Positions 1 to 49,698 of a stretch of 49,698 nucleotides of DNA are shown here, piece after piece. Each line of letters starts with the position of its first letter. Positions within the stretch are counted from its first letter, which is position 1. The stretch covers positions 1 through 49,698 of the forward strand of contig DYQT01000002.1 in assembly GCA_020719165.1 (NCBI GenBank), written 5' to 3'. Below the pieces are notes generated by a model that saw nothing but the letters and a program-made list of their open reading frames with translations, was not told the DNA's origin and ran no database searches. Source of the DNA: Draconibacterium orientale. GTDB taxonomy: Bacteria; Bacteroidota; Bacteroidia; Bacteroidales; FEN-979. The position numbers were made by a program, and so were the translations under genes.

Positions 1-1775
1 GCGCCCACCCCGGCATACGTACTATTACTCCAATAGTTGAACGCCAGGGGCGCCAAATCATTATAGAAGTACATATAGTAATAGTCATTACCATATGCTG
101 CAGTGCCGCTTGTATCATAGCTTAATTTGCTTTTACACAATAACGCGGAACCAACTTTATAATCGTTGGTAGTACGATTAGTTTCTGATGAGAATACTTG
201 GTTAGTACTACTGCCTAATTTGCTTGCAGCATCACCACAAAAGTCAGGAGTAATCTCATCATACATTGCAGCTACGCCATTAGCTCCCCAATTATCGGTT
301 GCTAATGAATTGCCTCCGGTAATAGTTTTCATGTCAACCGACTCCTTTAGCACATAAAATTTTCCTGTAGTGGAATTTAGTCCTGAAGTGTAATCTGCTG
401 ATAATGCAAATGAATTAACATAAGCGCCGGTTTTATTTTTGAGTTTAAAAGTGTTTTCAGATAAATCGGAAATGGTGAAAAACTTATCTTTTAACAGAGT
501 GTTCCATTCTGTTGCAGCAGTACCAGTTAAGAAAACAGGTGATCCATTGGCATAATTTGCTCTTGCTGCTGCAGCATTAGTTATGGTTACAACTGCTTCT
601 GCAGCCCTGGTAATTGAGACAATTGCCTGAGCTAATTCAGAAATGCATGTAAAACCAGATAGAAATTCGTACTGATTGCCATTTATGTCAGACACTCCGC
701 TTTCCTGCCCATTATGCGTAGTTCGTGCAAATGGAGTACCACTGCCATTTTTACGAGCCTCCATTGTTGTGGGCTTTACTCCCCAGTAACCGTCGGTGCA
801 AGCCAAAAAGGTTACCGTTGCATCATTATAGTCAGCTCCATAATTGTTGTTTCCTTTCGGGAAATATGGAGTTACACCATTCCATGCCACAAGGCTGTTG
901 CTTGATGCACCTGCCTGTTGAGCCATCACCAGGTCAAAAATGTATGAGCGGATAAACACACTCATAACAAAATAATTCCCACCCCGCGACTTTACAGCAT
1001 CTATTCCTCCGGCAATATTATCTGTTGGAGTTTTGCCATTGAAACGGCAATTTGAAAATGATCCTGCAAAAAGATTGTCGGAACCGGTAACCAATTTTCT
1101 TTTAGTATCGGCATTTGACGATATCGGGTTACCATTTTGAATTGAGGATAGTATTCCTTTATTGGCGAGTGAACCATTGGCATCAAGATCGGAAGCTGTT
1201 ACTCCTGTCAGCGATGGTTTATACTTGTCAACAAAAACACCTGAAAGTACTACCCCGCCATTTATCATGCAGCGAGGAATCATATAACCTGCAGCATTTG
1301 CAACGGCTTCTGTTGCAAAATAATCTTTGGGTTTTACGTCCCAGGGATTACGTTTTACCCATCCGAATGGCAACCATACCATTATTGATCCATCAAGGCT
1401 GCAAATATAGTTTCCGTAGTTTGCAGAGTTAATGTCGAAACATCCATATAATGGAAGCATCATGGCTGTTGCATTGGCCGCATTGTAGGTTTCAAGTATG
1501 TCAGGAGGACAAATTCCGACACCAAAGCCAAGATGACCGGGAACTCCGATGTTATTCACCAAACTCTGTCGAAGCATGGTGATGTTCCCGGTTGCATCTT
1601 TGAGGCATACCTGACCGCTGGCATCAACATACGTTCGGTGTACCCCTGCAGCAGGTGTTGCAGGGATGGTTGCCTGATCGGCAAAGTCGTGGTAGTTATC
1701 ACTACCGGTAATATCCGATGCATCATGGCCGTGATAAACCACCTTTTTAAGTAACGGGTCAAAATGAGATTGCAT
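1..1775 (-). CDS. Tail-fibre / receptor-binding-like structural protein, partial (N-terminal 591 codons; 3' end lies beyond the left window edge)
   Basis: Absent from the ORF track because no stop codon lies inside the window. My codon-by-codon translation of the minus strand from ATG 1773-1775 (MQSHFDPLLKKVVYHGHDASDITG...) is stop-free down to position 1. The start lies 6 nt after the stop of ORF 1782..2018. It sits in the tail-fibre block. Confidence 0.7.
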   Translation of the reverse strand, partial: MQSHFDPLLKKVVYHGHDASDITGSDNYHDFADQATIPATPAAGVHRTYVDASGQVCLKDATGNITMLRQSLVNNIGVPGHLGFGVGICPPDILETYNAANATAMMLPLYGCFDINSANYGNYICSLDGSIMVWLPFGWVKRNPWDVKPKDYFATEAVANAAGYMIPRCMINGGVVLSGVFVDKYKPSLTGVTASDLDANGSLANKGILSSIQNGNPISSNADTKRKLVTGSDNLFAGSFSNCRFNGKTPTDNIAGGIDAVKSRGGNYFVMSVFIRSYIFDLVMAQQAGASSNSLVAWNGVTPYFPKGNNNYGADYNDATVTFLACTDGYWGVKPTTMEARKNGSGTPFARTTHNGQESGVSDINGNQYEFLSGFTCISELAQAIVSITRAAEAVVTITNAAAARANYANGSPVFLTGTAATEWNTLLKDKFFTISDLSENTFKLKNKTGAYVNSFALSADYTSGLNSTTGKFYVLKESVDMKTITGGNSLATDNWGANGVAAMYDEITPDFCGDAASKLGSSTNQVFSSETNRTTNDYKVGSALLCKSKLSYDTSGTAAYGNDYYYMYFYNDLAPLAFNYWSNSTYAGVG

Positions 1776-1781
1776 GATAAA

Positions 1782-2018
1782 TTATTTTAAAAATGAATAA
1801 TTGAGCGTCGTGCGCTCCGATGCTTTGAAAACCTTTTCCTGGGAACCATTTGCCCATTTATAATGCCAGGCTGTTCCAATTTTCTTGGCCTTGCAAATTG
1901 CCCATTTGGCATCTGTTTCGCCGATGGTTCCCGACTCAGGGTAACAAAAAAAGATAGTTGATTCGTCGGGAATATCAATGATGCCTGCGCCTTGGCTGTA
2001 ATCTTCACTTATTTTCAT
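1782..2018 (-). CDS. Hypothetical small protein within the fibre block
   Basis: 78-aa ORF, tightly packed between neighbouring minus-strand genes. No recognisable motif. Confidence 0.5.
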   Translation of the reverse strand: MKISEDYSQGAGIIDIPDESTIFFCYPESGTIGETDAKWAICKAKKIGTAWHYKWANGSQEKVFKASERTTLNYSFLK

Positions 2019-2053
2019 TTGATTAAGATTTGGTAAAAACGTTGATTAGATTT

Positions 2054-2725
2054 TTAGCGGATATTCGTTGCGGGAAGTGTTACAACTATCGGCATGATTG
2101 CCGGTGTTGTGAAGGTCATGTCAAGCCCATAGGTTGTTTTGCCGGGCGTTACGGCCTTAACACGGTAGTGATACAATGTCTCAGATTTTAAAACAGAAAC
2201 ATTATTGTAATCGCCTGTCGAGAGTTTAAGGCTCACAGGAACAGGAGCCATACCGGTTACAATTCCAGACTGAACCTCATGTACATACTCCTCTGTTTCT
2301 CCAAATTCAAAAGATACCTGGGTAGAGATACCCATCGGATTTACACTACCATTCAAAGTTGCGTATGGTGGTGATACTGCATTGAAAGCACTCATACTGT
2401 AAAGTTCCTGAAGGCAGCCCGGTTCACCATCTTCGATCTCGCTACTTCCACTATCGAAAGTACGAAGGCTATACTTGCCGGCAGGTAAACCGGTAATCAC
2501 ACAGTTATAGTCATCTTCACCTGTCACTTCGGGGATGTTCTCTATAATCCTTGTTGGAGGAGTTAATGCCCATTGATACGGGAGATCGTTGCTATTGAGC
2601 TTTAATTCAACCGTAAATGGCGCAATGCCATCTACTATTCTCAGCTCTAATTTTCCATCAGCTAACCCTGCCGCCGATACGTTGGTGGTTTTGCTGATAA
2701 TGATTTTCAAATTTGTGTTTTCCAT
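2054..2725 (-). CDS. Hypothetical tail-associated protein (beta-rich)
   Basis: 223-aa ORF in the fibre block. The N-terminal segment (AAGLADGKLELRIVDGIAPFTVEL) looks like an Ig/SprB-type beta repeat. Position-based call. Confidence 0.55.
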   Translation of the reverse strand: MENTNLKIIISKTTNVSAAGLADGKLELRIVDGIAPFTVELKLNSNDLPYQWALTPPTRIIENIPEVTGEDDYNCVITGLPAGKYSLRTFDSGSSEIEDGEPGCLQELYSMSAFNAVSPPYATLNGSVNPMGISTQVSFEFGETEEYVHEVQSGIVTGMAPVPVSLKLSTGDYNNVSVLKSETLYHYRVKAVTPGKTTYGLDMTFTTPAIMPIVVTLPATNIR

Positions 2726-2765
2726 GGAATCTTTATTTATGTGATAAAAATTGAATTATGAAAGT

Positions 2766-4304
2766 TTACTTACTAAGTTCGTCTTTACTGCCAAGCCCGT
2801 CGACCTCAAAATGTATGTCGAAAAATTTCATCAGCGCATCTCCGGTTAAAATATTATCCTTACGATAGAGGATAATATCGACAATGCAGGAAATGGTTTT
2901 TCCGGTCATTGAAATTGCAGGGAAAGTTGCCAGTTGCTGAATATTCCCAGATGAATATGTAACAGCATGGTTATTACTGGTGATAATTGTCCAGGCTGAA
3001 GGCACCGCTTCTCCAATACTATATACCCGGTACTTTATTTTCCAGGTTGCAGAGTCAGCGCCCGATTGAATCCAGTGTACATGAGGATAAATTGAGCTGC
3101 CTTCTTTCCAGCGATGTGGCATTTGACAAATGTGCCCGACGCGTTCGGTGGTGTCATTTTGAGGAAACAAGAGACCAAGATTTGAAACATCATAATCGGG
3201 TTTATCACTATTGCCGACCGATTTGAGCTGGCTCGATTCAAAAGCAAGATCATCCCAAACAGTTGCACTTCCGTACATCCTGTATGAATTGGTTGTATCA
3301 ATGGTGATGTTGTTAACTCCATTACCAACATGGAGAATTCCTTTAATATAAGTGTCGGTAATTGATGAGTTACCAATCGTGGCCGTGTTTGATCCGTTTC
3401 CTTCTGCGGTTGAACCTATTACGATTTCGTTGGTGTTACTGTCTGCGCTGGCTTTGCTGTCATGGCCAATGTAGATTGATTTATTGGGTCGTAAATTAGC
3501 AGCATTAGTAATTGTTCTTAACCCTGCACTATCGCCAATACCTACACAATTATAATCTGCCGATTGTAATGCACCATAACCAATTGCTGTATTAGAGTGG
3601 CGTACAGCTGCCCATAGGGCAAATGATCCAACGGCTGTATTATACTTAGTGCCTCCAAAATCACCTGCATACGATCCAATATATGTATTATATCCCCCGT
3701 ATGAGTGACTTCTTCCGGTATAAGAACCAATTCCGGTATTATACGAGCTTGTATCTGACCACAATGACATATATCCTATTGAAGTATTATATCCGCCTAT
3801 CAGATTACTTAACGATGCGGCACCTCCTATAACAACATTACGAGTGCCGGAATTGTTATATTTTGCAGCATTAACACCGATTGCCACATTTTGAGCGCCT
3901 GACACGTTAGAACTTAATGGCATTGCTGCTATTGGCCCTATTGCCACGTTATTATTGACGTAGTTCCCCTGCCCAATCTTGATTGAATTTACTTGTATAT
4001 CCGCACTAACTGTTAGTTTCTGTGTGGGGTTTGTGGTTCCGATGCCCACATTCCCGCTGTTAATATTATATATGTTGTTTGTTGCTCCGGTAACCCGGGC
4101 AAACAGCGATTCTGATGCTACCGGCATCGCTTGCCATCCGGGAAAGGAATAATACTTCTTCGCATTGATCTGCAAACTATCGTTATATAGAATCAATTTA
4201 TATAACGTGCCGCCGCGAATAAACCCAATGGTATCAAACATCCTTTTTTGCGCTACCGATGAAAGCGCAAAAAGCATTAAAATTAAAATAGCGATCTTTT
4301 TCAT
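2766..4304 (-). CDS. Tail-fibre-like repeat protein with a Sec-signal-like N-terminus
   Basis: The ORF track gives 2766..4364. I prefer Met at 4304 (MKKIAILILMLFALSSVAQ) because it removes the overlap with 4315..4692. Many short N(T/V)AIG / NTxIG repeats, typical of fibre or adhesin head repeats, plus a VGIGTTNPTQKLTV motif. Confidence 0.65.
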   Translation of the reverse strand: MKKIAILILMLFALSSVAQKRMFDTIGFIRGGTLYKLILYNDSLQINAKKYYSFPGWQAMPVASESLFARVTGATNNIYNINSGNVGIGTTNPTQKLTVSADIQVNSIKIGQGNYVNNNVAIGPIAAMPLSSNVSGAQNVAIGVNAAKYNNSGTRNVVIGGAASLSNLIGGYNTSIGYMSLWSDTSSYNTGIGSYTGRSHSYGGYNTYIGSYAGDFGGTKYNTAVGSFALWAAVRHSNTAIGYGALQSADYNCVGIGDSAGLRTITNAANLRPNKSIYIGHDSKASADSNTNEIVIGSTAEGNGSNTATIGNSSITDTYIKGILHVGNGVNNITIDTTNSYRMYGSATVWDDLAFESSQLKSVGNSDKPDYDVSNLGLLFPQNDTTERVGHICQMPHRWKEGSSIYPHVHWIQSGADSATWKIKYRVYSIGEAVPSAWTIITSNNHAVTYSSGNIQQLATFPAISMTGKTISCIVDIILYRKDNILTGDALMKFFDIHFEVDGLGSKDELSK

Positions 4305-4314
4305 ATTGTAAGTA

Positions 4315-4692
4315 TTAAGCTCCGATTCCTGCATATGGCCTTGCAATTGCGTAGAGCGTAGCATCTACAAGGGTTTTTACAACTATTTTCGTGGTTGACC
4401 GGCTCACCAGCATAATTTCAACAGGGTTTCCCAGGCTGTCAAAACCGTTTACCAAATAGCTGTAATCGCTATCGGCAAAGGGTTCATTCCAAGTGAGGTT
4501 GCAGCTTACATCGGCCGTGGCAGCGGCGTGTGCTTCGCGCACTACCGATCCGGTTGCATCGGCCTTAACCTGCTCCACGTAATCGAGTATTGCAATTTCG
4601 GCAACCTCATGATCTTCAACCTGAACCTTCGTGCCGGCGGGTCGAAGGGTCAACGCTGCCCTGATTAAATTATATACCTGCAGGTATGTCAT
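4315..4692 (-). CDS. Hypothetical virion-module protein
   Basis: 125-aa ORF, co-oriented and tightly packed. Confidence 0.6.
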   Translation of the reverse strand: MTYLQVYNLIRAALTLRPAGTKVQVEDHEVAEIAILDYVEQVKADATGSVVREAHAAATADVSCNLTWNEPFADSDYSYLVNGFDSLGNPVEIMLVSRSTTKIVVKTLVDATLYAIARPYAGIGA

Positions 4693-4772
4693 TTCGGGTT
4701 AGCTGTAATCAGTTGAATAATCAGTTTCATCATATATTCTTACCAAAACAGGTATTGGAACAACCGTACTGG

Positions 4773-6341
4773 TCATTCTAATCCTTGAAAAAAAAAATCA
4801 TCCCAGGCCCTTTCATACTCAAATGCAAGGGCATAATTGTAATTAGTGTCTTTGAACATCGATGTTTTTTTCGATGTGAGTAAACACTTCAAAAGTTTTG
4901 AATCTTCAACCTCAAAAATGTCGGAGCTGAGCATGAAGTCGCGCAAATAATTCAAGAAATCTTTGGTGAGCCATCCGCTGTTGGCTTTAAATGTTTGCGA
5001 TTCCTTTATTAAGGTGTGCGCTCCTGGCGAATTGTATTGCGTTTCGGCATCGTCTCTTAAAAAGATCACTTTTTCACGATCATTTTCAACAATTAATTCA
5101 AAGGAACCTGTGCAACGCAGTGAATCGTAGGTTCCCCACGAATTACGGAATCTGAAATACCTTACGTTTTCGTAGTATTTCGGATCAATTTCAAATGATC
5201 TGATATCAGAAATTACATTATCCGATTCATCAACCAGGTACATTTCCCATTTGTAAACATTGCCATCAAGCGATGCAGAGAGGCCGAGCTGAGCGTAACC
5301 TGCAAAAAACTCCACAACAGTATAGGGAGTTACAGCATACAAACCGGTACAATCAATGGTTGTTCCGGCAATGTTGCTGTACAAATGTGCCTTCATTTTA
5401 AAGTGCGTATGCGCCGGAGCCTGGAAGGCAAAAAATAAACTGTGAGTTTCAACCTTATCGGTTATTTTGGCCGGTGGGGCCCAGGTAAGAAATTTCTTTT
5501 TGGTAGTAGTGAGATTAAAATAATCTGTGGCGTAAAAGTTATTGTAAACCAAATCTTCACGATTCAAGCCACCTGTTATCGCATAGGCATATCCGGCGCT
5601 GTATGTGCGCGATTGAAATACACCATCAACCCGGTTGCAAAAAACGGTGAGATATTTAAGAAATGCATCGGAAAATATGAAATGATGTGCTGTTCCGTAT
5701 GCCAGGTGAAACCGTGGTTGTGTTGCCATCAGCAGAATGGAGTTGATATACTCCTGAATTTCAAACTTCACTGATCCGGCCTGATCCAGCGGTTTGTAAT
5801 CCTGGCCAAGCAGTACCATCGGGTTTTTGTACACCGACATTAATACGCCTTCAACAGTCCCGGTTGTTCCGGCAGTGCCGGCAGCGCCGTTTTGGGTAGT
5901 GGTAATCGTAACACCTACTATGGTTTTGGTTCCTTCGGTCCAGTCGTATTGTGTTTCACAATTTTTTGCAGTCAGGATTATTTTATCCCCGGCATCATTG
6001 GTAATATCATAAACCTCGGTGAGCTGTACATCACGAATAATGTAGTCGTAACAAATCTGCGCCCAATCAGCCGCGGTGCCACCATCGTCGGCAATGGGCA
6101 GATGATCTTTTGTTGATGGTTCGTTTTTGAGGGTAAAAGTTCTCGTTGCGCCCATAAAGGTGACTTCAACCGCATGGTCGGGGGTTGAATCAATATCGGA
6201 GAACACAATTTCAATTATTGAAGGAATTCCATCAATAGGATCGATGCCACCACCCCCACCGCCGCCTGAACCAGGAGTTAGCAGATATCGCATCGGGTTT
6301 CCGGCGAATGACATCAAAAAGGGTTTATTTGTGATTTCCAT
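4773..6341 (-). CDS. Hypothetical virion protein in the distal-tail / baseplate position
   Basis: 522-aa ORF immediately downstream of the tape measure. It has a Gly9 run near the N-terminus and its own promoter-like element 6346-6381. Confidence 0.65.
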   Translation of the reverse strand: MEITNKPFLMSFAGNPMRYLLTPGSGGGGGGGIDPIDGIPSIIEIVFSDIDSTPDHAVEVTFMGATRTFTLKNEPSTKDHLPIADDGGTAADWAQICYDYIIRDVQLTEVYDITNDAGDKIILTAKNCETQYDWTEGTKTIVGVTITTTQNGAAGTAGTTGTVEGVLMSVYKNPMVLLGQDYKPLDQAGSVKFEIQEYINSILLMATQPRFHLAYGTAHHFIFSDAFLKYLTVFCNRVDGVFQSRTYSAGYAYAITGGLNREDLVYNNFYATDYFNLTTTKKKFLTWAPPAKITDKVETHSLFFAFQAPAHTHFKMKAHLYSNIAGTTIDCTGLYAVTPYTVVEFFAGYAQLGLSASLDGNVYKWEMYLVDESDNVISDIRSFEIDPKYYENVRYFRFRNSWGTYDSLRCTGSFELIVENDREKVIFLRDDAETQYNSPGAHTLIKESQTFKANSGWLTKDFLNYLRDFMLSSDIFEVEDSKLLKCLLTSKKTSMFKDTNYNYALAFEYERAWDDFFFQGLE

Positions 6342-6345
6342 GTGG

Positions 6346-6381
6346 CGAAATTATTTCAGTACCTGGCTATTTTAAAGGACA
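6346..6381 (-). promoter_or_regulatory. Phage promoter-class element P1 (TGTCCTTTAA-N18-TAATTTCG)
   Basis: Exact 10-mer at 6372-6381 (minus sense), 18-nt spacer, and a -7-like box at 6346-6353 that ends 4 nt before ATG 6341. Confidence 0.6.
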
Positions 6382-6383
6382 CA

Positions 6384-9300
6384 TTATCTGGTTACCGATT
6401 TCTCGATGGCGGCCACGGTATCGTTGGTATATTTCATGGTATCATACGAGATATTGGCCTCGATGGGGTTTTGCATGGCTCTTGTATGTGCCCGCATTGC
6501 CTCAAGAGTTTCTTTGTCAAAAGCCACGGTTACCGGGCCAGCGACATCGCGCTGCGCTCTCGCATCGGGGTAAAGCCCGCCGGCACGTTGCGGCACCGAC
6601 ATAATTGACTGGATCAGGTCGGGCCTGAACTTCATCAGATTTTCGGTATGCTTGGGGTTGAGAATAATCTCTTTGCCGGTTTCGGCAAAAAGGGTTGGAG
6701 TGCCATACACACCCGAAGGCGGCTGTTCGACGAACGGAACCCCTTGATATTGTTTGTTGTCATCCTGTCCAAGAACATCGTAGCGGCCCATGGCGGCCTG
6801 GTGTGATTTGCGGATGGCAGCGTAGCGGCCTTTGGCGGCTTCGCTTACCGGGGTTGAAGAGATGGTGGCAATTTGGAAAGCGCCAAGTCCGGCGGCAAGT
6901 ACTGCCATGATAAGACCCACAATGAATGGGGTCATTGAAAGTGCCGATGTGACTGAAAGTGCAGTATTAATAATAGCCTGGGTTAATGATAACGTTTTCT
7001 GGCGTTTTGCTTGCTGTACTTGAACAGCTTTTTTCTTCTGTTCCAATTCGGCGTCGAGCTTGCTAATGCCTGAATCATATTGTTTTTGGGAAATAAGCTT
7101 GGCATCAAGTTGCCGTTTCAGGTTTTTCTTTTTCTCATCATTTACGCGAGAATCTCTGGCTAATTGTGCATTTTCCCGATCAGTCATAAGCTGATCAATG
7201 GCCATGATGCCATCCATCACAGGATTAACATAATCATTTATAAATGCATTTGCTTTACCTGCAAATTGAGATATGCCATTTTCTTCAGGAGCAGCATTAG
7301 GATCCTCGTTACTAACACTCGTCATCATTTCGGGTGGTTGATCCTTTTTATACAGCCCTTTATCTGTATCTACACCTTTTGATTTTAGTTTTTTGATATC
7401 CCCACTTTCAGCTTCCTGTTGATCAAGGATGCTTTGAGTTGCCTCGTCAAGCGCGGCCTTATAATTTTTGATTCGCTGAATTTTCTCTGCAATTATTTTT
7501 GCCTGTGCAGGATCGTTTAAAACTTCCTTTTGCAGGAGAGACATTAACTCATTGATCTGTTCGTTTAATTTTTCATATTGCGATTTTAGTTTGCTGGTTT
7601 TATCAGCTTTCCCTGGATCAGAATCGTTAAATTTTGAAAGTTCAATGTTGGTTTGTTTAATTTTTCCCTGGATTCGCTTAAAATCCTCCGAACCTGCAAT
7701 GGTATTACGCAGTGCCGTTTGATACTTGGTTAACTTTTCGGTGAGGGCTTCCTGAGTTTTGGCGCTAATCATATTGGCAATTTGTTCGGCTTTGGTAATT
7801 TCGACCAACTGACTTTTTGTTGACCGTAAATTCTTCAAGTTTTCTTCAATGCTTTTAATTCCATCATTCAATTGACTGGCTGCTTCTGCTCCATTTTGGG
7901 CAGCATCTACAGCGTTATAAGCCATGGCCACTCCTGGTTGAAAACCACTTGACACCAGGTTAACTCCCTTTTGCCATAAGGTAGGTTTTGAATTATCTCC
8001 CTGAACCTTTTGTTGGCGTGCTTTCATAAGCACTAATTCAGTTTCAGCCAGCTTAATATTTTTATCAATCTTATCGTCAAGGTCAAGCTTTTCTTGTTGC
8101 GAAAGCCTGTTAAGTATTCTGATTTGATCGTTAAGATATTGGTAATTGTCAGATAATGTTTTATTGACAACATTCATGCGTTCAATTGTGCCAGCCTTAA
8201 TCTTTTCATTTCTGACTGCCTCAGAATTATATTTATCATACGCCTTAATGGCTGCAACTAAGGCCGTTATTCCGATGATTAATAACCCAATTGGATTTGC
8301 TTTAATGGCGGCATTCCATAGATATTGGGCTGTAGTTGCCAATTTTGTTGCTACGGTTCCATTTCCTTTCCAAATGATGGATAATTGTTCCTGGGCAATC
8401 ATAAACTGGAGTGCAATTGCATCTTTGGCCTTTAACAAAATCCCTTCCTTCATCAACAGGTTATTCATCAATGAAACCTGCATTGACCTTGTTTTTGCGG
8501 CAATCCAAACCGCTGTTACACCGGCAATGGCGATTAATGAAATCTTGTATTTTTCGATAATAAGCGGAAGGTCCTTAATCCAATTCACCAGCGAAACCAC
8601 ATGGTAAACCTGGTTCTTAAAAAACTCAGTGACACCGGGCATGGTGATCAAGTTGTAAAAATCTTTTTGAAGTTTTGCAAGGATTGCTCCTAGTGTAGCA
8701 TTTTTGATATTGAATTCGCTGGTTATTGATCCGGTACCCTGCAACGAGCTTCCGGCAAGCGCAACCTTTTCGGCCAGCATACCGGTGTTGGTTGCGAGTT
8801 TGGCAAATATTTCAGAAGCTCCAACCCCCGAAATTTCGAGTTCTTTGATGATCCCGGCCAGGTCGGTAGCGCTTTGACCACCTCTTTTTGAGCCTTCAAC
8901 CACCTTCAGGAAGGCGCCATACAAATCTTTATTCACTAATTCAGTGAATTCCTTTACCGGCATTCCGGCAACACCAGCAAAAGCTTTGGTGTTGGTGGTC
9001 ATTTTCTGCATGACCTTTACCACGGCTGTTCCACCACGTTCAGAATTGACATTTAACTCCTGCAGGGTGGCCGACAATCCAAGTACTTCATCAGATGTTA
9101 ACCCTAGCGGGATCCCGATGCCGCCGATCCGGCTGACGAAATCTGACATCACCGGTCCGGTGGCAAAACCTGCTGCACCCAGGGTATTGATGGCGTTACC
9201 TACGCGCATCATGTCATCGGCTACATTGGCGGTTTTGGTGTCGGTGAGTACATTTCTTAGCATCCCCATTTGTTTAGCCACTTCTTCGGCACCACCGGTG

Positions 9301-10028
9301 AATTCATCTCCCAGGGCAACATTGAGTTTGTCAACCGATTCGACAAAAGCAAAAACATCCTCTTTTGCCATTCCGAGCTGGCCGGCCACAACAGCCATCT
9401 GGCGCAGATCCTGCCGACTGGTGCGAGTATCAATTTTGCCAAGCTGCTTATTGAGGTTCTGAACCTCAAGTGCTGTCATTCCCGTCGATTTACGGATGTT
9501 GGCCAATGAGTCATCCAGCTCACCCTGGGCGGTGATCATTTCTTTGATGGAAAATGCAAGGCCTGAAAACGCAGCGATACCGGCGGTTACAACTGCAAAG
9601 TACCGGTTAAAACCATCGGCCAGCTTTCCGAATGACATACCGGTGTTCTTTGCACCAATTTGCACCTCACTCAGGCGTTTGCTGACAGCATTAAATTCTT
9701 TTTCGAGTTTAATACGCTGTTCTGATCCGGGAACTTTGCGAGCCAGTTCATTTCTAAGCTGCGCCTGCAATGACCGGAGTTCTTTTATTGACAACGACTG
9801 AAGGCCTGCTTCCTGGCGAACCTTCTTCATCTGAATAAGGTAATCGTCGTAAACCTTTTTAGCATCACGATATTCCTGGGTATTCTTTTTCTTTTCAGTA
9901 ACCAGGCGCGAAAGCTCAGCTTCGTAGCCGGTCATTACCTTTTCCATTTCAATCAGTGATCGTTTTGCCTGATCATTGTTGATGAAGATCGAAAACCTGT
10001 AATCTGAGATATTTGTTTTTCCTGCCAT
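6384..10028 (-). CDS. Tail tape measure protein
   Basis: 1214 aa with long coiled-coil stretches and internal hydrophobic helices. The N-terminal third resembles the conserved core of TP901-type tape measures (LANIRKSTGMT...MAVVAGQLGM...VESVDKLNVALGDEFTGGAEEVAKQMG). Confidence 0.9.
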   Translation of the reverse strand: MAGKTNISDYRFSIFINNDQAKRSLIEMEKVMTGYEAELSRLVTEKKKNTQEYRDAKKVYDDYLIQMKKVRQEAGLQSLSIKELRSLQAQLRNELARKVPGSEQRIKLEKEFNAVSKRLSEVQIGAKNTGMSFGKLADGFNRYFAVVTAGIAAFSGLAFSIKEMITAQGELDDSLANIRKSTGMTALEVQNLNKQLGKIDTRTSRQDLRQMAVVAGQLGMAKEDVFAFVESVDKLNVALGDEFTGGAEEVAKQMGMLRNVLTDTKTANVADDMMRVGNAINTLGAAGFATGPVMSDFVSRIGGIGIPLGLTSDEVLGLSATLQELNVNSERGGTAVVKVMQKMTTNTKAFAGVAGMPVKEFTELVNKDLYGAFLKVVEGSKRGGQSATDLAGIIKELEISGVGASEIFAKLATNTGMLAEKVALAGSSLQGTGSITSEFNIKNATLGAILAKLQKDFYNLITMPGVTEFFKNQVYHVVSLVNWIKDLPLIIEKYKISLIAIAGVTAVWIAAKTRSMQVSLMNNLLMKEGILLKAKDAIALQFMIAQEQLSIIWKGNGTVATKLATTAQYLWNAAIKANPIGLLIIGITALVAAIKAYDKYNSEAVRNEKIKAGTIERMNVVNKTLSDNYQYLNDQIRILNRLSQQEKLDLDDKIDKNIKLAETELVLMKARQQKVQGDNSKPTLWQKGVNLVSSGFQPGVAMAYNAVDAAQNGAEAASQLNDGIKSIEENLKNLRSTKSQLVEITKAEQIANMISAKTQEALTEKLTKYQTALRNTIAGSEDFKRIQGKIKQTNIELSKFNDSDPGKADKTSKLKSQYEKLNEQINELMSLLQKEVLNDPAQAKIIAEKIQRIKNYKAALDEATQSILDQQEAESGDIKKLKSKGVDTDKGLYKKDQPPEMMTSVSNEDPNAAPEENGISQFAGKANAFINDYVNPVMDGIMAIDQLMTDRENAQLARDSRVNDEKKKNLKRQLDAKLISQKQYDSGISKLDAELEQKKKAVQVQQAKRQKTLSLTQAIINTALSVTSALSMTPFIVGLIMAVLAAGLGAFQIATISSTPVSEAAKGRYAAIRKSHQAAMGRYDVLGQDDNKQYQGVPFVEQPPSGVYGTPTLFAETGKEIILNPKHTENLMKFRPDLIQSIMSVPQRAGGLYPDARAQRDVAGPVTVAFDKETLEAMRAHTRAMQNPIEANISYDTMKYTNDTVAAIEKSVTR

Positions 10029-10030
10029 GG

Positions 10031-10549
10031 TTATCGTATGTAAATACGGGTTGAATTGATTACTGCGGTGTGGGTATAACTGAGAATAATATCTTCGAGT
10101 TCTGCCATGTATGATTGAACAACCGGGTTAAACCAGGGTTTTGGCCTACGGTTGAATCCCAATGATTTTGATAATTTTACAACAATATCCCCGCTCATCA
10201 CATAACCACGCCCAACGCCTTTATGAATGAATATCCCTTCGCGGGCAAAGGAAAAACCAAGCCGGTATATTTCACCGAACTCATAATAATAGGTATTGCG
10301 GATGCTTCTCGCCAGCCGGGATCCTCCAATTCCATGGGCAGCTATGGATCCTGGCATGGCCGCGTTTACCTTCGCGCCCCAAACCATCAGTTTTTGATTA
10401 AACTCTTCGGCGGCTTCCGGTGCCCATTGCGTTCGTTCCCAACGCTGGGTTTTTCCCATCTCTTCAATGCTAACATCAAAAGGACCATTGCTGATCCTGG
10501 TTCGCCTGTGATCTGATGATTGTTCTAAAACCTTCTTCCAGAGACCCAT
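10031..10549 (-). CDS. Conserved neck/tail-completion-like protein (HK97 gp10-like, tentative); paralogue at 48768..49289
   Basis: The ORF track gives 10031..10633. I prefer Met at 10549 (MGLWKK...) because the upstream extension only translates a conserved terminator/promoter DNA block. It sits directly upstream of the tape measure. Confidence 0.7.
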   Translation of the reverse strand: MGLWKKVLEQSSDHRRTRISNGPFDVSIEEMGKTQRWERTQWAPEAAEEFNQKLMVWGAKVNAAMPGSIAAHGIGGSRLARSIRNTYYYEFGEIYRLGFSFAREGIFIHKGVGRGYVMSGDIVVKLSKSLGFNRRPKPWFNPVVQSYMAELEDIILSYTHTAVINSTRIYIR

Positions 10550-10564
10550 GTTAGAAATTTTCGA

Positions 10565-10600
10565 CAATGATACCAAGGGCAGAATGGAAATTAAAGGACA
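10565..10600 (-). promoter_or_regulatory. Phage promoter-class element P2 (TGTCCTTTAA-N18-TATCATTG)
   Basis: 10-mer at 10591-10600, spacer of exactly 18 nt, box at 10565-10572, and 15 nt to ATG 10549. Confidence 0.6.
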
Positions 10601-10601
10601 T

Positions 10602-10623
10602 AAAAAAACCCGCCGAAGCGGGT
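10602..10623 (-). terminator. Intrinsic terminator (ACCCGC-UUCG-GCGGGU plus U7) on the minus strand
   Basis: 6-bp GC stem with a UUCG loop at 10608-10623, followed on the minus strand by T7 (10602-10608). Confidence 0.7.
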
Positions 10624-10638
10624 AGGTTTTCAAAAATC

Positions 10639-10807
10639 AGTTACCATGCTCAGCGTGGTAACTTAATCTCAACCACGTGTAAATTACACGTGGTTGAGAT
10701 TGGCGAATTTTCAGTTTCAACTGATATTTAAAAAACGGGAATTCCCGTTTTTTAAATATCAACCCTAAGGCTGATCCTGACAGTTGCCTCCTTGGGGGAG
10801 GCAACTG
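10639..10807. repeat. Stack of four unrelated palindromes/hairpins
   Basis: Four elements: AGTTACCA/TGGTAACT (10639-10663); a perfect 35-bp palindrome at 10666-10700 with a CACGTG core; a perfect 38-bp palindrome at 10723-10760 centred on GAATTC and flanked by A6/T6; and an 11-bp stem CAGTTGCCTCC/GGAGGCAACTG (10781-10807). Confidence 0.85.
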
Positions 10808-10808
10808 A

Positions 10809-11123
10809 TTATCCTTCCAAATCCAGGCGAAGTTGGTTTGGGTTTTTCCGAATAGAATCCTTCAGCAAAACATACAATTCATCCTTTTCCAGAGTCAAGG
10901 TCTTAAGTTTTGATTTTGCGTCAGTTATCTCCGCTTCTTTCGATTCGATCGAATTTACAATACGTTGAACCTCAATTTGTTTTAATTTCTCCTCTTCATT
11001 GGTGTAAAGTCCAGCTTTTCTGATGGAAGGAATAACCTCGTGTGTAATCCATCTTTTGAATGCTTTAGCCTCTGGTTTTGTGGAAGATAGAATCAAGGAA
11101 TATAAACCAAACTCATTTATAGT
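10809..11123 (-). pseudogene. Bro-N domain gene stump (C-terminal part of the domain plus a coiled-coil tail)
   Basis: The frame translates as TINEFGLYSLILSSTKPEAKAFKRWITHEVIPSIRKAGLY, matching the end of Bro-N / antirepressor N domains. The N-terminal ~70 aa of the domain are missing. The frame is closed by a TGA inside hairpin 11119-11152, and no ATG start is present. Confidence 0.6.
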
Positions 11124-11152
11124 TCAGGTCTTCCGTTTTTGACCTGAACTAT
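11119..11152. other. 12-bp hairpin at the Bro-N truncation point
   Basis: ATAGTTCAGGTC (11119-11130) pairs with GACCTGAACTAT (11141-11152) across a 10-nt loop. Confidence 0.8.
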
Positions 11153-11252
11153 CAAGTTTTTGAATTTCTGTTCTCATTTCTCTTTGTTTTTTAAGTGTTT
11201 ATAAATTATGATATGGCAAAGATATATAATTATTGAATTAAAAAACAATTAT

Positions 11253-11507
11253 TTATAAATTTTGCCCGATCAGCCAAAAAAACCGTACCCGTTCATTTAC
11301 CTCCAGGGGTTCATATTTGTAGCCCTGGGAAATGAGAAATTTGGTGAGGCCACCTTCAGGCCAGGTTGGTTCGGGCCAAAAGTCGGTGATCATCTCATTT
11401 ATTTCGTTGGTTGAAAGTTTCAGCCATGCCTCCGGTACTGTTTGCACTGGCGGGAACTTGCTGCGAAATGATTCGAAGATTTGTTCAAACTCGGTTTTCT
11501 CGTTCAT
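11253..11507 (-). CDS. Hypothetical protein B2 (fourth gene of the SD-rich operon)
   Basis: 84 aa. The start overlaps the upstream stop (ATGA), and GAGGAGG lies 9 nt upstream. Confidence 0.65.
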   Translation of the reverse strand: MNEKTEFEQIFESFRSKFPPVQTVPEAWLKLSTNEINEMITDFWPEPTWPEGGLTKFLISQGYKYEPLEVNERVRFFWLIGQNL

Positions 11508-11761
11508 TGCGTTTTCCCTCCTCTTTGAGTTAAAGAGTCAAGCAATCGGCGAAAATCGCACATCAGGCTAAAAAACCGCTTGTCGATATATTCAACTTCG
11601 TTATCCATTTGTGCCAGGTAAAAAACGCCATCGATCAGCGTGGTTTTGTTGCATTGTAAACTGTCTGTGAGTATTTCCAATGCATCTGATAATGCTGGAG
11701 TAATTTCAATACCATTCACGATGACGGTTTGGGTTTCGGGGTTATTGTTTTCATGGATCAT
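11504..11761 (-). CDS. Hypothetical protein A2 (paralogue of 12045..12308)
   Basis: 85 aa. Shares TV.I.GI.IT..L.DAL..L.D and FF......RLL..L....GGK with A1. AAGGAGG lies 6 nt upstream. Confidence 0.65.
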   Translation of the reverse strand: MIHENNNPETQTVIVNGIEITPALSDALEILTDSLQCNKTTLIDGVFYLAQMDNEVEYIDKRFFSLMCDFRRLLDSLTQRGGKTQ

Positions 11762-12048
11762 TTCGGGCCTCCTTTTACTTTTACATTTTTATTGTTAACC
11801 GGTTTGAGTTGCGGCGCCAGAATGTTTTGCGCCAGTTTTAGTACATCGTTGCCATACCAGGCAGGCGTGCGCCACACGGTGATGCACACATCGGTTACCG
11901 GGTCGTGGATGGTGATAAACTCATCGCCGCTGTCGGCGTAGGAATGAAGAGTGGCATTGGTTCTGAAATGAACATCTTCCATTTGCTGGATCCATCCGCA
12001 CACGATCATGTCCATGGCGGTACGCGGGTTGAGTGAACTTTGTTTCAT
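11758..12048 (-). CDS. Hypothetical protein B1
   Basis: 96 aa, with ATGA overlaps at both ends and GGGAGG 6 nt upstream. Confidence 0.65.
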   Translation of the reverse strand: MKQSSLNPRTAMDMIVCGWIQQMEDVHFRTNATLHSYADSGDEFITIHDPVTDVCITVWRTPAWYGNDVLKLAQNILAPQLKPVNNKNVKVKGGPK

Positions 12049-12308
12049 CCTTTGCCTCCCTTCTGTTTGCTGAGTTCCTTCAGAAGTCGGTAAAGGTTGG
12101 CGAGGATAGCGAAGAATTCGCTGTCAAACGTTTCAATATCAGCAACCGAATCCTTCAGTGAAATAATGTGCAATGAAGTTTCTGCAACGAAATGCAACCC
12201 TTCCGGACCGTGATCGTCGCGAAGCGATACTAAAGCATCAATAAGGTTTTCTGTAATGGTAATTCCGCCGATGGTTACCGGCGTAAGGCAATCTTGTTGT
12301 TTTGCCAT
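12045..12308 (-). CDS. Hypothetical protein A1
   Basis: 87 aa, first gene of the operon, with AGGAGG 8 nt upstream of the ATG. Confidence 0.65.
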   Translation of the reverse strand: MAKQQDCLTPVTIGGITITENLIDALVSLRDDHGPEGLHFVAETSLHIISLKDSVADIETFDSEFFAILANLYRLLKELSKQKGGKG

Positions 12309-12326
12309 TGTGGGTACCTCCTAATG

Positions 12327-12396
12327 GAAAAATCCCAAGTCTTGCTCGGTTCGAGGAACCGTCCGACCCTCGCGGGTGCGGAAGACTTGGGATTTC
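12327..12396 (-). promoter_or_regulatory. Structured 5' leader: three-way junction closed by a 14-bp stem followed by U5, just before the SD
   Basis: AAATCCCAAGTCTT (12330-12343) pairs with AAGACTTGGGATTT (12382-12395). Two inner hairpins read on the minus strand as ACCC-GCGA-GGGU (GNRA loop) and CGGUUC-CUC-GAACCG. UUUUU then the AGGAGG SD follow. Confidence 0.6.
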
Positions 12397-12442
12397 TCCT
12401 ATATAGAAAGTGAAAGCTCATTGTAACCTCGATTTAGCACTG

Positions 12443-12472
12443 CAAATATACAATGCTAAACGACAATGTCAA
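12443..12472 (-). promoter_or_regulatory. Host-type promoter (TTGACA-N16-TATATTTG) for the four-gene operon
   Basis: On the minus strand, TTGACA lies at 12467-12472 and TATATTTG (the TAnnTTTG -7 consensus) at 12443-12450. Confidence 0.5.
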
Positions 12473-12553
12473 TGGTCTAATGGATATTTTTAAAATTAAT
12501 CATAAATGATTTGGTAAAATTACAGCTTGATAATTAACAAATCAATAGCATTT

Positions 12554-13066
12554 TTAGGTTATTTTTAATAAGCCAATCAAAGCAGAATAGAGTTCATTTG
12601 TTTTTTTGCCTGTTTTTAATATGATTGTCAGGTCATGTTCTAAGTATTTGAATGAGATATATAGCATTGATTGATTCTTTTTTGAAGCTCCTATTGCAGC
12701 ACCTGCAATCAAACCAATGCCTCCCGTAAGTAAACCACCAACAATGGCACCAGTTGCAGTTTTCCCCACAGACCTTGAACTCTTTTCTTCCAAGCTTATG
12801 TCAATAATATCCTCAGATTTAACTGGAATACGCTTTAATTTACTCCCATCAACAAATAATAGGTTAAACAGTTTTAATGTAGTATCGACTTCAATATTAA
12901 TCGTTTTTGGTAAAGGAAGTTCAGGATGTCCTCCTTGGTAATCAATTGATGAAAATCTTTGAACAACTGAAGTAAGTGCTCCTTTACTTTCAGATTTGTT
13001 TTGCGAATTTATGCCAGCTATTAATATAATAATAGCGATACCAATAAAAAGAATCATCCATCCCAT
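12554..13066 (-). CDS. Membrane protein (N-terminal TM helix, C-terminal glycine-zipper helix); possible exclusion/moron function
   Basis: 170 aa, with MGWMILFIGIAIIILIAGI at the N-terminus and GAIVGGLLTGGIGLIAGAAIGA near the C-terminus. Confidence 0.6.
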   Translation of the reverse strand: MGWMILFIGIAIIILIAGINSQNKSESKGALTSVVQRFSSIDYQGGHPELPLPKTINIEVDTTLKLFNLLFVDGSKLKRIPVKSEDIIDISLEEKSSRSVGKTATGAIVGGLLTGGIGLIAGAAIGASKKNQSMLYISFKYLEHDLTIILKTGKKTNELYSALIGLLKIT

Positions 13067-13082
13067 AGCTATTTGGTTTTAG

Positions 13083-13634
13083 TTAGACCCTGCAATTTAT
13101 CAAATAATCACTCATCTCCTGCGATGCCCATGGTCGCCATGCATGGGTGTGATCATCGCCATAATATAATGTGGAATCGCCCAGGAACCTGCCAATCGAA
13201 GTGAGGTTACCGGTAGTCGATAGATTTGTATAGGTTCCGGTAGTCGATCGAAACTCGTTTGCCGTTACCACTCCATTAACCTTTAGCCATCCTTTTGTCG
13301 ATCGGCCAACCAATAGTGCCAGTGTGGTGTCCATTGTTGAGCCGATTGTCCACCAGTCGGCATTGGCATAAAGTTTCCATATGGCGGTGGAATAAGAGTT
13401 GTAAATAGCAATGTACGGGTTCTATTGCCCGGCATAACCTTTTAAGCCCAGGGGAACTTCACCGCCAACAGAGGAAATGGTTACTTTATCGGAGGTGGGG
13501 GCTGCTCCGATGCCTACCTTATCGGTGTTAACCTTTAGGCAGATTAAACTTTGGTCTTTGAGAAACGGGTTTTGCGCGTAAACCATCAATCCCGACAGCA
13601 TCAGGATCGTAAGCAATGTGATAATCTTTTTCAT
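13083..13634 (-). pseudogene. Secreted fibre-like protein gene interrupted by one in-frame TAG (13422-13424)
   Basis: ORFs 13422..13634 (signal peptide MKKIITLLTILMLSGLMVYAQ, then the KVGIGAAPTSDKVTI fibre motif) and 13083..13334 are in the same frame. My translation across the gap reads ...GYAGQ*NPYIAIYNSYSTAIWKLYANADWWTIGSTMDTT..., with no other stop. Confidence 0.6.
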
Positions 13635-13669
13635 GGTGTTGGTTTTTAAGTTTTACAATGTTTGATTGG

Positions 13670-13705
13670 CAAACTTAAAAACAGGGGGATGGAATTTAAA
13701 GGACA
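13670..13705 (-). promoter_or_regulatory. Phage promoter-class element P3 (TGTCCTTTAA-N18-TAAGTTTG)
   Basis: 10-mer at 13696-13705, 18-nt spacer, and a perfect TAnnTTTG box at 13670-13677, upstream of ATG 13634. Confidence 0.6.
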
Positions 13706-13761
13706 GGAAAAAATTCGGAAACAATATATTTGAAATAGCATATAACCCAGAAACATTGACC

Positions 13762-13977
13762 ATGGCACTACAAAAGAAAATGAATCAGGAAGAATTTCAG
13801 GATTTCGTTATTGCACGATTGGCAAATATGGACACATTATTTAATTCAATGCTTGAACTACAAATTCAGATGATGAAGAAACTTGGAGCTGGTGATGATG
13901 AGATTAAGCAAATTGTAAAAAAAATAGTAAATGACAGCGCCAGATTTGTCGATTTCTATGATTTCACAGAAGACTGA
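13762..13977 (+). CDS. Hypothetical small protein (plus strand)
   Basis: The ORF track gives 13666..13977. I prefer Met at 13762 (MALQKKMNQEEF...) because a plus-strand TATATTTG -7 box sits at 13735-13742 and the upstream part overlaps P3. Confidence 0.5.
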   Translation: MALQKKMNQEEFQDFVIARLANMDTLFNSMLELQIQMMKKLGAGDDEIKQIVKKIVNDSARFVDFYDFTED

Positions 13978-14150
13978 TCAGGATTGTCAGTATCTGACAG
14001 GTAATTTTTCTTTAAGTCATTTATCCAATCTTGACGATGTTCTTCAGTCTTCTTTAAAAGAGATTTCAATCTTTCAGAAGGCCTGTAAGTCACCGTTTTG
14101 GGGCGTTTTGGTTTAAGCCCGGCTTTGAAGGTAAAGGAGAAAACAAACAT
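13956..14150 (-). CDS. Hypothetical small basic protein (possible ribbon-helix-helix)
   Basis: 64 aa. KPKRPKTVTYRPSERLKSLLKKTEEH resembles an RHH N-terminus. Its 3' end overlaps the convergent plus-strand gene by 22 nt. Confidence 0.35.
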   Translation of the reverse strand: MFVFSFTFKAGLKPKRPKTVTYRPSERLKSLLKKTEEHRQDWINDLKKNYLSDTDNPDQSSVKS

Positions 14151-14228
14151 TGTTATTGGTTTAGTGATTGATTTTACATTGACAGGTTGTTATAACCGGC
14201 AGATGTCCGGGGTGTTCCCGGACTGAGA

Positions 14229-14762
14229 TTAGAATACTTTGCGACGGTATAAAAGCACAGCCACTGCAGCCAGGATGAATACTGCGATAATACCATAAAC
14301 CCACCAGGGGAAACCGGTTCTTTCAACGGTTTTATCCTTGGTGTTTAGCTCAGTTTTACTTTTGAGCTGCTCAGTTTTAGTATTAACAGCAGTTACCTGG
14401 TCGTTTTTTTTCTGCTGTTGCTTGATGACTTCCTTTTTGATAATAGTTCGTTTTATTTTTATTGGAACGATTATCTGTTTTATACCGGATCCGGAAACTG
14501 TATCGTTTATCATTACCCAAACCGAAACCGTAGTGTCACATTCTTCAGTAGTAACTGTTTCGGCAGTGGCGGTTACATTCGTGTTTGTTTCCGATTGAGT
14601 TGTGGCTTTTGTTTCTTCCGATGAGTTTATATTAATCTCCTCTTTCGCTTTAACCTGGTTGATCTGTTTGGATGTGGTACATGCCTGCAGGCACAAAAAA
14701 AACATGATGGCCGCGAATATGGCCAATAGCCAATCTTTTGGAAAATGATCATACGATTTCAT
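14229..14762 (-). CDS. Unimolecular-spanin-like protein (lipoprotein signal plus C-terminal TM)
   Basis: Lipobox LQAC after a hydrophobic leader, a C-terminal TM helix (WWVYGIIAVFILAAVAVLLY) and a position immediately downstream of the endolysin gene. Confidence 0.5.
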   Translation of the reverse strand: MKSYDHFPKDWLLAIFAAIMFFLCLQACTTSKQINQVKAKEEININSSEETKATTQSETNTNVTATAETVTTEECDTTVSVWVMINDTVSGSGIKQIIVPIKIKRTIIKKEVIKQQQKKNDQVTAVNTKTEQLKSKTELNTKDKTVERTGFPWWVYGIIAVFILAAVAVLLYRRKVF

Positions 14763-14767
14763 AATTT

Positions 14768-15259
14768 TCAGAAGTTAAATTTCAAATTTCCGTTAAAATA
14801 CAGCCACGATTCCGACTGGCGGCGCTTGATCAGGCCGGAGAGAGGCTTACCCCCGGCAATGATCCACCGGTTAAACTGTTTATCAATGAGCGGATCGACT
14901 GGGTTTTTATTGATGACTTTGAGCAACGTTGAATTTTTGAAAGCAAGAATCCCCAAATTGTAGGTGAAATCTACCAGAGCATCAAACTGCGATTGATTGA
15001 TGCATGGAATTACCGCAGATGCAACCGCACTTTCTGCTGCAGCCAGGTCGTAGGTGAGCAATTCAAAAACCCGGTGTTCTGAAATCTCATCACCGGGCAT
15101 CACCCGCCCGCCTTCCGGATACCGGGTGGTCCCCATGCCAATGGTCCATTTTCCGGCAGGGCATTTGTATGCCTTCAAAAACTTTCTGAAATCTCCGCCA
15201 CATTCGTAATGCTCGATGAGCATGAGGCAATTCTTTGAAGCTCTGGTAATCTTATCCAT
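14768..15259 (-). CDS. Endolysin, phage-lysozyme (GH24-like) family
   Basis: LIEHYEC...LKAYKCPAGKWTIGMGTT...QFDALVDFTYNLG matches the E..(Y.D/C.AG..TIG.G) signature of T4/lambda-type lysozymes. Confidence 0.85.
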   Translation of the reverse strand: MDKITRASKNCLMLIEHYECGGDFRKFLKAYKCPAGKWTIGMGTTRYPEGGRVMPGDEISEHRVFELLTYDLAAAESAVASAVIPCINQSQFDALVDFTYNLGILAFKNSTLLKVINKNPVDPLIDKQFNRWIIAGGKPLSGLIKRRQSESWLYFNGNLKFNF

Positions 15260-15267
15260 AATGGGGG

Positions 15268-15621
15268 TTATTTGAATTGTTCAAACACATTTTTAATATC
15301 GGATGGTCTGAATGGTTTTGAAATAAAGTAATTAGCGCCAACTTTCAGGGTTTCACTTTTGGCTTCCACGTCGGCATAGGCCGATATTACAACTATGGGT
15401 GTATGCTTGTCAAACATGCGCACATACCGAATAAAATCAACTCCACCCATTTCTGGCATTCTAAGATCAGTAACTATTACGTCAAATTCCTTTTGGCGCA
15501 CCATATCTATTCCCCTGAATGTATTATGGCAAACGACGGTGAGAAATCCAAGGCTCACCAGCGCGTGCTGAACCAGAAACGCATGTTCTGGTATATCTTC
15601 CATTATGAGTATCATTTTCAT
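15268..15621 (-). CDS. Stand-alone CheY-like receiver (REC) domain protein
   Basis: 117 aa. Acidic pair in ILIMED, phospho-acceptor context DVIVTDLRMPEMGG, the S of VVISAY, and K-P in ISKPF. No output domain. Confidence 0.75.
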   Translation of the reverse strand: MKMILIMEDIPEHAFLVQHALVSLGFLTVVCHNTFRGIDMVRQKEFDVIVTDLRMPEMGGVDFIRYVRMFDKHTPIVVISAYADVEAKSETLKVGANYFISKPFRPSDIKNVFEQFK

Positions 15622-16022
15622 TTAACAACATTACCGATTGTGGTGAATACCTGTTCAAACTGAACCATTTTCATGAGCATGTAAAAAACCACCAGGGTAA
15701 TAATACCCCGGTAGGCCACGCTGAACCATGCAGCAGTTTTCTTTTCAAAAATCCCGATTCGTTTCTGCGATGAATGGTTTTCGTTACATACTTTAAACTT
15801 TTCATCAATGATGCCACCCTCTTTGGTTTGCTCATACAGGTTCTTGAGCAGTTCGTTGGTTTTCATGGTAACTTCAATACCGCCGCCGTTTTTAACCTTT
15901 ATTTCGGTAATATTGTTTTCAATGTTGGTCAGCGACGATTTCATGGATAGCAATTCATCGGTAACATTATTCATCTGTTTTCCGAGCATTGCAATTTTCA
16001 TTGCAAGGTTTGTTTCAGTCAT
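15618..16022 (-). CDS. Hypothetical coiled-coil protein with one C-terminal TM helix (holin-like position)
   Basis: 134 aa with a TM segment (AAWFSVAYRGIITLVVFYMLM). ATGA overlap with the REC gene. Lies upstream of the endolysin. Confidence 0.4.
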   Translation of the reverse strand: MTETNLAMKIAMLGKQMNNVTDELLSMKSSLTNIENNITEIKVKNGGGIEVTMKTNELLKNLYEQTKEGGIIDEKFKVCNENHSSQKRIGIFEKKTAAWFSVAYRGIITLVVFYMLMKMVQFEQVFTTIGNVVK

Positions 16023-16033
16023 TTTGTGAAATG

Positions 16034-16513
16034 TTATATGCCTGTTGTTTTGAGTTTGAAGTTTAATCCCCAGCCGTTACAGCCCAGGAGATTATATTCC
16101 GGATCGGTATGCATTCCGTTCACGAACAAACGGTGCATGAGGTGTGAATAGGTTCCTGCATCATTGCAATGATCAGTATCGCCAGCCAGTTCGATCATCT
16201 TACGCTTAACTGCGTTGATGATAACCTGTGTAATTTCCAGTTCAGCAATGAATTCATCATGTGTTAAGGCTCCCCGGTCGCTCTTTTTGACAACGAACAC
16301 GAAACATGATTCTATCTCTTCAAAATCGTCAACGCTCGTAGCCTCGATATCGGTTGAAGGAATAACGGCAAACAGGATCACATCACCGCCGTCGATGTCG
16401 CGGATGGCTGCTGCAAGGTCAGCCTCTTCATGGATGATGAATACTTTGTTAATACCGGGAACCACCGTTGCCATGTACTCCCAGAATGCCTTATACGTGC
16501 TAATTGCTATCAT
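16034..16513 (-). CDS. Hypothetical virion-module protein
   Basis: 159-aa ORF, co-oriented, with a short overlap with the upstream gene. Confidence 0.6.
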   Translation of the reverse strand: MIAISTYKAFWEYMATVVPGINKVFIIHEEADLAAAIRDIDGGDVILFAVIPSTDIEATSVDDFEEIESCFVFVVKKSDRGALTHDEFIAELEITQVIINAVKRKMIELAGDTDHCNDAGTYSHLMHRLFVNGMHTDPEYNLLGCNGWGLNFKLKTTGI

Positions 16514-17423
16514 TGCTTTTATATTTTGCCTCCATTGCCTTTGATTGTTTCACCACCTGGTACAGCCTGATCATGATGTCGTAAAGGTTTTGCCCATCGG
16601 TTTCCTCGATGCTGCCAAACACTTTTGTTTCTGCCAGGCTGTACAGGATCCCTACAAGGCCAATATCGGGGGAATCAGTTGAATCATCATCCGATTTTTC
16701 ATAGATTATTGAAAGGTCGATCTCTTTACCATCAACTTTCACTTTTCCCTTTGCAAGGAATTCTTCGGATCCCGAAAAGAACAGGAAAATACCGTAACGC
16801 ACAGCTAATGGAAGTTTGGCAATTTCCTTTACTCTTTCTTCGAGAAAGAGCGGATTCGATTTAGCCGTGAATGGCACGCGTATTTGTCCATCGAACGACG
16901 GCAGCAAATTTTTAAGCCATAGAAAACGCTTTACCGGACGGTAAAGAACCGCTATGAGATGGTTTAAATCGTTTTCGCTATGCGACTGCAGGTATGCCGT
17001 AAAATATCCATGTGCTATGCGGTATTCGGCAAAGCTGATATCTTGCAGGGCATCTTTGGGGCCAAATAATTTACCGCAGATTACCGGAATGAAATTCTTC
17101 GTAAAACTGAGCTTAAAGGTTTTCACCTTCTTGCCGGCCTGGTCAATTTCCTCGAAAAACGAATCGAGTACCTCACCTATTCTGAATAATTCCCCGTTGG
17201 CCTGCTCCTGCTCTTCCCGCGAGGCAAAAAAGTATCGCCAATCCATCCGGATGTTCAGCAGGTTCATTACCAATTTTGTTTTCAACCTTTCAATGGTGAT
17301 ATATCCCGAAACATACTGCAGCACCAGGTCGATGAAATTGATGAACTGTTTTTCGTTCATCTCCTGAATCTCCGAAGGAAATTCACGCACCAGGTTCTTT
17401 TGTGGAATTTCGATTTTGTGCAT
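16500..17423 (-). CDS. Hypothetical virion-module protein
   Basis: 307-aa ORF with a 1-nt overlap with the upstream gene. Confidence 0.6.
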   Translation of the reverse strand: MHKIEIPQKNLVREFPSEIQEMNEKQFINFIDLVLQYVSGYITIERLKTKLVMNLLNIRMDWRYFFASREEQEQANGELFRIGEVLDSFFEEIDQAGKKVKTFKLSFTKNFIPVICGKLFGPKDALQDISFAEYRIAHGYFTAYLQSHSENDLNHLIAVLYRPVKRFLWLKNLLPSFDGQIRVPFTAKSNPLFLEERVKEIAKLPLAVRYGIFLFFSGSEEFLAKGKVKVDGKEIDLSIIYEKSDDDSTDSPDIGLVGILYSLAETKVFGSIEETDGQNLYDIMIRLYQVVKQSKAMEAKYKSNDSN

Positions 17424-18478
17424 TACAGTCTCACGAATTTATCAGTAACATCAAAACGTTCGGTAAAGTCAACCGGGTCAATGGTGGTACCTGCAGCAGC
17501 AGCCTCCAGTTTTGCCAGGTGATCCTGTAGTTTGCGAAGCTCGCGCAAACCATCCTTTTCAAGTGATGCAGATATTTCGTTCCGGTCGATCTTGCTGGCC
17601 GCTGATTTTGTTTTAATCACGTTGATAGTCATATTTGAGAATATGCCATCCGGAAGTACTTCAGCGGTTAATCGTTTCGCGGCAACGCTCAGGGTAAGCA
17701 GCGCCAGGGGCTGGCGGGCCTTATCAAGGATGATCAGATTATCCGCTGAAATGTCATCATCTTCAATGGCTGCCTGCAACTCAGCATATTTCTCAGCGGT
17801 GAAACATGATTTTATTTCATTGTCCTGCACCCGGCGCATGATCGGGAGCAGGGAGATAAACGTTAACCGGGATCCTCCGATCATAAACACCTTCTGAAAT
17901 TCATCCACGGTATTGATAAACAGTTCCCGCGTTGCCAATAACGCTGCTGATGTTTTCCATGGAAGTAATGGAGTGTAGCCGACTGGTGGAAATGTATCTT
18001 TTGGTGGAACAATTTCGACTTGATCATCGATATGTTCATCCAGAAATTCGAGGAGGATATCAGTACCATCGTTGGCCAGCCGTAAAAGGTTTTCATTGTC
18101 CTTTTCGATTTGCCACTCGAAGGCGGGTTTTTCCTGTTCCGAAACAAATATCTGGCGGCCTTTGTCAGAATGTGTCAAGTCGGAACTTGGCACATACCGG
18201 CGATAAGCATGAACGGCCACCGGGTATTGGATACACCGAACCAATTCATCCAGAATTGGATATTCGGGATGATCTTCATCTGCTTCAGCCAGCAGATAGT
18301 TCTCGGAATCGTAGTGATCCTGTGCAACCTGAAAAACCTCTTTGCCAATGATCTTCTTGATATCCCGCTCGGCAAAACCAATGTACGATTTCAGATTGTC
18401 GAAATTAATCGACTTGTAAATGAAGCCTATCAAGGCTTTCAGTTCAGATGAACCGGCAGAATCTTTATTAAACAGCAT
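17423..18478 (-). CDS. Hypothetical virion-module protein
   Basis: 351-aa ORF downstream of the portal-like gene. Confidence 0.6.
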   Translation of the reverse strand: MLFNKDSAGSSELKALIGFIYKSINFDNLKSYIGFAERDIKKIIGKEVFQVAQDHYDSENYLLAEADEDHPEYPILDELVRCIQYPVAVHAYRRYVPSSDLTHSDKGRQIFVSEQEKPAFEWQIEKDNENLLRLANDGTDILLEFLDEHIDDQVEIVPPKDTFPPVGYTPLLPWKTSAALLATRELFINTVDEFQKVFMIGGSRLTFISLLPIMRRVQDNEIKSCFTAEKYAELQAAIEDDDISADNLIILDKARQPLALLTLSVAAKRLTAEVLPDGIFSNMTINVIKTKSAASKIDRNEISASLEKDGLRELRKLQDHLAKLEAAAAGTTIDPVDFTERFDVTDKFVRL

Positions 18479-19835
18479 TTTTCAGGCGATCTTTAGGGTT
18501 CGTTTTTTCTTCGGTCATTACGATATCATGATAAAAGCCCAGGCGAAGGTCAGTTCCCGGGAAGTTAGCCCTGATGGCCATGTTGATATCCTTCATCACA
18601 ATACTTTCGGGGATATCGACACCGGTTGCCAGGTAAAGCTTGAAGGCATAGAGCTGCTCCGATCCGGATGGCAGGTTACCATCTTTGCTCAGGTTACTCA
18701 GCGCCGGATGGAGACCTATCCCTGAGGTGATCATGAACATCGACTGGTTGCTGATGGCGATTTGTGCATCAATAAAATCGCCAACCTTCTGATCCATTGG
18801 GGTTATTTTCCAGCCCACGTACTCGTTTGCCTGCTCGTCAAACAATGAATCGGTGGTGATGTACTTTCCCACCTTATCACCGCCGGAAAGGGCTAATGAA
18901 ACCGCTTTGAAAGTGTCATCTTTTAATTTATCAAAAGCTTTTTCGGTAAATGGAACATTCTGAGCAACACAATCCTCTTCCATTTTCATCTTCATCGATG
19001 CCCAATAGAGTGCAGGTACCTCAATGTGGTACTTGATGGCCATGGAATTGTCGTTGAAGTTGGTGAGCAACTTCGGAATCGAAGATCCCAGTTTGATCCA
19101 GCTGATCGTACCATGGAACGGCGAACGTGAATACTCCAAATCGAGCGCAAAAGCGTAGAGATTGGAATAGCGCATGGCCACCGGGGAGGCAAACGGGTTT
19201 TCAGGATCAAATACCGGGTACCTGCGAAGTCCATTCTTCCAGGGTTGCCGGTAATCGCCAACGATGATGTTTCTGATCTGGTTGTTATCATCCGGCCATT
19301 CAAGCCGTGAAAACATGCCCGAAACATGTTCCAGCTTCGCCACGGCGGCTTTCCCGCCAATCCGGGGGCCACGATTGCGGTAAAACTTGGTAAAATGACC
19401 ATTCAATGTGCGGAATTCGATGCAGGCTCTGAGCAAATAGTCTTCATAATCCCATGAATCGAGCCATGCCTGAATAGCAGGATCTTCATCCCAATACTTT
19501 TCCCTGCGGCCATTGTTGAATTTCACCCGGTACAAAGCCGGTCCCTGTCCGTAAAGAAGCTGCGCCTGTTTGTTGAGAACCTCCGGAGTGAGGTTATTCT
19601 CATCAAGAATGGTGCGAATTTCATCCGGATAATTGTTTTCGCTGCCATGAGCAACGATTTGAAAGTCGCCGATACGTGTTGGCAGCAGTTGACGGGCATT
19701 GGAATAGAACGGGAGAACCGAAGTCTGTGCTACGTTCGATGATCCTACCACATCGAAGAGGTAGCACCCGGCTTTGGTAACGGAAATAACCTTGTTTTCC
19801 GCTTTTAATAGTTGAACATCGGTATCTTCAGCCAT
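18468..19835 (-). CDS. Portal-like protein (tentative)
   Basis: 455 aa. The size and position (first large virion gene after the island that follows terL) fit a portal. No diagnostic motif verified. Confidence 0.45.
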   Translation of the reverse strand: MAEDTDVQLLKAENKVISVTKAGCYLFDVVGSSNVAQTSVLPFYSNARQLLPTRIGDFQIVAHGSENNYPDEIRTILDENNLTPEVLNKQAQLLYGQGPALYRVKFNNGRREKYWDEDPAIQAWLDSWDYEDYLLRACIEFRTLNGHFTKFYRNRGPRIGGKAAVAKLEHVSGMFSRLEWPDDNNQIRNIIVGDYRQPWKNGLRRYPVFDPENPFASPVAMRYSNLYAFALDLEYSRSPFHGTISWIKLGSSIPKLLTNFNDNSMAIKYHIEVPALYWASMKMKMEEDCVAQNVPFTEKAFDKLKDDTFKAVSLALSGGDKVGKYITTDSLFDEQANEYVGWKITPMDQKVGDFIDAQIAISNQSMFMITSGIGLHPALSNLSKDGNLPSGSEQLYAFKLYLATGVDIPESIVMKDINMAIRANFPGTDLRLGFYHDIVMTEEKTNPKDRLKNAV

Positions 19836-19842
19836 GTTTCGT

Positions 19843-20133
19843 TCAGTTAAGTATTACTCTTTTGCCGTTGAAATACATGATCAGCATTTGCCAGCAGTTG
19901 CGAGGCTCGTTCAGATCCTCGTCGAAATAAAACAGCTTGTAATCAGAATTTACCAGGTCTTCACTTTTTGCCGCCGGGCGTAAATGAGCCCGTTCAACGG
20001 CCCTTATGCCATTCGTCGTGGCCGTGTCGCGGTTCCAGGTAGCGTGAACGAACGAGAATGACTTCTCCTGTTGCGACATGCTCCGCATTTGTTTAATGGC
20101 ATCGTAAACTTGAATGGTTTCCTCTTCGTTCAT
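19843..20133 (-). CDS. Hypothetical protein
   Basis: 96-aa ORF. Promoter element P4 ends 4 nt before its ATG. Confidence 0.6.
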   Translation of the reverse strand: MNEEETIQVYDAIKQMRSMSQQEKSFSFVHATWNRDTATTNGIRAVERAHLRPAAKSEDLVNSDYKLFYFDEDLNEPRNCWQMLIMYFNGKRVILN

Positions 20134-20137
20134 GAGG

Positions 20138-20173
20138 CAAACTTACCGAGCGAGCAGGAAAATTTAAAGGACA
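20138..20173 (-). promoter_or_regulatory. Phage promoter-class element P4 (TGTCCTTTAA-N18-TAAGTTTG)
   Basis: 10-mer at 20164-20173, 18-nt spacer, a perfect TAnnTTTG at 20138-20145, then CCTC and ATG 20133. Confidence 0.65.
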
Positions 20174-20191
20174 CAATAATTGAGTCCTTTG

Positions 20192-20280
20192 GGCGGCAAA
20201 TCCATCAGGAGGCCGCCTTTAGTGACATGATATTTTCATGAGGTTACCTTTGCAGAAAATTTTGAGTAATGCGCGTGGGG
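20192..20280 (+). repeat. Cassette-boundary element c1 (hairpin, plus-strand -7 box TACCTTTG, conserved GAGTAAT..GTGGGG block)
   Basis: Stem GGCGGC/GCCGCC (20192-20197 / 20212-20217) with loop AAATCCATCAGGAG, and a -7 box at 20245-20252. Paralogous to c2-c4. Confidence 0.7.
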
Positions 20281-20415
20281 TTTTTGGTACTTTTTACTTC
20301 AAAAAGTTCCCCGTGAATACTGAGCGAAGTCGAAGTAAAAGCCGGTTTTCTTTTTGCTCAGCTTTTTCTTTGCCGGTGATGTACCAAAGAAAAAGCGTTC
20401 CGGGGATCTGCGAAC

Positions 20416-20445
20416 AAAAAAAACCAGTCCCGTTTCGGGGACTGG
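20416..20445 (-). terminator. Intrinsic terminator after ORF 20519..20731
   Basis: Stem CCAGTCCC/GGGACTGG, followed on the minus strand by T8 (plus-strand A8 at 20416-20423). Confidence 0.7.
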
Positions 20446-20518
20446 AAATATTCAGCCAAATCACATGTTCATTGAAAATGAACACTTGAATTTAATGAAC
20501 AGAAAATGAAAGAAACTG

Positions 20519-20731
20519 TTAATACTGCCTGCTGTAGTTGTCTTCATCTTCGAATGAAGCTAGCGAATGGCGGTAATCAGCCTCACCACATGCCAAATGT
20601 TCAGCATGGTTGCCGTTTGGCCAGTAAATAATTTCTTCGCCTTTTTTAATCGGTTTTTTGCAGGTGTAACATGTGCTGGCGAAGCGTGATGTCATTTGCC
20701 TGGGATCGAGTGATCTTTTCTTGTAGCTCAT
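20519..20731 (-). CDS. Small Cys/His-containing protein (possible zinc binding)
   Basis: 70 aa with C..C (CYTCKK) and H..H.AC (HAEHLAC). Confidence 0.55.
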   Translation of the reverse strand: MSYKKRSLDPRQMTSRFASTCYTCKKPIKKGEEIIYWPNGNHAEHLACGEADYRHSLASFEDEDNYSRQY

Positions 20732-20797
20732 GATGTTTGGTTTTTAATTGTGAATAAAAAAGCCGGGAACGTTTGTTCCCGGCCGGTGAATAATCTG

Positions 20798-21715
20798 TTA
20801 AAATGGTACGGTTTCTTCAATCAGTTCAGGAACCTGAACCTGATCTTCTTCATCCAGGATGATCTGCTGGGTTCCCAGGATATACTCGGCTGCTTTTTCT
20901 GCCCTGGTAGCTGCCCACATGATCCATTTCTGGTTATCTCTGAGCGCCGATGCCCAATCACGCAGGTAAGCATTTGAATTTCGTTGCCTTTTCGTCAATC
21001 CGGCACGGTCGGCCAGAAATGAAGAGGTAAGTTCAGCAACCAGTTCTTCCTTTGAATAAAGTTCGTCTCCAAACTTATTGTGAAAGGCTTCAAACCTGTT
21101 CAGCCGCTTCGGGTGGCCTGTCGAGTGCGCACATTCATGATAAATTATTCTGTAAAAATCTTCTGCCGTGTCATATTGATTCTCCGATGGCATGGTGATC
21201 ACATCAGCAACCGGTGAGTAGCATGGAGATATGTCTGACTGAGAAAAATATATTTCAGGTTTCCCTTTATAGCCTGAAATAATTTGTTCAGCCGGTACAA
21301 ATTGAGCAGATTTCCGGTCGATGGTGGCTTTGTCAAGCTCAGCAATCTTTTGTTTGCCGGTTTCGTCAAAGTGAGCCTGTTCGCTGTTGAAAATGTGATA
21401 GTACTTGAGAATAAATTTGCTGTCAGTTTCACCAGTACTGGCATTTTTTAAATCAGTTTTTTTCCAGAAAACGATGAGCGTTGACTTTTCACCTTTGCGC
21501 ACCTGACCTCCATTGGCCCGTATTTGTCCAAAAGTTCCGTAAACACGGCTTTTGAACCGGTCGCCTGACAAGATCAGATAATTAATTCCCCGGTAAAAAT
21601 GGCCATTCAGGCTAACCGGTGATGGCAAATCCCAAAATTTCTGCCAACTTCCGGCAGTTTCCAGGTTTGCGATGATCTTTTCAGTAATTGCGGCATAAAC
21701 TTCTGCATTATTCAT
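20798..21715 (-). CDS. ardC: ArdC-like antirestriction protein (ssDNA-binding N-domain plus zincin metalloprotease domain)
   Basis: N-terminus ...WQKFWD...NGHFYRGINYLILS...FGQIRANGGQVRKGEKSTLIVFWKK, and C-domain YHECAHSTGHPKRLNR (HExxH). Confidence 0.8.
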   Translation of the reverse strand: MNNAEVYAAITEKIIANLETAGSWQKFWDLPSPVSLNGHFYRGINYLILSGDRFKSRVYGTFGQIRANGGQVRKGEKSTLIVFWKKTDLKNASTGETDSKFILKYYHIFNSEQAHFDETGKQKIAELDKATIDRKSAQFVPAEQIISGYKGKPEIYFSQSDISPCYSPVADVITMPSENQYDTAEDFYRIIYHECAHSTGHPKRLNRFEAFHNKFGDELYSKEELVAELTSSFLADRAGLTKRQRNSNAYLRDWASALRDNQKWIMWAATRAEKAAEYILGTQQIILDEEDQVQVPELIEETVPF

Positions 21716-21859
21716 GTTTTACGCCCCTGCCCTGGGGACTTATTTAGGCATCTGGCTCGCCTGTGAAAAATTTATGCAGACTTAAAAACCGGAATAAAAA
21801 TTCTGGAACAAATGTTCGGGTCACAATTCCCGGCAGGGAATTTGAATGAACCCAGGCGG

Positions 21860-21951
21860 GCGACAGTTCCATCAGGAGGTCGCATTTAGAGACATGATAT
21901 TTTTATGAGGTTAACTTTGCGATAAATTTGAGTAGTAGTGCGGTGGGTAGG
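21860..21951 (+). repeat. Cassette-boundary element c2
   Basis: Stem GCGAC/GTCGC (21860-21864 / 21879-21883) with loop AGTTCCATCAGGAG, a -7 box TAACTTTG at 21912-21919, then GAGTAGTAGTGCGGTGGGTAGG. Confidence 0.7.
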
Positions 21952-21969
21952 CCGAGAAAATAAAAAAAT

Positions 21970-22000
21970 GGAGCCCCGGTTTCGAGGCTCCTTTTCTTTG
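21970..22000. terminator. Bidirectional intrinsic terminator
   Basis: GGAGCC (21970-21975) pairs with GGCTCC (21986-21991). A7 lies upstream and TTTTCTTT downstream on the plus strand. Confidence 0.7.
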
Positions 22001-22011
22001 GTCGTGATTTT

Positions 22012-22350
22012 TTAGAAGGGTATTTCATCCATGGGGATCATGTCAGGGATAATTTTGCCATCTGCAGTATGTTGTAATTTTTTTGGTTTGCGGATTTTTT
22101 TCTGAGGTGCATCCTGAACCTGGCTTGTCTGGGGCTCTGGTGTTTCGACCATTTTGTTTACATAAGCGGTGTAATCGTGACCGAAACTGTCTGTATTCTT
22201 CAATTTCGCTACTTCAAAAGTGAGGTAATCTTCGCCGTTGAATACGTGGGTGAGCTTTGCAATTTCTGACATTTTGAAACTGAATTTCACGATTGCTAAA
22301 TTTGCTACCTGATTGCCTTTTCCGATGTAATTTTTTTCAAAAGTTTTCAT
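22012..22350 (-). CDS. Small protein ending in an SSB-type acidic tip (..MDEIPF)
   Basis: The ORF track gives 22012..22410. I prefer Met at 22350 (MKTFEKNYIGKG). The C-terminal ...IPMDEIPF copies the D-D-D-I-P-F tip of bacterial SSB, preceded by a Pro/Gln/Lys-rich linker. Confidence 0.5.
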   Translation of the reverse strand: MKTFEKNYIGKGNQVANLAIVKFSFKMSEIAKLTHVFNGEDYLTFEVAKLKNTDSFGHDYTAYVNKMVETPEPQTSQVQDAPQKKIRKPKKLQHTADGKIIPDMIPMDEIPF

Positions 22351-22848
22351 GATGGAGTTTTTTAGGGTTAAAATTAATATGCAAGTGAAATTAAGATCAT
22401 GGAGGGGCACTCAAGGAGGAACTGGAATACCGTACTTCGACTTCGCTCAGCACCCTGAGCCATAAGTCGAATAGGATATGCCGGGAAAATCCTTGAATGA
22501 GTGGAACTGTACCCTGGAATGAGATAATAACTTAGCAGAGTAATTAAGACCGGAACTCTGTCATGCAACCTGCAGAAAATAAGCGGAAAAGTACGGTAAG
22601 TAAATTAATCGGGAAATTCAATCAAAATGGTGCAAACATCATCCGGCCAACTGGCGTGGACATCAACTTGACAGCGAAATATACAGTAGTTTGTCATTTA
22701 TACGCATGTAAACAGGTTGAAAACATGTGCCAAAGCAGATTCATTCAATGCATCCGAATAGTCCGCAAACCAAATTACATAGCAAAAATGCAGTAGGGTT
22801 ACAATACGGTTGGCACCCACACGTGTAAAACCCGTAAAGAAAACGAGC

Positions 22849-22876
22849 AAAAAAAAGGTCCCGGTTTCCCGGGACC
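22849..22876 (-). terminator. Intrinsic terminator after the RadC-like gene
   Basis: GGTCCCGG/CCGGGACC stem (22857-22876), followed on the minus strand by T8. Confidence 0.75.
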
Positions 22877-22882
22877 AGTAAT

Positions 22883-23623
22883 TTAAAGGGTGCCTTCATC
22901 AGCGAAGGAATAAAAGTTATCCTGTGCGACAATGATATGATCCAAAATAGAAATTTCAAGAAACGTTGCGGCATCTTTGAGTTTTCTGGTTGTTTTCAGA
23001 TCAGCATCACTTGGAGTTGCAATCCCAGCGGGATGATTGTGCCCGATAATAATGGATGAGCTATGATTTTCCAGGGCGATGAAGAATATCTTTTTAGGAT
23101 CAACCACGGTGCCGGATATTCCACCTTCTGAGACCTTTACCGTCTTAATGATCTTATTTGCCCGGTTCAGGAGCAACATCCAGAATTCTTCATAAGGCAG
23201 GTCGCCCATTAGGGAATGGAAAATCGTATAGGCATCCTGGCTTGTGGAAATCTTAGGTTTGATAACTACCTCGGTAGCATTTCTTCTGCGGGAGAGCGCA
23301 AACATGGAAATAATCTGGCAGGCACGTTGTTTTCCGATGCCTCTGATTTTTTGCAGATCAGCAATTCCAAGTTTCCAGAACTCACAAAGGTTATTTTGAC
23401 AGGATGCCATAATCTTCTGAGCTATGTCAAGTGAATTTTCCTGAGGCGTTCCGGAGCCAATGAGAATACTGAGCAGTTCTGCATCAGAAAGGCTTGCAGT
23501 TCCTTTAAGCATCAGCTTCTCACTTGGAATGTCATCTTCTGCCCAGAATTGCATCGGGATCCTGTTTTTGTAGGTTGAGTCATTTTGCAGGCCGGTTTGA
23601 GAATCCATAACTGATTTTTTCAT
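22883..23623 (-). CDS. radC: RadC-like JAB/MPN-domain protein
   Basis: IIGHNHPAGIATPSDADLKTTRKLKDAATFLEISILDHIIV matches the H.HP.G...PS..D JAB signature of RadC. An N-terminal helix-hairpin-helix-like region is present (LLSILIGSGT...IRGIGKQRA). Confidence 0.8.
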   Translation of the reverse strand: MKKSVMDSQTGLQNDSTYKNRIPMQFWAEDDIPSEKLMLKGTASLSDAELLSILIGSGTPQENSLDIAQKIMASCQNNLCEFWKLGIADLQKIRGIGKQRACQIISMFALSRRRNATEVVIKPKISTSQDAYTIFHSLMGDLPYEEFWMLLLNRANKIIKTVKVSEGGISGTVVDPKKIFFIALENHSSSIIIGHNHPAGIATPSDADLKTTRKLKDAATFLEISILDHIIVAQDNFYSFADEGTL

Positions 23624-23703
23624 CGTTAATTGAGTTTATGCAGCCGCAATGGCCGCGGTTAGTACTGAAATATTGCTTCCAGAACATTACCGGGGAGAAA
23701 TAA

Positions 23704-23842
23704 ATAATGTCAATGGGTGTTGGTCAGATTGATTTTCCAATCTGAATACACTGAAAGCGGCGATTCCATCAGGAGGCCGCCCTTGACAGTTTTATTTTCC
23801 CATAGGTAACTTTGCAATAATTCGAGTAGTAGTGTGCGCTGG
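23704..23842 (+). repeat. Cassette-boundary element c3
   Basis: Hairpin 1 CAGATTG/CAATCTG (23725-23744); hairpin 2 GCGGC/GCCGC (23757-23780) with loop GATTCCATCAGGAG; TTGACA at 23783-23788; -7 box TAACTTTG at 23807-23814; then GAGTAGTAGTGTGCGCTGG. Confidence 0.7.
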
Positions 23843-23873
23843 CCCTTTGATGGCATCCGGGAGATACGACCAT

Positions 23874-23907
23874 AAAAAAAGCAGACAGTCTTTTGGTGAC
23901 TGTCTGC
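23874..23907 (-). terminator. Intrinsic terminator
   Basis: GCAGACAGTC/GACTGTCTGC 10-bp stem (23881-23907), followed on the minus strand by T7. Confidence 0.75.
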
Positions 23908-23914
23908 CTTGTGT

Positions 23915-24199
23915 TTAATTCTTAAAAGAATGATTTTTTTGAAATTGACGAAATTCCCATTCGAAGAGAAGATATTGTTCATCGGTCATTTCTTCCGAAA
24001 AGCCGGGATAATAAATTTGTTCCATGTGCTGAATGAACATTTCTTCGATGGATTGATTGCGGGTTTCTTTTGCAATTGCGGTCATGGCAGTGAGTTTTAG
24101 AGATGAATACTTGAAATTTTCTGATCGCGAAGCGTTAAACCGGATCGATTGGATAATGTCAAGGGTGTTGGTCAGATTGACCTTCCAATCTGAATACAC
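23915..24199 (-). CDS. Hypothetical small protein (start uncertain)
   Basis: 94-aa ORF. Its first ~12 codons translate the c4 repeat, so an internal Met (MTAIAKETRNQ...) may be the true start. Confidence 0.4.
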   Translation of the reverse strand: MYSDWKVNLTNTLDIIQSIRFNASRSENFKYSSLKLTAMTAIAKETRNQSIEEMFIQHMEQIYYPGFSEEMTDEQYLLFEWEFRQFQKNHSFKN

Positions 24200-24317
24200 T
24201 GAAAGCGACCGTTTCTTGTCGCCCTTGACAGTTCCAAGTTTCCAGCGCTCTATCAGCTGGAATACATGTCGATGTAGGTAGCTTTGAAATTATTTCAAGT
24301 ATTGATAGTGGGTAGGG
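24153..24317 (+). repeat. Cassette-boundary element c4
   Basis: Shares ATAATGTCAA.GGGTGTTGGTCAGATTGA..TTCCAATCTGAATACACTGAAAGCG with c3. Hairpin 2 is GCGAC/GTCGC (24205-24222). TTGACA at 24225-24230, an extra hairpin TTCCAGC/GCTGGAA, a -7 box TAGCTTTG at 24279-24286, then AGTATTGATAGTGGGTAGGG. Confidence 0.65.
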
Positions 24318-24699
24318 TTTTGCTTGCTTTTTAAAAAAGCTGCCCGGAAACGGTTTCTTTTTCGCTTCCTTTTTCTTTGACGTTCATTCAAAGAAAAGGA
24401 AGTCAATTTATTCAACTGTTACGGCGTATAAAGCGATATTAAAGTAATACTTTAAGTGAAAAATGAGCTTTATGGCTAATTTTTACTTTTTTAACCTGGT
24501 TTGGTTACCTTTTCCTAAAGGTAAAACACGTTCCCAGCCGACTCGCCCCAATAGGGATGCGAACGTGCCCGCTTCCCGGCAGGCGGATATATGAGCGAAG
24601 CCCATGTGGAAATCCCAGATGTACTGGGGTTTCTGGTTTCAGAAATCCCACCATATGCGGGCAGACTTGAAAAGGATGACCAGTGTATAAAAACAGGGT

Positions 24700-24754
24700 A
24701 GGTTATGTACTAATGTGACCAGGTTGTGTACTTAGGCCAGGGAGGTTGTGTACT
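24700..24754. repeat. Three phased 12-bp direct repeats AGGTT(A/G)TGTACT
   Basis: Copies at 24700-24711, 24721-24732 and 24743-24754, spaced 21-22 bp apart. The last abuts or overlaps the terL stop codon. Confidence 0.8.
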
Positions 24755-26472
24755 TATTTCACACCAATGGATCCGAAGGTAAGCCCTGCCTTTTGTTTTG
24801 TAATTGCGATCCACTTAGGGCGACACATCAGGTATTTGAATGCATCTGTGAAGTTTGTTGATTCCATTGCCAGGCGTGACGATGGTAACTTGTCACCCTT
24901 CTTAACCTTTTGAATTTCATTCTTGGCGCTCTTGGTTACAGGGGTAACCTCCAATTGATTCTTTAACTCACGACATTCAAACATATCGATCAGAAGCTTT
25001 GGCAATCGTTTGTCCTTCTCTCCCATCATTATGTTCATCAGATTGAATTCATCACTATGGGATATGTTACCCTGGCCAATGTTCATCAATTGGACAATCC
25101 AACCAGTACGCACGCCTGCTTTGGTGAATTCGATATCATGTTTGAGTTGTGTGGCAAAGTCACGGCCACTCTTTCGGTATTGGTTGGCCGACCGGTCATG
25201 GTAAAGATGGAACACCTTCTTCTTATGTGGCTCAAAGAACGTGATGAACTTATCAGCCAGCTCACGGATCCACTCGGGGGTTAACGTGTAGATTCCTTTA
25301 AGGATACGATAGTTGTTTCCTTGCTCCTGCCCTATTACCAGGCTCATCATGTTGCCTGCATCGAACCCACCCTCCAGTATCTGATCATGGCCTATGTGTC
25401 TTAACCCTGTTGATGTCTGCACCAGGTTCGACTTCAGGCTGAACTGATCATAGTAATCGTAGTTGTACCCATCACGATAGAAATGCTTATCAGCCAGGGC
25501 GCCATAGAACCGTGAACTAACTTCCAGCGTTTTGCGCATGGACAGTACTGCTGTTTTGAATTCTTCAAAGTCAAGCGTATCCAGCAGATTCTTAAAATAT
25601 TTCAGGGTAAGTATGTCAGCATTGGCAAATGATGATACGATATAAAAGAATGTGCTGTCCTGCCTGATCTTGCCAAGGCGCTCCATCCAGCGCTGGCGAT
25701 TCTTTTTTATGTTCTCAATCTTTTTGGAATCTTCTCCCTTCTTGATGGCAAAAAAGATTTCCAGGTTTATTTCGTTCAGGATGAACGCCGCCTTGATGAT
25801 CCGAGTGATCTGCTGCTTATCCATCTTCTTTTCCATGCGCAACATCCAATCGCTTTCACCAACCGCAGGGTCAGGCATGTCACTGCAGAAGGTTTGACCC
25901 ATAAAGTAATGGCTATGCCCGTAAAGATTGTAATCGCCTCTCAGGGTAGGGAAAAGCTTATTGAGCTTCTCTTCCTGCAGATACTTTGATTCATCCCCGA
26001 AGTGATGAACAACCGATATCCCAGCATTGGCGCTGGGCCGGTCCAGGGAGGTCAGGAAGAATTTACAACCATTGAATGTAGTGATGGTGTGTTTGTATGA
26101 AAAGGTTTTGATCAGCGGTTTCGGCCAGTGATCGGGTGGTTCCTGGTCAACAACGAAATGATAGTTCTCAATAAATCCCTGGCGGCTCTCCCATCCAAGG
26201 ATTATGGCCGGAATGATGTTGGTCATCAGGTTTACATAGGTATCCGATACAAATGCAAATGATGCACGAGGCATGTCATAGATGATATCGATTGATCTCT
26301 TTGCCAGGACATCGGTACTTTTGGCAGTTCCACGGCCACCATACAGATAGAGGTTTGTTGGCTTGATCAGGTCAATCAGTGTCGCTATCCAGTTGGAGTA
26401 ACGAATATCTGCTTCCTCAGAGGTTATCTTATTCTTGGACATTTTCGGCCATTTCAAATATGATATCTTCAA
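24754..26472 (-). CDS. terL: Terminase large subunit
   Basis: 572 aa with Walker A YGGRGTAKS near the N-terminus and an acidic Walker-B-like HHFGDESKY. Size and architecture are typical. Confidence 0.8.
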   Translation of the reverse strand: MKISYLKWPKMSKNKITSEEADIRYSNWIATLIDLIKPTNLYLYGGRGTAKSTDVLAKRSIDIIYDMPRASFAFVSDTYVNLMTNIIPAIILGWESRQGFIENYHFVVDQEPPDHWPKPLIKTFSYKHTITTFNGCKFFLTSLDRPSANAGISVVHHFGDESKYLQEEKLNKLFPTLRGDYNLYGHSHYFMGQTFCSDMPDPAVGESDWMLRMEKKMDKQQITRIIKAAFILNEINLEIFFAIKKGEDSKKIENIKKNRQRWMERLGKIRQDSTFFYIVSSFANADILTLKYFKNLLDTLDFEEFKTAVLSMRKTLEVSSRFYGALADKHFYRDGYNYDYYDQFSLKSNLVQTSTGLRHIGHDQILEGGFDAGNMMSLVIGQEQGNNYRILKGIYTLTPEWIRELADKFITFFEPHKKKVFHLYHDRSANQYRKSGRDFATQLKHDIEFTKAGVRTGWIVQLMNIGQGNISHSDEFNLMNIMMGEKDKRLPKLLIDMFECRELKNQLEVTPVTKSAKNEIQKVKKGDKLPSSRLAMESTNFTDAFKYLMCRPKWIAITKQKAGLTFGSIGVK

Positions 26473-27361
26473 TCATTGCATCACGGCGAAGCCTGAGCTT
26501 ATCTTTCTCAGGAATCTCGTAATTATCAATCTCTGCCGCCAGCTCATTGCGATTGGCCGCTGTCAAACCAAGATCGGTGATCTTGATCGAATACAGGATC
26601 GGGCGGCGATCGAGTATTTCAACAGGGATCTGTTGTGGCTTCTCTTTGTTAACCCCGCGCAGGTTGGCTGCATCGATCAAACACCGGCGGGCTGTTTCAA
26701 AGTCGTTGGTGTTGAAGCAAAGCAGGAAAAGGTTATCAAGCCGTTCGGCATAGATATTCTTCCAGGCTTCTGTCTTCACTTCATTGTTATTGACATAGTA
26801 GAAGTTCACCACTTCGTTGAACAGCCGCTCAGCTTCATAAGGGCGAAGGGTACTCCATTTCTGGCGGATGCGGTCAATGATCTGTGTCTTGGAAGAGTAG
26901 TTTGCAAAAAGTTCCCTGATAAATTCAACCTGCTCAAAATCGGCATCGATCAGCGCCAGCATGTTGTCAGGAGAATCGTTGATCTTCTCAACATTGGTGA
27001 TCATTTTACGGCTCGACTGAACAATAATCTTCTGCTTCTCCTGCTCAATCTTTTGTTGCCAGACATCCTTCTTGAATTGCTGGATTGAAGTCTGGTTTCC
27101 ATCCTTGGCACGTTTGAGCGTGCCTTTATCCACTTCGGCCTTGGCGATCAGGATCCCGCGGTCGTAATGATATTTGACATGCCCGGCTTTATAGTCCGGA
27201 TCCAGCTCATTGATATCGCATAAACGAACAAACTCTTCCCGCGAAAGATTCATGATCATGGCGATCTGCCCGGGTGAGAATTGATTTCCTGCAAGTATTT
27301 CGACCGTTTTAATCTGGTCGGCGCTCAATTCCATAAAGTATCTCCTTTTTCCGGAACTCAA
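26429..27361 (-). CDS. Terminase small subunit-like DNA-binding protein (tentative)
   Basis: 310 aa directly upstream of and overlapping terL, with an N-terminal HTH-like segment (FSPGQIAMIMNLSREEFVRL). Confidence 0.45.
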   Translation of the reverse strand: MSSGKRRYFMELSADQIKTVEILAGNQFSPGQIAMIMNLSREEFVRLCDINELDPDYKAGHVKYHYDRGILIAKAEVDKGTLKRAKDGNQTSIQQFKKDVWQQKIEQEKQKIIVQSSRKMITNVEKINDSPDNMLALIDADFEQVEFIRELFANYSSKTQIIDRIRQKWSTLRPYEAERLFNEVVNFYYVNNNEVKTEAWKNIYAERLDNLFLLCFNTNDFETARRCLIDAANLRGVNKEKPQQIPVEILDRRPILYSIKITDLGLTAANRNELAAEIDNYEIPEKDKLRLRRDAMIEDIIFEMAENVQE

Positions 27362-27896
27362 ATATTTTCCGGTTATTTAAAAAAACATATTGCTCATGTG
27401 CGGCATTCTCCGAGAAGTTGCCGGATCCTTCAATATTGAAATAGTGATCTTCGGTTTTGATCAGGGCGATCTTGGAATGGTTCCACGAAAATGTTACGCG
27501 AATAGGTTTGTGTTCAACCACGGCCATCAGGTGATCACATACCTTTGGTAATCGTGATTTGATTGAATCACTGATAAATATGTCAACCTGTTTAATCATG
27601 CCTGCATCGATCAATCTCACCAGCGCATCAATGATCCTGATATTGATAGAGTAAGTTGACAGGATCAGTTCTTCAATAATCCCACATTCCCTGATGATGT
27701 AGGGAATAAAGGTGAATGAATTGAATGAGTTCACAGTCCATAAGAAGAAAATCTCACCATCTCCCGGAATTCTTCCCAGGAGATTTTTGATACTTTCTAT
27801 TCTTTCGCCATGCATCTGCAGGAACTGCTCAACCATTACGCCTGATTTATCCTCCTGTTCCGATCCATCACTTATGCCCAATATATCAAACATCAT
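27309..27896 (-). CDS. PLD-superfamily (single HKD) nuclease-like protein
   Basis: WNHSKIALIKTEDHYFNIEGSGNFSENAAHEQ fits the HxK...GSxN...E pattern of Nuc-type phospholipase-D-fold nucleases, with non-canonical spacing. Confidence 0.5.
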   Translation of the reverse strand: MMFDILGISDGSEQEDKSGVMVEQFLQMHGERIESIKNLLGRIPGDGEIFFLWTVNSFNSFTFIPYIIRECGIIEELILSTYSINIRIIDALVRLIDAGMIKQVDIFISDSIKSRLPKVCDHLMAVVEHKPIRVTFSWNHSKIALIKTEDHYFNIEGSGNFSENAAHEQYVFLNNRKIFEFRKKEILYGIERRPD

Positions 27897-27906
27897 AAAA
27901 ATTCAC

Positions 27907-28341
27907 TTATAAGTTAAGTAAACGGTTAACTTCAATCAGCTCCTGCTCCATTTTGCGGATCCTTTCCAGCCGGTCGGCGGTAAATATGTGACCGGGTTGC
28001 TTACGCACTTTAGCCCGGTTCTTTATAATGTTGTTCTCAATTCTGATTTTGAGGGTTACCAGGTCGCCAACTTTCATATGCCGGATGGCATCCAGGCGTT
28101 GCATCCAGGCGAAGATCGGATGGTGGCCAAGCACAGCGCCATGCTGCTTGTAATAATTCAGCTCATCCCAGATAGCACGGTTTACCAGATAATTCTCAAC
28201 CGTGTCGCGTGAAGCTGTTTCAATATGCTCAAAGGTGGTTGCAACGAATAAAGCTTCATGGCTTAGCTTATAGGCATCATGAGCCGTTAGCATATCTGCC
28301 ACGAGGATTTTAAGCTCAGGGGGACAGGTCGGAAGCCGCAA
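27907..28341 (-). CDS. Hypothetical protein
   Basis: 144-aa ORF. The track start appears to be non-ATG, so the true start is uncertain. Confidence 0.5.
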   Translation of the reverse strand: MRLPTCPPELKILVADMLTAHDAYKLSHEALFVATTFEHIETASRDTVENYLVNRAIWDELNYYKQHGAVLGHHPIFAWMQRLDAIRHMKVGDLVTLKIRIENNIIKNRAKVRKQPGHIFTADRLERIRKMEQELIEVNRLLNL

Positions 28342-28403
28342 AAAGGGAAATTCATCCCGGATTCGGAATGCCGGAACGGAATTGAGCGTTACTTTTTGCG
28401 GCT

Positions 28404-28799
28404 CTATTTTTTTACCGGGGGGTCGGCTTTTTTGTTTTTCTTCCCAGGTGCCGGGGGTGAAACCTTTAAATCATTTTTTTTCGGGCCAGGGGTTGGGAAC
28501 CTTGATAAATATTCATCATCGGCTTTGAGTGGTTGTCCATCGTTTTCAACCTGTGGTTCCGGTTTAATCTCCCTGGAAGGAATAACAACAGCTTTTGAAA
28601 GAATCACATTCAGCTCGGACACTTTCAGCATTGCAAGCTCCCGAAGTTCCTCAATGATGCATCCCTTGAGGTAATCACTTTCGGGATGGATGTTGAGTTG
28701 TTTCTTCAGTCCGAGTTTCGGGCTGTACTTTATGATCAGGGAAACGCCGCTCCGATAGGAGCGATCGGTTTCAAGATATTTTATAATTTCAGTTTTCAT
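28404..28799 (-). CDS. Hypothetical protein with a Lys/Pro-rich C-terminal tail
   Basis: 131-aa ORF, co-oriented. Confidence 0.6.
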   Translation of the reverse strand: MKTEIIKYLETDRSYRSGVSLIIKYSPKLGLKKQLNIHPESDYLKGCIIEELRELAMLKVSELNVILSKAVVIPSREIKPEPQVENDGQPLKADDEYLSRFPTPGPKKNDLKVSPPAPGKKNKKADPPVKK

Positions 28800-28816
28800 A
28801 GCGATTTGATTTTGAT

Positions 28817-28851
28817 AAAAAACCCCATCGCACTACCTGAGCACGATGGGG
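28817..28851 (-). terminator. Intrinsic terminator after 28875..29687
   Basis: CCCCATCG/CGATGGGG stem (28823-28851), followed on the minus strand by T6. Confidence 0.65.
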
Positions 28852-28874
28852 AAAAAAAGAGGAGAAAAAGCATC

Positions 28875-29687
28875 TTATTTACGGCTGCGCTCAAAGAATT
28901 TCCATGTGCTGGCTCCATCCTTGAAGGCTTCGAAGGTAATCTCAGCGCTGGCGATGCCCGACCATGCGGTACCGCTAACGAGAACAAAGTCATCACCGGT
29001 GATGGCTGGCGGATAAGTTCCACCACTGCCAATCAGGGTAAATTTCATGCCGGCAACAGCATTGGTGCAGGTAGTAATGTCAACAATCGCGGCAGATCCA
29101 ACAGTGAGCTGGTAACGTCCTTCACCGGTAGTCAGGTTAACGGATGTTGCATCAGCAGCAACAGTGGCTACAACAGTGTCGAAGGTGGTGGTACCCTGAT
29201 AATCGGCAACGTCGGGGCCTTTTTGAGTTGACTTGAACGTGAACGTTGTTTTGTTCTTGTCCTTGTCGTCTTCGCTCTTGAAAACCATCTGCAGCGGAGC
29301 GCAGGGCGTACCATACAGGTTTTTCTTTTCGGTTGAACATTTCTCGATAATGATACCGATGTTTTTGTTCATCCAGTTGGCGCGGAATTCACGAATTTCA
29401 ACAGAATCGCCAGGATGCTCAAAATCGACACTCTGTTCTATTCCTTTTGCATCAGGATCGCCGGTGCTGTCGGCTCCGGCTTTTATGGTACTCTGGGTTG
29501 CATAGATTTTACTCATATACGCGCCAGGGTTGAAAGCAAGGTTGCCGGTAATCACAATTCCCTTTGAATCGCGAGCCGGGTTGGTCAGAACATCGTCCCA
29601 GTCGAAAACGAGGATCTTATCTTTTTTGTCCCCACCCACACCTTTATTGTCACCGGGTTTGAGGACATCGATTTTTACGTAGGTCAT
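28875..29687 (-). CDS. Virion protein sharing the capsid C-terminal repeat domain (decoration or major-tail candidate)
   Basis: 270 aa. The C-terminal ~90 aa (..TLIGSGGTYPPAITGDDFVLVSGTAWSGIASAEITFEAFKDG..FFERSR) align with the two C-terminal repeats of 29766..31922. Confidence 0.6.
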   Translation of the reverse strand: MTYVKIDVLKPGDNKGVGGDKKDKILVFDWDDVLTNPARDSKGIVITGNLAFNPGAYMSKIYATQSTIKAGADSTGDPDAKGIEQSVDFEHPGDSVEIREFRANWMNKNIGIIIEKCSTEKKNLYGTPCAPLQMVFKSEDDKDKNKTTFTFKSTQKGPDVADYQGTTTFDTVVATVAADATSVNLTTGEGRYQLTVGSAAIVDITTCTNAVAGMKFTLIGSGGTYPPAITGDDFVLVSGTAWSGIASAEITFEAFKDGASTWKFFERSRK

Positions 29688-29728
29688 TTACTTTGCTGTG
29701 TTAAGGGTTAAGCAGTGGCGAAAGCCGG

Positions 29729-29757
29729 TGGGGTGAAGAGTAGATAAGTCTTCACCC
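29729..29757 (-). other. 10-bp stem-loop after the capsid gene
   Basis: GGGGTGAAGA (29729-29738) pairs with TCTTCACCCC (29748-29757). No clear U tract. Confidence 0.6.
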
Positions 29758-29765
29758 CATCCCGG

Positions 29766-31922
29766 TTATCCGCGTGCGATTTCGTAGAATTTCTCGTTCG
29801 TTGCTTTTTCAAGCGTGATGTAGGTTCCTGCCAGCAGGGTCATAGCCGCGGTGAGAACGAAGTTCCCGGCATTGGCCATGGTTACTGCATTGGTGTCGCT
29901 TCCGCCATAGATGGTGTAAACCGTGTCGGTTACAGCATTGTCAAAGGTGGTGAAGGCCGTTGGTACGGTATTAACAACCGTGATGAACGAAGTTCCGGCA
30001 GCCACATCAGGCGTGGTATCATCGGCAGTCAAGGCAATTGCGGTGCTGGTAACAGCTTCGCGCTTGAGTTCGATGAATTTACCGTCAGACCTTTTCTTCA
30101 GGTAGATTTTATCACCAACAGCCGGTGTCCAGGCAGCGGTGATCAGTGAGAAGTTGCCGGCGGCGGCAATGGTGACGGCGTTGGTTGCGTTTCCGCATTT
30201 CAGGATTACTTCCTGTCCAACAGCACAATCATCAATACCCGTGATGGCGGTAGCAGCCGAGTTAGCCACGCTGATCAGGCTGGTGTGGTTGAGCACACTT
30301 GGCGTTGTGTCGTTTGCATCCATGGATACAAAGAAATCGGAGGGTTCGTCAACATCGTTGCAGAAGATCATCTGGGTAGAGTAATCGCCAGGCATTGCTG
30401 CAGCAGAAGCGTATTTACGTCCAACCATGTAAGCCCAAACGGATTCTCTCCAGTTTGACCATACTTTCAATCTCCAGTCCTGCTGCTCCATGTTGAAATT
30501 CAACATTTCGCCAGATTTATCCTCGAAGAGGGCGATATTACCTTCAACGGTCCAGATGAGCCGTTTGCTGGGGGCCATGCCCTGAATGGCAACGATTTTC
30601 ACGTTAGGATATTCCTTCACGTATTCAATGCCACCTTTATAGTCCTGATTTAACCCGTAAAGGGTTTCGAGGTTGGTGTTGTAATCACTCAGGGTATCAG
30701 TGCTCATGTACAGAACCAAACGTCCACTGTCGCGGAGAACTTCCGGGATCAGCTTGGTTCCATTCTTCACATGCGATGCGATGGTGGAAGGGGTCCACTC
30801 TCCGAGGTTGAAAGCCTGCATTTTGAAAGCAGCGAGCTGGATCTTGATAAACTTCAGGATACCATTCGAAGCCTGCAGGGAGGTACCGGCCACATTGGCG
30901 GTGGGGTTCTTACGAACGCCACGAACACGGCGCTGTTCCTGCTCATTCTTGAGTTTTTTGCCGGTTTCAACCAGAATATACTCAATGAATGACCATTTCA
31001 TTGGCGATGATCCTTCGCGGTTCAGGTAACCGATCCAGCTTTTTTCAAGCTCTTTCAGTTGTTTGAACTCATGAGCGAACATTACATCGTACATGGTGAG
31101 GGTTTCCGGCTCAAACTTGTAGCCACCTTTAACCACATTTTCGAAGGTACTTCCCAGGGAAGTGCTGTCTGCCTGAGAGAAATCATCGGTAAGGAACATG
31201 TTCACCAACACGGCCTGATCCTGGTACCCACTTTCGAGCGGGAAGATGGCGGTGAGTGATGGCAGGCTCATCAAAAATGACTGAACCCGGTCCTGTTTGC
31301 GGATACGGTAATATTCGCCCAGGTCAGATCCCAATGAGGAATAGTCGAGCGATGAAGCTGCACGGGGCGAAGACATTTCGATTCCGTGGCGGGCGGCGAT
31401 CGATGCATAAGCCCTGCGGTTGTAGCCGTGGGCATCGTCGATGGCAAAGAATGGCTGGTTTTCACCATACAGGTGCGTATCCTGCCCGGATGGCACCCAG
31501 TTTTTGGGATTGTTTTTCATAACAGGATTTGGGTCCGGATCTGCTTCCGGTTTTTTGGTGAGTGTGGCAATGATGCCATCTTTCTCGGTGATGATATCCG
31601 CGAGCTTATCTTTCGCAGCTTTTTCAGCAGTGAGTTCGCGTTGAGCCTGCTGTTTTTCTGCCTCGATTTTCAGGTTTTCTTTTACTAATGCCTCCAACTT
31701 GATATGCAATGCAGCAAACATGTCCTGAACTTCTTTTTCGTCCGTGGCATTACCCTCCGGATCATTGGACAGCGCAGAAACGAACTTCTTAGTGAATTCC
31801 TCACCGAGATTTCCCTTCAGCTTTGTCAATTGTTCCTCGGTAAGCGATACTTTACCATCCGGGTCTTTGGCAAAAGCCTGAAGACCGAGGAATGCCAGGA
31901 CGGTAATCATGAATTGTTTCAT
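29766..31922 (-). CDS. Major capsid-like protein with an N-terminal coiled-coil (scaffold-like) region and two C-terminal ~85-aa repeat domains
   Basis: 718 aa. Translationally coupled (4-nt overlap) to the S49 protease gene, the classic protease-then-capsid order. The fold could not be verified. Confidence 0.6.
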   Translation of the reverse strand: MKQFMITVLAFLGLQAFAKDPDGKVSLTEEQLTKLKGNLGEEFTKKFVSALSNDPEGNATDEKEVQDMFAALHIKLEALVKENLKIEAEKQQAQRELTAEKAAKDKLADIITEKDGIIATLTKKPEADPDPNPVMKNNPKNWVPSGQDTHLYGENQPFFAIDDAHGYNRRAYASIAARHGIEMSSPRAASSLDYSSLGSDLGEYYRIRKQDRVQSFLMSLPSLTAIFPLESGYQDQAVLVNMFLTDDFSQADSTSLGSTFENVVKGGYKFEPETLTMYDVMFAHEFKQLKELEKSWIGYLNREGSSPMKWSFIEYILVETGKKLKNEQEQRRVRGVRKNPTANVAGTSLQASNGILKFIKIQLAAFKMQAFNLGEWTPSTIASHVKNGTKLIPEVLRDSGRLVLYMSTDTLSDYNTNLETLYGLNQDYKGGIEYVKEYPNVKIVAIQGMAPSKRLIWTVEGNIALFEDKSGEMLNFNMEQQDWRLKVWSNWRESVWAYMVGRKYASAAAMPGDYSTQMIFCNDVDEPSDFFVSMDANDTTPSVLNHTSLISVANSAATAITGIDDCAVGQEVILKCGNATNAVTIAAAGNFSLITAAWTPAVGDKIYLKKRSDGKFIELKREAVTSTAIALTADDTTPDVAAGTSFITVVNTVPTAFTTFDNAVTDTVYTIYGGSDTNAVTMANAGNFVLTAAMTLLAGTYITLEKATNEKFYEIARG

Positions 31923-32812
31923 AGGTTGTTTTTAAAATTTATGGATTTCGATTGATTAATAAGTTTATTGGCAAGGCCTAATTCGTAGACTTTGATAAGC
32001 GCATTTTGCATGGTGGTGATCTCGTTGATCAACCCAAATGACTGGGCCTGTGCGGCGAAATAATCAGCACCGGTGAAAACCTCAGATTCAGCCGGTATGT
32101 TCAGATTATTCTGAATAGCCTGGTGAAAAATGCCATTGACAAAATCAACCCGGTCAAGGATCAGTTTTGTTTCGCCTGTTTCTTTGAAAGCCCTCCAAAC
32201 TTCATCCTTCCGGGTGGCCAGGGTGGCGTATATATCGGTGATCTTGATTCCGATCTTTTCCAGCAATACGGCATAATCCTCAATGGATGTTTTGGTACCG
32301 ATGCTGCCGATGATGTCCATTGGCGAAGTGGCAATACGGTAATTGGTTGCCGAGATCACCCACATGGCAGCGGAAGCGGCCATGCCCATCACCACCGAAA
32401 CGGAAGGTTTTGATAATCCTTTAATGGTGTTGGCCAGAACGTCAATCTGGGAAACCATCCCGCCGGGGGAGTTTACTACAAATAAGATTGAGTTGATGCG
32501 TGGATTTTCTTCGGCCTCATGGATCAGTTTCATAAGATAAACACTGTCCCATGAGCAAATCACACCATCAATAGGAATAACAGCCACAGAATTGTCAGCG
32601 ATATCCGGATCATAGAGGTGGCACCATTTTACAGTTTCTATTTTCTTTTCCGGATTAGACCATCCAAAGACATAAGGCTTTGGCCCATCTGTCGGTTTGG
32701 TTAGGATATCCTGTCCTTTAATGAAGGCGATGAGCACCGGTAAATAAGAAATGGCCGTATCCTGACGGATCAGCCATTGGGCACCAAGAATGGAGAATAT
32801 GCGATTTAACAT
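31919..32812 (-). CDS. S49-family (SppA/ClpP-like) prohead protease
   Basis: ILFVVNSPGGMVSQ...VVMGMAASAAMWVISATNYRIATSPMDIIGSIGT matches the S49 serine-peptidase core. Confidence 0.8.
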   Translation of the reverse strand: MLNRIFSILGAQWLIRQDTAISYLPVLIAFIKGQDILTKPTDGPKPYVFGWSNPEKKIETVKWCHLYDPDIADNSVAVIPIDGVICSWDSVYLMKLIHEAEENPRINSILFVVNSPGGMVSQIDVLANTIKGLSKPSVSVVMGMAASAAMWVISATNYRIATSPMDIIGSIGTKTSIEDYAVLLEKIGIKITDIYATLATRKDEVWRAFKETGETKLILDRVDFVNGIFHQAIQNNLNIPAESEVFTGADYFAAQAQSFGLINEITTMQNALIKVYELGLANKLINQSKSINFKNNL

Positions 32813-32832
32813 AGCGGTTATTTAAGAAGCCA

Positions 32833-32868
32833 CAATATTATATAGGTATGTACCGGTTGTAAAGGACT
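32833..32868 (-). promoter_or_regulatory. Phage promoter-class element P5, variant (AGTCCTTTAC-N18-TAATATTG)
   Basis: Motif at 32859-32868, spacer of exactly 18 nt, box at 32833-32840, and 20 nt to ATG 32812. Confidence 0.5.
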
Positions 32869-32878
32869 GAAAAAGGCC

Positions 32879-33334
32879 CTATGTGGTGAGCCAGCAAGCC
32901 CGGTAAATGGCCATGCACGAAAATTCAAGGGTTGATCCGGATCCTTTGGCCGAGAACTGCAATAGCTGTGTAAGCTTCGCACCATTGCCGATATCGCCCA
33001 TTAATTTGGCGGTTGAATCGTGGAATTGAATTTTTACCAGGCTTGGCCGGTTGAGAATTGCATCGAGCGAAGTGAGATTACCATCTCCATCACCAGGGAA
33101 AAGAAACCTCAGTGATTGTTCAATCAGCTCTCCGGCTTCTGCGTCTTTTGGTTTCTCGATAAACTCTGCACTACCGGGAGTAAGGTAAATCTCCTGCCAT
33201 GCCTTTCCGGTTTCGAAGGTAACCGACCGGTGGAACCGGTCGGATGAATTTGCGATCGCATCGATATCGGTAAGTGGTGCAAAATATATTTTGCACACCG
33301 TTGGGATCAAAGTTGTGTTTTTTGGGATGGTCAT
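32879..33334 (-). CDS. Hypothetical protein
   Basis: 151-aa ORF upstream of the protease gene. Confidence 0.6.
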   Translation of the reverse strand: MTIPKNTTLIPTVCKIYFAPLTDIDAIANSSDRFHRSVTFETGKAWQEIYLTPGSAEFIEKPKDAEAGELIEQSLRFLFPGDGDGNLTSLDAILNRPSLVKIQFHDSTAKLMGDIGNGAKLTQLLQFSAKGSGSTLEFSCMAIYRACWLTT

Positions 33335-33381
33335 AATTAAGTCTTTTTACGGTTAAAATATCATGTGAATATCAATGCCAA

Positions 33382-33924
33382 TTACTCCGAATGTGACACA
33401 TGTGAAACCTGTGAAACCGTTGGAACTATCGGACTAACAAGGCCTTTAACTGACGTATTTATTCTGTTTCTAAATAACCTACGTTTGTACCTGAGATTCA
33501 CGTATCTATAGAAGTCTTTTTGTAAAAAATCCCAACAATCTTGTGAAAGATCGTATTTTTCTATAAAAATTTCCAACGCATCCTGTTTTTCGATGCCATT
33601 TACGATAAGTTGAGACACTTCTGAGCGAAATGTTATTTTGAAAAATTTCCGAAGTTCTTTAACGAAAATTTTTTGTTTTAATGGTGACAGATAATTGTTG
33701 TACACAACGTTTTTTGTTTCAAAATAAGGCAGCTGGATCCACAGCGTTGCCGGACCGTAATCGGGCTGTTGAAAATCCAATGGAGGTTTATCCAAAAAAA
33801 CGTCCAGTAGATTCAGGAAGTGTGAATTCTTTGGGAAATTGATCGGCAAATTGCCCCACAACGAAACGGCGAATCTCACCAGGTAAGCATCGCATTTAAC
33901 TCGAATAATGATGTCAGATGGCAT
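33382..33924 (-). CDS. Hypothetical protein (basic C-terminal half)
   Basis: 180-aa ORF. Promoter element P6 ends 4 nt before its ATG. Confidence 0.6.
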   Translation of the reverse strand: MPSDIIIRVKCDAYLVRFAVSLWGNLPINFPKNSHFLNLLDVFLDKPPLDFQQPDYGPATLWIQLPYFETKNVVYNNYLSPLKQKIFVKELRKFFKITFRSEVSQLIVNGIEKQDALEIFIEKYDLSQDCWDFLQKDFYRYVNLRYKRRLFRNRINTSVKGLVSPIVPTVSQVSHVSHSE

Positions 33925-33928
33925 AGAG

Positions 33929-33964
33929 TAAAGTTATTTGGGTTAGTACTGGGATTAAAGGTCT
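33929..33964 (-). promoter_or_regulatory. Phage promoter-class element P6, variant (AGACCTTTAA-N18-TAACTTTA)
   Basis: Motif at 33955-33964, 18-nt spacer, box at 33929-33936, then CTCT and ATG 33924. Confidence 0.5.
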
Positions 33965-34364
33965 ATTGTTTTGGTTTTTTCATTGGTGGCAATGGCGGGT
34001 TTCTCATTTTGGGAACTCCGTACTTATTCTCGGGAAGATGATCGCGTGTTGGTAAGCAACAATGATTAAGAAATTTTATCCATTGATATTCTGCGCATTC
34101 TGTCGCTTCTTTAAAAGATTTGAAGTTACTTTTATAAAATGGATGGTCAGTTGATTTTACTGGGAAAAACATGCTTAAATGATAAAATAAAGAGCCTGCC
34201 TGATCTTCAATCCGGTTTATCAATGCTATTTTAATTGATCTGTACATCGCTATTCTTGCCCATCTTCCTTTTTCATCTGATTTTTCGGTAAATGAATACC
34301 TTGGAATCCAAGAAATCTCTGCTGCTAAGATTGAGTAATCAATTATTGTCTTTTTTTCGTTCAT
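33963..34364 (-). CDS. Hypothetical protein
   Basis: 133-aa ORF. Confidence 0.6.
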   Translation of the reverse strand: MNEKKTIIDYSILAAEISWIPRYSFTEKSDEKGRWARIAMYRSIKIALINRIEDQAGSLFYHLSMFFPVKSTDHPFYKSNFKSFKEATECAEYQWIKFLNHCCLPTRDHLPENKYGVPKMRNPPLPPMKKPKQ

Positions 34365-34618
34365 TATTTGTATATTTTATTTTCCATAAAAAAACAACCA
34401 GTGGCAAATTCAGCTGCAAGCGCATATCCAGTTAGGTCATCACCGATGTCACGTAACTTTTTAGCATTAAATAAAATATCATCTTTATTAATTACTTCGA
34501 TTGCATTTGTTTCAATGAAACGCTCAACGATTTCTTTTGATGTCATTTCATGAAGTAATTTCTTGTTTTCGAAATCACGAATGAACGCTGCGAATGTTTC
34601 TAAATTAGCTATATCCAT
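34364..34618 (-). CDS. Hypothetical protein
   Basis: 84-aa ORF with a 1-nt overlap with the next gene. Confidence 0.6.
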   Translation of the reverse strand: MDIANLETFAAFIRDFENKKLLHEMTSKEIVERFIETNAIEVINKDDILFNAKKLRDIGDDLTGYALAAEFATGCFFMENKIYK

Positions 34619-34651
34619 TGTTTTTTTAACTATTAGATAATTTTGACAATT

Positions 34652-34894
34652 TTATATTTCAGCCAGTTTATTTATTTCGCTGAAATGTCTTTGATACAAT
34701 CGAATTGTTTTTTCAAGTTCATCTATTTTGGTTTTTTGTTTATCAATATAGTACATGATTGCTTGATCATGTTTACTTGCTGTTAAATTATTGATAGCGT
34801 CTAATGCAGCGTACCATTCCGGATCGTGAATTGCTAAAGCCATGTTCCCGTGGCGTTTGAGGCACATCGATGCGCACAAAGGTTGCGCTTCCAA
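34652..34894 (-). CDS. Hypothetical protein (start probably the internal Met MALAIHDPEW)
   Basis: 80-aa ORF that overlaps 34788..34979 in another frame. Confidence 0.45.
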   Translation of the reverse strand: MEAQPLCASMCLKRHGNMALAIHDPEWYAALDAINNLTASKHDQAIMYYIDKQKTKIDELEKTIRLYQRHFSEINKLAEI

Positions 34895-34979
34895 CGGTTT
34901 GTTCTGTTACTTTACCGGCGATGCGTTGATGTCCGAACAGTTCTACGACTGCATTTAATTCGAGTTTTTCAGTGTTCAT
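34788..34979 (-). CDS. Hypothetical protein
   Basis: 63-aa ORF. The N-terminal part (VELFGHQRIAGKVTEQTVGSATFVRIDVP) looks protein-like. Confidence 0.5.
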   Translation of the reverse strand: MNTEKLELNAVVELFGHQRIAGKVTEQTVGSATFVRIDVPQTPREHGFSNSRSGMVRCIRRYQ

Positions 34980-35221
34980 TTTTTCTCCTTTCTTTCATTT
35001 ATTTCGTTTGTCCTGATGCACCGATAAGCCTTTACCGGGTATAAGTCATGATCTTCAGCCACCATGAAGTCGAGGCCGATGGTAAGGATGTTGCCGTTTT
35101 TGTCAACGCATAGGATCTTCTGATCCAGGCGAAACCCGCCTATTCTGGATTGCGCCTTATTTATCCATTCCCGCTTGTTATGGAAGGTGGTTATCTCTTC
35201 CACTTGAATTTCGATTGTCAT
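34976..35221 (-). CDS. Hypothetical protein
   Basis: 81-aa ORF with ATGA-type overlaps on both sides. Confidence 0.6.
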   Translation of the reverse strand: MTIEIQVEEITTFHNKREWINKAQSRIGGFRLDQKILCVDKNGNILTIGLDFMVAEDHDLYPVKAYRCIRTNEINERKEKK

Positions 35222-35613
35222 TTCTTTTCCTCCTTTTCTTTGTTGGGTTCAATTTCAAGTAGCTTAAAGGCAATGCTCCTCATATCTGCGAGGTGTTTAT
35301 CCTGGGCAATGATTTTCCCCTGGATCAGGTTTTCATTTTCGGTTACGATATGCTGCTTGGAAGCATACTCAACCATGAGCTTGAGGAACACATCAAAAAG
35401 CCGGGTACTCATCTTCATGAAGGGCTTTATCCTCCCCGTTGCATCTTTTACGCCGCCTGAGCGGATAAAAGTATCCGATTCGTGCCTCATGATACCTTGA
35501 AACGCAGGATCATCAGAGTGAGTGGTATAGAATACATCTGTGTTTGACTGTTCATCGACAAACCACACATCAATAGTGAGGTCGTCAAAACGTTGATTTA
35601 CGTATAAGTTCAT
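35218..35613 (-). CDS. Hypothetical protein
   Basis: 131-aa ORF. Confidence 0.6.
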   Translation of the reverse strand: MNLYVNQRFDDLTIDVWFVDEQSNTDVFYTTHSDDPAFQGIMRHESDTFIRSGGVKDATGRIKPFMKMSTRLFDVFLKLMVEYASKQHIVTENENLIQGKIIAQDKHLADMRSIAFKLLEIEPNKEKEEKK

Positions 35614-35699
35614 GTCGGTTTATTTTTAAATGTTAGTTAGAATGTTGCAGTTATAAGTACATTAGGGTCAAGAAAGAGATTCCTTCCTGACCCGTTTTG

Positions 35700-36086
35700 T
35701 TACTTCTTCAATTCTCCCATTACTCCTCTGTTCATTCGATCACAGACCCTTTCCTTACAGGCATCCAAAAACATTTGAAGACCAGCAATCATCTTTTTAT
35801 TCTGTGGTGATGGGAAACGATTGTTTAGTTTCACGCACCTATCCATGAGGACAAGTGCAAGCTGTTCAGACTGCAATCCTGGTCTCATTTTACCGTCATT
35901 TCTCTTATAAACAAAGCTCACTTGATCTTCCTGATCGAGATAGATTGGTTTCTGAGTTTCAGGATCAAATCCCATTGACAGTTTGCAGAAGTAATTATGA
36001 GCACCCCCGTAAATGTCTTCTGAATCATTTACCCTGATGGTTTTTTGCTCACTTGGGAAAACTGTTGCATCTATAATTTTATCCAT
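35700..36086 (-). CDS. Hypothetical conserved-looking phage protein
   Basis: 128-aa ORF. The C-terminal helix pattern (LALVLMDRCVKLNNRF...LQMFLDACKERVCDRMNRGVMGE) resembles a widespread small phage protein family that I cannot name with confidence. Confidence 0.6.
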   Translation of the reverse strand: MDKIIDATVFPSEQKTIRVNDSEDIYGGAHNYFCKLSMGFDPETQKPIYLDQEDQVSFVYKRNDGKMRPGLQSEQLALVLMDRCVKLNNRFPSPQNKKMIAGLQMFLDACKERVCDRMNRGVMGELKK

Positions 36087-36217
36087 TTAATTATTTTTTC
36101 CTGCCCCTAATGTGTCAGTAACAGCAAGCTAACACATCGAAGCATTGTTTTTATTTGATTATGGCCATGCTGTTACTGGCCGGTTCATTGTGCACAAGTT
36201 TACAACTGCGATTTTCG

Positions 36218-36391
36218 TTAATCCTGTTGTTTTTTGCCGTGTCGGCAAGGTTTACACTGCATAATATTGCATAGGTGAAGGCTGGCATTCGTGTTCGTGT
36301 TCGTATAGTTGTAATTCGAATTCGAAAAATCGAACCTGGAACCGGAGGAAAGAACTGACAGCTGGGCAGCATACAACCTTGGAATTTGGGT
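36218..36391 (-). pseudogene. Diverged tandem copy of the 3' end of gene 36392..36940, in frame behind its TAA stop
   Basis: The DNA block ~36262-36356 aligns with ~36458-36550. Read in the parental frame after the TAA it gives TQIPRLYAAQLSVLSSGSRFDFSNSNYNYTNTNTNASLHLC..., against parental ..PRYEVYHYLLSSGSGFDFSHSVYGYTYANADAGLRLC.. Confidence 0.6.
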
Positions 36392-36940
36392 TTACAATTT
36401 CATATCTTTCCATAGGTCATCAAACTGATCCTTGATGTAATTAGATTTCTCCTCTGAATGTGTGCAAAGGCGAAGGCCGGCATCCGCGTTCGCGTACGTA
36501 TAGCCGTAAACCGAATGCGAGAAATCGAACCCGGAACCGGAGGAAAGAAGATAATGGTATACCTCATAACGTGGTTGCAACTTGCCGTTTTTCACAGGCA
36601 TCCAGCCATCATTAATGGCGAGATAAACGATCTCAAGTTTATACCTTGCAATGATGTCCTTTGCATGGACATCTTCGAGGCCTGTAATACCAGGTAATGT
36701 AGCCAGCATATTCAGTTTATAGCAGGCATCTTCGAACGATTTGATTGTTCTGAAATCAAATACAGGCTTTGCTTTTTCTGTTGTTTCGTTGTAGAAATCC
36801 TCATAGGTTTTTAATCGGTCTGTTATTTTTTCTGAAAATGTTCCAGCTCCAAAGGCGTTGATCAGTACCTGACGAAACCATTCAGGCGTTGATTTGAATT
36901 GTTTTTTGGCTTCTGCCTTGTCAAGTTTTAATGTTGCCAT
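36392..36940 (-). CDS. Hypothetical protein
   Basis: 182-aa ORF. Confidence 0.65.
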   Translation of the reverse strand: MATLKLDKAEAKKQFKSTPEWFRQVLINAFGAGTFSEKITDRLKTYEDFYNETTEKAKPVFDFRTIKSFEDACYKLNMLATLPGITGLEDVHAKDIIARYKLEIVYLAINDGWMPVKNGKLQPRYEVYHYLLSSGSGFDFSHSVYGYTYANADAGLRLCTHSEEKSNYIKDQFDDLWKDMKL

Positions 36941-37074
36941 GTTGCTTTTATAAGGGTTAATATTAAAAATAATGTTCCACTGCAGGCCTCTCCCGCTTGA
37001 TGGGGATTTCCTTTTTAATTTTTTCTAATTTTTGTTTTAATTCATCTGGGTTATAATGCTTCTCAATTACCTGA

Positions 37075-37833
37075 TTAACAGTAAGCTGTAACAAGTTGCG
37101 AGGCAGGAACAATATCAGGTACCACCACAGGAGCTGAATCAACTGGCGCCGGATCAGCGACCATGGTTGTTTTCCCATAGTTCTGCTGAATGATGGCTGC
37201 TGCGGCCTGCTTTTTTAATGCTTGTTTGACATTATATTTCAGGTTTTTGGCCTTTGTTGCACATTTCTTAGAACAATACTTTATTTTCGGTTTTTTGTCA
37301 AATTTATTTCCACATACGGGACATATATCTTCCGTTAACTCCTGTGGTTTCATGCTCGATGGCCGGCACTCCTTTGAACAATAAAGATTGTTTTTATTCT
37401 CTTGCTTGAAAGGTTTATTACAAGTTGGGCACACGATTGTTTCAGATGGTACTTTGTAGTTCTTGTGGCAAACCTTTGAACAGAATGTTTGATCTTTACG
37501 TTTTTTGATAAAAAGTTTATTACATCCCGGGCATACAATAGATTGAACACCTACAAAATCATATAGCTTAACAGGCTTTTTTGATTCAGTTAATACAACT
37601 TCAACTGCTTTGAATTTGTCGGCCTGCGAATCGATACATGCCTGAATCTCCTCTTCTGAATTCATTTTTAATGCACGAATGTTCACATTGCGTTGAAACA
37701 ATTCTTTCTCGGGTTCAGGTGGTTGCTGAGCAGTTGTTTCAATTTTAAAATCTTGAAGTAAGCAATGAAATACCTGGCGCATTTCATCAAGTGTTTCAAA
37801 CTGGAAAGAGAGGTCGATTTTCATAATTTGCAA
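37075..37833 (-). CDS. Protein with three tandem zinc-ribbon modules
   Basis: CPGCNKLF..x..FCSKVC, CPTCNKPF..x..YCSKEC and CPVCGNKF..x..YCSKKC are repeated at regular spacing. Confidence 0.65.
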   Translation of the reverse strand: MQIMKIDLSFQFETLDEMRQVFHCLLQDFKIETTAQQPPEPEKELFQRNVNIRALKMNSEEEIQACIDSQADKFKAVEVVLTESKKPVKLYDFVGVQSIVCPGCNKLFIKKRKDQTFCSKVCHKNYKVPSETIVCPTCNKPFKQENKNNLYCSKECRPSSMKPQELTEDICPVCGNKFDKKPKIKYCSKKCATKAKNLKYNVKQALKKQAAAAIIQQNYGKTTMVADPAPVDSAPVVVPDIVPASQLVTAYC

Positions 37834-37834
37834 T

Positions 37835-38104
37835 TTAATTAACGTTTAATGCAACTTTATTGGCGTTTTGTGTATGATTATTGGTATTTTTTGTGTCATT
37901 TTGAGTGTCAAGTTCAGAAATGACTTCATTCAACATTGCCAGTCCATGTTCCCATGCCGGAAGCATCCAGGGCATTTTACGATGCTTTACATAAACCTCT
38001 CCTTTTTCAACCGCGATCAGATGTTCGTATGCTTCTTTACGATTTTGGCGTGATGATGCCGGTAATGAGCGGAAGAATTCCTTGATGTCCATATAATTAT
38101 TCAT
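37835..38104 (-). CDS. Hypothetical protein
   Basis: 89-aa ORF. Confidence 0.55.
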   Translation of the reverse strand: MNNYMDIKEFFRSLPASSRQNRKEAYEHLIAVEKGEVYVKHRKMPWMLPAWEHGLAMLNEVISELDTQNDTKNTNNHTQNANKVALNVN

Positions 38105-38111
38105 ATCTGAT

Positions 38112-38339
38112 TTATCTTTTTACAAATACCCTTTGATCGTTAATGAAGGGTATGAGAAATGTTGATTTTAAATTTTCCGAAACTTTGTAAACATCATAAT
38201 GCTCTGTTTTAACTCTTTTGATCAAAAATTCCATCCTTAAATTCAACCTTCCATTGAGGATAAAATCATGGATGGTTGCCAGCCGATATTCATCTGGCAA
38301 TTTGTCATAGTATGGCCATCCATTTTGATCAGTTTTCAA
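38112..38339 (-). CDS. Hypothetical protein
   Basis: 75-aa ORF, first gene after the iteron region. Confidence 0.55.
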   Translation of the reverse strand: MKTDQNGWPYYDKLPDEYRLATIHDFILNGRLNLRMEFLIKRVKTEHYDVYKVSENLKSTFLIPFINDQRVFVKR

Positions 38340-38373
38340 TTTTTATTTTATTTTAGTTTGGCGGTAATTTACC

Positions 38374-38637
38374 GTTCCAACGTTCCAACGTTCCAACAAA
38401 ACACTATTTTATAGCTTAACCAACTGAATATTAGCACATGTTTGTTTTGATGCATGTTCCAACGGCTGTTGGAACGGCAAAATGGTTCCAACAGAATTTA
38501 AAAAAAATGAGAAACGTGTTCCAACAGGTTCCAACAAAAAAACAACGTTCCAACACAGAGACAAAAACATAAAATACAGAAATAGAACATTATATATTTT
38601 TATATGCGCTTTTGTTGGAACGTTGGAACGTTGGAAC
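38374..38637. repeat. Iteron cluster / putative replication origin
   Basis: 12 copies of the octamer GTTCCAAC. Three tandem direct copies lie at 38374-38397. Singles or pairs lie at 38456, 38468 (inverted), 38485, 38518, 38528 and 38547. Three tandem inverted copies lie at 38614-38637. An AT-rich stretch spans 38575-38610. The cluster sits immediately 3' of the primase/helicase gene. Confidence 0.75.
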
Positions 38638-38670
38638 GAACTTTTACCGTAGAGATTTTTAGTTTTATTT

Positions 38671-41600
38671 TCAGAATGGCAGGTCATTTTGAAGATTTTT
38701 GGGTTGCGACAAATTGTCAGACATGTTCATGTTCAATGATGTTTGATCTGCAATTTTTATTCTTTGCAGGTCAATGCCCATTGCCTCGATGACTTTATAA
38801 TCCAGGGCAACGCAACTGGTATTGCGCTCTCCTTTTTCGATGATTCTTTGATTTGTGCCGGTGATAGGATCAGATCTCCATGATTCGGTCTGGTATTCGA
38901 ACCGGTGTGATTTAATCTGGCCGATGTATGAAGGATGATCTTTAAGATACGCACGAAGGGAAGCCAGTTTTAAACTCTCGGTGTTATGCATTTTCTGATA
39001 ACTGACAATGATATCGTTGATGATGATCCAAAGAATTTTTTTAGGTTCGCCATTCCAGTACAATTCATCTGTTTCAGTTTTGGATATCTGGACAGTTACT
39101 CTTGTTTCCAGTGAAATATCGAATTCCCTACCGGATAGAATCCTTCCCTGCGCATATTCCATTCCGATAAAATTGAAAAAAAGCGCCAGCCGGTTGCTGG
39201 TACTCAGCTCTTCGCTTTGCCTGGTAATTTGTCGTTTGGCATCCTCATAGAATTCGGAAAATTTGAAAGGTAAAGGCAAATCCTTTACAAAATCCTCCCA
39301 TAGTTTGGACACGGCAATAAACAGGCTCACCGTATTGATTATACGGGTTTGATAGGTGCCTCCTTCAGCCTGAATATCTTTCTTTACCTGCTTTTGGGCA
39401 TCGCGCATATAGGCTGCAAAGTGTTTATGCACGATCGGTTTTCTGCGGATGATCTCCAATACTATATTGCTTAGTCCATCACGCTCCCGGTCCTTTAAAT
39501 CTGTGTACATAAGTACCTCCTCGTTGGTCCAATCATCTTTTTTGGGAACATGTTTTAGCACCACCCGGTTACCCAGGGCGCCATCGTCGCGCTCAGGCCC
39601 TTCCTGACCCAGTAAAACAAGACTGCAGAGAATTTTAGAAACATCAATGTCCTTGCTGGTGGCATCTTTGCGCTTTTGCTTTCCTTCGCCATCATATACA
39701 GAAGCTTTCAGCCCCTGGAACTTGATATCTGATATCTGGTAATCATTGTACTCTTCGGTGATCACCGGGATGTCGCAGAAGCGTTCCATGGTGGTAAAAA
39801 ATGCAGCATCGGTACCAGAGTTCAGGTTGAACAATGGTGCGCCATACATGAATGGAGCGCGGATGCTTTCGGCAATTCTTGATTTACCAGACTCCGTTGG
39901 GCCAATGAAAAACAGAGCCGTAAAAAATCGTTCAATGGGGAATATGGTGCTGCGGTTTGCAGAAAGGATGGTGAAAAGTAATGCCCACATGCCGTTGTTG
40001 TTGTACTGATAAACCTTATGCATCAGGGTTGACCATTCGAGCCATGAGGTGCGCTGATCAGGCTTGTACACCAGGAACCGGTCATATTGGTAACGGTCGC
40101 TGTCGGAGCGACGATCCTTGTAAATTTTGCTGAACGCCGGTGAGTAATAGGTGACATTTTTGAACTTTACCAGACCAAGTTCATCAACTGATGTGAAATG
40201 GTTATCGGCAATGATGCCATTTGAAAAAGCGAAAAACTGTTCCTGTTGCCATCCGAAGGTGGAGAATTCCCAGCATTTAGGGAATTGCAGGGCATTACTT
40301 TCCATTATCTTCTCATGATGGTACTGCTTGCCATTGCTGAAGATGTAACCACCAACATTCCACAGGAACTTCTTGAATTGTGATAACTCGACCTGATCTG
40401 AACTTTTGAATTCAACATATTCGGCGGTGTTCAACTCGCTGTGGAATAGTTCAACGATTCTTTTATTCTTATTAGGATCGTCATCGTACACCTGAAACAG
40501 CGGTTCGAGGTAAAAGTTTCCCACCTTTACCAGGGTATTATCCAGGGTACGGAAAACATAAAATATTTTATTGCCGGTTTTGTTCTGTGCCGGGAAGAAA
40601 CCATACCGCTGAAAAAACTGCTGATCAACGTAATCTGGCAGGTGGGCAATGTCGAAAACAAACTGCTGATCATCGATCACTACCTGTTCCTGCTGCTGAA
40701 CAGCCAGGTTCTTACGCTTCTCTACAAATGGGCGCAAAACCTTTGAAAAGGATGCGGCTGGCAGGTTGAACTTCTTGGCAATTTCATTGGTTTTGATATG
40801 GATGATGGTATTGTCGAGCTTTGACAAAAACTCGGCAACCATTTCCACAAACTTCTTGGATCGCTTGGTGTCGGGCTGACGCATTAAACGATAGGCCAGT
40901 CCGCGCACGTAGAAGTCGAGAAAGTCAATGTAAACTGCAGCATCAGGATCATCGTTATCATCAACGGCAGCAATTTCACGCACTTCAACCCTGAAGCCCT
41001 GTTCTGTGAGCAACCGGCCGGCTTCGGTAAGCGGTGATTCAACATCATTGTCATCTACCACATGCGTGAGCCCTTCCACTTTGACATTTTTTGTCAACTT
41101 AGCCAGGCGAAAAATATCATCTTTTTTGAGTAATCCATCCGGAAGGCTGATGGTGTTTTCCTGACCTTCGGCGTGACGGGCAACCACAGCGCCGGGAGAT
41201 GCCAGCAATATGGCAAACCCTTTTTCCCTGATCGATTCCTCAGAAGCATCGAGGCCAAAGAATCCCGCTTCTTGGTGCTCAATAGCCGGAAGATGTTTCT
41301 TCACGGTTTTTACCAGGTCATCACGGTTTACATCCAGTTTACGGGAGATGTCGCTCAGCAGGTACCCGCGTGTTTCTTCGTCGGGCATGAGCGAAATTTG
41401 CGAAACAAGTTCTTTGACCAGGCGTGCCTTCTGCAGCGGATCCTGATCAAGCTGTTCTTTCACCATGTCGATGCGGAATGACACGATATCCTTCCGGTTA
41501 TCTTCGATGAAGTTTGCCAGGGTGGCGGCGCCATATTTGCGCACATACGAATCCGGGTCTTCATCCCCGGGAAGTACTACCAGGTAAACATCCATCCCCA

Positions 41601-42630
41601 TCTGCAATGGGATTTTGATATTTGAAATACTTGCCCTCACCCCGGCGATATCCCCGTCGTAAACGATCGTAAGGCAATTGGTGAGCGATTGGATCATTCG
41701 ACACTGATCTTCGCTCAGGGCGGTTCCTGAACCGGCTACCACGTTCTTGATCCCGGCCAGGTGCCAGCTGATCAGGTCCGTTTGACCTTCAACCAGCAGG
41801 CACTCGTTTTCTTTCATGATATCCCGTTTGGACTGGAATAGTCCATACAGGAATTTACTTTTCTTGAATACATCGGTTTCGGCGGTATGCAGGTACTTGG
41901 CTTTATCCTTCTCTGTTACGAGCAACCTTCCGGTAAAGCCAATCACCCGACCTGAACGGTCTAAAAACGGGAAGATGATGCGTTTATGAAACGCATCGTA
42001 ATAATGGCCTTCGTCATTTTTCTTGATCAAGCCGGCGGCCAGCAACATATCATCGGAGTACCCGGCCTGATGGGCAGCCCGCATGAGGTCGTTGCCGGTA
42101 CCGGCGTAGCCGATGTTGAACAGGTCGATGGCTGCAGCCAGCTCCCGCTTCATGAGATATTCAAGCGCAGGTTTATTTTTCTGAAGGTTGGCGGCAAAAT
42201 ATTCTACGGCCCATTTCAGCACCGCGAATATCCCATCACGGCGCTTTTCGTTTTCAGAATACTCGGCATCGTTTCCATTGAGGGAAATGGTGATCTCGTA
42301 TTTGCCGGCAATGTAGGTAAGCGCTTCAACAAAGCTCATGGCCTCATGTTCGCGCAGGAACTCAATGGAGTCGCCCGACCTTCCGCAGCCAAAACATTTG
42401 TAGATACCCTTCACCGGGTTCACCATGAAGCTCGATGTTTTCTCGTGGTGGAACGGGCAGCAGGCGGTATAATTTACACCCTTCTTTTTTAGCATTACGA
42501 AATCGCCAACGATATCGGCAATTTGGGCGGCATCTTTTATATCTTGGATGTTGGAGATCACTGGGAAGGGTGTAAATAGGTTTACGATTCTATTTGATGG
42601 GTATCGTTTAGCGGAAGGCTTAACTGGCAA
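38671..42630 (-). CDS. DnaG-type primase (CHC2 zinc finger plus Toprim) fused to a large P-loop NTPase/helicase-like C-terminal region
   Basis: CCPFHHEKTSSFMVNPVKGIYKCFGCGRSGD (CHC2 finger), LLVEGQTDLISWH...IVYDGDIAGVRA (Toprim) and FFIGPTESGKSRIAE (Walker A) in the C-terminal half. 1319 aa. Confidence 0.85.
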   Translation of the reverse strand: MPVKPSAKRYPSNRIVNLFTPFPVISNIQDIKDAAQIADIVGDFVMLKKKGVNYTACCPFHHEKTSSFMVNPVKGIYKCFGCGRSGDSIEFLREHEAMSFVEALTYIAGKYEITISLNGNDAEYSENEKRRDGIFAVLKWAVEYFAANLQKNKPALEYLMKRELAAAIDLFNIGYAGTGNDLMRAAHQAGYSDDMLLAAGLIKKNDEGHYYDAFHKRIIFPFLDRSGRVIGFTGRLLVTEKDKAKYLHTAETDVFKKSKFLYGLFQSKRDIMKENECLLVEGQTDLISWHLAGIKNVVAGSGTALSEDQCRMIQSLTNCLTIVYDGDIAGVRASISNIKIPLQMGMDVYLVVLPGDEDPDSYVRKYGAATLANFIEDNRKDIVSFRIDMVKEQLDQDPLQKARLVKELVSQISLMPDEETRGYLLSDISRKLDVNRDDLVKTVKKHLPAIEHQEAGFFGLDASEESIREKGFAILLASPGAVVARHAEGQENTISLPDGLLKKDDIFRLAKLTKNVKVEGLTHVVDDNDVESPLTEAGRLLTEQGFRVEVREIAAVDDNDDPDAAVYIDFLDFYVRGLAYRLMRQPDTKRSKKFVEMVAEFLSKLDNTIIHIKTNEIAKKFNLPAASFSKVLRPFVEKRKNLAVQQQEQVVIDDQQFVFDIAHLPDYVDQQFFQRYGFFPAQNKTGNKIFYVFRTLDNTLVKVGNFYLEPLFQVYDDDPNKNKRIVELFHSELNTAEYVEFKSSDQVELSQFKKFLWNVGGYIFSNGKQYHHEKIMESNALQFPKCWEFSTFGWQQEQFFAFSNGIIADNHFTSVDELGLVKFKNVTYYSPAFSKIYKDRRSDSDRYQYDRFLVYKPDQRTSWLEWSTLMHKVYQYNNNGMWALLFTILSANRSTIFPIERFFTALFFIGPTESGKSRIAESIRAPFMYGAPLFNLNSGTDAAFFTTMERFCDIPVITEEYNDYQISDIKFQGLKASVYDGEGKQKRKDATSKDIDVSKILCSLVLLGQEGPERDDGALGNRVVLKHVPKKDDWTNEEVLMYTDLKDRERDGLSNIVLEIIRRKPIVHKHFAAYMRDAQKQVKKDIQAEGGTYQTRIINTVSLFIAVSKLWEDFVKDLPLPFKFSEFYEDAKRQITRQSEELSTSNRLALFFNFIGMEYAQGRILSGREFDISLETRVTVQISKTETDELYWNGEPKKILWIIINDIIVSYQKMHNTESLKLASLRAYLKDHPSYIGQIKSHRFEYQTESWRSDPITGTNQRIIEKGERNTSCVALDYKVIEAMGIDLQRIKIADQTSLNMNMSDNLSQPKNLQNDLPF

Positions 42631-43121
42631 AACCGTGAATCCATGTAAAGTTTCACGTTTGTTTCTACGCGTTGAATTTCCCTGCCGATGGTTGAATACA
42701 GGTTCTTGAGTTTTTTCAACCGCTGATAGTCAACTTTTATTTGTTGCTCTTGCTCATAACTTCCATAGATGAAATCGAAAACGAGCGATTGATATAGAAT
42801 AAACTTTTCGCGTAGGTGATCAACAATGGTATTCGCATTGATGATCTGGATCCACCGGACAAATCCTTTTTTGCTCAGCAAAACCCGACCATTTTTATCA
42901 ATTTCGCCTAAATCTGTAGACTTTTTCCCCACCAGTTTATTGGTTTGAGACAAGACTGTACTGTTTTTTCCGTACAGTTTGCCTAAAATTGGATCGTTTT
43001 TGATCTTAGTGTACTGGTTTTTCACATCCAGTTTAAAGAAATCGCAAACTGGTTTTATCCAGATATTGCTATTTTGAAACCTTATCGTTTCAGTGAACAT
43101 TATTAATTCAGTGTTTTCCAT
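42582..43121 (-). CDS. P22-antirepressor N-terminal-domain-like protein
   Basis: IWIKPVCDFFKLDVKNQYTKIKNDPILG...GFVRWIQII parallels 46393..46941 (AVKPICEAIGVDYIQQYKNLNDDPILS...IYGWIFSI). Confidence 0.55.
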   Translation of the reverse strand: MENTELIMFTETIRFQNSNIWIKPVCDFFKLDVKNQYTKIKNDPILGKLYGKNSTVLSQTNKLVGKKSTDLGEIDKNGRVLLSKKGFVRWIQIINANTIVDHLREKFILYQSLVFDFIYGSYEQEQQIKVDYQRLKKLKNLYSTIGREIQRVETNVKLYMDSRFCQLSLPLNDTHQIES

Positions 43122-43145
43122 GATTATTTATTTGAATTTTTAATT

Positions 43146-43534
43146 TTTGTTCCACCCCCGGAATCGAACCAGGGAGAAACCATTATGAACTAATCTATAC
43201 TTCAATTAACCTTACGCAACATTACTTCACATGACTTAACCTCACATTACTTGACACCACCTCACCTTACTCCATGGAATAAAACCCATCCTTTATTTTT
43301 GTTCCACCCCTGGAATCGAACCAGGGATAAACCATTGTGAACTGGACCATACAAAACCTCACATTACAAGACCCAACGCAACAGGACAATACTTCACATT
43401 ACACTAAAGAACTTACTTTTTGTTCCACCCCCGGAATCGAACCAGGGGAAAACCATTGTGGGCTTCACAGTACAATACTAGACTACACTGAACTTTTCTA
43501 CACTTTACTTCACAATACTTAGAACGCTATATAA
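43146..43534 (-). repeat. Three-unit tandem array; each unit is a C-poor variable region followed by a 45-bp tRNA-3'-half-like module
   Basis: 45-bp repeats at 43146-43190, 43298-43342 and 43419-43463, with 40-42 of 45 identical pairwise. The minus-strand reading contains CCTGG-TTCGATT-CC(A/G)GG-GGTGGAA-C. Unit lengths are 152, 121 and 116 bp. Confidence 0.85.
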
Positions 43535-44110
43535 TTAATTATTAATTTCATTGATTTCATCCAACCTGAACCTGCCGAATGGGCCGTTATTGGTTGGCCG
43601 GTATGAACCGATTCCAACATTATTACCGGCAAAACCCAAAATCTGCTTTACCATATTCATGGAGATGGTGTCATTATCAACCATTAATGTAAATGATGCA
43701 TCCCAGGTTGACCATTTAGGGCGCACGGTGATCACCCTGGCTTTCACGTTCCTGTTTACCGCGGAACGCTTATCTATTTCGTCATAATCGGGCATTACCA
43801 CCTGGTACGGATCAACCTGGAACATTGCAGCGACAGTTGATTTCATCGATTTTGTTTGTGAACCGACTTTCCCCTTAACAAAGGTGCCTGCTGCTATAAA
43901 TGCTCCACGCAGGTGATCAGCCGGGATAAAACATTTACCGGAGGAGTTTCTGTAACAATGATACTCTGCCCTCACTGCATCCTCTTTCGAAACATCAGGA
44001 TTTGTGATAACAAGGTTGTGTTGTTTTTCCCAAATATCGAGCTTGGTATCATCCATCCGGTGCTGCATGTATGGAGAAATTCCGGTAATCTTTACTTTAA
44101 ATGCTTTCAT
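43535..44110 (-). CDS. Hypothetical protein with RAMP-like sequence motifs (unverified)
   Basis: 191 aa with KVKITGISPYMQH, FIPADHLRGAFIAAG and a C-terminal Gly-rich loop (GIGSYRPTNNGPFGRF). The resemblance to Cas5/6/7-type RAMPs is at motif level only. Confidence 0.65.
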   Translation of the reverse strand: MKAFKVKITGISPYMQHRMDDTKLDIWEKQHNLVITNPDVSKEDAVRAEYHCYRNSSGKCFIPADHLRGAFIAAGTFVKGKVGSQTKSMKSTVAAMFQVDPYQVVMPDYDEIDKRSAVNRNVKARVITVRPKWSTWDASFTLMVDNDTISMNMVKQILGFAGNNVGIGSYRPTNNGPFGRFRLDEINEINN

Positions 44111-44161
44111 CTCTTTTTTTGTTTTAATTGTGAATAATTGATTGTTAATTAATAGGTAATC

Positions 44162-44665
44162 TCAATAAATCTCATCTTTCAATCGGTAATATTTTGCATC
44201 TGATATCTCATATCCATCGAATGGAAGGAATTCAGCAGCCGGTCGGCCTCTGGACGCTTCAACGGTTTCGCTTGCTGCCTGGACAGCCTTTTGTTTTGCT
44301 TTTCGAACGTCGTAAAATTTCAACTTTGTGAAGGTGAGAACAGAAACCATTCGTTTTTCAAAGTCGATTTTTTCTTTGGCGTAAAGCTTTTTAAACAGGG
44401 CGATAAATTCGTAAGCGCTGTAGCCTGAATCGAGCCTTGCATCCTGTTCGCTGATGTTATATAATAGGAGGTGTTTGACTTCAACGAGTGTAGCATACGC
44501 AATATGACCCCGGTTTAACAGGATGCAGTAATCTTCGCCTTCATGCCACCGGTTTACATCCTTTGGGCGGATGCTGATAAAACTGCTACCAGTGAGTTTG
44601 TTGTTCCAATTCCTTGAGAAATTTATTTCGTTTCGCATAGTACCAGAGTTTCTTTTAATAAACAT
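44162..44665 (-). CDS. Hypothetical protein (ASCH-like beta-barrel suspected)
   Basis: 167-aa ORF. The start is possibly Met at 44638, which would reduce the overlap with 44623..44841. Confidence 0.55.
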   Translation of the reverse strand: MFIKRNSGTMRNEINFSRNWNNKLTGSSFISIRPKDVNRWHEGEDYCILLNRGHIAYATLVEVKHLLLYNISEQDARLDSGYSAYEFIALFKKLYAKEKIDFEKRMVSVLTFTKLKFYDVRKAKQKAVQAASETVEASRGRPAAEFLPFDGYEISDAKYYRLKDEIY

Positions 44666-44841
44666 TCTTTTCTTTCCCTTGTAATGTACATTCTGAACCC
44701 GTTTTTCATCATTACCTTATTCATCATTTTAGCCAGCGTGGTGATATCCTTAATGGTGAGATGGTAGAAAGACACATCTTCTTCCAATGAAGCCTGTATC
44801 AAGGCATATTGGATCACCTCAGTTTGGTTTTCGGGTATCAA
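44623..44841 (-). CDS. Hypothetical protein
   Basis: 72-aa ORF. Confidence 0.5.
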   Translation of the reverse strand: MIPENQTEVIQYALIQASLEEDVSFYHLTIKDITTLAKMMNKVMMKNGFRMYITRERKECLLKETLVLCETK

Positions 44842-44846
44842 TGGTA

Positions 44847-45260
44847 TTACGGTTTGGTTGGAATGGGCTTTGATGGTGATATCTGTACCCTGTCATCAGG
44901 TTTTTGGAAATCGTGCAACGTGACAATTTTGTTGCGAAAAAGGTAGATCAGGTATTGCGCTCTGGCTTCTACTTCGCTCACGTAGGTTTGCCAGTTATCG
45001 TGCCCCAGTTGAACCTGAAAATAGGTAGATAAGAGTTTGATCAGCTTCATTTCATTGAAGAGTCCGAAGGGCATTATGTGACCAATTTCGGTTAAGTTGT
45101 AGGCCGGGTACCCTTTTTTGAAAGGCTCCAGTTTGTTTTTCAGGATGTAGGTTTTATTTCCCGGGATGAATTGCCAGTACATACTGGCTTTCCAATTAAT
45201 ACCCAGTTGGGAGATTGTTTTTGACGTTTGCGGGCTGGTGTAGTTGAGTTCTTTTTTCAT
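44847..45260 (-). CDS. Hypothetical protein
   Basis: 137-aa ORF. Confidence 0.6.
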   Translation of the reverse strand: MKKELNYTSPQTSKTISQLGINWKASMYWQFIPGNKTYILKNKLEPFKKGYPAYNLTEIGHIMPFGLFNEMKLIKLLSTYFQVQLGHDNWQTYVSEVEARAQYLIYLFRNKIVTLHDFQKPDDRVQISPSKPIPTKP

Positions 45261-45265
45261 GGCAG

Positions 45266-45493
45266 TTACCCGTTTATGTGTTGGTCAATACATCCTCTCA
45301 CTAAAGAGGCTTGGTGAATCAACTCATCCAGTGTTGCAATTTTTGCACGGATGTGCAATGTTTCGTCATCTTCATCTGCAACAGACAAAAATTGTTTCAA
45401 CTTTATATCAAGCCTACTTCTCAGCATATTGTATGCTGAAATTGTGATATCAAGATGCGGGTAACTCATTAATGAAAATGTTGTATTGCTCAT
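45266..45493 (-). CDS. Hypothetical protein
   Basis: 75-aa ORF. Confidence 0.55.
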   Translation of the reverse strand: MSNTTFSLMSYPHLDITISAYNMLRSRLDIKLKQFLSVADEDDETLHIRAKIATLDELIHQASLVRGCIDQHING

Positions 45494-45660
45494 ATCCTTT
45501 TTTTTTACCTGGCGAGGTCGGTTATAATTTCTTCTTGTTGTTCTTGTTCGAGTAAATCTTTATGACTTTGTTTTGATTTTTGAACAAGCTCCCTGCTTTT
45601 TATGTGCAGGGAGCCTGACATTTTTAGCTGAAAAACGTTAAGCTCAAATTCTTTCCCGTT

Positions 45661-45828
45661 TTAAGCCATGATTGAGTTGGTGGGTGAACGGATCATGGTT
45701 TTGTTTGCCGGCAGGCTTTCAACCGAATCCGTGGAGTTTTTTTCCGTTCCGGTTACCTGAGCGCCGAAATCAAACAGGTCGAGTTGGGTTGGATCCGGAG
45801 TTTTCGGTCCGTGTTCAATGATGTTCAT
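45661..45828 (-). CDS. 55-aa protein carrying a consensus beta-clamp-binding pentapeptide (QLDLF)
   Basis: Internal Met of track ORF 45661..45981. ATG 45826-45828 lies 1 nt after the LuxR-type gene stop (45830-45832). Sequence: MNIIEHGPKTPDPTQLDLFDFGAQ... Confidence 0.45.
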   Translation of the reverse strand: MNIIEHGPKTPDPTQLDLFDFGAQVTGTEKNSTDSVESLPANKTMIRSPTNSIMA

Positions 45829-45829
45829 G

Positions 45830-46390
45830 TTAAAGCAAATTATTTTGGTAGGCGTAAGCAGTGATCCCGGCTTTGGAATGGCAGCCAATTTTCTTTTTAA
45901 TGTTAGTGCTGTGTACTGCCATGGTATTAAGAGCAATCCCAAGCATGTCGGAGATCTGTTTATCGAGCAGATCACGGGCAATTAACTTTATGATTTTAAT
46001 TTCAGTTGGAGTAATCTTTCCATTTTTAACCAGTAACGGCTGGCAAATGATTCCTTCAAACTTGCATATGCCACGTTTCTCACAGTTAACATGCTCATGA
46101 ATGATAACACCATCGGCAGTGAGATCAGCCTTGTTATCGAAGTTTCCGAAATTGCAGATTGCCCATTGCTTGAGTTGATAAATGGGATTTGTAATTCCAA
46201 GTTGATTTTCAATGGCATTGAGAGCCCTTGGATGGGCATCAAGATCATCACGCAGTATATTCAGTTGGAGAACATCCAGTTCTTCAAATGAATGTTTGCC
46301 TTGGTTATTCATGAAAAAAACATTGTCATTTTCTTCATAGAATTCATAATTCCCTTCAAGGGTACCTGCTGGGGCGTGGGATGTTTGCAT
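45830..46390 (-). CDS. LuxR/GerE-type HTH transcription regulator
   Basis: C-terminal ITPTEIKIIKLIARDLLDKQISDMLGIALNTMAVHSTNIKKKIG fits the GerE HTH. The N-terminal domain has a Cys cluster (CEKRGICKFEGIIC). Confidence 0.65.
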   Translation of the reverse strand: MQTSHAPAGTLEGNYEFYEENDNVFFMNNQGKHSFEELDVLQLNILRDDLDAHPRALNAIENQLGITNPIYQLKQWAICNFGNFDNKADLTADGVIIHEHVNCEKRGICKFEGIICQPLLVKNGKITPTEIKIIKLIARDLLDKQISDMLGIALNTMAVHSTNIKKKIGCHSKAGITAYAYQNNLL

Positions 46391-46392
46391 GG

Positions 46393-46941
46393 CTACAGAA
46401 GTTTAGCTGTTCCGGTAAAAAGGTCGGCCACTTCGCGAAGCTCACGCTGATCGAGTTGTTTAAAAGCAATGCCGAGACGGGCCTCTGCTGCTTTCAGTTC
46501 TTGCCATTCTGTAAATGCGGTATTTTCATTGAGGGAAGTAACCAGTTCACTTATGCGGGCTTTGGTTTTCACTTTTGCTGTGAGAAGTTCATGACGGTGG
46601 GTGATGGTACCATTGAAATGGTCGAATAGAATATTGTAACACTCACGCTTATAATCAACCAATTCTTTGGCATTGCTTTGGATTGAAAATATCCAACCGT
46701 AGATATATCTTTCCGGCATACATACCATATTTCTTCCCTGATCTCCGGGTATCTGTATTGTGTATTTACACAACACAGATGAAAGAATAGGATCATCATT
46801 CAGGTTCTTATATTGCTGAATGTAATCCACACCAATTGCCTCACATATAGGCTTTACAGCGATGTAATACACGCCATCTTTCGCGAGAAAAAGCAAAGTT
46901 TTACCGTTAAACGACAAAAATTTTACAATTGATTGTTTCAT
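46393..46941 (-). CDS. P22-antirepressor N-terminal-domain protein
   Basis: FNGKTLLFLAKDGVYYIAVKPICEAIGVDYIQQYKNLNDDPIL...RNMVCMPERYIYGWIFSIQ...YKRECYNILFDHF fits the phage antirepressor N-domain pattern. Confidence 0.65.
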   Translation of the reverse strand: MKQSIVKFLSFNGKTLLFLAKDGVYYIAVKPICEAIGVDYIQQYKNLNDDPILSSVLCKYTIQIPGDQGRNMVCMPERYIYGWIFSIQSNAKELVDYKRECYNILFDHFNGTITHRHELLTAKVKTKARISELVTSLNENTAFTEWQELKAAEARLGIAFKQLDQRELREVADLFTGTAKLL

Positions 46942-46980
46942 AATGTGTTGTGATTTTTTGTTACAATGCAGGGTATTTGT

Positions 46981-47217
46981 TTATTCTGTGGATAATTCAA
47001 GAATCTCATTTTTAAATGAATCTATTTTTAATTTTTCTTCCTTTGAGAGTTCAATTGCAGCAAGGATTATTTCATCACGATGACGTTGACCGTACAAAAC
47101 AGAGCGTATATAACTTTTAGAAAACTCATAATTCAAATAACCCTGTATTTTTTCAGCCCACTTATCAGGAAGTGCTTGTATCAATAATTTCAAAGATTGC
47201 TTATCTAATTTTTGCAT
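46981..47217 (-). CDS. First gene of the leftward early operon (Cro-like position)
   Basis: 78-aa ORF, divergent from the repressor-like gene. Confidence 0.55.
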   Translation of the reverse strand: MQKLDKQSLKLLIQALPDKWAEKIQGYLNYEFSKSYIRSVLYGQRHRDEIILAAIELSKEEKLKIDSFKNEILELSTE

Positions 47218-47369
47218 AATTGATTTATACTATTTCTTATAAAGTGTTTATGTGTTATATTTGTATTAAATGTGTGGCAAATATAAGATAGAAATATCAT
47301 TTGTCAACTGTTTTTATCATATATGTATGATATTTATATCTGGTCTAATTATAATAGGGGATTAATAAT
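47218..47369. promoter_or_regulatory. AT-rich switch region with opposed TATATTTG promoters and ATGATA/TATCAT half-site repeats
   Basis: The minus-strand promoter is TTGACA (47302-47307)-N16-TATATTTG (47278-47285). A plus-strand TATATTTG lies at 47256-47263. The inverted repeat is ATCATA-TATG-TATGAT, with further TATCAT/ATGATA copies. Confidence 0.55.
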
Positions 47370-47777
47370 ATGGACTATAAGAAGTTAAAAGAAAAGATAA
47401 TTTCATCACATGGAGAGATACAAATCTTCTTTGAACAGGAAGGCAAAACTGTTAAATTTTCTGAGGGGGGATTTTATCAGGCGGTAAGGAATGATTCTTT
47501 AAAAATTTGCAAACTAGAGAACATATCGAAAGCGCTTGGTTTGCCTATGTCCTATTGGTGGGAGGACAATGAATCTTTAAAGATTAATGATTATAAACAG
47601 GACTATGGGATTAAATTGATTAAGTCACTGGAGAAAAATATTGAAATCTATGAGAAAGAAATAGATTATTACAAAAAGGAATTACAACAACTAAAGGCTA
47701 TAAACCATAAAATCACATTAGAAAACGATGATTTGAAAGTGAAGTTAGGTTTCAGTAAAGCATCTGGCTCCGAATAG
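47370..47777 (+). CDS. Repressor-like protein (HTH-like N-terminus plus coiled coil)
   Basis: 135 aa on the plus strand, divergent from the early operon, with ...CKLENISKALGLPMSYWW then a heptad-rich C-terminus. Confidence 0.5.
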   Translation: MDYKKLKEKIISSHGEIQIFFEQEGKTVKFSEGGFYQAVRNDSLKICKLENISKALGLPMSYWWEDNESLKINDYKQDYGIKLIKSLEKNIEIYEKEIDYYKKELQQLKAINHKITLENDDLKVKLGFSKASGSE

Positions 47778-47863
47778 TAAAGTGACCCCCTCACCCCCAT
47801 ATCATAGGCTTAACTATTAAACTGAAAACAACTGAAAAGGTTGCAGGATTAAACAATAAATTA

Positions 47864-48268
47864 ATGACCGAGGATCAGATAAGAATTGGCGATGAATTAC
47901 TGACATATCTCAATGAGAATGGAGGATTCACAACAATGGATGGTTATCCAGTTCAGTTGGAAGAAAGGAATCATTCAGAGCAGGATTACAATGTGATAAA
48001 AAGGGAATTGATAAGGAATGGATTAATTGAGGAAACAAATGAGCAAACGCGTTTATGGATAACAACTGAAGGAAGAGCAGCGGCCAGTATGGGATACTCC
48101 GTTTATCAGGTTTATCTTCACAATAAAAGAAATGACAAGGATTACCTGGAACATAGTTCATCAGTTTTAGCCAGGTGGCAACGCAGGTTATTCTGGCCAA
48201 TGGCTGTTTGGTCTGTCTTATCAATACTGGGAGGACTGCTCTATATCATTTGGCAAGTATTAAAATGA
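47864..48268 (+). CDS. Hypothetical protein with a C-terminal TM helix (immunity/exclusion candidate)
   Basis: 134 aa, co-transcribed with the repressor-like gene, with TM helix LFWPMAVWSVLSILGGLLYIIW. Confidence 0.55.
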   Translation: MTEDQIRIGDELLTYLNENGGFTTMDGYPVQLEERNHSEQDYNVIKRELIRNGLIEETNEQTRLWITTEGRAAASMGYSVYQVYLHNKRNDKDYLEHSSSVLARWQRRLFWPMAVWSVLSILGGLLYIIWQVLK

Positions 48269-48395
48269 ACAGTATAATTTGAGTTAGTGCAGTCAATAGA
48301 CAAAATGCCATCATGGGCCAGAATGCAATAATCTCGATATTTTTCCAAAGCAATCCATTTTTCCTGAGTGCGAGCAATTTATTCAGCAGTTTCAT
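48246..48395 (-). CDS. 49-aa hydrophobic peptide (below the ORF-track cutoff)
   Basis: My translation is MKLLNKLLALRKNGLLWKNIEIIAFWPMMAFCLLTALTQIILFILILAK. ATG 48393-48395 lies exactly 15 nt after promoter element P7, the same geometry as P2 and P8. Confidence 0.45.
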   Translation of the reverse strand: MKLLNKLLALRKNGLLWKNIEIIAFWPMMAFCLLTALTQIILFILILAK

Positions 48396-48410
48396 AAAAA
48401 TATGTTTAGG

Positions 48411-48446
48411 CAAATGAACGCTAAAAACAAGCTATATTAAAGGACA
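48411..48446 (-). promoter_or_regulatory. Phage promoter-class element P7 (TGTCCTTTAA-N18-TTCATTTG)
   Basis: 10-mer at 48437-48446, 18-nt spacer and box at 48411-48418, preceded on the minus strand by T-rich tracts. Confidence 0.55.
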
Positions 48447-48581
48447 TCATTATCAAAACTGAAAAAAAAACTGAAAAAAAACAGCCGAAAAAGCTAAGAA
48501 GTTCTTTGAAAAATGGGTTGTAACGTATTGATTGATAGTAGTGGGTTTTGGGCTTGAAGGTCCTGTCCCCGCTACTACGAA

Positions 48582-48610
48582 AGTCAGCAAGTTAGCTGAC
48601 TTTTTTTTTT
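48582..48610 (+). terminator. Intrinsic terminator on the plus strand
   Basis: AGTCAGC/GCTGACT stem followed by T10 (48601-48610), preceded by a second hairpin, TAGTAGTGGG/CCCGCTACTA (48536-48577). Confidence 0.7.
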
Positions 48611-48624
48611 GACCTTAATTCGTT

Positions 48625-48650
48625 GGAGTAAGGAAATGGAGTAAGGAAAT
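48625..48650. repeat. Perfect tandem duplication of the 13-mer GGAGTAAGGAAAT at the homology breakpoint
   Basis: Copies at 48625-48637 and 48638-48650, ending 1 nt before the stop of the tape-measure stump. Confidence 0.85.
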
Positions 48651-48651
48651 T

Positions 48652-48765
48652 TCATGGATTATACCCTATCATGACCTTTTCCATCTCCATCAATGATCGT
48701 TTTGCCTGGTCATTGTTGATGAAAATGGAGAAGCGGTAATCGGAAACGTTTGTTTTGGATGCCAT
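48652..48765 (-). pseudogene. 5' stump (37 codons) of a second tape-measure gene
   Basis: MASKTNVSDYRFSIFINNDQAKRSLMEMEKVMIGYNP* against MAGKTNISDYRFSIFINNDQAKRSLIEMEKVMTGY... of 6384..10028, with 31 of the first 35 residues identical. Confidence 0.8.
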
Positions 48766-48767
48766 AA

Positions 48768-49289
48768 TTATCGTATGTAAATCCTTGTTGAATTGACAAT
48801 TGCAGTTTCTGTGTAATCTTTGATGATTTGTTCAAGTTCGGGAATGAAGGACTCAACCACGGGATTGAACCATGGCTTTGGCCAGCGGTTGATGCCAGGG
48901 GTTTTTGAGGTTTTGAAAACCACCCCGCCACGCATCACATATCCGCGGCCAACTCCCTTGTGAACGAAAATCCCTTCCCGGGCAAAGGAAAAGCCAAGCC
49001 GGTATATTTCGCCAAAGTCGTAGTAATAGGTGTTACGGATATTTCTCTTCAGGTTTTTCCCGCCGATGCCATGGGCTGAAATCGAGACAGGCAGGGCGCT
49101 GCGGACTTTTTCACCCCAGGTTTTCAGCCTGTCGTTAAAAGCTTCCATTTCTTCCGTAGTAAGGGAGCGGGAAAATCTTTGTGTTTTGCCAGGCTCTGTG
49201 ATGGTGATGTCAAAGGGTCCTTCCCAGGAACCCTTGAATGCATCGTTTCTAACTGTCCTGCTTTGAAAAATTCTTTCCATTACACTCAT
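48768..49289 (-). CDS. Paralogue of 10031..10549 (gp10-like neck/tail protein)
   Basis: The ORF track gives 48768..49397. I prefer Met at 49289 (MSVMERIF...). There is long near-identity to the first copy (HGIGG..L.R.IRNTYYY.FGEIYRLGFSFAREGIF.HKGVGRGYVM...PKPWFNPVV......STRIYIR). Confidence 0.7.
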   Translation of the reverse strand: MSVMERIFQSRTVRNDAFKGSWEGPFDITITEPGKTQRFSRSLTTEEMEAFNDRLKTWGEKVRSALPVSISAHGIGGKNLKRNIRNTYYYDFGEIYRLGFSFAREGIFVHKGVGRGYVMRGGVVFKTSKTPGINRWPKPWFNPVVESFIPELEQIIKDYTETAIVNSTRIYIR

Positions 49290-49304
49290 CGGAGATAATT
49301 TCCG

Positions 49305-49340
49305 CAATATTAACAGGCGATGGAACCGGATTAAAGGACA
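49305..49340 (-). promoter_or_regulatory. Phage promoter-class element P8 (TGTCCTTTAA-N18-TAATATTG)
   Basis: 10-mer at 49331-49340, 18-nt spacer, box at 49305-49312, and 15 nt to ATG 49289. It is preceded by a terminator-like hairpin plus T7, as at P2. Confidence 0.6.
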
Positions 49341-49411
49341 TAAAAAAACCCGCCGGTCAGGGCAGGTTAATTTTATTAAAAACCGGCATAAGGTCAATTA
49401 ATTCCTTAAGA

Positions 49412-49648
49412 TTATCCGTTTTTCAGAAATTCAACAAACTCCTCCCGATTTGAACCAATGGTGGTCAGATTGCGTTTGACAATAAATTCAGGAACCGGAT
49501 CGATATGGGTTTGAATTACTACAGGCCTTAACAGATCGCTCCTAGACCATACTTCGTGGCCTGCAGAGGTGCGGATATGTTTGAGTCCTTTGTATTCCAG
49601 GAATTCCCGAAAAGTGCGAGGAGGAATATTTTTTAGGGATACTGCCAT
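49412..49648 (-). CDS. HicA-like toxin-fold protein (tentative)
   Basis: 78 aa. FREFLEYKGLKHIRTSAGHEVWSRSD..RPVVIQTHIDPVPEFIVKRNL resembles the HicA/YcfA pattern (..G....GSH..w......v.v..H). No HicB partner lies inside the window. Confidence 0.4.
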   Translation of the reverse strand: MAVSLKNIPPRTFREFLEYKGLKHIRTSAGHEVWSRSDLLRPVVIQTHIDPVPEFIVKRNLTTIGSNREEFVEFLKNG

Positions 49649-49698
49649 CCTTAGCAGGATGGTAAAGAAACACGCTGATCAATCTTCTTAAACGGGAA

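Follow-up and report, generated by a model that had tools for sequence, protein, structure and literature searches.

The window, by which we mean the whole stretch of 49,698 nucleotides that was analysed, carries phage genes including those for a head protease, a capsid-like protein, the portal and the tape measure, together with eight copies of a bipartite sequence on the minus strand (Table 1). Each copy is composed of an asymmetric upstream element of 9-10 bp, (T/A)G(T/A)CCTTTA(A/C), and a downstream box of the host -7 type, T(A/T)nn(T/A)T(T/C)(G/A). All eight are intergenic and oriented toward the downstream gene. The exact 10-mer TGTCCTTTAA was found six times on the minus strand (6372-6381, 10591-10600, 13696-13705, 20164-20173, 48437-48446 and 49331-49340), and one- or two-mismatch variants were found at 32859-32868 (AGTCCTTTAC) and 33955-33964 (AGACCTTTAA). 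The spacer to the -7 box is exactly 18 nt at every one of the eight sites; two of the boxes are perfect TAnnTTTG and six carry one mismatch. The distances from box to ATG were recounted as 4, 4, 4, 15, 15, 15, 20 and 35 nt. An earlier note on this DNA had listed the six exact copies, the two variants, the eight 8-mers with their N18 spacing and the 4/15/20/35-nt classes, and all of these were read in the same way by us. Its count of exact 10-mers stood for the minus strand only, as a seventh copy on the plus strand had been missed. The early promoters of the TTGACA type that it described were also present.

Table 1. Predicted promoters, terminators and candidate regulators in the window, with positions of orthologous promoters in relatives (L numbers) and named phages
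Feature	Coordinates	Strand	Sequence and position of ATG	Genes and context	Counterparts in relatives
Late-type promoter	6346..6381	-	TGTCCTTTAA-N18-TAATTTCG, 4 nt to ATG at 6341, predicted leaderless	Lies in a 42-nt gap behind the tape-measure gene; serves post-tape-measure tail genes	L121 20153, L122 11914, L230 4955; both boxes and N18 kept, spacers differ
Late-type promoter	10565..10600	-	TGTCCTTTAA-N18-TATCATTG, 15 nt to ATG at 10549	Serves 10031-10549 and the tape-measure gene 6384-10028	L121 16216, L122 7677, L230 646
Intrinsic terminator hairpin	10608..10623	-		T-run adjoins 10-mer of promoter 10565-10600	
Late-type promoter	13670..13705	-	TGTCCTTTAA-N18-TAAGTTTG, 35 nt to ATG at 13634	70-aa protein, MKKIITLL...	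L121 15520, L235
Late-type promoter	20138..20173	-	TGTCCTTTAA-N18-TAAGTTTG, 4 nt to ATG at 20133, predicted leaderless	Serves a 96-aa gene and the portal block (portal 18468-19835)	
Seventh exact 10-mer	32712..32721	+	No -7 box at N18	Inside the protease gene, antisense; outside the class	
Late-type promoter variant	32833..32868	-	AGTCCTTTAC-N18-TAATATTG, 20 nt to ATG at 32812	Serves head protease 31919-32812 and capsid-like gene 29766-31922	L123 19567 (AGTCCTTTAT-N18-TAATATTG); BT-TP2 6522; Porphyromonas phages 11008, 9996; laban6-1 30995
Terminator-like hairpin and T-run	32875..32892	-		Immediately upstream of promoter 32833-32868	
Candidate reader ORF	33382..33924	-		180-aa basic protein; boundary of replication genes and late region	
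Weaker late-type promoter variant	33929..33964	-	AGACCTTTAA-N18-TAACTTTA, 4 nt to ATG at 33924, predicted leaderless	Serves ORF 33382-33924 itself	L123 18461 (TGACCTTTAT-N18-TAAATTTG)
GerE/LuxR-type regulator	45830..46390	-		Early operon; N-terminal domain with four conserved cysteines and NarL-like HTH	
Late-type promoter	48411..48446	-	TGTCCTTTAA-N18-TTCATTTG, 15 nt to ATG at 48395	49-aa ORF; runs antisense into plus-strand genes 47370-48268	
Late-type promoter	49305..49340	-	TGTCCTTTAA-N18-TAATATTG, 15 nt to ATG at 49289	Gene 48768-49289	
Intrinsic terminator	49347..49368	-		T-run adjoins 10-mer of promoter 49305-49340	
Early-type promoters	12443-12472, 47278-47307		TTGACA-N16-TATATTTG		

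The gene behind the site at 49331 (48768-49289) is a paralog, 68% identical, of 10031-10549, which precedes the tape-measure gene. Of the eight promoters, three adjoin the terminator of the preceding unit, and a hairpin is lacking at most sites. Among other phages, there are cases in which the spacer itself is a terminator hairpin or the 10-mer is located within a hairpin loop.

The number of sites by far exceeds the expectation by chance. For TGTCCTTTAA on both strands, 7 exact matches were observed against 0.09 expected, close to the 0.1 chance copies given in the earlier note, and 7 was reached in none of 100 shuffles. When the 10-mer alone was searched with up to two mismatches, no enrichment was detected in the window (60 matches against 61 expected), and therefore the signal can be separated from noise only by the bipartite pattern. 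We then scored each position by the number of matches, out of 16, to TGTCCTTTAA-N18-TAnnTTTG, with a cut-off of at least 13/16 and 100 Markov-1 randomisations as the control. Eight minus-strand sites reached this score, against a randomised mean of 0.29 (maximum 2), and the motif is thus far from equally frequent in shuffled sequence, a possibility that the earlier note had raised against its own reading. No minus-strand site above 13/16 was detected with spacers of 16, 17, 19 or 20 nt. Likewise, the pattern CCTTTA-N19-T[AT]nn[AT]T[TC][GA] gave 8 matches on the minus strand of the window and 0 on the plus strand. A sigma-70 consensus scan of the window was uninformative (47 sites against 45 expected), a tRNA scan found none, and no Rfam family was matched over the whole window.

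The downstream box belongs to the type known from Bacteroidota sigma-A promoters (-33 TTTG / -7 TAnnTTTG), and by analogy it is predicted to lie at about -12 to -5, with the upstream element at about -40 to -31. In Flavobacterium, the sigma-A box is located at -12 to -5 and only 5.5% of mRNAs are leaderless (PMC9723704). A box at -12 to -5 means that a gap of 4 nt places the A of ATG at +1. Among 103 instances of the motif, the distance from box to ATG was 3-6 nt in 18 and 16-30 nt in 42, and none fell at 7-15 nt. The ATG was located exactly at the predicted +1 in 18 of the 67 cases that could be scored, or about a quarter. The 3-6 nt class is thus predicted to give leaderless mRNAs, and such genes are several-fold enriched in comparison with sigma-A promoters.

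The upstream half departs from the host consensus. The -7 box of a Bacteroidota sigma-A promoter was found at the window sites but the -33 TTTG (or TTG) about 19 nt upstream was not. The TTT of the upstream element does occupy the place of the host -33 TTTG, and the spacing from TTTN to the box is the canonical 19 nt; the diagnostic G is replaced by A at all eight window sites, and TTT is preceded by an additional TGTCC extension. Host sigma-A promoters thus differ in carrying TTTG where the window class has TTTA with an invariant TGTCC, and in their variable spacer, whereas that of the phage class is rigid at 18 nt.

Could the 10-mer be a protein-binding or RNA-level signal that merely lies near -7-like boxes, for instance a piece of a terminator, an operator or a site of antitermination or processing, and no promoter element? 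The T-runs that adjoin three of the eight sites, and the hairpin arrangements of other phages noted above, would fit with such a role. Most sites are free of hairpins, no Rfam match was obtained, and the eight dispersed sites are unlike the single site of Q/qut-type antitermination. The 18-nt spacing to a -7 box is rigid, the sites are strictly co-oriented with genes, and about one in four has the ATG exactly at the predicted +1; all three are expected of a promoter and not of an RNA element. A non-promoter signal is accordingly considered to be very improbable. Each of three such roles, as operator, RNA element or site of Q-type antitermination, was considered and rejected, as spacing, co-orientation and ATG placement fit a promoter.

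Relatives were located by protein search, since a 10-kb part of the window had no megablast match among GenBank phages. One comparison was made with relatives whose portals are about 70% identical, for which six orthologous portal-block promoters (20138..20173 in the window) could be aligned. The 10-mer is 97% identical and the -7 box 92% identical among these six, against 32% for the spacer and 34% for the 20 nt upstream. At the site of relative L123 that corresponds to 33929..33964, an internal block shared with the window, cccagtactaacc, is shifted by 2 nt and still the spacer is 18 nt. By this comparison, both boxes and their spacing are evidently under purifying selection. Moreover, in 62 further copies of GTCCTTTA, on contigs fetched via other copies, T-A-n-n-T-T-T-G is observed at exactly +27 to +34, and no position upstream of -41 is conserved in these copies. 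The earlier note had regarded loss of the motif or of its 18-nt spacing at homologous positions as evidence against its reading; both are kept in the relatives, with the spacer sequence diverged. The comparison with relatives strongly supports the reading of these sites as promoters.

The element was also found in more distant phages. The sequence (T/A)GTCCTTT, which can be defined as the conserved core of the upstream element, is present in Bacteroides phage BT-TP2 (TGTCCTTT[TA][TC]), in Porphyromonas phages and in Cellulophaga phage Ingeline. It keeps the same offset there and recurs at the same boundaries between genes (those of the protease, the portal block, the tape measure and the post-tape-measure genes). 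In two Flavobacterium phages, GTCCTTT is replaced by another sequence, namely TGTCACAA in laban6-1 (n=5; also given as TGTCACAAC) and TGTCTTAAA in 6H (n=4). Here CCTTT has changed to ACAAC or TTAAA, with no TTTG-like sequence but with the same offset and gene boundaries. The G of the host TTTG is T in BT-TP2 and Ingeline, and no TTT at all remains in laban6-1 and 6H. Each phage's own 9-10-mer is almost invariant. Thus the element varies between two phages of Flavobacterium, and one variant is common to phages whose hosts belong to Bacteroidia and to Flavobacteriia. As the variant of the element is independent of host taxonomy, the specificity determinant appears to travel with the phage, and the reader of the element is probably phage-encoded. 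The sequences indicate that this promoter class is common to a deep lineage of Bacteroidota siphophages, beyond the window phage. The phage-specific promoter class ahead of the virion operons, proposed in the earlier note, therefore holds as a distinct class, in which a host-type -7 box is combined with a special upstream module and conserved at orthologous positions; it does not hold as one unique to this phage, and two sites, those at 48437 and 49331, do not lie ahead of the main virion blocks.

The distribution in host genomes was different. At least two co-oriented copies were detected at 42 of 120 viral loci, against 5 among the 120 genome matches listed. The listed genome matches are mostly chance ones in AT-rich genomes, and they were used to judge clustering and context and not to measure enrichment. 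At least two of these five multi-copy loci are prophages of the same lineage, and 84 among the 120 genome matches listed have no downstream ORF. Copies are clustered in phage DNA, and the host-genome matches, among those listed, are chance singletons or prophages and are not clustered. These observations bear on whether the host sigma-A holoenzyme alone could use the sites as strong promoters, with TGTCC acting as an extended -33 or UP-like booster of a sub-optimal TTTA and with timing set by terminators, read-through or repressor release instead of a phage factor. Such an account would explain the host-type -7 boxes and the position of TTT exactly at that of the host -33 TTTG. It also draws on relative L250, the only one with TTTG, in which the element GTCCTTTG provides a perfect host -33 TTTG at the canonical 19-nt spacing, so that host sigma alone might suffice there, and on the best candidate for a reader, to which no DNA-binding domain could be assigned. 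It is at odds with the unclustered matches in host genomes, with the replacement of CCTTT by ACAAC or TTAAA in two Flavobacterium phages when a Cellulophaga phage keeps GTCCTTT, with the near-invariance of each phage's 9-10-mer irrespective of host, and with the window's own early promoters, which have TTGACA instead. We regard the use of these promoters by the host enzyme alone as unlikely.

We next consider which phage protein may read the element. The earlier note had named two, the LuxR-type protein (45830-46390) and the product of ORF 33382-33924. The former is a genuine HTH regulator (Pfam GerE, E = 2.7e-10; NarL-like fold) of a transcription-regulation family (PHROG 10300), and its gene is placed early within the early operon. 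A full-length homolog is encoded at the corresponding position of each of laban6-1, 6H and Ingeline, and the GerE recognition helices differ among phages with different motifs. Nevertheless, a role of this protein as the activator that binds the 10-mer is disfavoured and seems distinctly improbable, for no homolog was detected by hmmsearch --max of six-frame translations in BT-TP2 or in Porphyromonas phages 030a and 021a, which carry the same GTCCTTT promoters. The recognition helix of Ingeline is unlike that of the window phage even though both use GTCCTTT, and no convincing covariation between helix and motif variant was found. LuxR/GerE proteins normally act as dimers on dyad-symmetric sites; the element is asymmetric, nothing upstream of it is conserved, and no inverted copy of the 10-mer was found near any window site. 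The idea that this protein is a disguised ECF sigma was also rejected, since its C-terminal domain matches the DNA-binding domains of NarL, LiaR and GerE and its N-terminal domain matches nothing.

By its sequence and position, the product of ORF 33382-33924 is a better candidate for the reader than the LuxR-type protein, and is the best, albeit unproven, candidate overall. Its gene is the last before the late region, and a homolog is found once per genome, at the syntenic boundary between early and late genes, in all eight comparison genomes that cover the region; that of BT-TP2 is gp8. The family comprises 348 representatives (clusters at 50% identity) with a median pI of 9.3. Its Duneviridae members were matched by hhalign with a probability of 88%, the alignment being limited to the C-terminal 60 residues. 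PHROG, Pfam and PDB-sequence searches gave no annotation, the AF2 model (pLDDT 83) had no fold match among PDB structures (best E = 1.2), and no recognisable DNA-binding or sigma-like domain was detected in searches with sequence and model. The co-occurrence of the motif with this family is inseparable from common descent, because it is a core syntenic gene, and the motif is accompanied just as regularly by portal and terminase. The Ingeline copy, despite the use of GTCCTTT in that phage, is as divergent as the copies of laban6-1 and 6H, and thus no covariation between protein and motif is visible. The ORF itself lies behind the weaker GACC variant of the promoter, an arrangement that would give positive feedback.

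Among the known systems closest to the window class are the middle promoters of T4, in which a MotA box at -30 is combined with the host -10 and sigma is appropriated by MotA/AsiA. There, as at the window sites, the downstream element remains of the host type, and in place of the -35 stands an asymmetric, phage-specific box of about 9 bp whose distance from it is fixed. MotA is a phage protein made earlier in infection, and the same logic is proposed here. The two differ in that the window element is centred near -36 and the host sigma is of the Bacteroidota type. No Pfam or PHROG match to MotA/AsiA was found among about 30 of the roughly 70 window proteins, nor any match to Sigma70_r2 or Sigma70_r4 in the same set, although for the candidates matches with E up to 1 were considered. 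That a phage reader might remodel region 4 of the host sigma is purely conjectural.

Like the late activators encoded at early/late boundaries of temperate phages (lambda Q; P2 Ogr, Mu C/Mor; RinA/ArpU/LtrC of Gram-positive phages), the candidate is small and basic and its gene is the last before those for packaging and the head, and the early-to-late cascade as a whole would be the same. No sequence or fold similarity between ORF 33382-33924 and any of these proteins was detected. Lambda Q works by antitermination from a single late promoter, whereas the window phage has eight dispersed promoters, three of them directly after terminators. Ogr and Mu C use a dyad-symmetric site at about -55, and none is present in the window class. 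Promoters activated by LuxR/GerE proteins are comparable in that a GerE-type regulator is also encoded in the early operon of the window phage and its Duneviridae relatives. They differ in the dyad site and in the co-occurrence with the regulator; the window element is asymmetric, and the regulator is missing from relatives.

Taken together, we propose, with a probability of roughly 65%, that the eight sites are the late promoters, for virion and lysis-region genes, of a temperate Bacteroidales siphophage, in which the host-type -7 box is read by host polymerase and the upstream element by an early phage protein, most likely the product of ORF 33382-33924. The host RNA polymerase, carrying its primary sigma factor, would recognise the -7 box, and the host enzyme alone would use these promoters poorly. 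A phage protein from the early operon would then recognise the TGTCC(TTT) element and recruit or re-target the polymerase, by which the structural operons would be switched on. At the three promoters with the ATG at the predicted +1, the resulting mRNAs would be leaderless, and the variant in front of ORF 33382-33924 would allow the reader to enhance its own expression.

A more far-reaching and rather doubtful extension of this proposal is that the 33382-33924 family represents a new class of phage transcription factor. Its members might re-target Bacteroidota sigma-A RNA polymerase to TGTC-type elements at -40 to -31, either by replacing the contact of region 4 with -33 or as a sigma-like subunit, and might thereby define a leaderless-rich late regulon of a phylum-wide lineage of temperate phages, which would include Duneviridae, BT-TP2-like phages of Bacteroides and the prophages of Porphyromonas gingivalis.

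To our knowledge, almost nothing is known about the timing of gene expression in temperate Bacteroidota phages, among them abundant Bacteroides prophages of the human gut and those carried by P. gingivalis, a periodontal pathogen. In the full-text searchable literature, neither this motif nor late promoters of these phages were found to have been described before. With a conserved and easily recognised signature of late promoters, late regulons and transcription units could be annotated in the genomes of thousands of uncultured phages. The promoters may also provide compact and probably orthogonal parts for synthetic biology in Bacteroides, being about 36 bp long, some leaderless and some with a built-in terminator. 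For the output switch between lysis and lysogeny, a short list of one or two candidate genes is now at hand. If the reader is indeed the fold-orphan family of ORF 33382-33924, it would represent a new mechanism by which the unusual sigma-A polymerase of Bacteroidota is redirected.

The eight minus-strand sites described in the earlier note were searched for again in the window and its observation is confirmed. The coordinates of the six minus-strand copies of the 10-mer were borne out, the two variants and the eight 8-mers at N18 spacing were read from the sequence as claimed, and all eight sites are intergenic and directed toward the downstream gene. A re-count of the distances from box to ATG (4, 4, 4, 15, 15, 15, 20, and 35 nt) also agreed. 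The exact 10-mer TGTCCTTTAA occurs seven times against 0.09 expected, six copies on the minus and one on the plus strand, and none of 100 dinucleotide shuffles of the window contained seven. Searching for the bipartite pattern with a loose regular expression gave eight matches on the minus strand and none on the plus strand. When scored against TGTCCTTTAA-N18-TAnnTTTG with at least 13 of 16 matches, the eight minus-strand sites were detected versus a mean of 0.29 (maximum 2) in 100 first-order Markov randomisations. With spacers of 16, 17, 19, or 20 nt, no score above 13/16 was observed on the minus strand. At up to two mismatches TGTCCTTTAA alone was not enriched in the window (60 versus 61 expected), so it is the bipartite arrangement that carries the signal.

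The window is a phage genome transcribed almost wholly from the minus strand. Close relatives encode an integrase, Bacteroidales genomes hold closely related prophage fragments, and the hosts of all cultured relatives are Bacteroidota. Reverse transcriptase was found in the relatives L123 and L124 (17064-18023), and a diversity-generating retroelement is reported for Bacteroides phage BT-TP2 (L245, 40959-42254); no reverse transcriptase was noticed in the window. The portal homologues of BT-TP2 and Ingeline carry a portal annotation. Among the genes served by the sites, 48768-49289 is not a distinct kind of gene, since it is a paralog of 10031-10549 (68% identical over 151 aa, both on the minus strand). 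The replication/early region (about 34.0-48.4 kb) contains none of the eight sites and is headed by a TTGACA-N16-TATATTTG promoter; the contrasting early promoters were found, as proposed, there and at 12443-12472.

Features of the window and genes served by the late-type sites
Feature	Coordinates	Strand	Remarks
Late-type site	6346-6381	-	post-tape-measure tail genes
Late-type site	10565-10600	-	gene pair 10031-10549 and tape measure
Late-type site	13670-13705	-	small secreted-looking gene at 13634
Late-type site	20138-20173	-	96-aa gene and portal block
Late-type site	32833-32868	-	protease and capsid-like gene
Late-type site	33929-33964	-	ORF 33382-33924
Late-type site	48411-48446	-	49-aa ORF
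Late-type site	49305-49340	-	48768-49289
Variant 10-mer AGTCCTTTAC	32859-32868	-	8-mer box after exactly 18 nt
Variant 10-mer AGACCTTTAA	33955-33964	-	8-mer box after exactly 18 nt
Seventh exact TGTCCTTTAA	32712-32721	+	inside protease gene, without -7-like box at the right distance; overlooked by the earlier note
Early-type promoter TTGACA-N16-TATATTTG	12443-12472	-	followed by leader of about 130 nt (region 12310-12472)
Tape-measure protein	6384-10028
Portal	18468-19835		31-37% identity over about 86-88% length to Bacteroides, Flavobacterium, and Cellulophaga phage portals
Terminase large subunit	24754-26472
718-aa capsid-like protein	29766-31922		homologous to annotated major capsid of Porphyromonas phages
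Head maturation protease	31919-32812
DnaG-type primase	38671-42630
GerE/LuxR-type regulator	45830-46390	-
P22 antirepressor-like protein	46393-46941

Several arrangements around these promoters were noted. Both paralogs, 10031-10549 and 48768-49289, have an upstream intrinsic terminator, the T-run of which adjoins the TGTCCTTTAA promoter. The second copy is found near the right end of the window, past the putative lysogeny module; it either arose by duplication of a late gene or signals that this end is part of a related element next door. In the leader of the gene starting at 12308, a long hairpin (about 12335-12390) is followed by a T-run that immediately precedes the ATG. Attenuation or another regulatory role is possible for this leader, which belongs to an accessory-gene island between late operons. 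An Rfam search gave no family match in the whole window, this leader included. The late-type promoter at 48411-48446, which serves the 49-aa ORF (minus-strand region 48246-48446), is oriented antisense toward two plus-strand genes (47370-48268), one with a winged-helix domain. As both genes probably belong to the lysogeny module, antisense RNA against them may arise from late transcription.

Four independent lines of evidence argue that the eight sites are promoters. For the portal-block promoter, compared with five relatives at about 70% portal identity (L121, L122, L060, L047, and L179), mean pairwise identity was 97% for the 10-mer and 92% for the box versus 32% for the 18-nt spacer and 34% for the upstream 20 nt, the latter two being close to chance. 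The same pattern of kept boxes and drifted spacer and flank was seen at the promoters on either side of the tape-measure gene and at the one preceding the protease. In the ORF 33382-33924 promoter, the internal block cccagtactaacc is shifted by 2 nt between the window and L123 (identified by its 62%-identical GerE protein), but the spacer is 18 nt in both, indicating selection on length and not on sequence. The motif and its spacing are thus present and conserved at homologous positions in related phages. A strict-pattern scan of IMG/VR gave at least 120 contigs. The loci listed held 62 extra copies of GTCCTTTA that do not match the search pattern, and in these the -7 box recurs at an unchanged offset, positions +27 to +34 reading T(64%) A(58%) n n T(50%) T(59%) T(56%) G(43%).

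The distance to the start codon was measured from the box to the first ATG opening an ORF of at least 40 codons. Among 103 non-redundant instances it was 3-6 nt in 18, 16-30 nt in 42, and 7-15 nt in none. In Flavobacterium, where leaderless transcripts make up only 5.5% of mRNAs, the sigma-A box TAnnTTTG spans -12 to -5 (PMC9723704). With a gap of 4 nt, the A of ATG thus falls at +1, and enrichment of this gap would be hard to explain unless transcription starts at that ATG. As a control for host DNA, the same pattern was scanned over 185,579 bacterial and archaeal genomes, giving at least 120 matches. Among the 120 listed, most were single and in unrelated AT-rich genomes, 84 were without a downstream ORF, and about ten were prophages related to the window phage; loci with two or more co-oriented copies numbered 5/120 for genomes versus 42/120 for viral matches. 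On one viral contig of 25% GC (L096; 2566, 3430, and 4291, minus strand), three near-identical full promoters with the same spacer stand about 860 nt apart, suggesting a gene cassette repeated in tandem with a late-type promoter for each copy.

With +1 assumed 5 nt past the box, the 10-mer occupies -40 to -31 and its TTT lies at -35 to -33, the exact place of the host -33 TTTG with 19-nt spacing. The G of TTTG is replaced by A at all eight sites. Because this -33 G is missing, the sites are not canonical Bacteroidota sigma-A promoters. The proposal of an extended -33-type module is supported, and the predicted position of the module can be narrowed to -40 to -31.

Complete genomes of cultured relatives were analysed by pattern scan and by de novo 7-mers at fixed offset from -7-like boxes. 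BT-TP2 carries TGTCCTTT[TA][TC]-N18-box before the protease, an internal head-region gene, the tape measure, and a post-tape-measure gene (a 4-nt leaderless case), and Porphyromonas phages 030a and 021a carry (A/T)GTCCTTT(A/G/T)(G/C) before the protease, portal block, tape measure, and post-tape-measure gene. Five sites of TGTCCTTTTA-N18-TAnn(A/T)TTG, three of them 4-6 nt from the ATG, were found in Cellulophaga phage Ingeline_1 (Duneviridae), and GTCCTTTG and TGTCCTTTAT in the human-gut contigs L250 and L251, respectively. Flavobacterium phage laban6-1 has five sites of (CA)TGTCACAA(C/A/T)-N18-box (before holin, protease, head gene, portal block, and tape measure), which account for all five TGTCACAA copies on that strand, and F. 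psychrophilum phage 6H has four of CATGTCTTAAA-N17/18-box at equivalent gene boundaries. The variants share TGTC at about -40 to -37 and then differ in five or six phage-specific bases. The class, which clusters in phage DNA, is not unique to the window phage. If the host alone read the element, the variants should follow the host; instead, the two Flavobacterium phages differ, whereas phages of Bacteroidia and Flavobacteriia hosts have the same element. The specificity determinant thus travels with the phage and not with the host; chiefly on these grounds, a phage-encoded reader is considered probable and reading by the host alone is disfavoured.

In many phages of the lineage the 18-nt spacer is a GC-rich hairpin, for example TGTCCTTTAA-TAGCCGCCTTCGGGCGGC-TATTTTTG (L004, L017, L027, L034, L048, L056, L039, L090, L112, L116, and L251 7563). 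The -7 box doubles as T-run, so that a terminator is nested inside the promoter. In the Porphyromonas phages (L249 28226, L252 27440) the 10-mer lies in the hairpin loop and a T-run follows.

The GerE/LuxR-type protein, one of two candidates named in the earlier note, is NarL-like in its C-terminal domain. The N-terminal domain (about 120 aa), for which no PDB structure or fold match was found, has invariant C79, C103, C109, and C116 and nearly invariant H100, which suggests a metal- or redox-sensing site; the cysteines are largely kept in Flavobacterium homologs laban6-1 gp54 and 6H gp61. Full-length homologs occupy the same early position in laban6-1, 6H, and Ingeline (gp18). As reader it is nevertheless ranked low, because a sensitive profile search of six-frame translations detected no homolog in BT-TP2 or the two Porphyromonas phages, whose promoters likewise carry GTCCTTT, because the recognition helix of Ingeline is unlike that of the window although the motif is shared, and because the element is asymmetric, which is unusual for the LuxR/GerE family.

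The protein of ORF 33382-33924 is the stronger candidate, but a possible rather than a probable reader. Iterative searches with every window protein found families in essentially all genomes only for structural/packaging proteins, the primase, and this ORF. With a broad profile, exactly one member was found per complete genome, in each case as the final or penultimate gene ahead of the first late-type promoter (BT-TP2 gp8; Porphyromonas 10089-10577 and 9063-9536; L251; laban6-1 gp42; 6H gp40; Ingeline gp41), a position resembling that of lambda Q and RinA. For the three Duneviridae members, homology to the family was supported by aligning profiles, the match covering the C-terminal 60 residues (probability 88%, E = 2.8e-6). 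The family comprises 20 close clusters, a full HMMER scan gave 348 representatives (50% identity), and the family is basic (median pI 9.3) with a positively charged C-terminal tail. No match was found in Pfam, PHROG, or PDB-sequence searches; the AF2 model is confident (pLDDT 83, pTM 0.74) but matches no PDB fold (best E = 1.2), and in BFVD it matches only one protein, from a Polaribacter phage and likewise uncharacterised. A serious caveat is that co-occurrence of this core syntenic gene with the motif is confounded with common descent, and no covariation of protein and motif was shown in the compared genomes. The promoter of this ORF has GACC for GTCC, as it does in L123 (18461-18496), so the weaker variant is itself conserved. 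It would allow positive feedback and would fit graded or autoregulatory expression.

Among known systems, the window class shares its logic with T4 middle promoters, in which the host -10 is kept, the -35 is replaced by an asymmetric phage-specific box, and this box is read by an early phage protein; we propose analogous working here. Resemblance to temperate-phage late-activator cascades is looser. A LuxR-type site does not fit, the element being without dyad and the regulator dispensable across the lineage, and a Q-type single late promoter does not fit a class of eight sites. No homolog or fold of MotA, AsiA, Q, Ogr, Mor, or RinA was found among the window proteins screened, placing the class outside these families. 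Full-text literature searches (the motif; late promoters of Bacteroides, Bacteroidetes, and Duneviridae phages; the BT-TP2 paper) gave no prior description. The finding is real and the interpretation of the earlier note is supported: sequence comparison supports a late-promoter class that is conserved across a phylum-wide lineage of temperate siphophages of Bacteroidota. Its predicted layout is rigid (element at -40 to -31, 18-nt spacer, -7 box at -12 to -5), and leaderless late genes are predicted to be frequent. The class follows a known regulatory logic in altered form, and the fold-orphan family of ORF 33382-33924 would, if it is indeed the factor, be new.

Follow-up and report, generated by a model that had tools for sequence, protein, structure and literature searches.

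The 49,698-nucleotide stretch of DNA analysed here (the window, positions 1 to 49,698 of contig DYQT01000002.1, Draconibacterium orientale) carries on its minus strand a cassette of four overlapping genes, read from its open reading frames, that extends from 12308 to 11253. The cassette and its surroundings contain the following features.

12554..13066, minus strand: upstream flank, 170-aa membrane protein, phrog_37056 (ORF call and PHROG match)
12443..12472, minus strand: promoter, TTGACA at 12472-12467 and the Bacteroidota -7 box TATATTTG (TAnnTTTG) at 12450-12443
12309..12436, minus strand: 5' UTR of about 125-130 nt, with a putative 5' end
12045..12308, minus strand: gene A1, 87 aa, acidic, pI 4.9
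11758..12048, minus strand: gene B1, 96 aa, pI 7.8, with an ATGA overlap with A1
11504..11761, minus strand: gene A2, 85 aa, pI 4.5, paralogue of A1
11253..11507, minus strand: gene C (called B2 in an earlier reading), 84 aa, pI 4.6, an independent family
10809..11177, minus strand: downstream flank, broken Bro-N/antirepressor gene (Bro-N and PHROG antirepressor matches)

An earlier, sequence-only reading of the window had placed the four open reading frames correctly on the minus strand. Its three ATGA overlap junctions are present, A1 and A2 are indeed paralogues (30% identity, E = 4e-8), and B1 and the "B2" gene are unrelated on sequence comparison. The A-B-A'-B' scheme that it proposed has to be abandoned. 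B2 represents a separate family, C, that also occurs alone, and the cassette is modular. Homologues of A1 have 65% and 50% identity with it. Substitutions at the first, second and third codon positions number 21/18/48 between A1 and its counterpart in related locus L001, and 10/4/29 between C and that of L050. This excess at the third position speaks for genes that are truly coding.

The promoter has the form TTGACA-N16-TATATT(TG) and scores 11/12 in a consensus scan. Every homologous locus has the TAnnTTTG box, its distance unchanged, which bears out the host-type promoter proposed earlier at 12472-12443. Transcription would start near 12436. The leader had been given a length of 70 nt; measured from this probable start, the 5' UTR is about 125-130 nt long and its structured core occupies 12410-12317.

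Compared with L050, L011 and L054, where the gene is intact and encodes 173 aa, the Bro-N gene of the window has an in-frame deletion of about 43 codons and a TGA (11126-11124) where its relatives read TGG. On the other side of the cassette, relatives have a different lipoprotein, DUF4468, at the place of the 170-aa membrane protein.

The cassette in related loci and its products

The arrangements found in relatives are A-B, A-B-C and A-B-A'-C, and the cassettes comprise one to four tiny genes. The same leader is also situated ahead of a possibly A-like gene followed by D, or ahead of D alone, D being an unrelated small protein. A and B always travel together in the relatives retrieved. A2 was found only in the window, L001-L004 and L050, and C stands alone next to integrases in some relatives. 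Cassettes are located after lysis genes, before antirepressors or beside integrases; that of L014 has no antirepressor neighbour. Terminators follow the cassette in L005, L014, L042 and L047. The earlier proposal of a self-contained accessory module with a host-type promoter agrees with these observations, as content and position vary among the relatives. The conserved promoter, the terminators of the relatives and the variable position and content mark the cassette as a phage moron.

The relatives retrieved come only from Bacteroidota MAGs, IMG/VR viral contigs and unassigned metagenome contigs. A recent import from a lineage that uses Shine-Dalgarno (SD) sites finds no support in the Bacteroidota-type promoter, in these relatives, from Bacteroidota, viral or unassigned contigs, or in the ordinary GC content. 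A foreign origin on grounds of composition was likewise rejected: GC is 45.5% in the cassette and 42.7% in the window as a whole.

The cassette encodes small, soluble-looking orphan proteins (A, B, A', C and, in relatives, D), most of which are acidic. We take them to be putative accessory proteins that target either the host or competing elements. The AlphaFold2 model of A1 (pLDDT 72) consists of an N-terminal beta-hairpin and three helices and gave no significant fold match. A ribbon-helix-helix or Arc-like repressor in an immI-like region was considered for A and rejected: the model is a beta-hairpin with long helices, and no PDB or Pfam match was found. B1 is modelled with lower confidence (pLDDT 63) and has an alpha-beta-beta-beta-alpha topology. 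Its Foldseek matches to SRP9/14, dsRBD and YfiA folds are insignificant (E at least 0.02, TM 0.3-0.4). The assignment of B as a dsRBD, HicA or SRP9/14-like RNA binder, which would depend on topology and these matches, was therefore not retained. Family C forms 20 clusters at 90% identity and has about 100 representatives at 50% identity. It has no match in Pfam, PHROG or NCBIfam, and its distant relatives contain no Pfam domain. A SUFU/SUKH-like immunity function for C was dropped, as it came from a single PDB match with E = 0.13, and the long C matches P0077 and P0095 are repeat proteins and spurious. The A-B pair had been likened to toxin-antitoxin systems. Judged as a type II pair, it shows no similarity to a known toxin or antitoxin family in Pfam, PHROG, NCBIfam or PDB sequences and no significant fold match.

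Shine-Dalgarno sites of the cassette

Bacteroidia are the textbook case of ribosomes that ignore SD sites, and initiation in these bacteria is usually SD-independent, on open A-rich sites. The only well-studied exception, to our knowledge, is the gene of a ribosomal protein that hides the anti-SD. The anti-SD of the Bacteroidia ribosome is sequestered by bS21, bS18 and bS6, which renders the ribosome SD-blind (PMC7797042). The SD-led rpsU mRNA is translated by ribosomes lacking bS21 (PMC9976891, PMC13000453, PMC13000457).

As had been noticed, each of the four starts of the cassette is preceded at 6-9 nt by a strong SD.

Before A1, minus strand: SD of A1, AGGAGG, spacing 8
12055..12060, minus strand: SD of B1, GGGAGG, spacing 6, in the last codons of A1 (...QKGGKG)
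11768..11774, minus strand: SD of A2, AAGGAGG, spacing 6, in the tail of B1 (...KVKGGPK)
11517..11523, minus strand: SD of C, GAGGAGG, spacing 9, in the tail of A2 (...QRGGKTQ)

Such sites are exceptional for this genome, as claimed. A genome-wide scan covered the 2703 ORFs that reach 150 aa and found GGAGG upstream of 36 (1.3%). At ATGA junctions outside the contig GGAGG was found in 5 of 193 cases, and on this count the idea that the host generally places SDs at overlapping genes was rejected. Among some 59 ORFs of the window, just one outside the cassette, 34976-35221, shows a strong SD before its first possible start. A second run of small genes that have SDs and are coupled by ATGA overlaps is situated at about 35613-34650. 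The claim that SDs are confined to the four genes holds to the extent that they are rare elsewhere, and is too strict in view of this second run.

A crude first-ATG scan of ten related loci puts an SD before 19 of 24 module ORFs; for the remaining ORFs of these loci the count is 6 out of 165 (Fisher p = 1e-16). A manual walk through 13 further loci found AGGAGG, AAGGAGG or AGGGGG at the usual spacing before all A, B and C genes. In L058 a D gene follows the first gene and has no SD. The tails of A and B that read ...[KE]GG occur only where another cistron follows. The terminal B proteins of L005, L042 and L047 and the C proteins end without them. Because the GG tails are present only before another cistron, selection acts on the nucleotide motif.

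SD-led host rpsU or rpsR genes were considered as an internal sign of anti-SD use in this host. This candidate was rejected, because no SD was found before rpsU or before either of the two rpsR copies. No 16S rRNA gene was found in the window's MAG (G000) or in three related MAGs (G122, G080 and G156).

The leader RNA

Four helices make up the structured leader, which measures about 95 nt: a long stem, P2, a hairpin with a GNRA loop, P3, a second hairpin, P4, and an outer helix, P1.

12404..12410, minus strand: 5' strand of P1, the anti-SD CUUUCUA, which pairs with 12323-12317 in both the MFE structure and the RNAalifold consensus
12317..12323, minus strand: 3' strand of P1, UAGGAGG, which holds the SD of A1 (AGGAGG, 12322-12317), 8 nt before the ATG
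12382..12399, minus strand: 5' strand of P2, GGAGAAAUCCCAAGUCUU (MFE and RNAalifold)
12326..12343, minus strand: 3' strand of P2, AAGACUUGGGAUUUUUCC, which includes the U5 run
12363..12381, minus strand: hairpin P3, with one bulge and the GNRA loop GCGA (12373-12370), the loop being kept
12347..12361, minus strand: hairpin P4, CGGUUC-CUC-GAACCG, invariant among A-type leaders

The fold computed for the window leader alone has -57 kcal/mol (z = -5.2), and it contains both the three-way junction and the GNRA loop that had been described from the sequence. The description was incomplete in one respect, as it missed the fourth, outer helix, P1, which pairs the SD itself.

In an alignment of 17 copies, 96.1% of the cells pair and compensatory changes on both sides are found in 19 of 34 pairs. 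None of 500 shuffled controls reaches any of these measures, and slid controls pair at most at 59%. For these final counts the copies had been aligned by fitting them to the model, a procedure biased towards the structure. An unbiased MAFFT alignment with RNAalifold gave the identical structure with 8 compensated pairs. P1 (helix 1) is 94.5% paired and changes on both sides in 3 of its 7 pairs: UCUA:UAGG is replaced by CUCCAU:AUGGAG and by CUACA:UGUAG, with explicit cases in L057, L059 and L060. P2 (helices 2 and 3) is 94-98% paired, with both-side changes in 6 pairs. In P3 (helix 4) 6 of 8 pairs have changed on both sides, while the loop is GCGA, GUGA, GUAA or GCAA across all copies. D-type leaders have CAGYUU...ARCUG in place of P4, 4 of the 6 pairs having changed on both sides. 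Beyond what pairing needs, the sequence AUAGGRGAAA, the P4 stem of A-type leaders and the junction CAA are invariant. Within the junction, only this CAA and a few other unpaired bases are conserved.

In searches with covariance models R1 and R2 the window scores 124-129 bits over 12306-12443. A search of the whole window against Rfam 15 found no family at the gathering threshold; the best sub-threshold match on the leader, dauA, scored 17 bits (E = 3.5) where 45 are required. A loose P4 pattern gave 23 chance matches in viral contigs, which the covariance model rejected. The pairing and the compensatory changes across the 17 copies confirm that the leader, as had been supposed, is a conserved structured element, with the look of a conditional control. 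It is a real, newly recognised RNA that has no match in Rfam.

An upstream ORF or leader peptide (ATG at 12421, a 48-codon ORF at 12275-12421) was considered and rejected on four comparative points. The L014 copy stops after 5 codons, the ATG of L047 reads ATTG, the peptide is missing from D-type leaders, and its middle part is unconserved while the RNA pairs are conserved.

In the window leader the SD core has a computed unpaired probability of at most 0.005 from 10 to 37 °C, compared with 0.23 when the upstream region is shuffled. Of 16 leaders, 12 keep the corresponding value below 0.02 at all three temperatures computed (10, 25 and 37 °C); with shuffled upstream sequence it is about 0.3. 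In the D-type leaders of L057, L059 and L062 the GGAG core is partly occluded (0.25-0.39). Freeing the SD is predicted to cost 5.3 kcal/mol in the window, within a range of 4.6-8.0 kcal/mol, and duplexes between an SD and the anti-SD core are computed at -7.3 to -11.5 kcal/mol. With its SD paired to an upstream anti-SD and the pairing conserved by covariation, the leader falls into the class of SD-sequestering translational elements.

Proposed translational gating and its alternatives

We consider the cassette to be probably (roughly 60%) a mobile moron of temperate Bacteroidales phages, made of promoter, leader and small genes, the expression of which is gated at translation. Transcripts from the host-type TAnnTTTG promoter would begin with an untranslated region of some 125 nt, and this UTR would fold into the conserved four-helix RNA, in which P2 forms the long stem bearing the GNRA hairpin P3 and P4. 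P1 would close the structure by pairing an upstream CUUCUA-type anti-SD with the SD of the first gene. Because P1 holds the SD in this way, the first cistron would be closed to ribosomes by default. After translation of the first cistron, the later ones would be read by coupling: their starts overlap the stops before them (ATGA), and the end of each gene encodes a strong SD for the next. Since the anti-SD of Bacteroidia is normally sequestered, yet the SDs are conserved, the cassette may be read by ribosomes with a free 16S tail, or at moments when the tail is freed; such a tail could displace P1.

The sequence-only reading had seen the leader as a possible attenuator, in which the junction and the U-run form a conditional intrinsic terminator at about 12327-12331 and read-through is regulated. 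In the window and in close relatives a run of U's (UUUUU or UUUUUU) comes after a stable stem, a consensus scan flags a short sub-hairpin with a T-run at 12349-12335, and the weak relative L061 has the same junction and U7 with neither SD nor ORF behind it. However, the U's are paired with GGRGAAA (GGAGAAA in the window), and U-to-C changes, which turn G-U into G-C pairs, are not avoided. The run is UUUCUCC in L018, UUUCUU in L044 and L047, UUUCCC in L059 and L062, and CUUCUUCC in L057. Because the U-run is lost in distant copies, the leader is not a conserved terminator. The junction is moreover enclosed by the conserved, covarying anti-SD:SD helix P1, which a terminator does not need. P2 and the U5 run of the window could cause termination of some transcripts; attenuation as the function of the leader is unlikely. 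It is very unlikely that the junction is a metabolite aptamer or that P1 melts, as an RNA thermometer would, to expose the SD. Three-way-junction aptamers with an SD-controlling closing helix are a known design, exemplified by the adenine add riboswitch, and this precedent counts for an aptamer. The riboswitch reading otherwise has little in its favour: few unpaired junction nucleotides are conserved, Rfam gives no match, and the cargo consists of orphan phage proteins from several unrelated families, with no genes of metabolism or transport. The length and rigidity of the P2 stem also count against an aptamer or a thermometer. The predicted unpaired probability of the SD is no higher at 37 than at 10 °C, and since the SD stays paired over this range in silico, the leader is not the thermometer that had also been proposed.

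Two further explanations accept that the SD is locked. The full-length transcript might be inert, in the manner of the type I toxin mRNAs tisB, zorO and hok, and be activated by 5' processing or through a standby site, the small proteins being harmful at the wrong time. The strong and stable occlusion of the SD by the 5' UTR, the very small products and the autonomous nature of the cassette on prophages are all consistent with this. Against it, a scan of 11000-12700 showed no antisense RNA or promoter, the products are acidic and soluble-looking and not hydrophobic membrane peptides, nothing about them suggests toxicity, and unrelated cargo is found behind the same leader. We consider an inert transcript of this kind quite improbable. 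The same low probability is given to a translational operator, at which a phage or host protein, possibly a product of the cassette, would set the P1 equilibrium by binding at the junction or at the invariant AUAGGRGAAA or P4 elements. The invariance of AUAGGRGAAA, of the A-type P4 stem and of the junction CAA, in excess of pairing needs, would fit a protein-binding site, and the topology modelled for B is common among RNA-binding proteins. However, the fold matches of B are insignificant and its model is of low confidence, and the leader also precedes cargo that has neither A nor B. Autoregulation by the cargo is unlikely because the same leader precedes D alone.

Translational gating of a mobile cassette may be extended to a more specific proposal, that the cassette is a sensor of ribosome state which is opened only by released 16S 3' tails. 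We offer this tentatively and regard it as doubtful. The folded leader would block SD-independent initiation. Tails might be released when bS21 or bS18 is missing, or by remodelling during infection or stress; they would invade P1 through SD:anti-SD pairing, and the internal SDs would keep the same class of ribosome on the message. If true, these would be the first mobile elements that exploit the "specialized ribosome" pool of Bacteroidia, and they would show that Bacteroidales too have such a pool and that it matters beyond the autoregulation of rpsU. Strong SDs, two to four per cassette, have been kept over considerable divergence, and codons have even been added to the proteins to encode them. 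The conserved SDs and the locked first SD are hard to explain unless SD pairing works here under some condition. The leader of about 130 nt is a natural compact reporter for the times when Bacteroidales ribosomes expose their anti-SD. What is new here is an uncatalogued, well-supported RNA motif and four orphan families, A, B, C and D, that are candidates for phage-host or phage-phage interaction.

Comparison with known systems

The SD-led rpsU (bS21) mRNA of Flavobacteriales resembles the cassette in having a rare, strongly conserved SD in otherwise SD-blind Bacteroidia (PMC7797042, PMC9976891). As for that mRNA, expression of the cassette would depend on a free 16S 3' tail (PMC13000453, PMC13000457). 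However, the cassette is a phage accessory operon and not a ribosomal gene, and it has two to four SDs of 6-7 nt in place of a single extended pairing of up to 13 bp. Its first SD, unlike that of the rpsU mRNA, is locked in a conserved helix. The host of the cassette belongs to Bacteroidales, in which rpsU autoregulation was not found (PMC9976891), and its own rpsU and rpsR genes have no SD.

The leader resembles the add riboswitch, the ROSE and fourU thermometers and the tisB and zorO mRNAs, in which an upstream pyrimidine-rich anti-SD pairs with the SD. Here as there, this pairing completes a larger structured domain, which in the present leader is the three-way junction. It differs from them in having no Rfam match, no ligand-type conservation and no predicted melting up to 37 °C. 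Its host, moreover, normally does not use SDs, so that hiding an SD means something different here.

Phage morons are autonomous units of promoter, gene and terminator set between phage modules. In common with them and with the P22 immI region (arc/mnt/ant), the cassette has its own promoter, its own terminator (in relatives) and a varying content and position. It is situated after lysis genes or at the end of the prophage beside the integrase, and an antirepressor gene (Bro-N, KilA-N or P22_AR_N) often comes immediately downstream. Unlike the products of P22 immI, A, B and C have no similarity to Arc, Mnt or any repressor found. A further difference from P22 immI is that the cassette of the window is intact while the antirepressor gene next to it is broken.

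The small-gene cassette and its relatives

The window is one complete 49.7-kb contig (C151) of a 3.9-Mb MAG with 520 contigs and 44% GC. The ORF and SD read-out recovered the four ORFs, three ATGA overlaps and strong SDs described in the sequence-only reading:

12308-12045, minus strand: A1, 87 aa
12048-11758, minus strand: B1, 96 aa
11761-11504, minus strand: A2, 85 aa
11507-11253, minus strand: C, the fourth gene, 84 aa

The overlaps join A1, B1, A2 and C, whose starts are preceded at a spacing of 6-9 nt by AGGAGG, GGGAGG, AAGGAGG and GAGGAGG, respectively. As that reading had it, A2 is a paralogue of A1 (30% identity, E = 4e-8), and comparison showed no relationship between B1 and the fourth protein. 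None of the four proteins has a match in Pfam, PHROGs, NCBIfam or the PDB sequences.

The A, B and C families were searched one by one and the genomic contexts of the matches were then retrieved. C was found to be an independent family, forming 20 clusters at 90% identity; at 50% identity it has about 100 representatives. The proposed A-B-A'-B' scheme therefore gives way to a fourth gene of separate family and to a cassette with several forms.

Forms of the cassette (L numbers are loci on the relatives' contigs; A' is A2)
A-B: L005-L010, L042, L047/L049
A-B-C: L011/L018, L012/L021, L013, L014, L044, L051, L054
A-B-A'-C: window, L001-L004, L050
C alone: adjoins an integrase; different structured leader, without SD

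A and B co-occur in all cases. The cassette is situated either between the lysis genes, which precede it, and the antirepressor and tape-measure genes, which follow it, or at the prophage end adjoining the integrase. Its upstream neighbour is usually a lipoprotein or membrane moron. Its relatives lie in MAGs from stratified lakes, labelled Bacteroidetes, Bacteroidota, Bacteroidales or Prolixibacteraceae. The block had been taken for an imported module; its composition is ordinary, with a GC content of 45.5% vs 42.7% for the window. Substitutions among the relatives fall mostly at third codon positions (10/4/29 by codon position in C), showing that the cassette ORFs are genuine genes on which purifying selection acts. 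The leader of the lone C beside the integrase, which has no SD, reads CCCCGGTAC...GTACCGGGG followed by ATTTTT (L053:3890-3995; also in L052).

The A proteins are acidic (pI 4.9 for A1 and 4.5 for A2), as is C (pI 4.6), and B is near neutral (pI 7.8). A is modelled with a beta-hairpin at its N terminus and with three helices (pLDDT 72), B with an alpha-beta-beta-beta-alpha topology (pLDDT 63). Foldseek comparison of the models with PDB and BFVD gave nothing significant. Small, acidic, moron-borne proteins would fit a role in anti-defence, exclusion or regulation alike.

Behind the cassette, the Bro-N/antirepressor gene of the window (10809-11177, minus strand) is broken. L050, L011 and L054 keep an intact 173-aa version; relative to it, the window's gene has lost about 43 codons in frame after MRTEIQK, and the TGG (Trp) of the relatives corresponds to a TGA at 11126-11124. 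In relatives, this gene is preceded by a promoter of its own, TTGACTTTG...TGTATATGCAA, and by a leader in which a long-range stem, GTGATAGCCCC...GGGGGGCTATCC, has a T-run after it; both promoter and leader are conserved (L001:5050-5200; L011:3775-3945; L012:3765-3950; L013:1095-1200). The window lacks this element, which has the look of another uncatalogued leader.

Shine-Dalgarno usage

A systematic scan of the window, the genome and the ATGA junctions bore out that SD usage in the cassette is exceptional. Only one other strong SD at a first start occurs among about 59 ORFs of the window, and GGAGG lies upstream of 36 of the 2703 genome ORFs that are 150 aa or longer (1.3%) and at 5 of 193 ATGA stop-start overlaps on the other contigs. 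In a crude scan over ten loci, 19/24 module ORFs had an SD vs 6/165 other ORFs (Fisher p = 1e-16). The SD observation is confirmed far beyond chance. The rarity of SDs in this genome, where rpsU and both rpsR copies were inspected and lack an SD, matches the published SD-blindness of Bacteroidia ribosomes, in which the 16S 3' tail is sequestered by bS21, bS18 and bS6 (PMC7797042). The two rpsR (bS18) genes of the window's MAG, on contigs C489 and C339 (L063, L064), are different, which fits the estimated contamination of about 6% or a strain mixture.

AGGAGG, AAGGAGG or AGGGGG precedes every A, B and C gene in the window and 13 further loci. A and B proteins with a cistron behind them carry a C-terminal ...[KE]GGxx whose codons form the SD. 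The operon-terminal B proteins (L005, L042, L047) end 13 residues sooner without this tail, which is likewise lacking in C, the last cistron in all cases. Because the tail is present with a following cistron and absent from operon-terminal proteins, selection must act on the SDs as nucleotide motifs.

A second ATGA-overlapped run of small genes at about 34650-35613 (minus strand) has an SD in front of each gene: AAGGAGG for the ATG at 35221 and AAAGGAG for that at about 34978. SD-plus-overlap coupling is thus employed elsewhere in the phage at least once.

Promoter and leader structure

The promoter placed upstream of A1 by the sequence-only reading was upheld, and its TAnnTTTG box is conserved in all relatives. 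We infer a 5' UTR of about 125-130 nt instead of the 70-nt leader proposed. The window leader alone folds at -57 kcal/mol (z = -5.2) and has no match in Rfam. An RNAalifold consensus from a MAFFT alignment of ten leaders gave a single structure with four helices.

12472-12467, minus strand: TTGACA of the promoter
12450-12443, minus strand: Bacteroidota -7 box TATATTTG
12410-12404 with 12323-12317, minus strand: P1, anti-SD CUUUCUA with UAGGAGG; 3' strand holds the A1 SD
12399-12382 with 12343-12326, minus strand: P2
12381-12363, minus strand: P3, hairpin with GNRA loop GCGA
12361-12347, minus strand: P4, CGGUUC-CUC-GAACCG

Covariance models (R1, R2) were built, DNA-pattern searches were run on metagenome and viral collections, and 151 genomes of the order and 23 of another family were also searched. 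Among the 17 distinct copies found the fold is conserved: 96.1% of cells pair, both sides have changed in 19 of the 34 pairs, and all five measures lie above those of every one of 500 shuffles. With the partners slid by 1-3 columns, pairing falls to 39-59%. Covariation is found in every helix including P1, which reads UCUA:UAGG in leaders before A-B genes, CUCCAU:AUGGAG in L060, UCCAA:UUGGA in L057 and CUACA:UGUAG in L059 and L062. The P3 loop stays in the GNRA class in all copies; AUAGGRGAAA and the junction CAA hardly vary.

A fourth orphan family, D (59-86 aa, acidic with pI about 4.1), stands behind the same promoter and leader in the Bacteroidales MAGs G080 and G156 (three copies) and the viral contigs L058 and L065. 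This makes the leader a portable element for the expression of phage morons rather than an A-B-specific operator. D is found alone or behind a 109-aa protein that is possibly, on weak grounds, A-like. A weak leader relative (32 bits) at L061:1501-1645 (G080:C187:10788-10932), 2.3 kb upstream of a complete leader-D cassette, shares the stem and both hairpins, including the one with the GNRA loop, and continues with U7, but neither an SD nor an ORF follows; this could be a stand-alone or terminator-type form of the junction. Behind the D cassettes (L057:1900-2330; L059, L060, L062), a non-coding stretch of about 500 nt contains repeats of words like TTGCACGAAT / TGCGCACGAAT and may be a control region or mobile-element end; next comes a conserved, uncharacterised protein of 164-188 aa.

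A putative translational gate

Of the earlier interpretation, an accessory cassette under conditional control stands, and the terminator, like the gene scheme, does not. The U-run that gave the leader its terminator-like look is the 3' strand of P2, paired with GGRGAAA; U-to-C changes turn its G-U pairs into G-C pairs, and distant copies have UUUCCC or CUUCUUCC in its place. An RNA thermometer, also proposed, is unlikely, as the SD core has a predicted unpaired probability below 0.02 at 10, 25 and 37 °C alike in 12 of 16 leaders (about 0.3 with shuffled upstream sequence). The leader-peptide reading was dropped because neither the upstream ATG nor its frame is conserved. What remains is a leader predicted to act as a translational gate, with P1 hiding the SD of the first cistron.

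By computation, opening the SD costs 4.6-8.0 kcal/mol and the core duplex of SD and anti-SD is worth -7.3 to -11.5 kcal/mol, so a free 16S tail could displace P1. A ribosome dependent on an open A-rich site would meet a closed site at the first cistron. No 16S gene was found in the window's MAG or in three related MAGs. We give about one chance in four to the cassettes being read selectively by tail-exposed ribosomes, an idea suggested by Flavobacterium johnsoniae, whose ribosomes gain exactly this SD-pairing ability when they lack bS21 (PMC9976891, PMC13000453, PMC13000457). The leader itself is a new RNA motif whose functional kind, the SD-sequestering leader, is known, and it comes with unusual, conserved SD use in an SD-blind lineage.

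Follow-up and report, generated by a model that had tools for sequence, protein, structure and literature searches.

Genes and Elements of the Accessory Island

The window, i.e., the whole stretch of 49,698 nucleotides analyzed in this work, harbors an accessory island in which structured elements (c1–c5) lie next to minus-strand genes, according to the following organization:

20134–20170, minus strand: late promoter of the 96-aa + portal operon, TTTA-N19-TAAGTTTG, with the box at 20138–20145, followed by 4 nt and the ATG (20133)
20165–20290, plus strand: element c1, a relic without left arm (E = 1.6e-19), retaining hairpin 2 (20191–20216), the right arm, the box TACCTTTG (20245–20252) and the block
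20277–20396, plus strand: c1 right flank, with hairpin 3 (GGGG 20277–20280 ... CCCC 20309–20312, inner stem ACTTTTT/AAAAAGT, repeat D5) and, preceded by the mirror-repeat TTTCTTTTTGC, a pyrimidine/purine hairpin (GCTTTTTCTTTG 20361–20372/CAAAGAAAAAGC 20385–20396; I8, 12 nt, 100% complementary)
20798–21715, minus strand: ArdC-like gene, downstream of c2
21716–21951, plus strand (template): element c2, type A (126.5 bits, E = 1.5e-21), upstream of the ArdC-like gene, with leader hairpin (CCCC 21724–21727/GGGG 21734–21737), conserved GGCATCTGGCTCGCC (21748–21762), P0 (left arm AAATTTATGC 21768–21777, right arm 21919–21929), spacer helix (ATAAAAAT 21794–21801, ATTTTTAT 21899–21906), P1 (AAAT(G) 21810–21814, ATTT 21884–21887), hairpin 1 (21825–21842), linker TGAATGAACCC (21843–21853), hairpin 2 (21860–21883), box TAACTTTG (21912–21919) and block GAGTAGTAGTGCGGTGGGTAGG (21930–21951)
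21968–21998: two-way intrinsic terminator (A-run, GGAGCC..GGCTCC, T-run; I10), with equivalents at 20418–20445, ~20755–20790, ~22852–22880 and 23878–23910
ATG at 22353, minus strand: SSB-like gene with a C-terminal DEIPF tip
22354–22570, plus strand: element c5, divergent, upstream of the SSB-like gene, with apical hairpin (22433–22475) and box-like TAACTTAG (22528–22535), then CAGAGTAATTAAG
22883–23623, minus strand: RadC-like gene, downstream of c3
23624–23842, plus strand: element c3, type B (E = 1.2e-19), upstream of the RadC-like gene, with P0 arms (23659–23676, 23814–23832), spacer arms (23689–23708, 23788–23806), P1 (GTCAATGGG 23709–23717, CCCTTGAC 23780–23787), hairpin 1 (23724–23745), hairpin 2 (23757–23780) and box TAACTTTG (23807–23814)
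Start at 24086, minus strand: 56-aa ORF, downstream of c4
24087–24317, plus strand: element c4, a type-B copy bearing a side hairpin (E = 4.1e-13), upstream of the 56-aa ORF, with P0 (ATGAATACTTGAAAT 24103–24117, ATTTCAAGTATTGAT 24292–24306; I2, 15-nt arms, 93% complementary), P1 (GTCAAGGG 24158–24165, CCCTTGAC 24222–24229), hairpin 1 (24172–24193), short-loop hairpin 2 (24205–24222), right-arm side hairpin (CCAGC/GCTGG, 24242–24260) and box TAGCTTTG (24279–24286)
24310–24402, plus strand: c4 right flank, with hairpin GCTTTTT/AAAAAGC (repeat D5) and, preceded by GGTTTCTTTTTCG, a pyrimidine/purine hairpin (TTCCTTTTTCTTTG ... CAAAGAAAAGGAA, core arms 24371–24380 and 24388–24397; I21)

The sequence-only reading had described c1–c4, their hairpins and perfect −7 boxes on the plus strand, and all the sequence features it listed were found at its positions, including the TAnnTTTG boxes at 20245, 21912, 23807 and 24279 and the first-hairpin arms, which can be read straight from the sequence (AAGGAC/GTCCTT, ATTCCC/GGGAAT and, twice, CAGATTG/CAATCTG). 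The hairpin-2 loop that it considered conserved in c1–c3 is indeed represented by three exact occurrences of TCCATCAGGAGG in the window (20201, 21868 and 23765); with two mismatches allowed there are 10 matches versus 3.0 expected, and at least 10 were obtained in 0 of 100 shuffles. Repeat families D4, D6 and D10 connect 20191–20262 with 21858–21929 and 23757–23784, and 23715–23759 with 24163–24207. The ranges that it had assigned fall short of the full elements: they miss the first hairpin of c1 (20165–20189) and that of c2 (21825–21842), and conservation reaches each start codon leftward and 50–150 nt further rightward.

A Family of Elements Upstream of Accessory Genes

A covariance model (R1), built from 10 copies and searched over the 49.7-kb window and its relatives, recovered c1–c4 with E = 4e-13 to 1.5e-21 and, at E ≤ 1, no further element in the window. 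The count of four holds for the model, which fails to detect c5, the divergent fifth member; the c5 region is kept in six other loci (L083, L077, L048, L103, L015 and L062), and TA(A/G)CTTAGCA is present in 7/7 c5-type sequences. This search, which had been proposed together with the initial description, yielded 84 matches with E < 1e-3, drawn from the window, from contigs of related phages and of metagenomes and from Bacteroidales MAGs, including related phages and prophages of Bacteroidales, and 45 distinct copies were taken into the analysis. All 84 have the strand opposite to that of the genes beside them, the other orientation occurring in none, and each is upstream of a gene start, by 23–109 nt in those contigs that were inspected visually. 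The hosts are Bacteroidota or Bacteroidales in 15/15 genome loci. In this Bacteroidales prophage, a conserved imperfect hairpin of 170–210 bases precedes each anti-defence gene.

c1 is the remnant of a truncated copy, joined to the late promoter of the 96-aa + portal operon, and its “hairpin 1” is made partly of the −33 region of this promoter; in L057, L061 and L062, a 122–163-aa gene lies between the c1-type element and the 96-aa gene. The right-flank modules (hairpin 3 and the pyrimidine/purine hairpin) recur in many relatives.

Units composed of element, gene and terminator are gained and lost as modules in relatives, where chimeric copies are also present (e.g., L075_12633, a type-B core with a type-A left flank). 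The proposal of a structured repeated family at cassette boundaries is borne out, and the logic of PeSL-like mobile regulatory cassettes therefore holds. A recombination site is a rival reading of the elements; as a secondary property, the repeated cassettes would serve as homology patches for exchanging accessory genes.

Pairing and Covariation of the Arms

Each element forms a long, imperfect inverted repeat that begins ~15–55 nt before the start codon and extends ~20 nt beyond the box, with two covarying hairpins at the tip and a fall in complementarity within the box. The stems of hairpin 2 differ across copies (GGCGGC/GCCGCC, GCGAC/GTCGC, GGTGAC/GTCAC, GCGAT/ATCGC, GGCGCC/GGCGCC and GGCTCACC/GGTGAGCC) and those of hairpin 1 are as variable, so that the stem covariation noticed in four copies became strong once more copies were added. 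It extends to P1 (AAATG/CATTT, AAAGG/CCTTT, AAACG/CGTTT, AAGTG/CACTT and AAGAG/CTCTT), to the spacer helix (ATGAAAAT/ATTTTCAT versus ATAAAAAT/ATTTTTAT) and to P0 (TTTATGC/GCATAAA versus TTTCTGC/GCAGAAA).

For the 18 nt 3′ of the box, the best pairing partner usually lies 15–55 nt before the ATG, and the duplex formed by the arms averages −17.5 kcal/mol when both belong to the same copy and −12.0 when they are taken from divergent copies (permutation p ≤ 2e-4). In the nine type-B copies of alignment A4, 88.9% of cells are paired versus 34–48% with slid partners, with 8 compensatory pairs between arms versus 3.6 in shuffles (0/500). As ssDNA, c2 (21763–21934) folds into a long hairpin with z = −2.7, and equally stable folds were found in 0/200 shuffles for c3 (z = −5.3), c4 (z = −6.6) and the long hairpin of c5 (z = −2.7). 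In the centroid fold of c3 the box is open in part, with ACTT unpaired between a paired TA and a paired TG. Complementarity is 0.8–1.0 on either side of the box and averages 0.46 at box positions 2–7, the left arm facing the box being a longer, non-conserved stretch. On the left arm of 18 type-B copies the spacing stays at 16–17 nt, whereas on the right arm the −35-like TTGAC and the box are separated by a linear distance of 18 to 51 nt, the additional bases being folded into side hairpins; thus, the geometry is kept in the folded rather than in the linear state.

Arm mismatches comprise 63 G-T, 56 A-C and 264 transversions (second count, 17 versus 13), with no wobble bias on either strand, a pattern more in keeping with DNA pairing than with selection for an RNA helix. 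A structured mRNA leader is a rival reading of the elements. The asymmetry in MFE between strands is compositional (p = 0.13).

The Box and the Gene-Strand Promoters

TAnnTTTG is not enriched in the whole window (33 found versus 46 expected), so that the significance of the box derives from its conservation across copies: TA-N-C-T-T-Y-G matches 42/45 distinct copies (exact TAnnTTTG in 33), on one arm only, on the strand opposite the gene. Box position 4 (C) is invariant, though free in the host motif, the fit to the host consensus is imperfect in 12/45 copies (TTCG or TTTA), and all seven c5-type copies have TAnCTTAG; on these grounds, a factor other than the host sigma may read the box. Type A copies have no −33 element at a fixed distance.

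On the gene strand, exact TAnnTTTG occurs in only 2/44 upstream regions (~370 nt each), one of them being the late promoter beside c1. This represents an internal positive control for a normal duplex promoter of this phage: its TTTA-N19-TA(A/T)GTTTG layout, conserved in L057 and L061 (with TATGTTTG) and in L062 (with TAAGTTTG), indicates that the motif of the host sigma matters here, and its mRNA is predicted to have no leader, or almost none. Immediately before each element comes the terminator of the gene that precedes it; the one at 21968–21998, which closes the transcription unit of the SSB-like gene and lies ~20 nt from the c2 block, takes up the space that a gene-strand promoter would need upstream of the element.

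Alternative Explanations and a Proposed Folded-Promoter Model

The boxes may be ordinary antisense promoters yielding short plus-strand RNAs from duplex DNA. The initial claim that they face hairpin terminators holds for c2 and c3, where a clear hairpin precedes a T-run on the plus strand, but not for the other elements, and in a crude scan only 17/45 copies showed, at most 230 nt from the box, a site resembling a terminator on the plus strand. Moreover, the post-box sequence is complementary to, and covaries with, the segment 15–55 nt before the start codon, which would lie outside a plus-strand transcript, so that small RNAs would leave this covariation unexplained, as well as the island genes devoid of a canonical promoter. 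On the whole, our data neither favour nor dismiss small antisense RNAs. An inverton locked OFF is a further rival reading of the elements.

We tentatively propose, on the sequence evidence and at somewhat below even probability, that the elements are Frpo-like hairpin/ssDNA promoters serving cassettes of the ArdC, RadC and SSB type, an option absent from the sequence-only reading. The plus strand is the template for the island genes, and ~170–210 nt of it, when single-stranded or extruded, might fold into a long imperfect hairpin. In its outer stem P0, the sequence just 3′ of the box would pair with the segment 15–55 nt upstream of the start codon, enclosing the spacer helix and the closing helix P1 (in type B, CCCTTGAC/GTCAAGGG, a −33/−35-like duplex), capped by the two apical hairpins. 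Placed on the non-template (3′) arm, the −7 box of Bacteroidota (TAnCTTYG) would be partly pre-melted since it lies across from a longer, non-conserved stretch, and this open-complex mimic might be bound by the host's RNA polymerase carrying its primary sigma factor. Transcription would start inside P0 and proceed through the left arm into the gene, with a predicted leader of 15–55 nt, carrying in type A the covarying hairpin CCCC-AGGGCA-GGGG immediately before the AUG. In duplex DNA the box would be directed away from the gene and the cassette silent for it. We infer that folding takes place in vivo and that the polymerase uses the folded state, as well as where the single-stranded DNA comes from (a replication intermediate, end resection or extrusion) and when the island genes are expressed.

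Several observations weigh against the folded promoter. We know of no stage in the life cycle of a tailed dsDNA phage or prophage that exposes the plus strand as ssDNA at a useful time. Overall arm complementarity is ~78%, and polymerase might not tolerate the many transversion mismatches and side branches. The right-flank modules have no role in the model, and c1 shows that a copy without left arm can persist. The imperfect boxes, the lack of a fixed −33 in type A, pairing statistics that do not distinguish the plus from the minus strand and a flat GC skew point in the same direction.

Comparison with Conjugative Plasmids

A wrong-strand promoter within an inverted repeat is how a hairpin/ssDNA promoter appears in duplex form. 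The phage elements would resemble the Frpo/ssi ssDNA promoters of conjugative plasmids in being active only when folded. The cargo is also similar: the genes downstream of the elements encode ArdC, ArdC-N-like, RadC and SSB-like proteins, and plasmid leading regions put these gene classes behind ssDNA promoters, the F plasmid's leading region having four operons, each with its own (PMC11541004; bioRxiv 10.64898/2026.01.09.698686; PMC12672017).

The phage genome and its accessory island

The window corresponds to the genome of a siphovirus-like temperate phage, in which nearly all the genes lie on the minus strand. In addition to the features listed below, it codes for an HNH nuclease, two P22-antirepressor-like proteins, and a LuxR-type regulator, and the ORFs scanned showed neither a relaxase nor a type IV secretion domain. 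Domain searches and direct reading revealed that the accessory island consists of five genes, all of them on the minus strand.

Features of the phage genome and of its accessory island
6384-10028, tape measure protein
18468-19835, portal gene, 455 aa, left of the island, assigned from its position
20134-20170, minus strand, late promoter of the operon of the 96-aa and portal genes (in related loci also at L057 ~1850-1900, L061 ~14570-14620, and L062 ~19230-19300)
20798-21715, minus strand, ArdC-like protein
within the island, minus strand, small zinc-ribbon ORF
22012-22353, minus strand, SSB-like protein with a DEIPF tail
22883-23623, minus strand, RadC-like protein
start at 24086, minus strand, 56-aa ORF
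24754-26472, TerL-like gene, 572 aa, right of the island, assigned from its position
31919-32812, head protease
38671-42630, DnaG-type primase fusion

The 572-aa gene gave no domain match. Its product shares 45% identity over 98% of its length with an unannotated ORF of Cellulophaga phage Ingeline_1, a record closed as a circle in which this ORF and the portal gene are neighbors across the two ends; it is on the basis of their position relative to this pair that we consider the 572-aa gene large-terminase-like and the 455-aa gene the portal gene. The relatives of the former lie in 15 genome loci, all of them from Bacteroidota/Bacteroidales MAGs, including chromosomes of 3.5-5.2 Mb. This establishes the phylum of the host and, thus, makes the Bacteroidota -7 motif TAnnTTTG the right yardstick for promoters.

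Two possible signs of a genome terminus beside the island were considered and discarded. The Ingeline_1 record breaks exactly between the TerL-like and portal genes, but the assembly was closed as a circle; moreover, the contig ends found near the first element have offsets that differ from one contig to another, as assembly breaks induced by repeats would give. The GC skew, inspected for the direction of replication, is flat.

A family of structured elements upstream of the island genes

The sequence-only reading had noticed four structured hairpin elements, c1 to c4, between the cassettes of the island. The observation itself holds: repeat detection ties the four sites together, the plus-strand boxes (copies of the host -7 motif) are located where that reading had placed them, and the loop motif TCCATCAGGAGG, which it had attributed to three of the elements, has exactly three occurrences. 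A covariance model built on ten copies and run on the window recovered c1-c4 at E values from 4e-13 to 1.5e-21 and detected no further copy. Rfam gave no match to the elements at either threshold, and no DNA match was found in phage and plasmid collections; in particular, a blastn search with c2 against 72,556 plasmid records (PLSDB) gave nothing at E <= 0.01. This collection includes IncF and IncI plasmids.

Related copies came from the DNA surrounding homologues of the 572-aa, 455-aa, and ArdC genes in viral contigs, metagenomes, and GTDB genomes, where the model gave 84 matches at E < 1e-3, 45 distinct copies being analyzed. All 84 matches are opposite in strand to the neighboring genes and lie 5' of a gene start, at 23-109 nt from the end of the model in the contigs checked by eye; automatic calling of the start codons placed most of the 45 copies at comparable distances. 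The genes behind the copies code for RadC (14), an unknown protein of 122-163 aa (10), the 56-aa protein (7), ArdC (5), and an ArdC-N-like protein (4). The relatives have from one to four elements, each ahead of a different gene family, and in some of them restriction-modification genes or GmrSD are inserted between the elements. Two other searches were set aside: an exact-motif scan of IMG/VR with TCCATCAGGAGGYCGC returned 55 loci, about the number expected by chance, with true relatives on only four contigs, and the ArdC homologues of Bacteroidota conjugative elements, tried as a test of the design, led to two contexts (P0026 and P0114) that turned out to be the same phage group again.

The copies of the window are not equivalent. 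c2, c3, and c4 are complete, while c1 is a relic, from which the left arm and the gene for the 122-163-aa protein are gone, so that its core abuts the late promoter; in relatives, this gene is found between the c1-type element and the 96-aa gene. A divergent fifth member, c5, shows the same long-hairpin layout in the 529-nt gap 5' of the SSB-like gene and is conserved in six other loci. In the cassette order proposed earlier, c5 is to be added before the SSB-like gene and c1 to be regarded as a relic; the revised order is c4, 56-aa ORF, c3, RadC, c5, SSB-like, c2, ArdC plus the zinc-ribbon ORF, c1 relic, late promoter, 96-aa gene, portal.

As for the surrounding DNA, the ORF-free gap of 529 nt (22354-22882) is about 75% conserved over its full length in locus L083, and its first ~200-370 nt are conserved in five other loci. 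The gene-proximal 217 nt of the gap represent c5, and conservation of the distal ~300 nt (22570-22882) extends to L083 and, in part only, to L077. Two 17-nt stretches that match exactly in inverted orientation (TGAGCGAAGTCGAAGTA / TACTTCGACTTCGCTCA) are located in the right flank of c1 (20322-20338) and in the apical hairpin of c5 (22434-22450), 2.1 kb apart, and bracket the ArdC and SSB-like cassettes; according to a rough estimate, about 0.15 such matches would be expected by chance in the whole window. Lastly, a pyrimidine/purine hairpin (CTTCCTTTTTCTTTG ... CAAAGAAAAAGGAAG) that follows a mirror-repeat pyrimidine run (GTTTCTTTTTC) is present at 20347-20396, at 24354-24402, and in many related loci, with a weak third copy at 28389-28422. 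In most copies this hairpin is found to the right of the box, at a distance of 45-110 nt, and on neither strand does it constitute a terminator; together with the mirror-repeat run, it could form an intramolecular triple helix.

Architecture of the elements and pairing of their arms

The two hairpins of the sequence-only reading form the tip of the fold; the alignment of many copies revealed that the elements are far larger than that reading had stated, their conservation reaching the start codon on the left and going well past the box on the right. In the outer stem, P0, the sequence that follows the box (GCATAAATTT in c2, GCAATAATTCGAGTAGTAG in c3, and ATTTCAAGTATTGAT in c4) is complementary to a segment located 15-55 nt 5' of the start codon. 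Inside P0 there are a spacer helix, which reads ATGAAAAT/ATTTTCAT in type A (the sequence class of c2), and the closing helix P1, which reads AAATG/CATTT in type A and GTCAAGGG/CCCTTGAC in type B (the class of c3 and c4). Foldings of the single-stranded DNA with DNA parameters give this same architecture, with z-scores of -5.3 for c3, -6.6 for c4, and -2.7 for both c2 and c5. In type A, a left-arm hairpin, CCGGAAT-GAAA-ATTCTGG, competes with the spacer helix.

The pairing of the arms is selected and not accidental. Indeed, the duplex between the two arms of the same copy has a mean energy of -17.5 kcal/mol, versus -12.0 kcal/mol when the arms of divergent copies are combined (permutation p <= 2e-4). 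In nine type-B copies, a 41-pair structure leaves 88.9% of the cells paired, versus 34-48% if the partners are slid by 1-3 columns, a measure that is favored by the derivation of the structure from c3; in the same copies, compensatory changes affect 8 pairs versus 3.6 in shuffles (0/500), and the covariation score is 0.162 versus 0.085. The helix P1 switches both arms together (AAATG/CATTT, AAAGG/CCTTT, AAACG/CGTTT, AAGTG/CACTT, AAGAG/CTCTT). The stem covariation initially suspected in four copies is borne out by the larger alignment, in which hairpins 1 and 2 have many unrelated stems at the same positions; hairpin 2, with stems of 5-12 bp and loops of 3-20 nt, is absent from two copies (L098_936 and L083_11735).

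The pairing statistics do not discriminate which of the two strands folds, both of them giving z-scores of about -3. Folding favors the plus strand in 40 of 44 copies with DNA parameters and in 43 of 44 with RNA parameters, yet we rejected folding energy as evidence on the strand, since shuffled sequences are nearly as biased (a plus-minus difference of -2.15 kcal/mol versus -2.81, p = 0.13) and the plus strand is 54% G+T. Wobble pairs, considered as a guide to the strand and to the kind of molecule, were set aside as well: the G-T and A-C counts are similar (63 versus 56, and 17 versus 13), and the difference at the helix ends (37 versus 16) is not significant given the composition and the non-independence of the pairs. 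The absence of wobble enrichment represents a weak argument against a selected RNA helix.

The box and the missing promoters of the island genes

The best-conserved piece of the element is the box, which matches the -7 consensus of the host: the pattern TA-N-C-T-T-Y-G is found in 42 of the 45 copies and the exact TAnnTTTG in 33 of them. It lies on the right arm of the plus strand in every copy (45/45), the genes being on its left and on the minus strand. On either side of the box the two arms match in 80-100% of the copies, versus about 46% within it; the left arm, taken in the gene sense, retains ..CGGT.. and ..GCATAAATTT.. as flanks, and a longer, non-conserved stretch takes the place of the box. 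About one box in four departs from the host consensus, and all seven c5-type copies read TAnCTTAG; the invariant positions (T1, A2, C4, T5, T6, and G8) do not coincide with the fixed positions of the host motif.

On the gene strand, an exact TAnnTTTG was found in only two of 44 upstream regions of about 370 nt each, and one of the two is the late promoter beside c1. The latter has the form TTTA-N19-TA(A/T)GTTTG, is placed four nt before the ATG, and is kept in relatives, which implies that the late mRNA of the 96-aa and portal operon would be leaderless or nearly so. Compared with this textbook promoter, the island genes stand out as being without promoters of their own. In addition, the terminator of the preceding gene is located directly before each element.

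The spacing of the promoter-like motifs is informative, too. In 18 copies of type B, the left-arm spacing is fixed at 16-17 nt, while on the right arm the linear distance between the -35-like TTGAC and the box ranges from 18 to 51 nt, running through inserted side hairpins; this suggests that the geometry is conserved in the folded and not in the linear state. The -35-like sequence of type B (CCCTTGAC) is paired with GTCAAGGG, and the box is about half paired; type A is without a clear -33 sequence.

What the elements might do

The reading that we place first is that the elements are single-stranded DNA promoters similar to the Frpo/ssi sequences of plasmid leading regions, built here on the -7 box of the Bacteroidota, which is located in a bubble that is partly open. 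If the template strand folds into a hairpin, its 3' arm would act as the non-template strand; hence, a promoter on this arm, which points away from the gene in duplex DNA, would in the folded state drive the polymerase out through the 5' arm and into the gene. No other reading accounts at the same time for the box and its strand, the fixed distance from the start codon, the covariation of the arms, the one-sided conservation, the missing gene-strand promoters, the preceding terminators, and the lack of a wobble bias. Our preference is nonetheless tentative, and falls somewhat short of even confidence, because a quarter of the boxes are off consensus, the folding strand is not told by the pairing, and a single-stranded stage in a tailed phage is only supposed.

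Among the alternatives, an unlikely one is that the boxes work as ordinary duplex promoters on the plus strand, antisense to their neighbors, giving rise to short RNAs (~40-190 nt) that would act as small RNAs, antisense RNAs, or transcriptional insulators, with the left arm as a decayed inverted duplicate of the promoter. The quality and conservation of the box fit this idea, as do the cTTG that c3 has 21 nt upstream of the box, i.e., at the canonical spacing, the two-way terminators that c2 and c3 face 50-90 nt downstream, the hairpin and T-run that immediately follow the conserved block after the box in some relatives (e.g., L061 GCGGTGGCCACCGTGTTTTTCTTT and L048 GTTGGCTTTTTGCAACTTTTTT), and the good box on both arms of c1. 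A duplex box of such quality would probably fire whichever reading is correct, and the short plus-strand RNAs suggested by the sequence-only reading may therefore exist. However, the first ~20 nt after the box, although conserved, covary with a sequence lying outside the putative transcript, and the idea leaves this unexplained, together with the fixed distance of 15-55 nt from the start codon, the covarying apical hairpins upstream of the promoter, and the promoterless island genes. The variable -35-like-to-box distance (18-51 nt) also speaks against it, and the RNA would have the same sequence as the start of the mRNA leader instead of the complementary one. Moreover, the copies match no Rfam family, no small conserved plus-strand ORF was seen after the box by direct reading, and a heuristic plus-strand scan, too crude to decide, gave a terminator candidate in only 17 of the 45 copies. 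Rather less likely still is a minus-sense RNA leader reached by read-through, acting either as an RNase III-type processing or stabilizing site, like the intergenic R sites of the T7 early mRNA, or as a put/nut- or conAn-like antitermination element that allows the terminators of the island to be passed. The complementary RNA would form the same helices, given the z-scores of about -3 of both strands; the two adjacent covarying hairpins may resemble the HK022 put RNA; the type-A leader hairpin beside the AUG covaries; and one copy (L048_4355, CUUC/GGAG) has a wobble allowed only in the mRNA sense. A terminator follows every gene, as in the pLS20 establishment operon, which is reported to be controlled by processive antitermination (PMC6294495). 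On the other hand, neither strand shows a G-U bias among the mismatches between the arms, an unusual situation if an RNA helix is under selection, the match between the one-sided conserved bubble and the host -7 box would be a coincidence, and the strong terminators located 20-150 nt before each element leave no room for a promoter, so that the RNA could arise by read-through only; this leader, too, would be one without a match in Rfam.

The remaining two explanations involve recombination, and we regard both as much less probable. That the elements, once folded, serve primarily as recombination or nicking sites moving the cassettes via single-stranded intermediates, in the manner of integron attC sites or of the IS200/IS605 subterminal hairpins, the "box" being a cleavage or recognition motif, appears very unlikely. 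It would agree with the presence of one element per cassette in a single orientation, with a structure more conserved than the sequence, with a one-sided conserved motif within a bubble whose invariant positions are not the fixed ones of the host motif, and with the variable cassette content and the chimeric copies of the relatives. Still, the ORFs scanned encode no integron integrase, HUH nuclease, or other recombinase; attC sites measure 57-141 nt and the elements are much longer, lying 5' of the genes, beside gene-specific conserved leaders and after terminators; and homologous recombination between repeated cassettes suffices to explain the mosaicism. We give the least credit, and very little of it, to an inverton caught in the OFF state, in which inversion of the DNA between the P0 arms, carried out by a recombinase, would bring the box beside the left arm, facing the gene. 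Its geometry is that of the hairpin model, with inverted repeats around a host-type promoter facing away from the gene; Bacteroidales are rich in invertons, and repeated flipping would also keep the two repeats matched. Yet the ON orientation occurs in none of the 84 matches (45 distinct copies, from many assemblies), the repeats differ between copies of one genome and are often bulged, which is hard to fit to a single site-specific recombinase, the subset of ORFs scanned contains no recombinase domain, and inversion requires neither an interior that is self-complementary throughout nor covarying apical hairpins.

If the elements are indeed promoters of the Frpo/ssi kind, one may go a step further, although this extension is more doubtful than the reading itself: a temperate Bacteroidales tailed phage would wire its anti-defense genes (ArdC, RadC, SSB-like, and small unknowns) to promoters existing only on a single-stranded template, the trigger being a state of the DNA (resection of an entering or cleaved end, or the passage of a replication fork), and the system shutting itself down when the DNA returns to the duplex form. 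Conjugative plasmids would then no longer be the only carriers of ssDNA-state promoters, and no earlier family of this kind would have been built on the Bacteroidota -7 motif. Should the promoters be fold-dependent, transcription gated by DNA structure would not be peculiar to conjugation and would represent a general way in which mobile elements fire counter-defense genes when their DNA is exposed; an unrecognized single-stranded stage, or a sensor of nuclease attack, would be implied in the infection cycle of common Bacteroidales prophages; the families of 122-163 aa and 56 aa would become candidate anti-defense factors; and an antisense TAnnTTTG box inside an inverted repeat 5' of a promoterless gene would provide a search rule for anti-defense cassettes in Bacteroidota phages. 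Whatever the mechanism, the elements form a well-populated structured family (at least 45 distinct copies), absent from Rfam, that delimits the modules of the hypervariable island lying between the TerL-like and portal genes.

Modularity of the island

The type of the left flank (the leader) follows the gene family, and the cores recombine, as in L075_12633, a chimera in which a leader of type A is combined with a core of type B. Relatives differ in how many cassettes they have and in what these contain, and many metagenome contigs break at the first element, as can be expected of a repeated sequence bordering a variable region. Thus, the idea of mobile regulatory boundary cassettes, advanced earlier for c1-c4, finds support as a secondary property of the elements, independently from their primary function.

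The defense or anti-defense cargo of the slot between the TerL-like and portal genes also differs between relatives. In locus L117 (3056-6667) it consists of an HTH protein, two cytosine methylases, and an NgoFVII-type restriction enzyme, and in L118 (2991-7517) of an EcoRI-type methylase, GmrSD, and HARE-HTH. In Flavobacterium phage laban6-1 (L116, 7795-9662) the slot holds a methyltransferase, an ArdC-N protein, and a SymE toxin on the opposite strand, and contains no element of this hairpin family.

Other repeats and gaps in the window

Several other repeats are present in the window. Just before the island, three direct repeats (AGGTTATGTACTAA, AGGTTGTGTACTTA, AGGTTGTGTACTTA), 21-22 nt apart, overlap the stop codon of the 572-aa TerL-like gene (24700-24756); they could be a protein-binding array with a role in packaging or regulation. 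The gap between the two genes with P22 antirepressor N-terminal domains (42582-43121 and 43535-44110) is filled by a 111-nt unit in three copies, 68-74% identical (43140-43523), which may represent an iteron or operator array; a plus-strand TATTTTTG is found within this gap at 43294. An 87-nt direct repeat, 84% identical, has one copy (36268-36354) just outside and the other (36463-36549) inside a 182-aa ORF (36392-36940). A 300-nt direct repeat, 72% identical (9925-10224 and 48662-48961), joins the tape-measure gene region, at its start, to a 209-aa ORF close to the right end of the window, and its copies may be paralogous coding segments. Finally, about 850 nt (34365-35217) between two minus-strand genes contain no ORF of at least 90 aa, and a plus-strand TAATTTTG is located there at 34638.

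Comparison with known systems

Like the PeSL units of T4-type phages, to which the sequence-only reading had likened them, the elements are repeated units of promoter and hairpin that flank accessory ORFs in a plastic region, and the units of gain and loss coincide with them at the boundaries of variable ORF modules; they plausibly mediate modular exchange, as PeSLs do. In PeSLs, however, the promoter reportedly points into the ORF that it precedes and the stem-loop is small and separate (Arbiol et al. are said to have described this in 2010), whereas here every copy has its box on the other strand, within an inverted repeat of 170-210 nt. With the invertons of Bacteroidales, the elements share the inverted repeats bracketing a TAnnTTTG promoter that faces away from the gene in one state; they differ from them in the single orientation of the 84 matches, the imperfect and copy-specific repeats, the self-complementary interior, and the lack of a recombinase in the ORFs scanned.

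Hairpins that serve as promoters are known from other phages. In the minus-strand origin of M13/f1, two adjacent ssDNA hairpins mimic a promoter for the host RNA polymerase holoenzyme; two adjacent hairpins are also found here, but in four or five gene-tied copies in a dsDNA phage, while that origin primes DNA synthesis and occurs once per ssDNA-phage genome. Phage N4 offers a phage precedent for template-strand hairpin promoters, since its early promoters are template-strand DNA hairpins, stabilized by SSB, that serve the earliest genes. The N4 hairpins, whose reader is a giant virion RNA polymerase, have 5-7-bp stems and 3-nt loops; unlike them, hairpin 2 has stems of 5-12 bp and loops of 3-20 nt, and the box matches the host sigma motif. 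No RNA polymerase domain was detected in the large ORFs scanned.

The elements depart from the Frpo/ssi promoters in their carrier, which is a tailed temperate phage or prophage whose genes include those for tape measure, portal, and protease; we know of no ssDNA entry stage for such a phage. They depart from them also in the box, which is the Bacteroidota -7 motif and not a sigma-70 -35/-10 promoter and lies in a partly open bubble, in the two covarying tip hairpins and side branches, and in their sequence, for which neither the search of PLSDB with c2 nor Rfam revealed homology. In the Frpo/ssi promoters, the template strand forms imperfect stem-loops, a few hundred nt long, by which the promoter boxes are rebuilt; in the leading regions of F, ColIb-P9, and pESBL there is one per operon (four operons in F and six in pESBL), and they are placed in one orientation upstream of ssb, ardA/ardC-type, psiB, and methylase genes (PMC11541004, PMC12672017, bioRxiv 10.64898/2026.01.09.698686). 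The elements of the window likewise are predicted to form long template-strand stem-loops, more stable than expected by chance and with covarying arms, and they are repeated along the island in a single orientation with the same classes of genes downstream. According to our own derivation from strand polarity, the Frpo/ssi boxes would also point away from their genes in the duplex sequence and, by the same derivation, the box of the window elements, on the 3' (non-template) arm, would be directed toward the downstream gene if the element is folded.

Follow-up and report, generated by a model that had tools for sequence, protein, structure and literature searches.

Positions 43144 to 44110 on the minus strand of the window, by which we mean the whole 49,698-nt stretch of DNA analyzed, very probably constitute a tailed-phage locus for VIPR (Viral Interference Programmable Repeat), comprising one vipr gene and three vrRNA genes. 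VIPR is a very recently described RNA-guided DNA-recognition system, proposed to be the ancestor of CRISPR RAMP effectors (VIPR preprints, bioRxiv 10.64898/2026.04.26.720920 and 10.64898/2026.04.26.720927; structure PDB 36pp), in which a Vipr protein is accompanied by vrRNAs of 9 to 16 pentamers that run into an invariant 3' tail of ~40 nt (bioRxiv 10.64898/2026.04.26.720920). The locus is a further member of this recently described kind, the pairing of such a protein with such an array having first been reported in the 2026 preprints. A first-pass annotation made from the sequence alone knew of no described system with this architecture, a statement superseded by the VIPR preprints of April to June 2026; it correctly flagged a RAMP-like protein and an RNA array, yet treated the RNA handle as the central feature and overlooked the 5-nt code. 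Genes encoding a tape measure protein, a head protease, and a primase provide the phage context of the window. A BLAST search of the region against INPHARED phages returned no match.

The vipr gene (43535..44110, minus strand) was assigned from the ORF call together with PHROGs, PDB, and structure matches, and encodes a 191-aa minimal RAMP (Cas7-like) protein belonging to phrog_4652 (E 8e-24). Searched as a single sequence with phmmer, residues 1-188 matched residues 1-192 of PDB 36pp_D, 'SUSP1 Vipr protein' (E 6.4e-8), and the family profile matched the same chain over its full length (residues 1-187 vs 1-191, E 4.1e-14). By sequence homology, the protein is therefore a homolog of the structurally characterized SUSP1 Vipr. 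It also has a predicted minimal Cas7-like RAMP fold, according to an AF2 model of moderate confidence (pLDDT 75, pTM 0.70). Foldseek searches with this model gave 106 PDB matches at E<=1e-3, the best 50 of which were all Cas7-type RAMP complexes, with Cas7, Csm3, Cmr4/Cmr-beta, Cas7-11, and type VII complexes as top matches (best match E 4.3e-7, probability 1.0; TM ~0.5 to Cas7). The RAMP-like character proposed at first pass was thus upheld, and the three motifs on which it had rested correspond, in alignment with SUSP1 Vipr, to strand beta-1 with H17, helix-1, and the G-loop. No CRISPR-Cas hallmark was matched in PADLOC, Pfam, or NCBIfam by the vipr ORF or its neighbors, and the 191-aa protein had no match of any kind in these three resources. 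The VIPR family is absent from all three, and its PHROGs label reads 'unknown function'.

Residues H17, R130, and R171 were invariant across 53 family members, and the invariant G-loop residues in the family alignment were G162, G166, G168, S169, R171, P172, G176, and G179. In SUSP1 Vipr, R138, W178, and R179 hold repeat G2 and Y3, and D177 reads G1 (VIPR preprints). Alignment of the two proteins placed R138 at R130, W178 at Y170, and R179 at R171, with H17 kept; position 170 is aromatic, being Y in the window protein and F in the family consensus. The G1-reading Asp was not kept, since D177 aligns to Ser169, which is invariant in the family. This replacement of Asp by Ser, with the G2- and Y3-holding residues retained, fits a repeat of the form N-G-Y/NN instead of GGY/NN, and could explain in structural, testable terms why the repeat code is relaxed.

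Downstream of vipr and on the same strand, as originally noted, lies the array, whose first guide tract begins 16 nt past the vipr stop codon. The first reading took the stretches between the 45-bp repeats for drifting spacers, poor in C on the gene strand and measuring 71, 76, and 107 nt. A recount upheld both the lengths (107, 76, and 71 nt) and the composition (plus-strand G counts of 5, 7, and 5, respectively), but these stretches are not filler undergoing decay: they are the programmable pentamer tracts of the guides, whose 5-nt periodicity had been overlooked. The tracts hold 11, 14, and 16 pentamers of the form N-G-Y-N-N, in which G and Y are fixed (Y: T 93%, C 6%) and the remaining three positions vary. 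That of vrRNA-1 (43465..43519, minus strand; N-G-T-N-N) carries the NN series AT GA AA GT AA TC GT CT AT AC GA, that of vrRNA-2 (43344..43413, minus strand) the series TC AG AA GA AT CC TG TG CT AA GA TT AT CC, and that of vrRNA-3 (43192..43271, minus strand) the series AA GA GG CA AA GA TA CA GA AA TG AA TA GA AT TT. With the pentamers of the tails counted in, G-T occurred at a fixed 5-nt phase in 10/11, 15/17, and 16/19 pentamers, and the three phase-fixed runs observed compare with 0.05 in mononucleotide shuffles of the whole window. Preceding vrRNA-3 is a linker or leader (43272..43295, minus strand; TAAAGGATGGGTTTTATTCCATGG) that reads outside the pentamer register and that, in some predicted folds, may pair with the preceding tail. 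Given that the units consist of pentamer tracts plus a tail, and that no cas1/cas2 or effector operon was found, a CRISPR-Cas repeat-spacer array was rejected.

Across 2,907 pentamers from 169 arrays, the five positions of the pentamer logo carried 0.19, 1.74, 1.58, 0.11, and 0.13 bits. Repeat position 1 was A in 40%, T in 35%, G in 15%, and C in 10%, and the canonical GGY trinucleotide was absent. The repeat variants listed by the authors of the VIPR preprints are YNNGG, NNNGG, YNNNG, and NNNNG; N-G-Y/NN is their YNNNG alternative and hence marks a variant without excluding VIPR membership. Position 1 showed statistical dependence on the NN before it (log-likelihood z=4.0), TAG was depleted (z=-3.4), and xGT triplets were depleted for register reasons. 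A contiguous triplet code, with position 1 as the wobble base of the target, was considered and rejected, as TAA and TGA were not depleted and no clean codon signature emerged.

Each guide tract leads into a 3' tail of ~48 nt on the minus strand, located at 43417..43464 (vrRNA-1), 43296..43343 (vrRNA-2), and 43144..43191 (vrRNA-3). The tails open with AGCCC ACAAT GGTTT, AGTTC ACAAT GGTTT, and AGTTC ATAAT GGTTT, respectively, fold as 12-bp hairpins at 43422-43453, 43301-43332, and 43149-43180 with a T-loop-like UUCGAUU loop (43162-43168 in vrRNA-3), and close with AACAAAAA. The opening stretch AGTTC ACAAT GGTTT is an in-phase continuation of the guide pentamers. Within the tails lie the 45-mers from which the first reading started (43146-43190, 43298-43342, and 43419-43463), and our recount gave pairwise identities of 42/45, 40/45, and 40/45 on the minus strand, in agreement with the 40 to 42 of 45 reported. 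Every copy reads CCTGG-TTCGATT-CCRGG, then GGTGGAAC, then an A-run, and the canonical T-arm recognized in all three was confirmed, with a 5-bp stem, a G53-C61 pair, and a 7-nt UUCRANN loop. The vrRNA-1 tail formed an MFE hairpin of -16.3 kcal/mol, and the vrRNA-2 tail had a fold z-score of -3.1, with 0/200 shuffles folding as well. One U bulges out of the hairpin stem, which also includes several G.U pairs, compensatory changes were found in 6/7 consensus pairs of the subclade alignment, and no pseudoknot was detected in the tails.

These 45-mers are not tRNA genes, as had been concluded from their lack of 5' partners. ARAGORN found 0 tRNAs in the window, and Rfam returned no tRNA or tmRNA match for the whole window, with RF00005 giving no match at E<=10 in a 3-kb segment or in an isolated 53-nt piece with the 45-mer at the sequence end; tRNA and tmRNA identities were rejected. 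Their description as tRNA 3'-half mimics did not hold, because the supposed acceptor strand pairs locally with the 'anticodon-stem/variable-loop' segment 5' of the T-stem to give the single 12-bp hairpin, tRNA models are blank, and the hairpins of relatives are unrelated. The 45-mer is instead the invariant hairpin tail of a VIPR guide RNA. A far-upstream 5' acceptor partner (GUUCU or UUCCAU against GGAAC) was also sought, and pairings of 4-6 bp occurred in all three units at chance level; given the local hairpin, no such partner is needed.

The association of vipr with arrays extends beyond this phage. Arrays were present within 250 nt of a vipr homolog in 71/79 distinct loci (~90%), settling positively the check for co-occurrence of ORF and array proposed at first pass, and pentamer runs at homologous loci numbered 183 on the gene strand vs 1 on the opposite strand. 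The clade is environmental and comprises >700 protein clusters at 90% identity. Relatives at ~70% protein identity have tail hairpins of unrelated sequence, and in the closest relatives the hairpins are 11-13 bp long and carry GAGA, GAAA, UCGU, or UUCGCC loops. A T-loop hairpin, GNRA hairpins, intrinsic terminators in each unit, and short linear motifs all occur as tails within this one clade, a diversity which suggests that different members arrived at different solutions for vrRNA maturation and which bears on the expression and engineering of such guides.

In the mechanism drawn from the two VIPR preprints, Vipr protomers would polymerize along the repeat tract, one per pentamer, sequestering the conserved G-Y and exposing the NN dinucleotides, with the structured 3' tail capping the filament and the R-loop growing from the tail in a 3'-to-5' direction. 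The exposed NN would pair with dsDNA of a rival phage or mobile element, every third target base being skipped, and transcription would thereby be silenced; the 1-nt-skip rule has been demonstrated only for type II systems with GGY/NN repeats (VIPR preprints). No sigma-70-type promoter or terminator was found between units in the window, which suggests that the three vrRNAs are probably cut from one transcript, presumably starting at or before vipr.

How the units are separated invites a further reading, which would add to the VIPR assignment instead of replacing it, namely that the tail hairpin functions as a mimic of the tRNA acceptor/T-arm minihelix and recruits host tRNA enzymes (RNase Z or RNase P to cut the array, the CCA-adding enzyme, or TruB/TrmA). 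We regard this as unlikely. The 12-bp helix has the combined length of acceptor and T stems, the UUCGAUU loop conforms perfectly to the T-loop consensus with its G53-C61 closing pair, an unpaired A-rich trailer without CCA follows the helix, and, since no promoter or terminator intervenes, separating the units must fall to some nuclease. Moreover, in a vipr subclade (L090, L093, and L094) a genuine acceptor plus T-arm minihelix lies just upstream of vipr (tRNA model 25.8 bits), and vrRNA arrays interspersed with hammerheads are known (VIPR preprint), indicating that self- or host-processing punctuation is used in VIPR. However, the TTCRANN loop was found in only this phage among 194 distinct tails, and the loops of its closest relatives differ, so that what characterizes the clade is the length of the hairpin, the loop being unconserved. 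The tRNA covariance model gave no match at E<=10 even in truncated mode, the bulged U and the G.U pairs of the stem speak against it, and RNase P cutting at the helix base would sever the tail from its guide. A 7-nt TTCRANN loop with a G-C closing pair has a chance probability of ~6e-4, to be read in light of the locus having been chosen for its tRNA look. If true, minihelix mimicry would let RNase Z-like host enzymes cut three guides from one transcript, and perhaps modify or stabilize them, so that the tail would be nature's equivalent of the engineered tRNA-gRNA arrays; with the minihelix of the L090, L093, and L094 subclade added, tRNA mimicry would become a recurrent VIPR maturation strategy.

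The first-pass annotation had offered three inferences. One of them, an array of small RNAs that associate with a protein and follow CRISPR-like logic in the absence of a cas operon, amounts to a description of VIPR systems. The others fared poorly. That the RNAs are tRNA-mimic decoys or sponges against tRNA-targeting defenses or T-arm-binding enzymes, unlinked to the ORF, draws on the three copies of a T-loop-like hairpin, but is highly improbable: both the D-arm and the anticodon arm are missing, the supposed 'anticodon' portion consists of in-phase pentamers, no tRNA model matched, and the tail varies freely among relatives, whereas the pentamer tract and its position beside vipr are what is conserved. 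An equally small chance is given to a DNA-level element, either a multiplied attP block for tRNA-gene integration or replication-origin iterons near the primase. The region from the anticodon loop to the 3' end of a tRNA gene is a classic att sublocation, and the 45-mer spans that would-be region; the repeats are also intergenic and sit two genes from the DnaG primase. Against an att block, the 24-nt T-arm plus acceptor core (CCTGGTTCGATTCCRGGGGTGGAA) had 0 exact matches in 185,579 GTDB species genomes and a 26-nt version had 0 in IMG/VR, and no integrase was present among the part of the ORFs that was scanned. Across the 79 loci, arrays follow vipr, not replication genes, with the strand ratio of 183:1, and this strand specificity and vipr linkage led us to reject the origin reading. 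Pairing maintained through G.U pairs and compensatory changes points to RNA, and the homologous SUSP1 arrays are transcribed and bound by Vipr (VIPR preprints). A looser tail pattern, GGTTCGN{4,6}GGGGTGGWWC, retrieved at least 120 matches in IMG/VR, and those listed were all unrelated GC-rich sequences with no upstream pentamer array.

The closest known systems are the VIPR systems, for example the type II systems found in Escherichia phage SUSP1 and in a Pseudomonas fulva prophage, with which the locus shares a phage-encoded ~20 kDa RAMP protein of full-length homology, three same-strand downstream RNAs of 9-16 pentamers with fixed and hypervariable positions and an invariant structured tail, and the lack of cas genes and of a CRISPR array. 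Unlike these examples, it has an N-G-Y/NN repeat vs GGY/NN, Ser in place of the G1-reading Asp, a simple 12-bp T-loop-like hairpin tail vs the SUSP1 pseudoknot, low protein identity to SUSP1 Vipr (E 6e-8), and no conserved vap gene, and is known here from sequence. Its clade thus uses a less-studied repeat without a conserved accessory gene. Class 1 CRISPR Cas7 filaments (Csm3, Cmr4, and type VII Cas7) share the RRM core, G-loop, and thumb (Foldseek E 4e-7) and, by analogy, would share one protomer per fixed RNA step, periodic base flipping, and a variable guide with a conserved handle. In contrast to these filaments, VIPR has a periodicity of 5 nt vs 6 nt, non-contiguous guide information, and carriage by phages, and it lacks Cas1/Cas2 adaptation, Cas5/6/10/11 partners, and a repeat-spacer array. 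Like punctuated guide arrays, whether hammerhead vrRNA or engineered tRNA-gRNA, the locus would place several guides on one transcript with a structured separator that could direct cleavage; here the separator is a T-loop-capped hairpin, neither ribozyme nor full tRNA, and the cleavage is putative. A looser parallel is TRAP, of Bacillus trp attenuation, an oligomer that reads (G/U)AG repeated ~11 times with variable spacers of 2-3 nt, giving an RNA periodicity of ~5 nt. Its fold is unrelated to that of Vipr, it forms a ring and not a helical filament, and its spacers hold no targeting information, such that the likeness is one of analogy only.

Candidate targets of the guides were sought in several ways. 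No self-targets were present in the window under skip rules of 0-3 nt, and a spaced-seed search of 187 guides from all loci against ~1.5 Mb (218 loci) equaled shuffled controls, with no enrichment. By exact matching only, NNx (1-nt-skip) patterns of the three guides had 0 matches in IMG/VR and one guide had 4 matches in GTDB genomes, which is chance level; flanking pentamers agreed at only 2-4/14 positions and, in the single match that fell within a recognizable ORF, the skipped base did not coincide with the wobble position. BLAST with contiguous triplets yielded matches at chance level only (E=8).

Downstream of the array, an ORF of 179 aa (42582..43121, minus strand) is an accessory (vap-like) candidate by position only; it is weakly P22_AR_N-like (Pfam PF10547 at E 5.8e-7, 30.1 bits, below the 30.7 cut-off), and tblastn found no homolog of it adjoining vipr in the related loci searched. 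Neither tblastn nor neighbor clustering revealed a conserved accessory (vap) gene next to vipr in 96 loci of the clade, the largest family obtained by clustering all neighbors being common to at most 7/96 loci. The sole window neighbor with a homolog was the upstream 167-aa ORF, which had one weak match, located ~2.5 kb downstream of vipr in a related locus (L010).

Outside the structural databases, the only family matched by the 191-aa product of the ORF at 43535-44110 (minus strand) was PHROG 4652 ("unknown function"), with no match in Pfam, NCBIfam or PADLOC, while its metagenome homologues form >700 clusters at 90% identity. Against the PDB, a profile of 53 family members gave one strong, full-length match, 36pp chain D ("SUSP1 Vipr protein", from Escherichia phage SUSP1; E 4.1e-14), which the single sequence also matched (E 6.4e-8). 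An AlphaFold2 model (pLDDT 75, pTM 0.70) matched Cas7-family RAMPs, namely type VII Cas7, Csm3, Cmr4 and Cas7-11, the best at E 4.3e-7, probability 1.0 and TM ~0.5. Both the homology and this fold check bear out the RAMP call that the first-pass annotation had made from three motifs.

Vipr is a small phage-encoded RAMP partnered by vrRNAs of ~100 nt, each with 9-16 tandem pentamers YNNGG (i.e. GGY/NN), followed by an invariant structured 3' tail of ~40 nt; some VIPR types use the alternative repeats NNNGG, YNNNG or NNNNG, and the vrRNA arrays adjoining vipr are staggered, single or interspersed with hammerhead ribozymes (bioRxiv 10.64898/2026.04.26.720920). Double-stranded DNA is paired through the NN dinucleotides with every third target base skipped, silencing genes of rival phages, satellites and prophages (10.64898/2026.04.26.720920). 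As described there and in passages of the cryo-EM companion (10.64898/2026.04.26.720927), one protomer occupies each pentamer with GGY sequestered, the vrRNA 3' structure caps the filament, and the R-loop runs 3' to 5'. The 191-aa gene and the three units that begin past its stop codon very probably constitute a VIPR locus, another member of the kind described in 2026, as anticipated by the earlier proposal of a protein-bound small-RNA array with CRISPR-like logic, which matches the VIPR definition. By homology, a Vipr filament would assemble on the pentamers, the guides would pair to DNA with gaps, and a competitor element would be repressed.

A recount confirmed the annotated layout of three 45-mer direct repeats (43146-43190, 43298-43342 and 43419-43463, minus strand; identities 42/45, 40/45 and 40/45), C-poor intervening stretches (107, 76 and 71 nt, with 5, 7 and 5 plus-strand G) and an ORF directly upstream. 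The stretches had been taken for drifting spacers; they are phased pentamer tracts, not filler, carrying G-T at a fixed phase in 5-nt frames. GT occupied 10/11, 15/17 and 16/19 pentamers of three in-phase runs, where 0.05 runs were expected from mononucleotide-shuffled copies of the window. The guide tracts, all on the minus strand, comprise 11 pentamers in vrRNA-1 (43465-43519; AGTAT TGTGA AGTAA AGTGT AGAAA AGTTC AGTGT AGTCT AGTAT TGTAC TGTGA), 14 in vrRNA-2 (43344-43413) and 16 in vrRNA-3 (43192-43271), and are extended without a break in phase by the part of the 45-mer once read as anticodon loop and anticodon-stem strand (AGTTC ACAAT GGTTT). Across 2,907 pentamers from 169 distinct arrays of this Vipr family, information content was 0.19 bits (N), 1.74 (G), 1.58 (Y; T 93%, C 6%), 0.11 (N) and 0.13 (N), corresponding to the preprint's YNNNG variant. 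Four related loci (L011 4619-4983, L015 5579-5998, L076 2494-2983 and L087 1685-2034) held unbroken in-phase runs of 66-98 pentamers, far exceeding one vrRNA, which may be the preprint's "staggered/overlapping" array type.

Gene and array were linked across the family: arrays lay ≤250 nt from the vipr homologue in 71/79 distinct loci, downstream of the gene in 56/73 and upstream in 34/74, and 183 pentamer runs were on the gene strand vs 1 on the opposite strand (79 distinct homologue loci). The window is a tailed-phage genome encoding a tape measure, head-maturation protease, tail spike and DnaG primase. The VIPR locus sits in the regulatory/early region beside the primase gene, flanked by two antirepressor-like ORFs matching P22_AR_N (46393-46941 and, weakly, 42582-43121); a regulator of LuxR/GerE type is encoded at 45830-46390. 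No neighbour family was shared near vipr in >7/96 loci; for the upstream 167-aa ORF just one homologue turned up, a weak one (26% identity, E 5e-7) ~2.5 kb downstream of vipr in related locus L010, and the downstream 179-aa, weakly P22_AR_N-like ORF had none in the related loci searched. The clade appears either to have nothing beyond vipr and its vrRNAs or to rely on non-homologous partners. L017 and L018, independent Logan assemblies of one phage, both end 117 nt past the vipr stop, inside the array; the repeated tails are a probable cause of collapse or fragmentation in short-read assembly, and metagenome contigs may therefore under-represent vrRNA arrays.

Each guide tract is followed by a ~48-nt tail of three conserved pentamers, a hairpin and AACAAAAA, every 45-mer holding CCTGG-TTCGATT-CCRGG, then GGTGGAAC and an A-run. 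Folded alone, each copy forms one extended 12-bp hairpin (-16 kcal/mol; GGUUUNUCCCUGG [UUCGAUU] CCRGGGG(U)GGAAC) in which the "acceptor strand" pairs with the "anticodon-stem/variable" segment. Where the three copies differ (U.G to U-A, U.G to C-G, A-U vs mismatch), only one side of the pair changes, and pairing is mostly retained. Loci L019, L223 and L224, whose Vipr is ~70% identical, have at this position 11-13-bp hairpins of unrelated sequence with GAGA, GAAA, UCGU or UUCGCC loops, then a related CAC(A/U)AAA trailer; a nine-tail consensus (MAFFT/RNAalifold) retains the hairpin, with compensatory changes at 6/7 pairs. Among 194 distinct family tails, a TTCRANN loop occurs only in those of the window. 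What is conserved seems to be the need for a defined or structured vrRNA 3' end, with the T-loop as one lineage's version. These 3' ends vary sharply among relatives: in L020 (1674-2100) and L225 (3075-3470) each unit ends with an intrinsic-terminator-like hairpin and U-run, which suggests unit-by-unit transcription, and in L023 (636-1100) and L025 (2915-3080) units end with a short TTCATATTCA motif without a hairpin. A 24-nt linker before vrRNA-3 (43272-43295, minus strand; TAAAGGATGGGTTTTATTCCATGG), outside the pentamer register, pairs in some folds with the 3' strand of the preceding tail (GGGGTGGAAC), so that the unit boundary could adopt an alternative fold.

The "tRNA-3'-half mimics" of the first-pass annotation thus retain their T-loop likeness in sequence, but the element is a vrRNA handle and the likeness lineage-specific. 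That they are not tRNA genes was upheld: ARAGORN called neither a tRNA nor a tmRNA across the 49.7-kb window, Rfam returned nothing at gathering thresholds, and its tRNA model had no match at E≤10 in 3 kb, nor when one 45-mer was set at the sequence end with truncated matches allowed. Readings of the array as tRNA decoys or as att sites are not supported. The main text of the VIPR preprint (10.64898/2026.04.26.720920) makes no mention of tRNA, nor do passages of the cryo-EM paper (10.64898/2026.04.26.720927) hold anything related. Formally, the window's tail is a tRNA minihelix (12-bp helix, perfect T-loop cap, CCA-less trailer), and a nuclease would have to separate the units because no sigma-70-type promoter or terminator lies between them; we therefore retain, as an improbable addition to the VIPR assignment, that the tail hijacks RNase Z/P.

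Within the VIPR assignment, SUSP1 R138, W178 and R179, which hold G2 and Y3 according to passages of 10.64898/2026.04.26.720927, align with conserved R130, Y170 and R171 of the window protein, and H17 is likewise conserved in the family. SUSP1 D177, described in the same passages as hydrogen-bonding G1, aligns to Ser169, invariant in this family; from the alignment we infer that this replacement of the G1-reading Asp would explain the lack of constraint on repeat position 1 in the clade. In a test for wobble-base mirroring, position 1 depended significantly on the preceding NN. The effect came from depleted TAG, enriched TAT and avoidance of GT out of register; TAA and TGA were not depleted. 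Mirroring is unsupported, the result leaning negative. Targets were sought with NN strings under the published skip rule, and in large collections by exact match alone. The window held no self-target of its guides, 187 guides showed no enrichment over shuffled guides in ~1.5 Mb of related-locus DNA, and 10-11-pentamer cores of the three guides had 0 exact matches in IMG/VR. Guide 2 had four exact seed matches in GTDB genomes, none extending past the seed, which look like chance. The power of these negative target searches is limited.

Other tRNA-like elements accompany vipr homologues. A 49-nt acceptor and T-arm "minihelix" at L093 2926-2974 (GGTCAGG...AAAGGTTCGAGTCCTTTCCTGACC), in which the D and anticodon arms are deleted, was scored at 25.8 bits by the tRNA model; it follows a GGGGC/GCCCC hairpin and TTTTGTTTTGTTTG tract, and its T-arm recurs in L094 (~2951), L090 (~2691) and L085 (~1629). 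It ends ~30 nt ahead of vipr (1.4 kb upstream in L085). The subclade that carries it is divergent and yielded no GT-phase pentamer runs. In a ~110-nt tRNA-Leu-like element without an ARAGORN call (L008 5588-5697; also L049, T-arm ~4097), the acceptor stem is GTCAGG/CCTGAC and the D-arm GGCGGAATGGTAGACGC; the T-arm is regular, and a long insert occupies the anticodon-arm site. Directly downstream in L008 (5700-6103), and in L014 (1438-1785), these phage contigs carry bona fide tmRNA genes (Rfam RF00023, ~90 bits), that of L008 being also an ARAGORN call, whose tag peptide terminates in AIAA.
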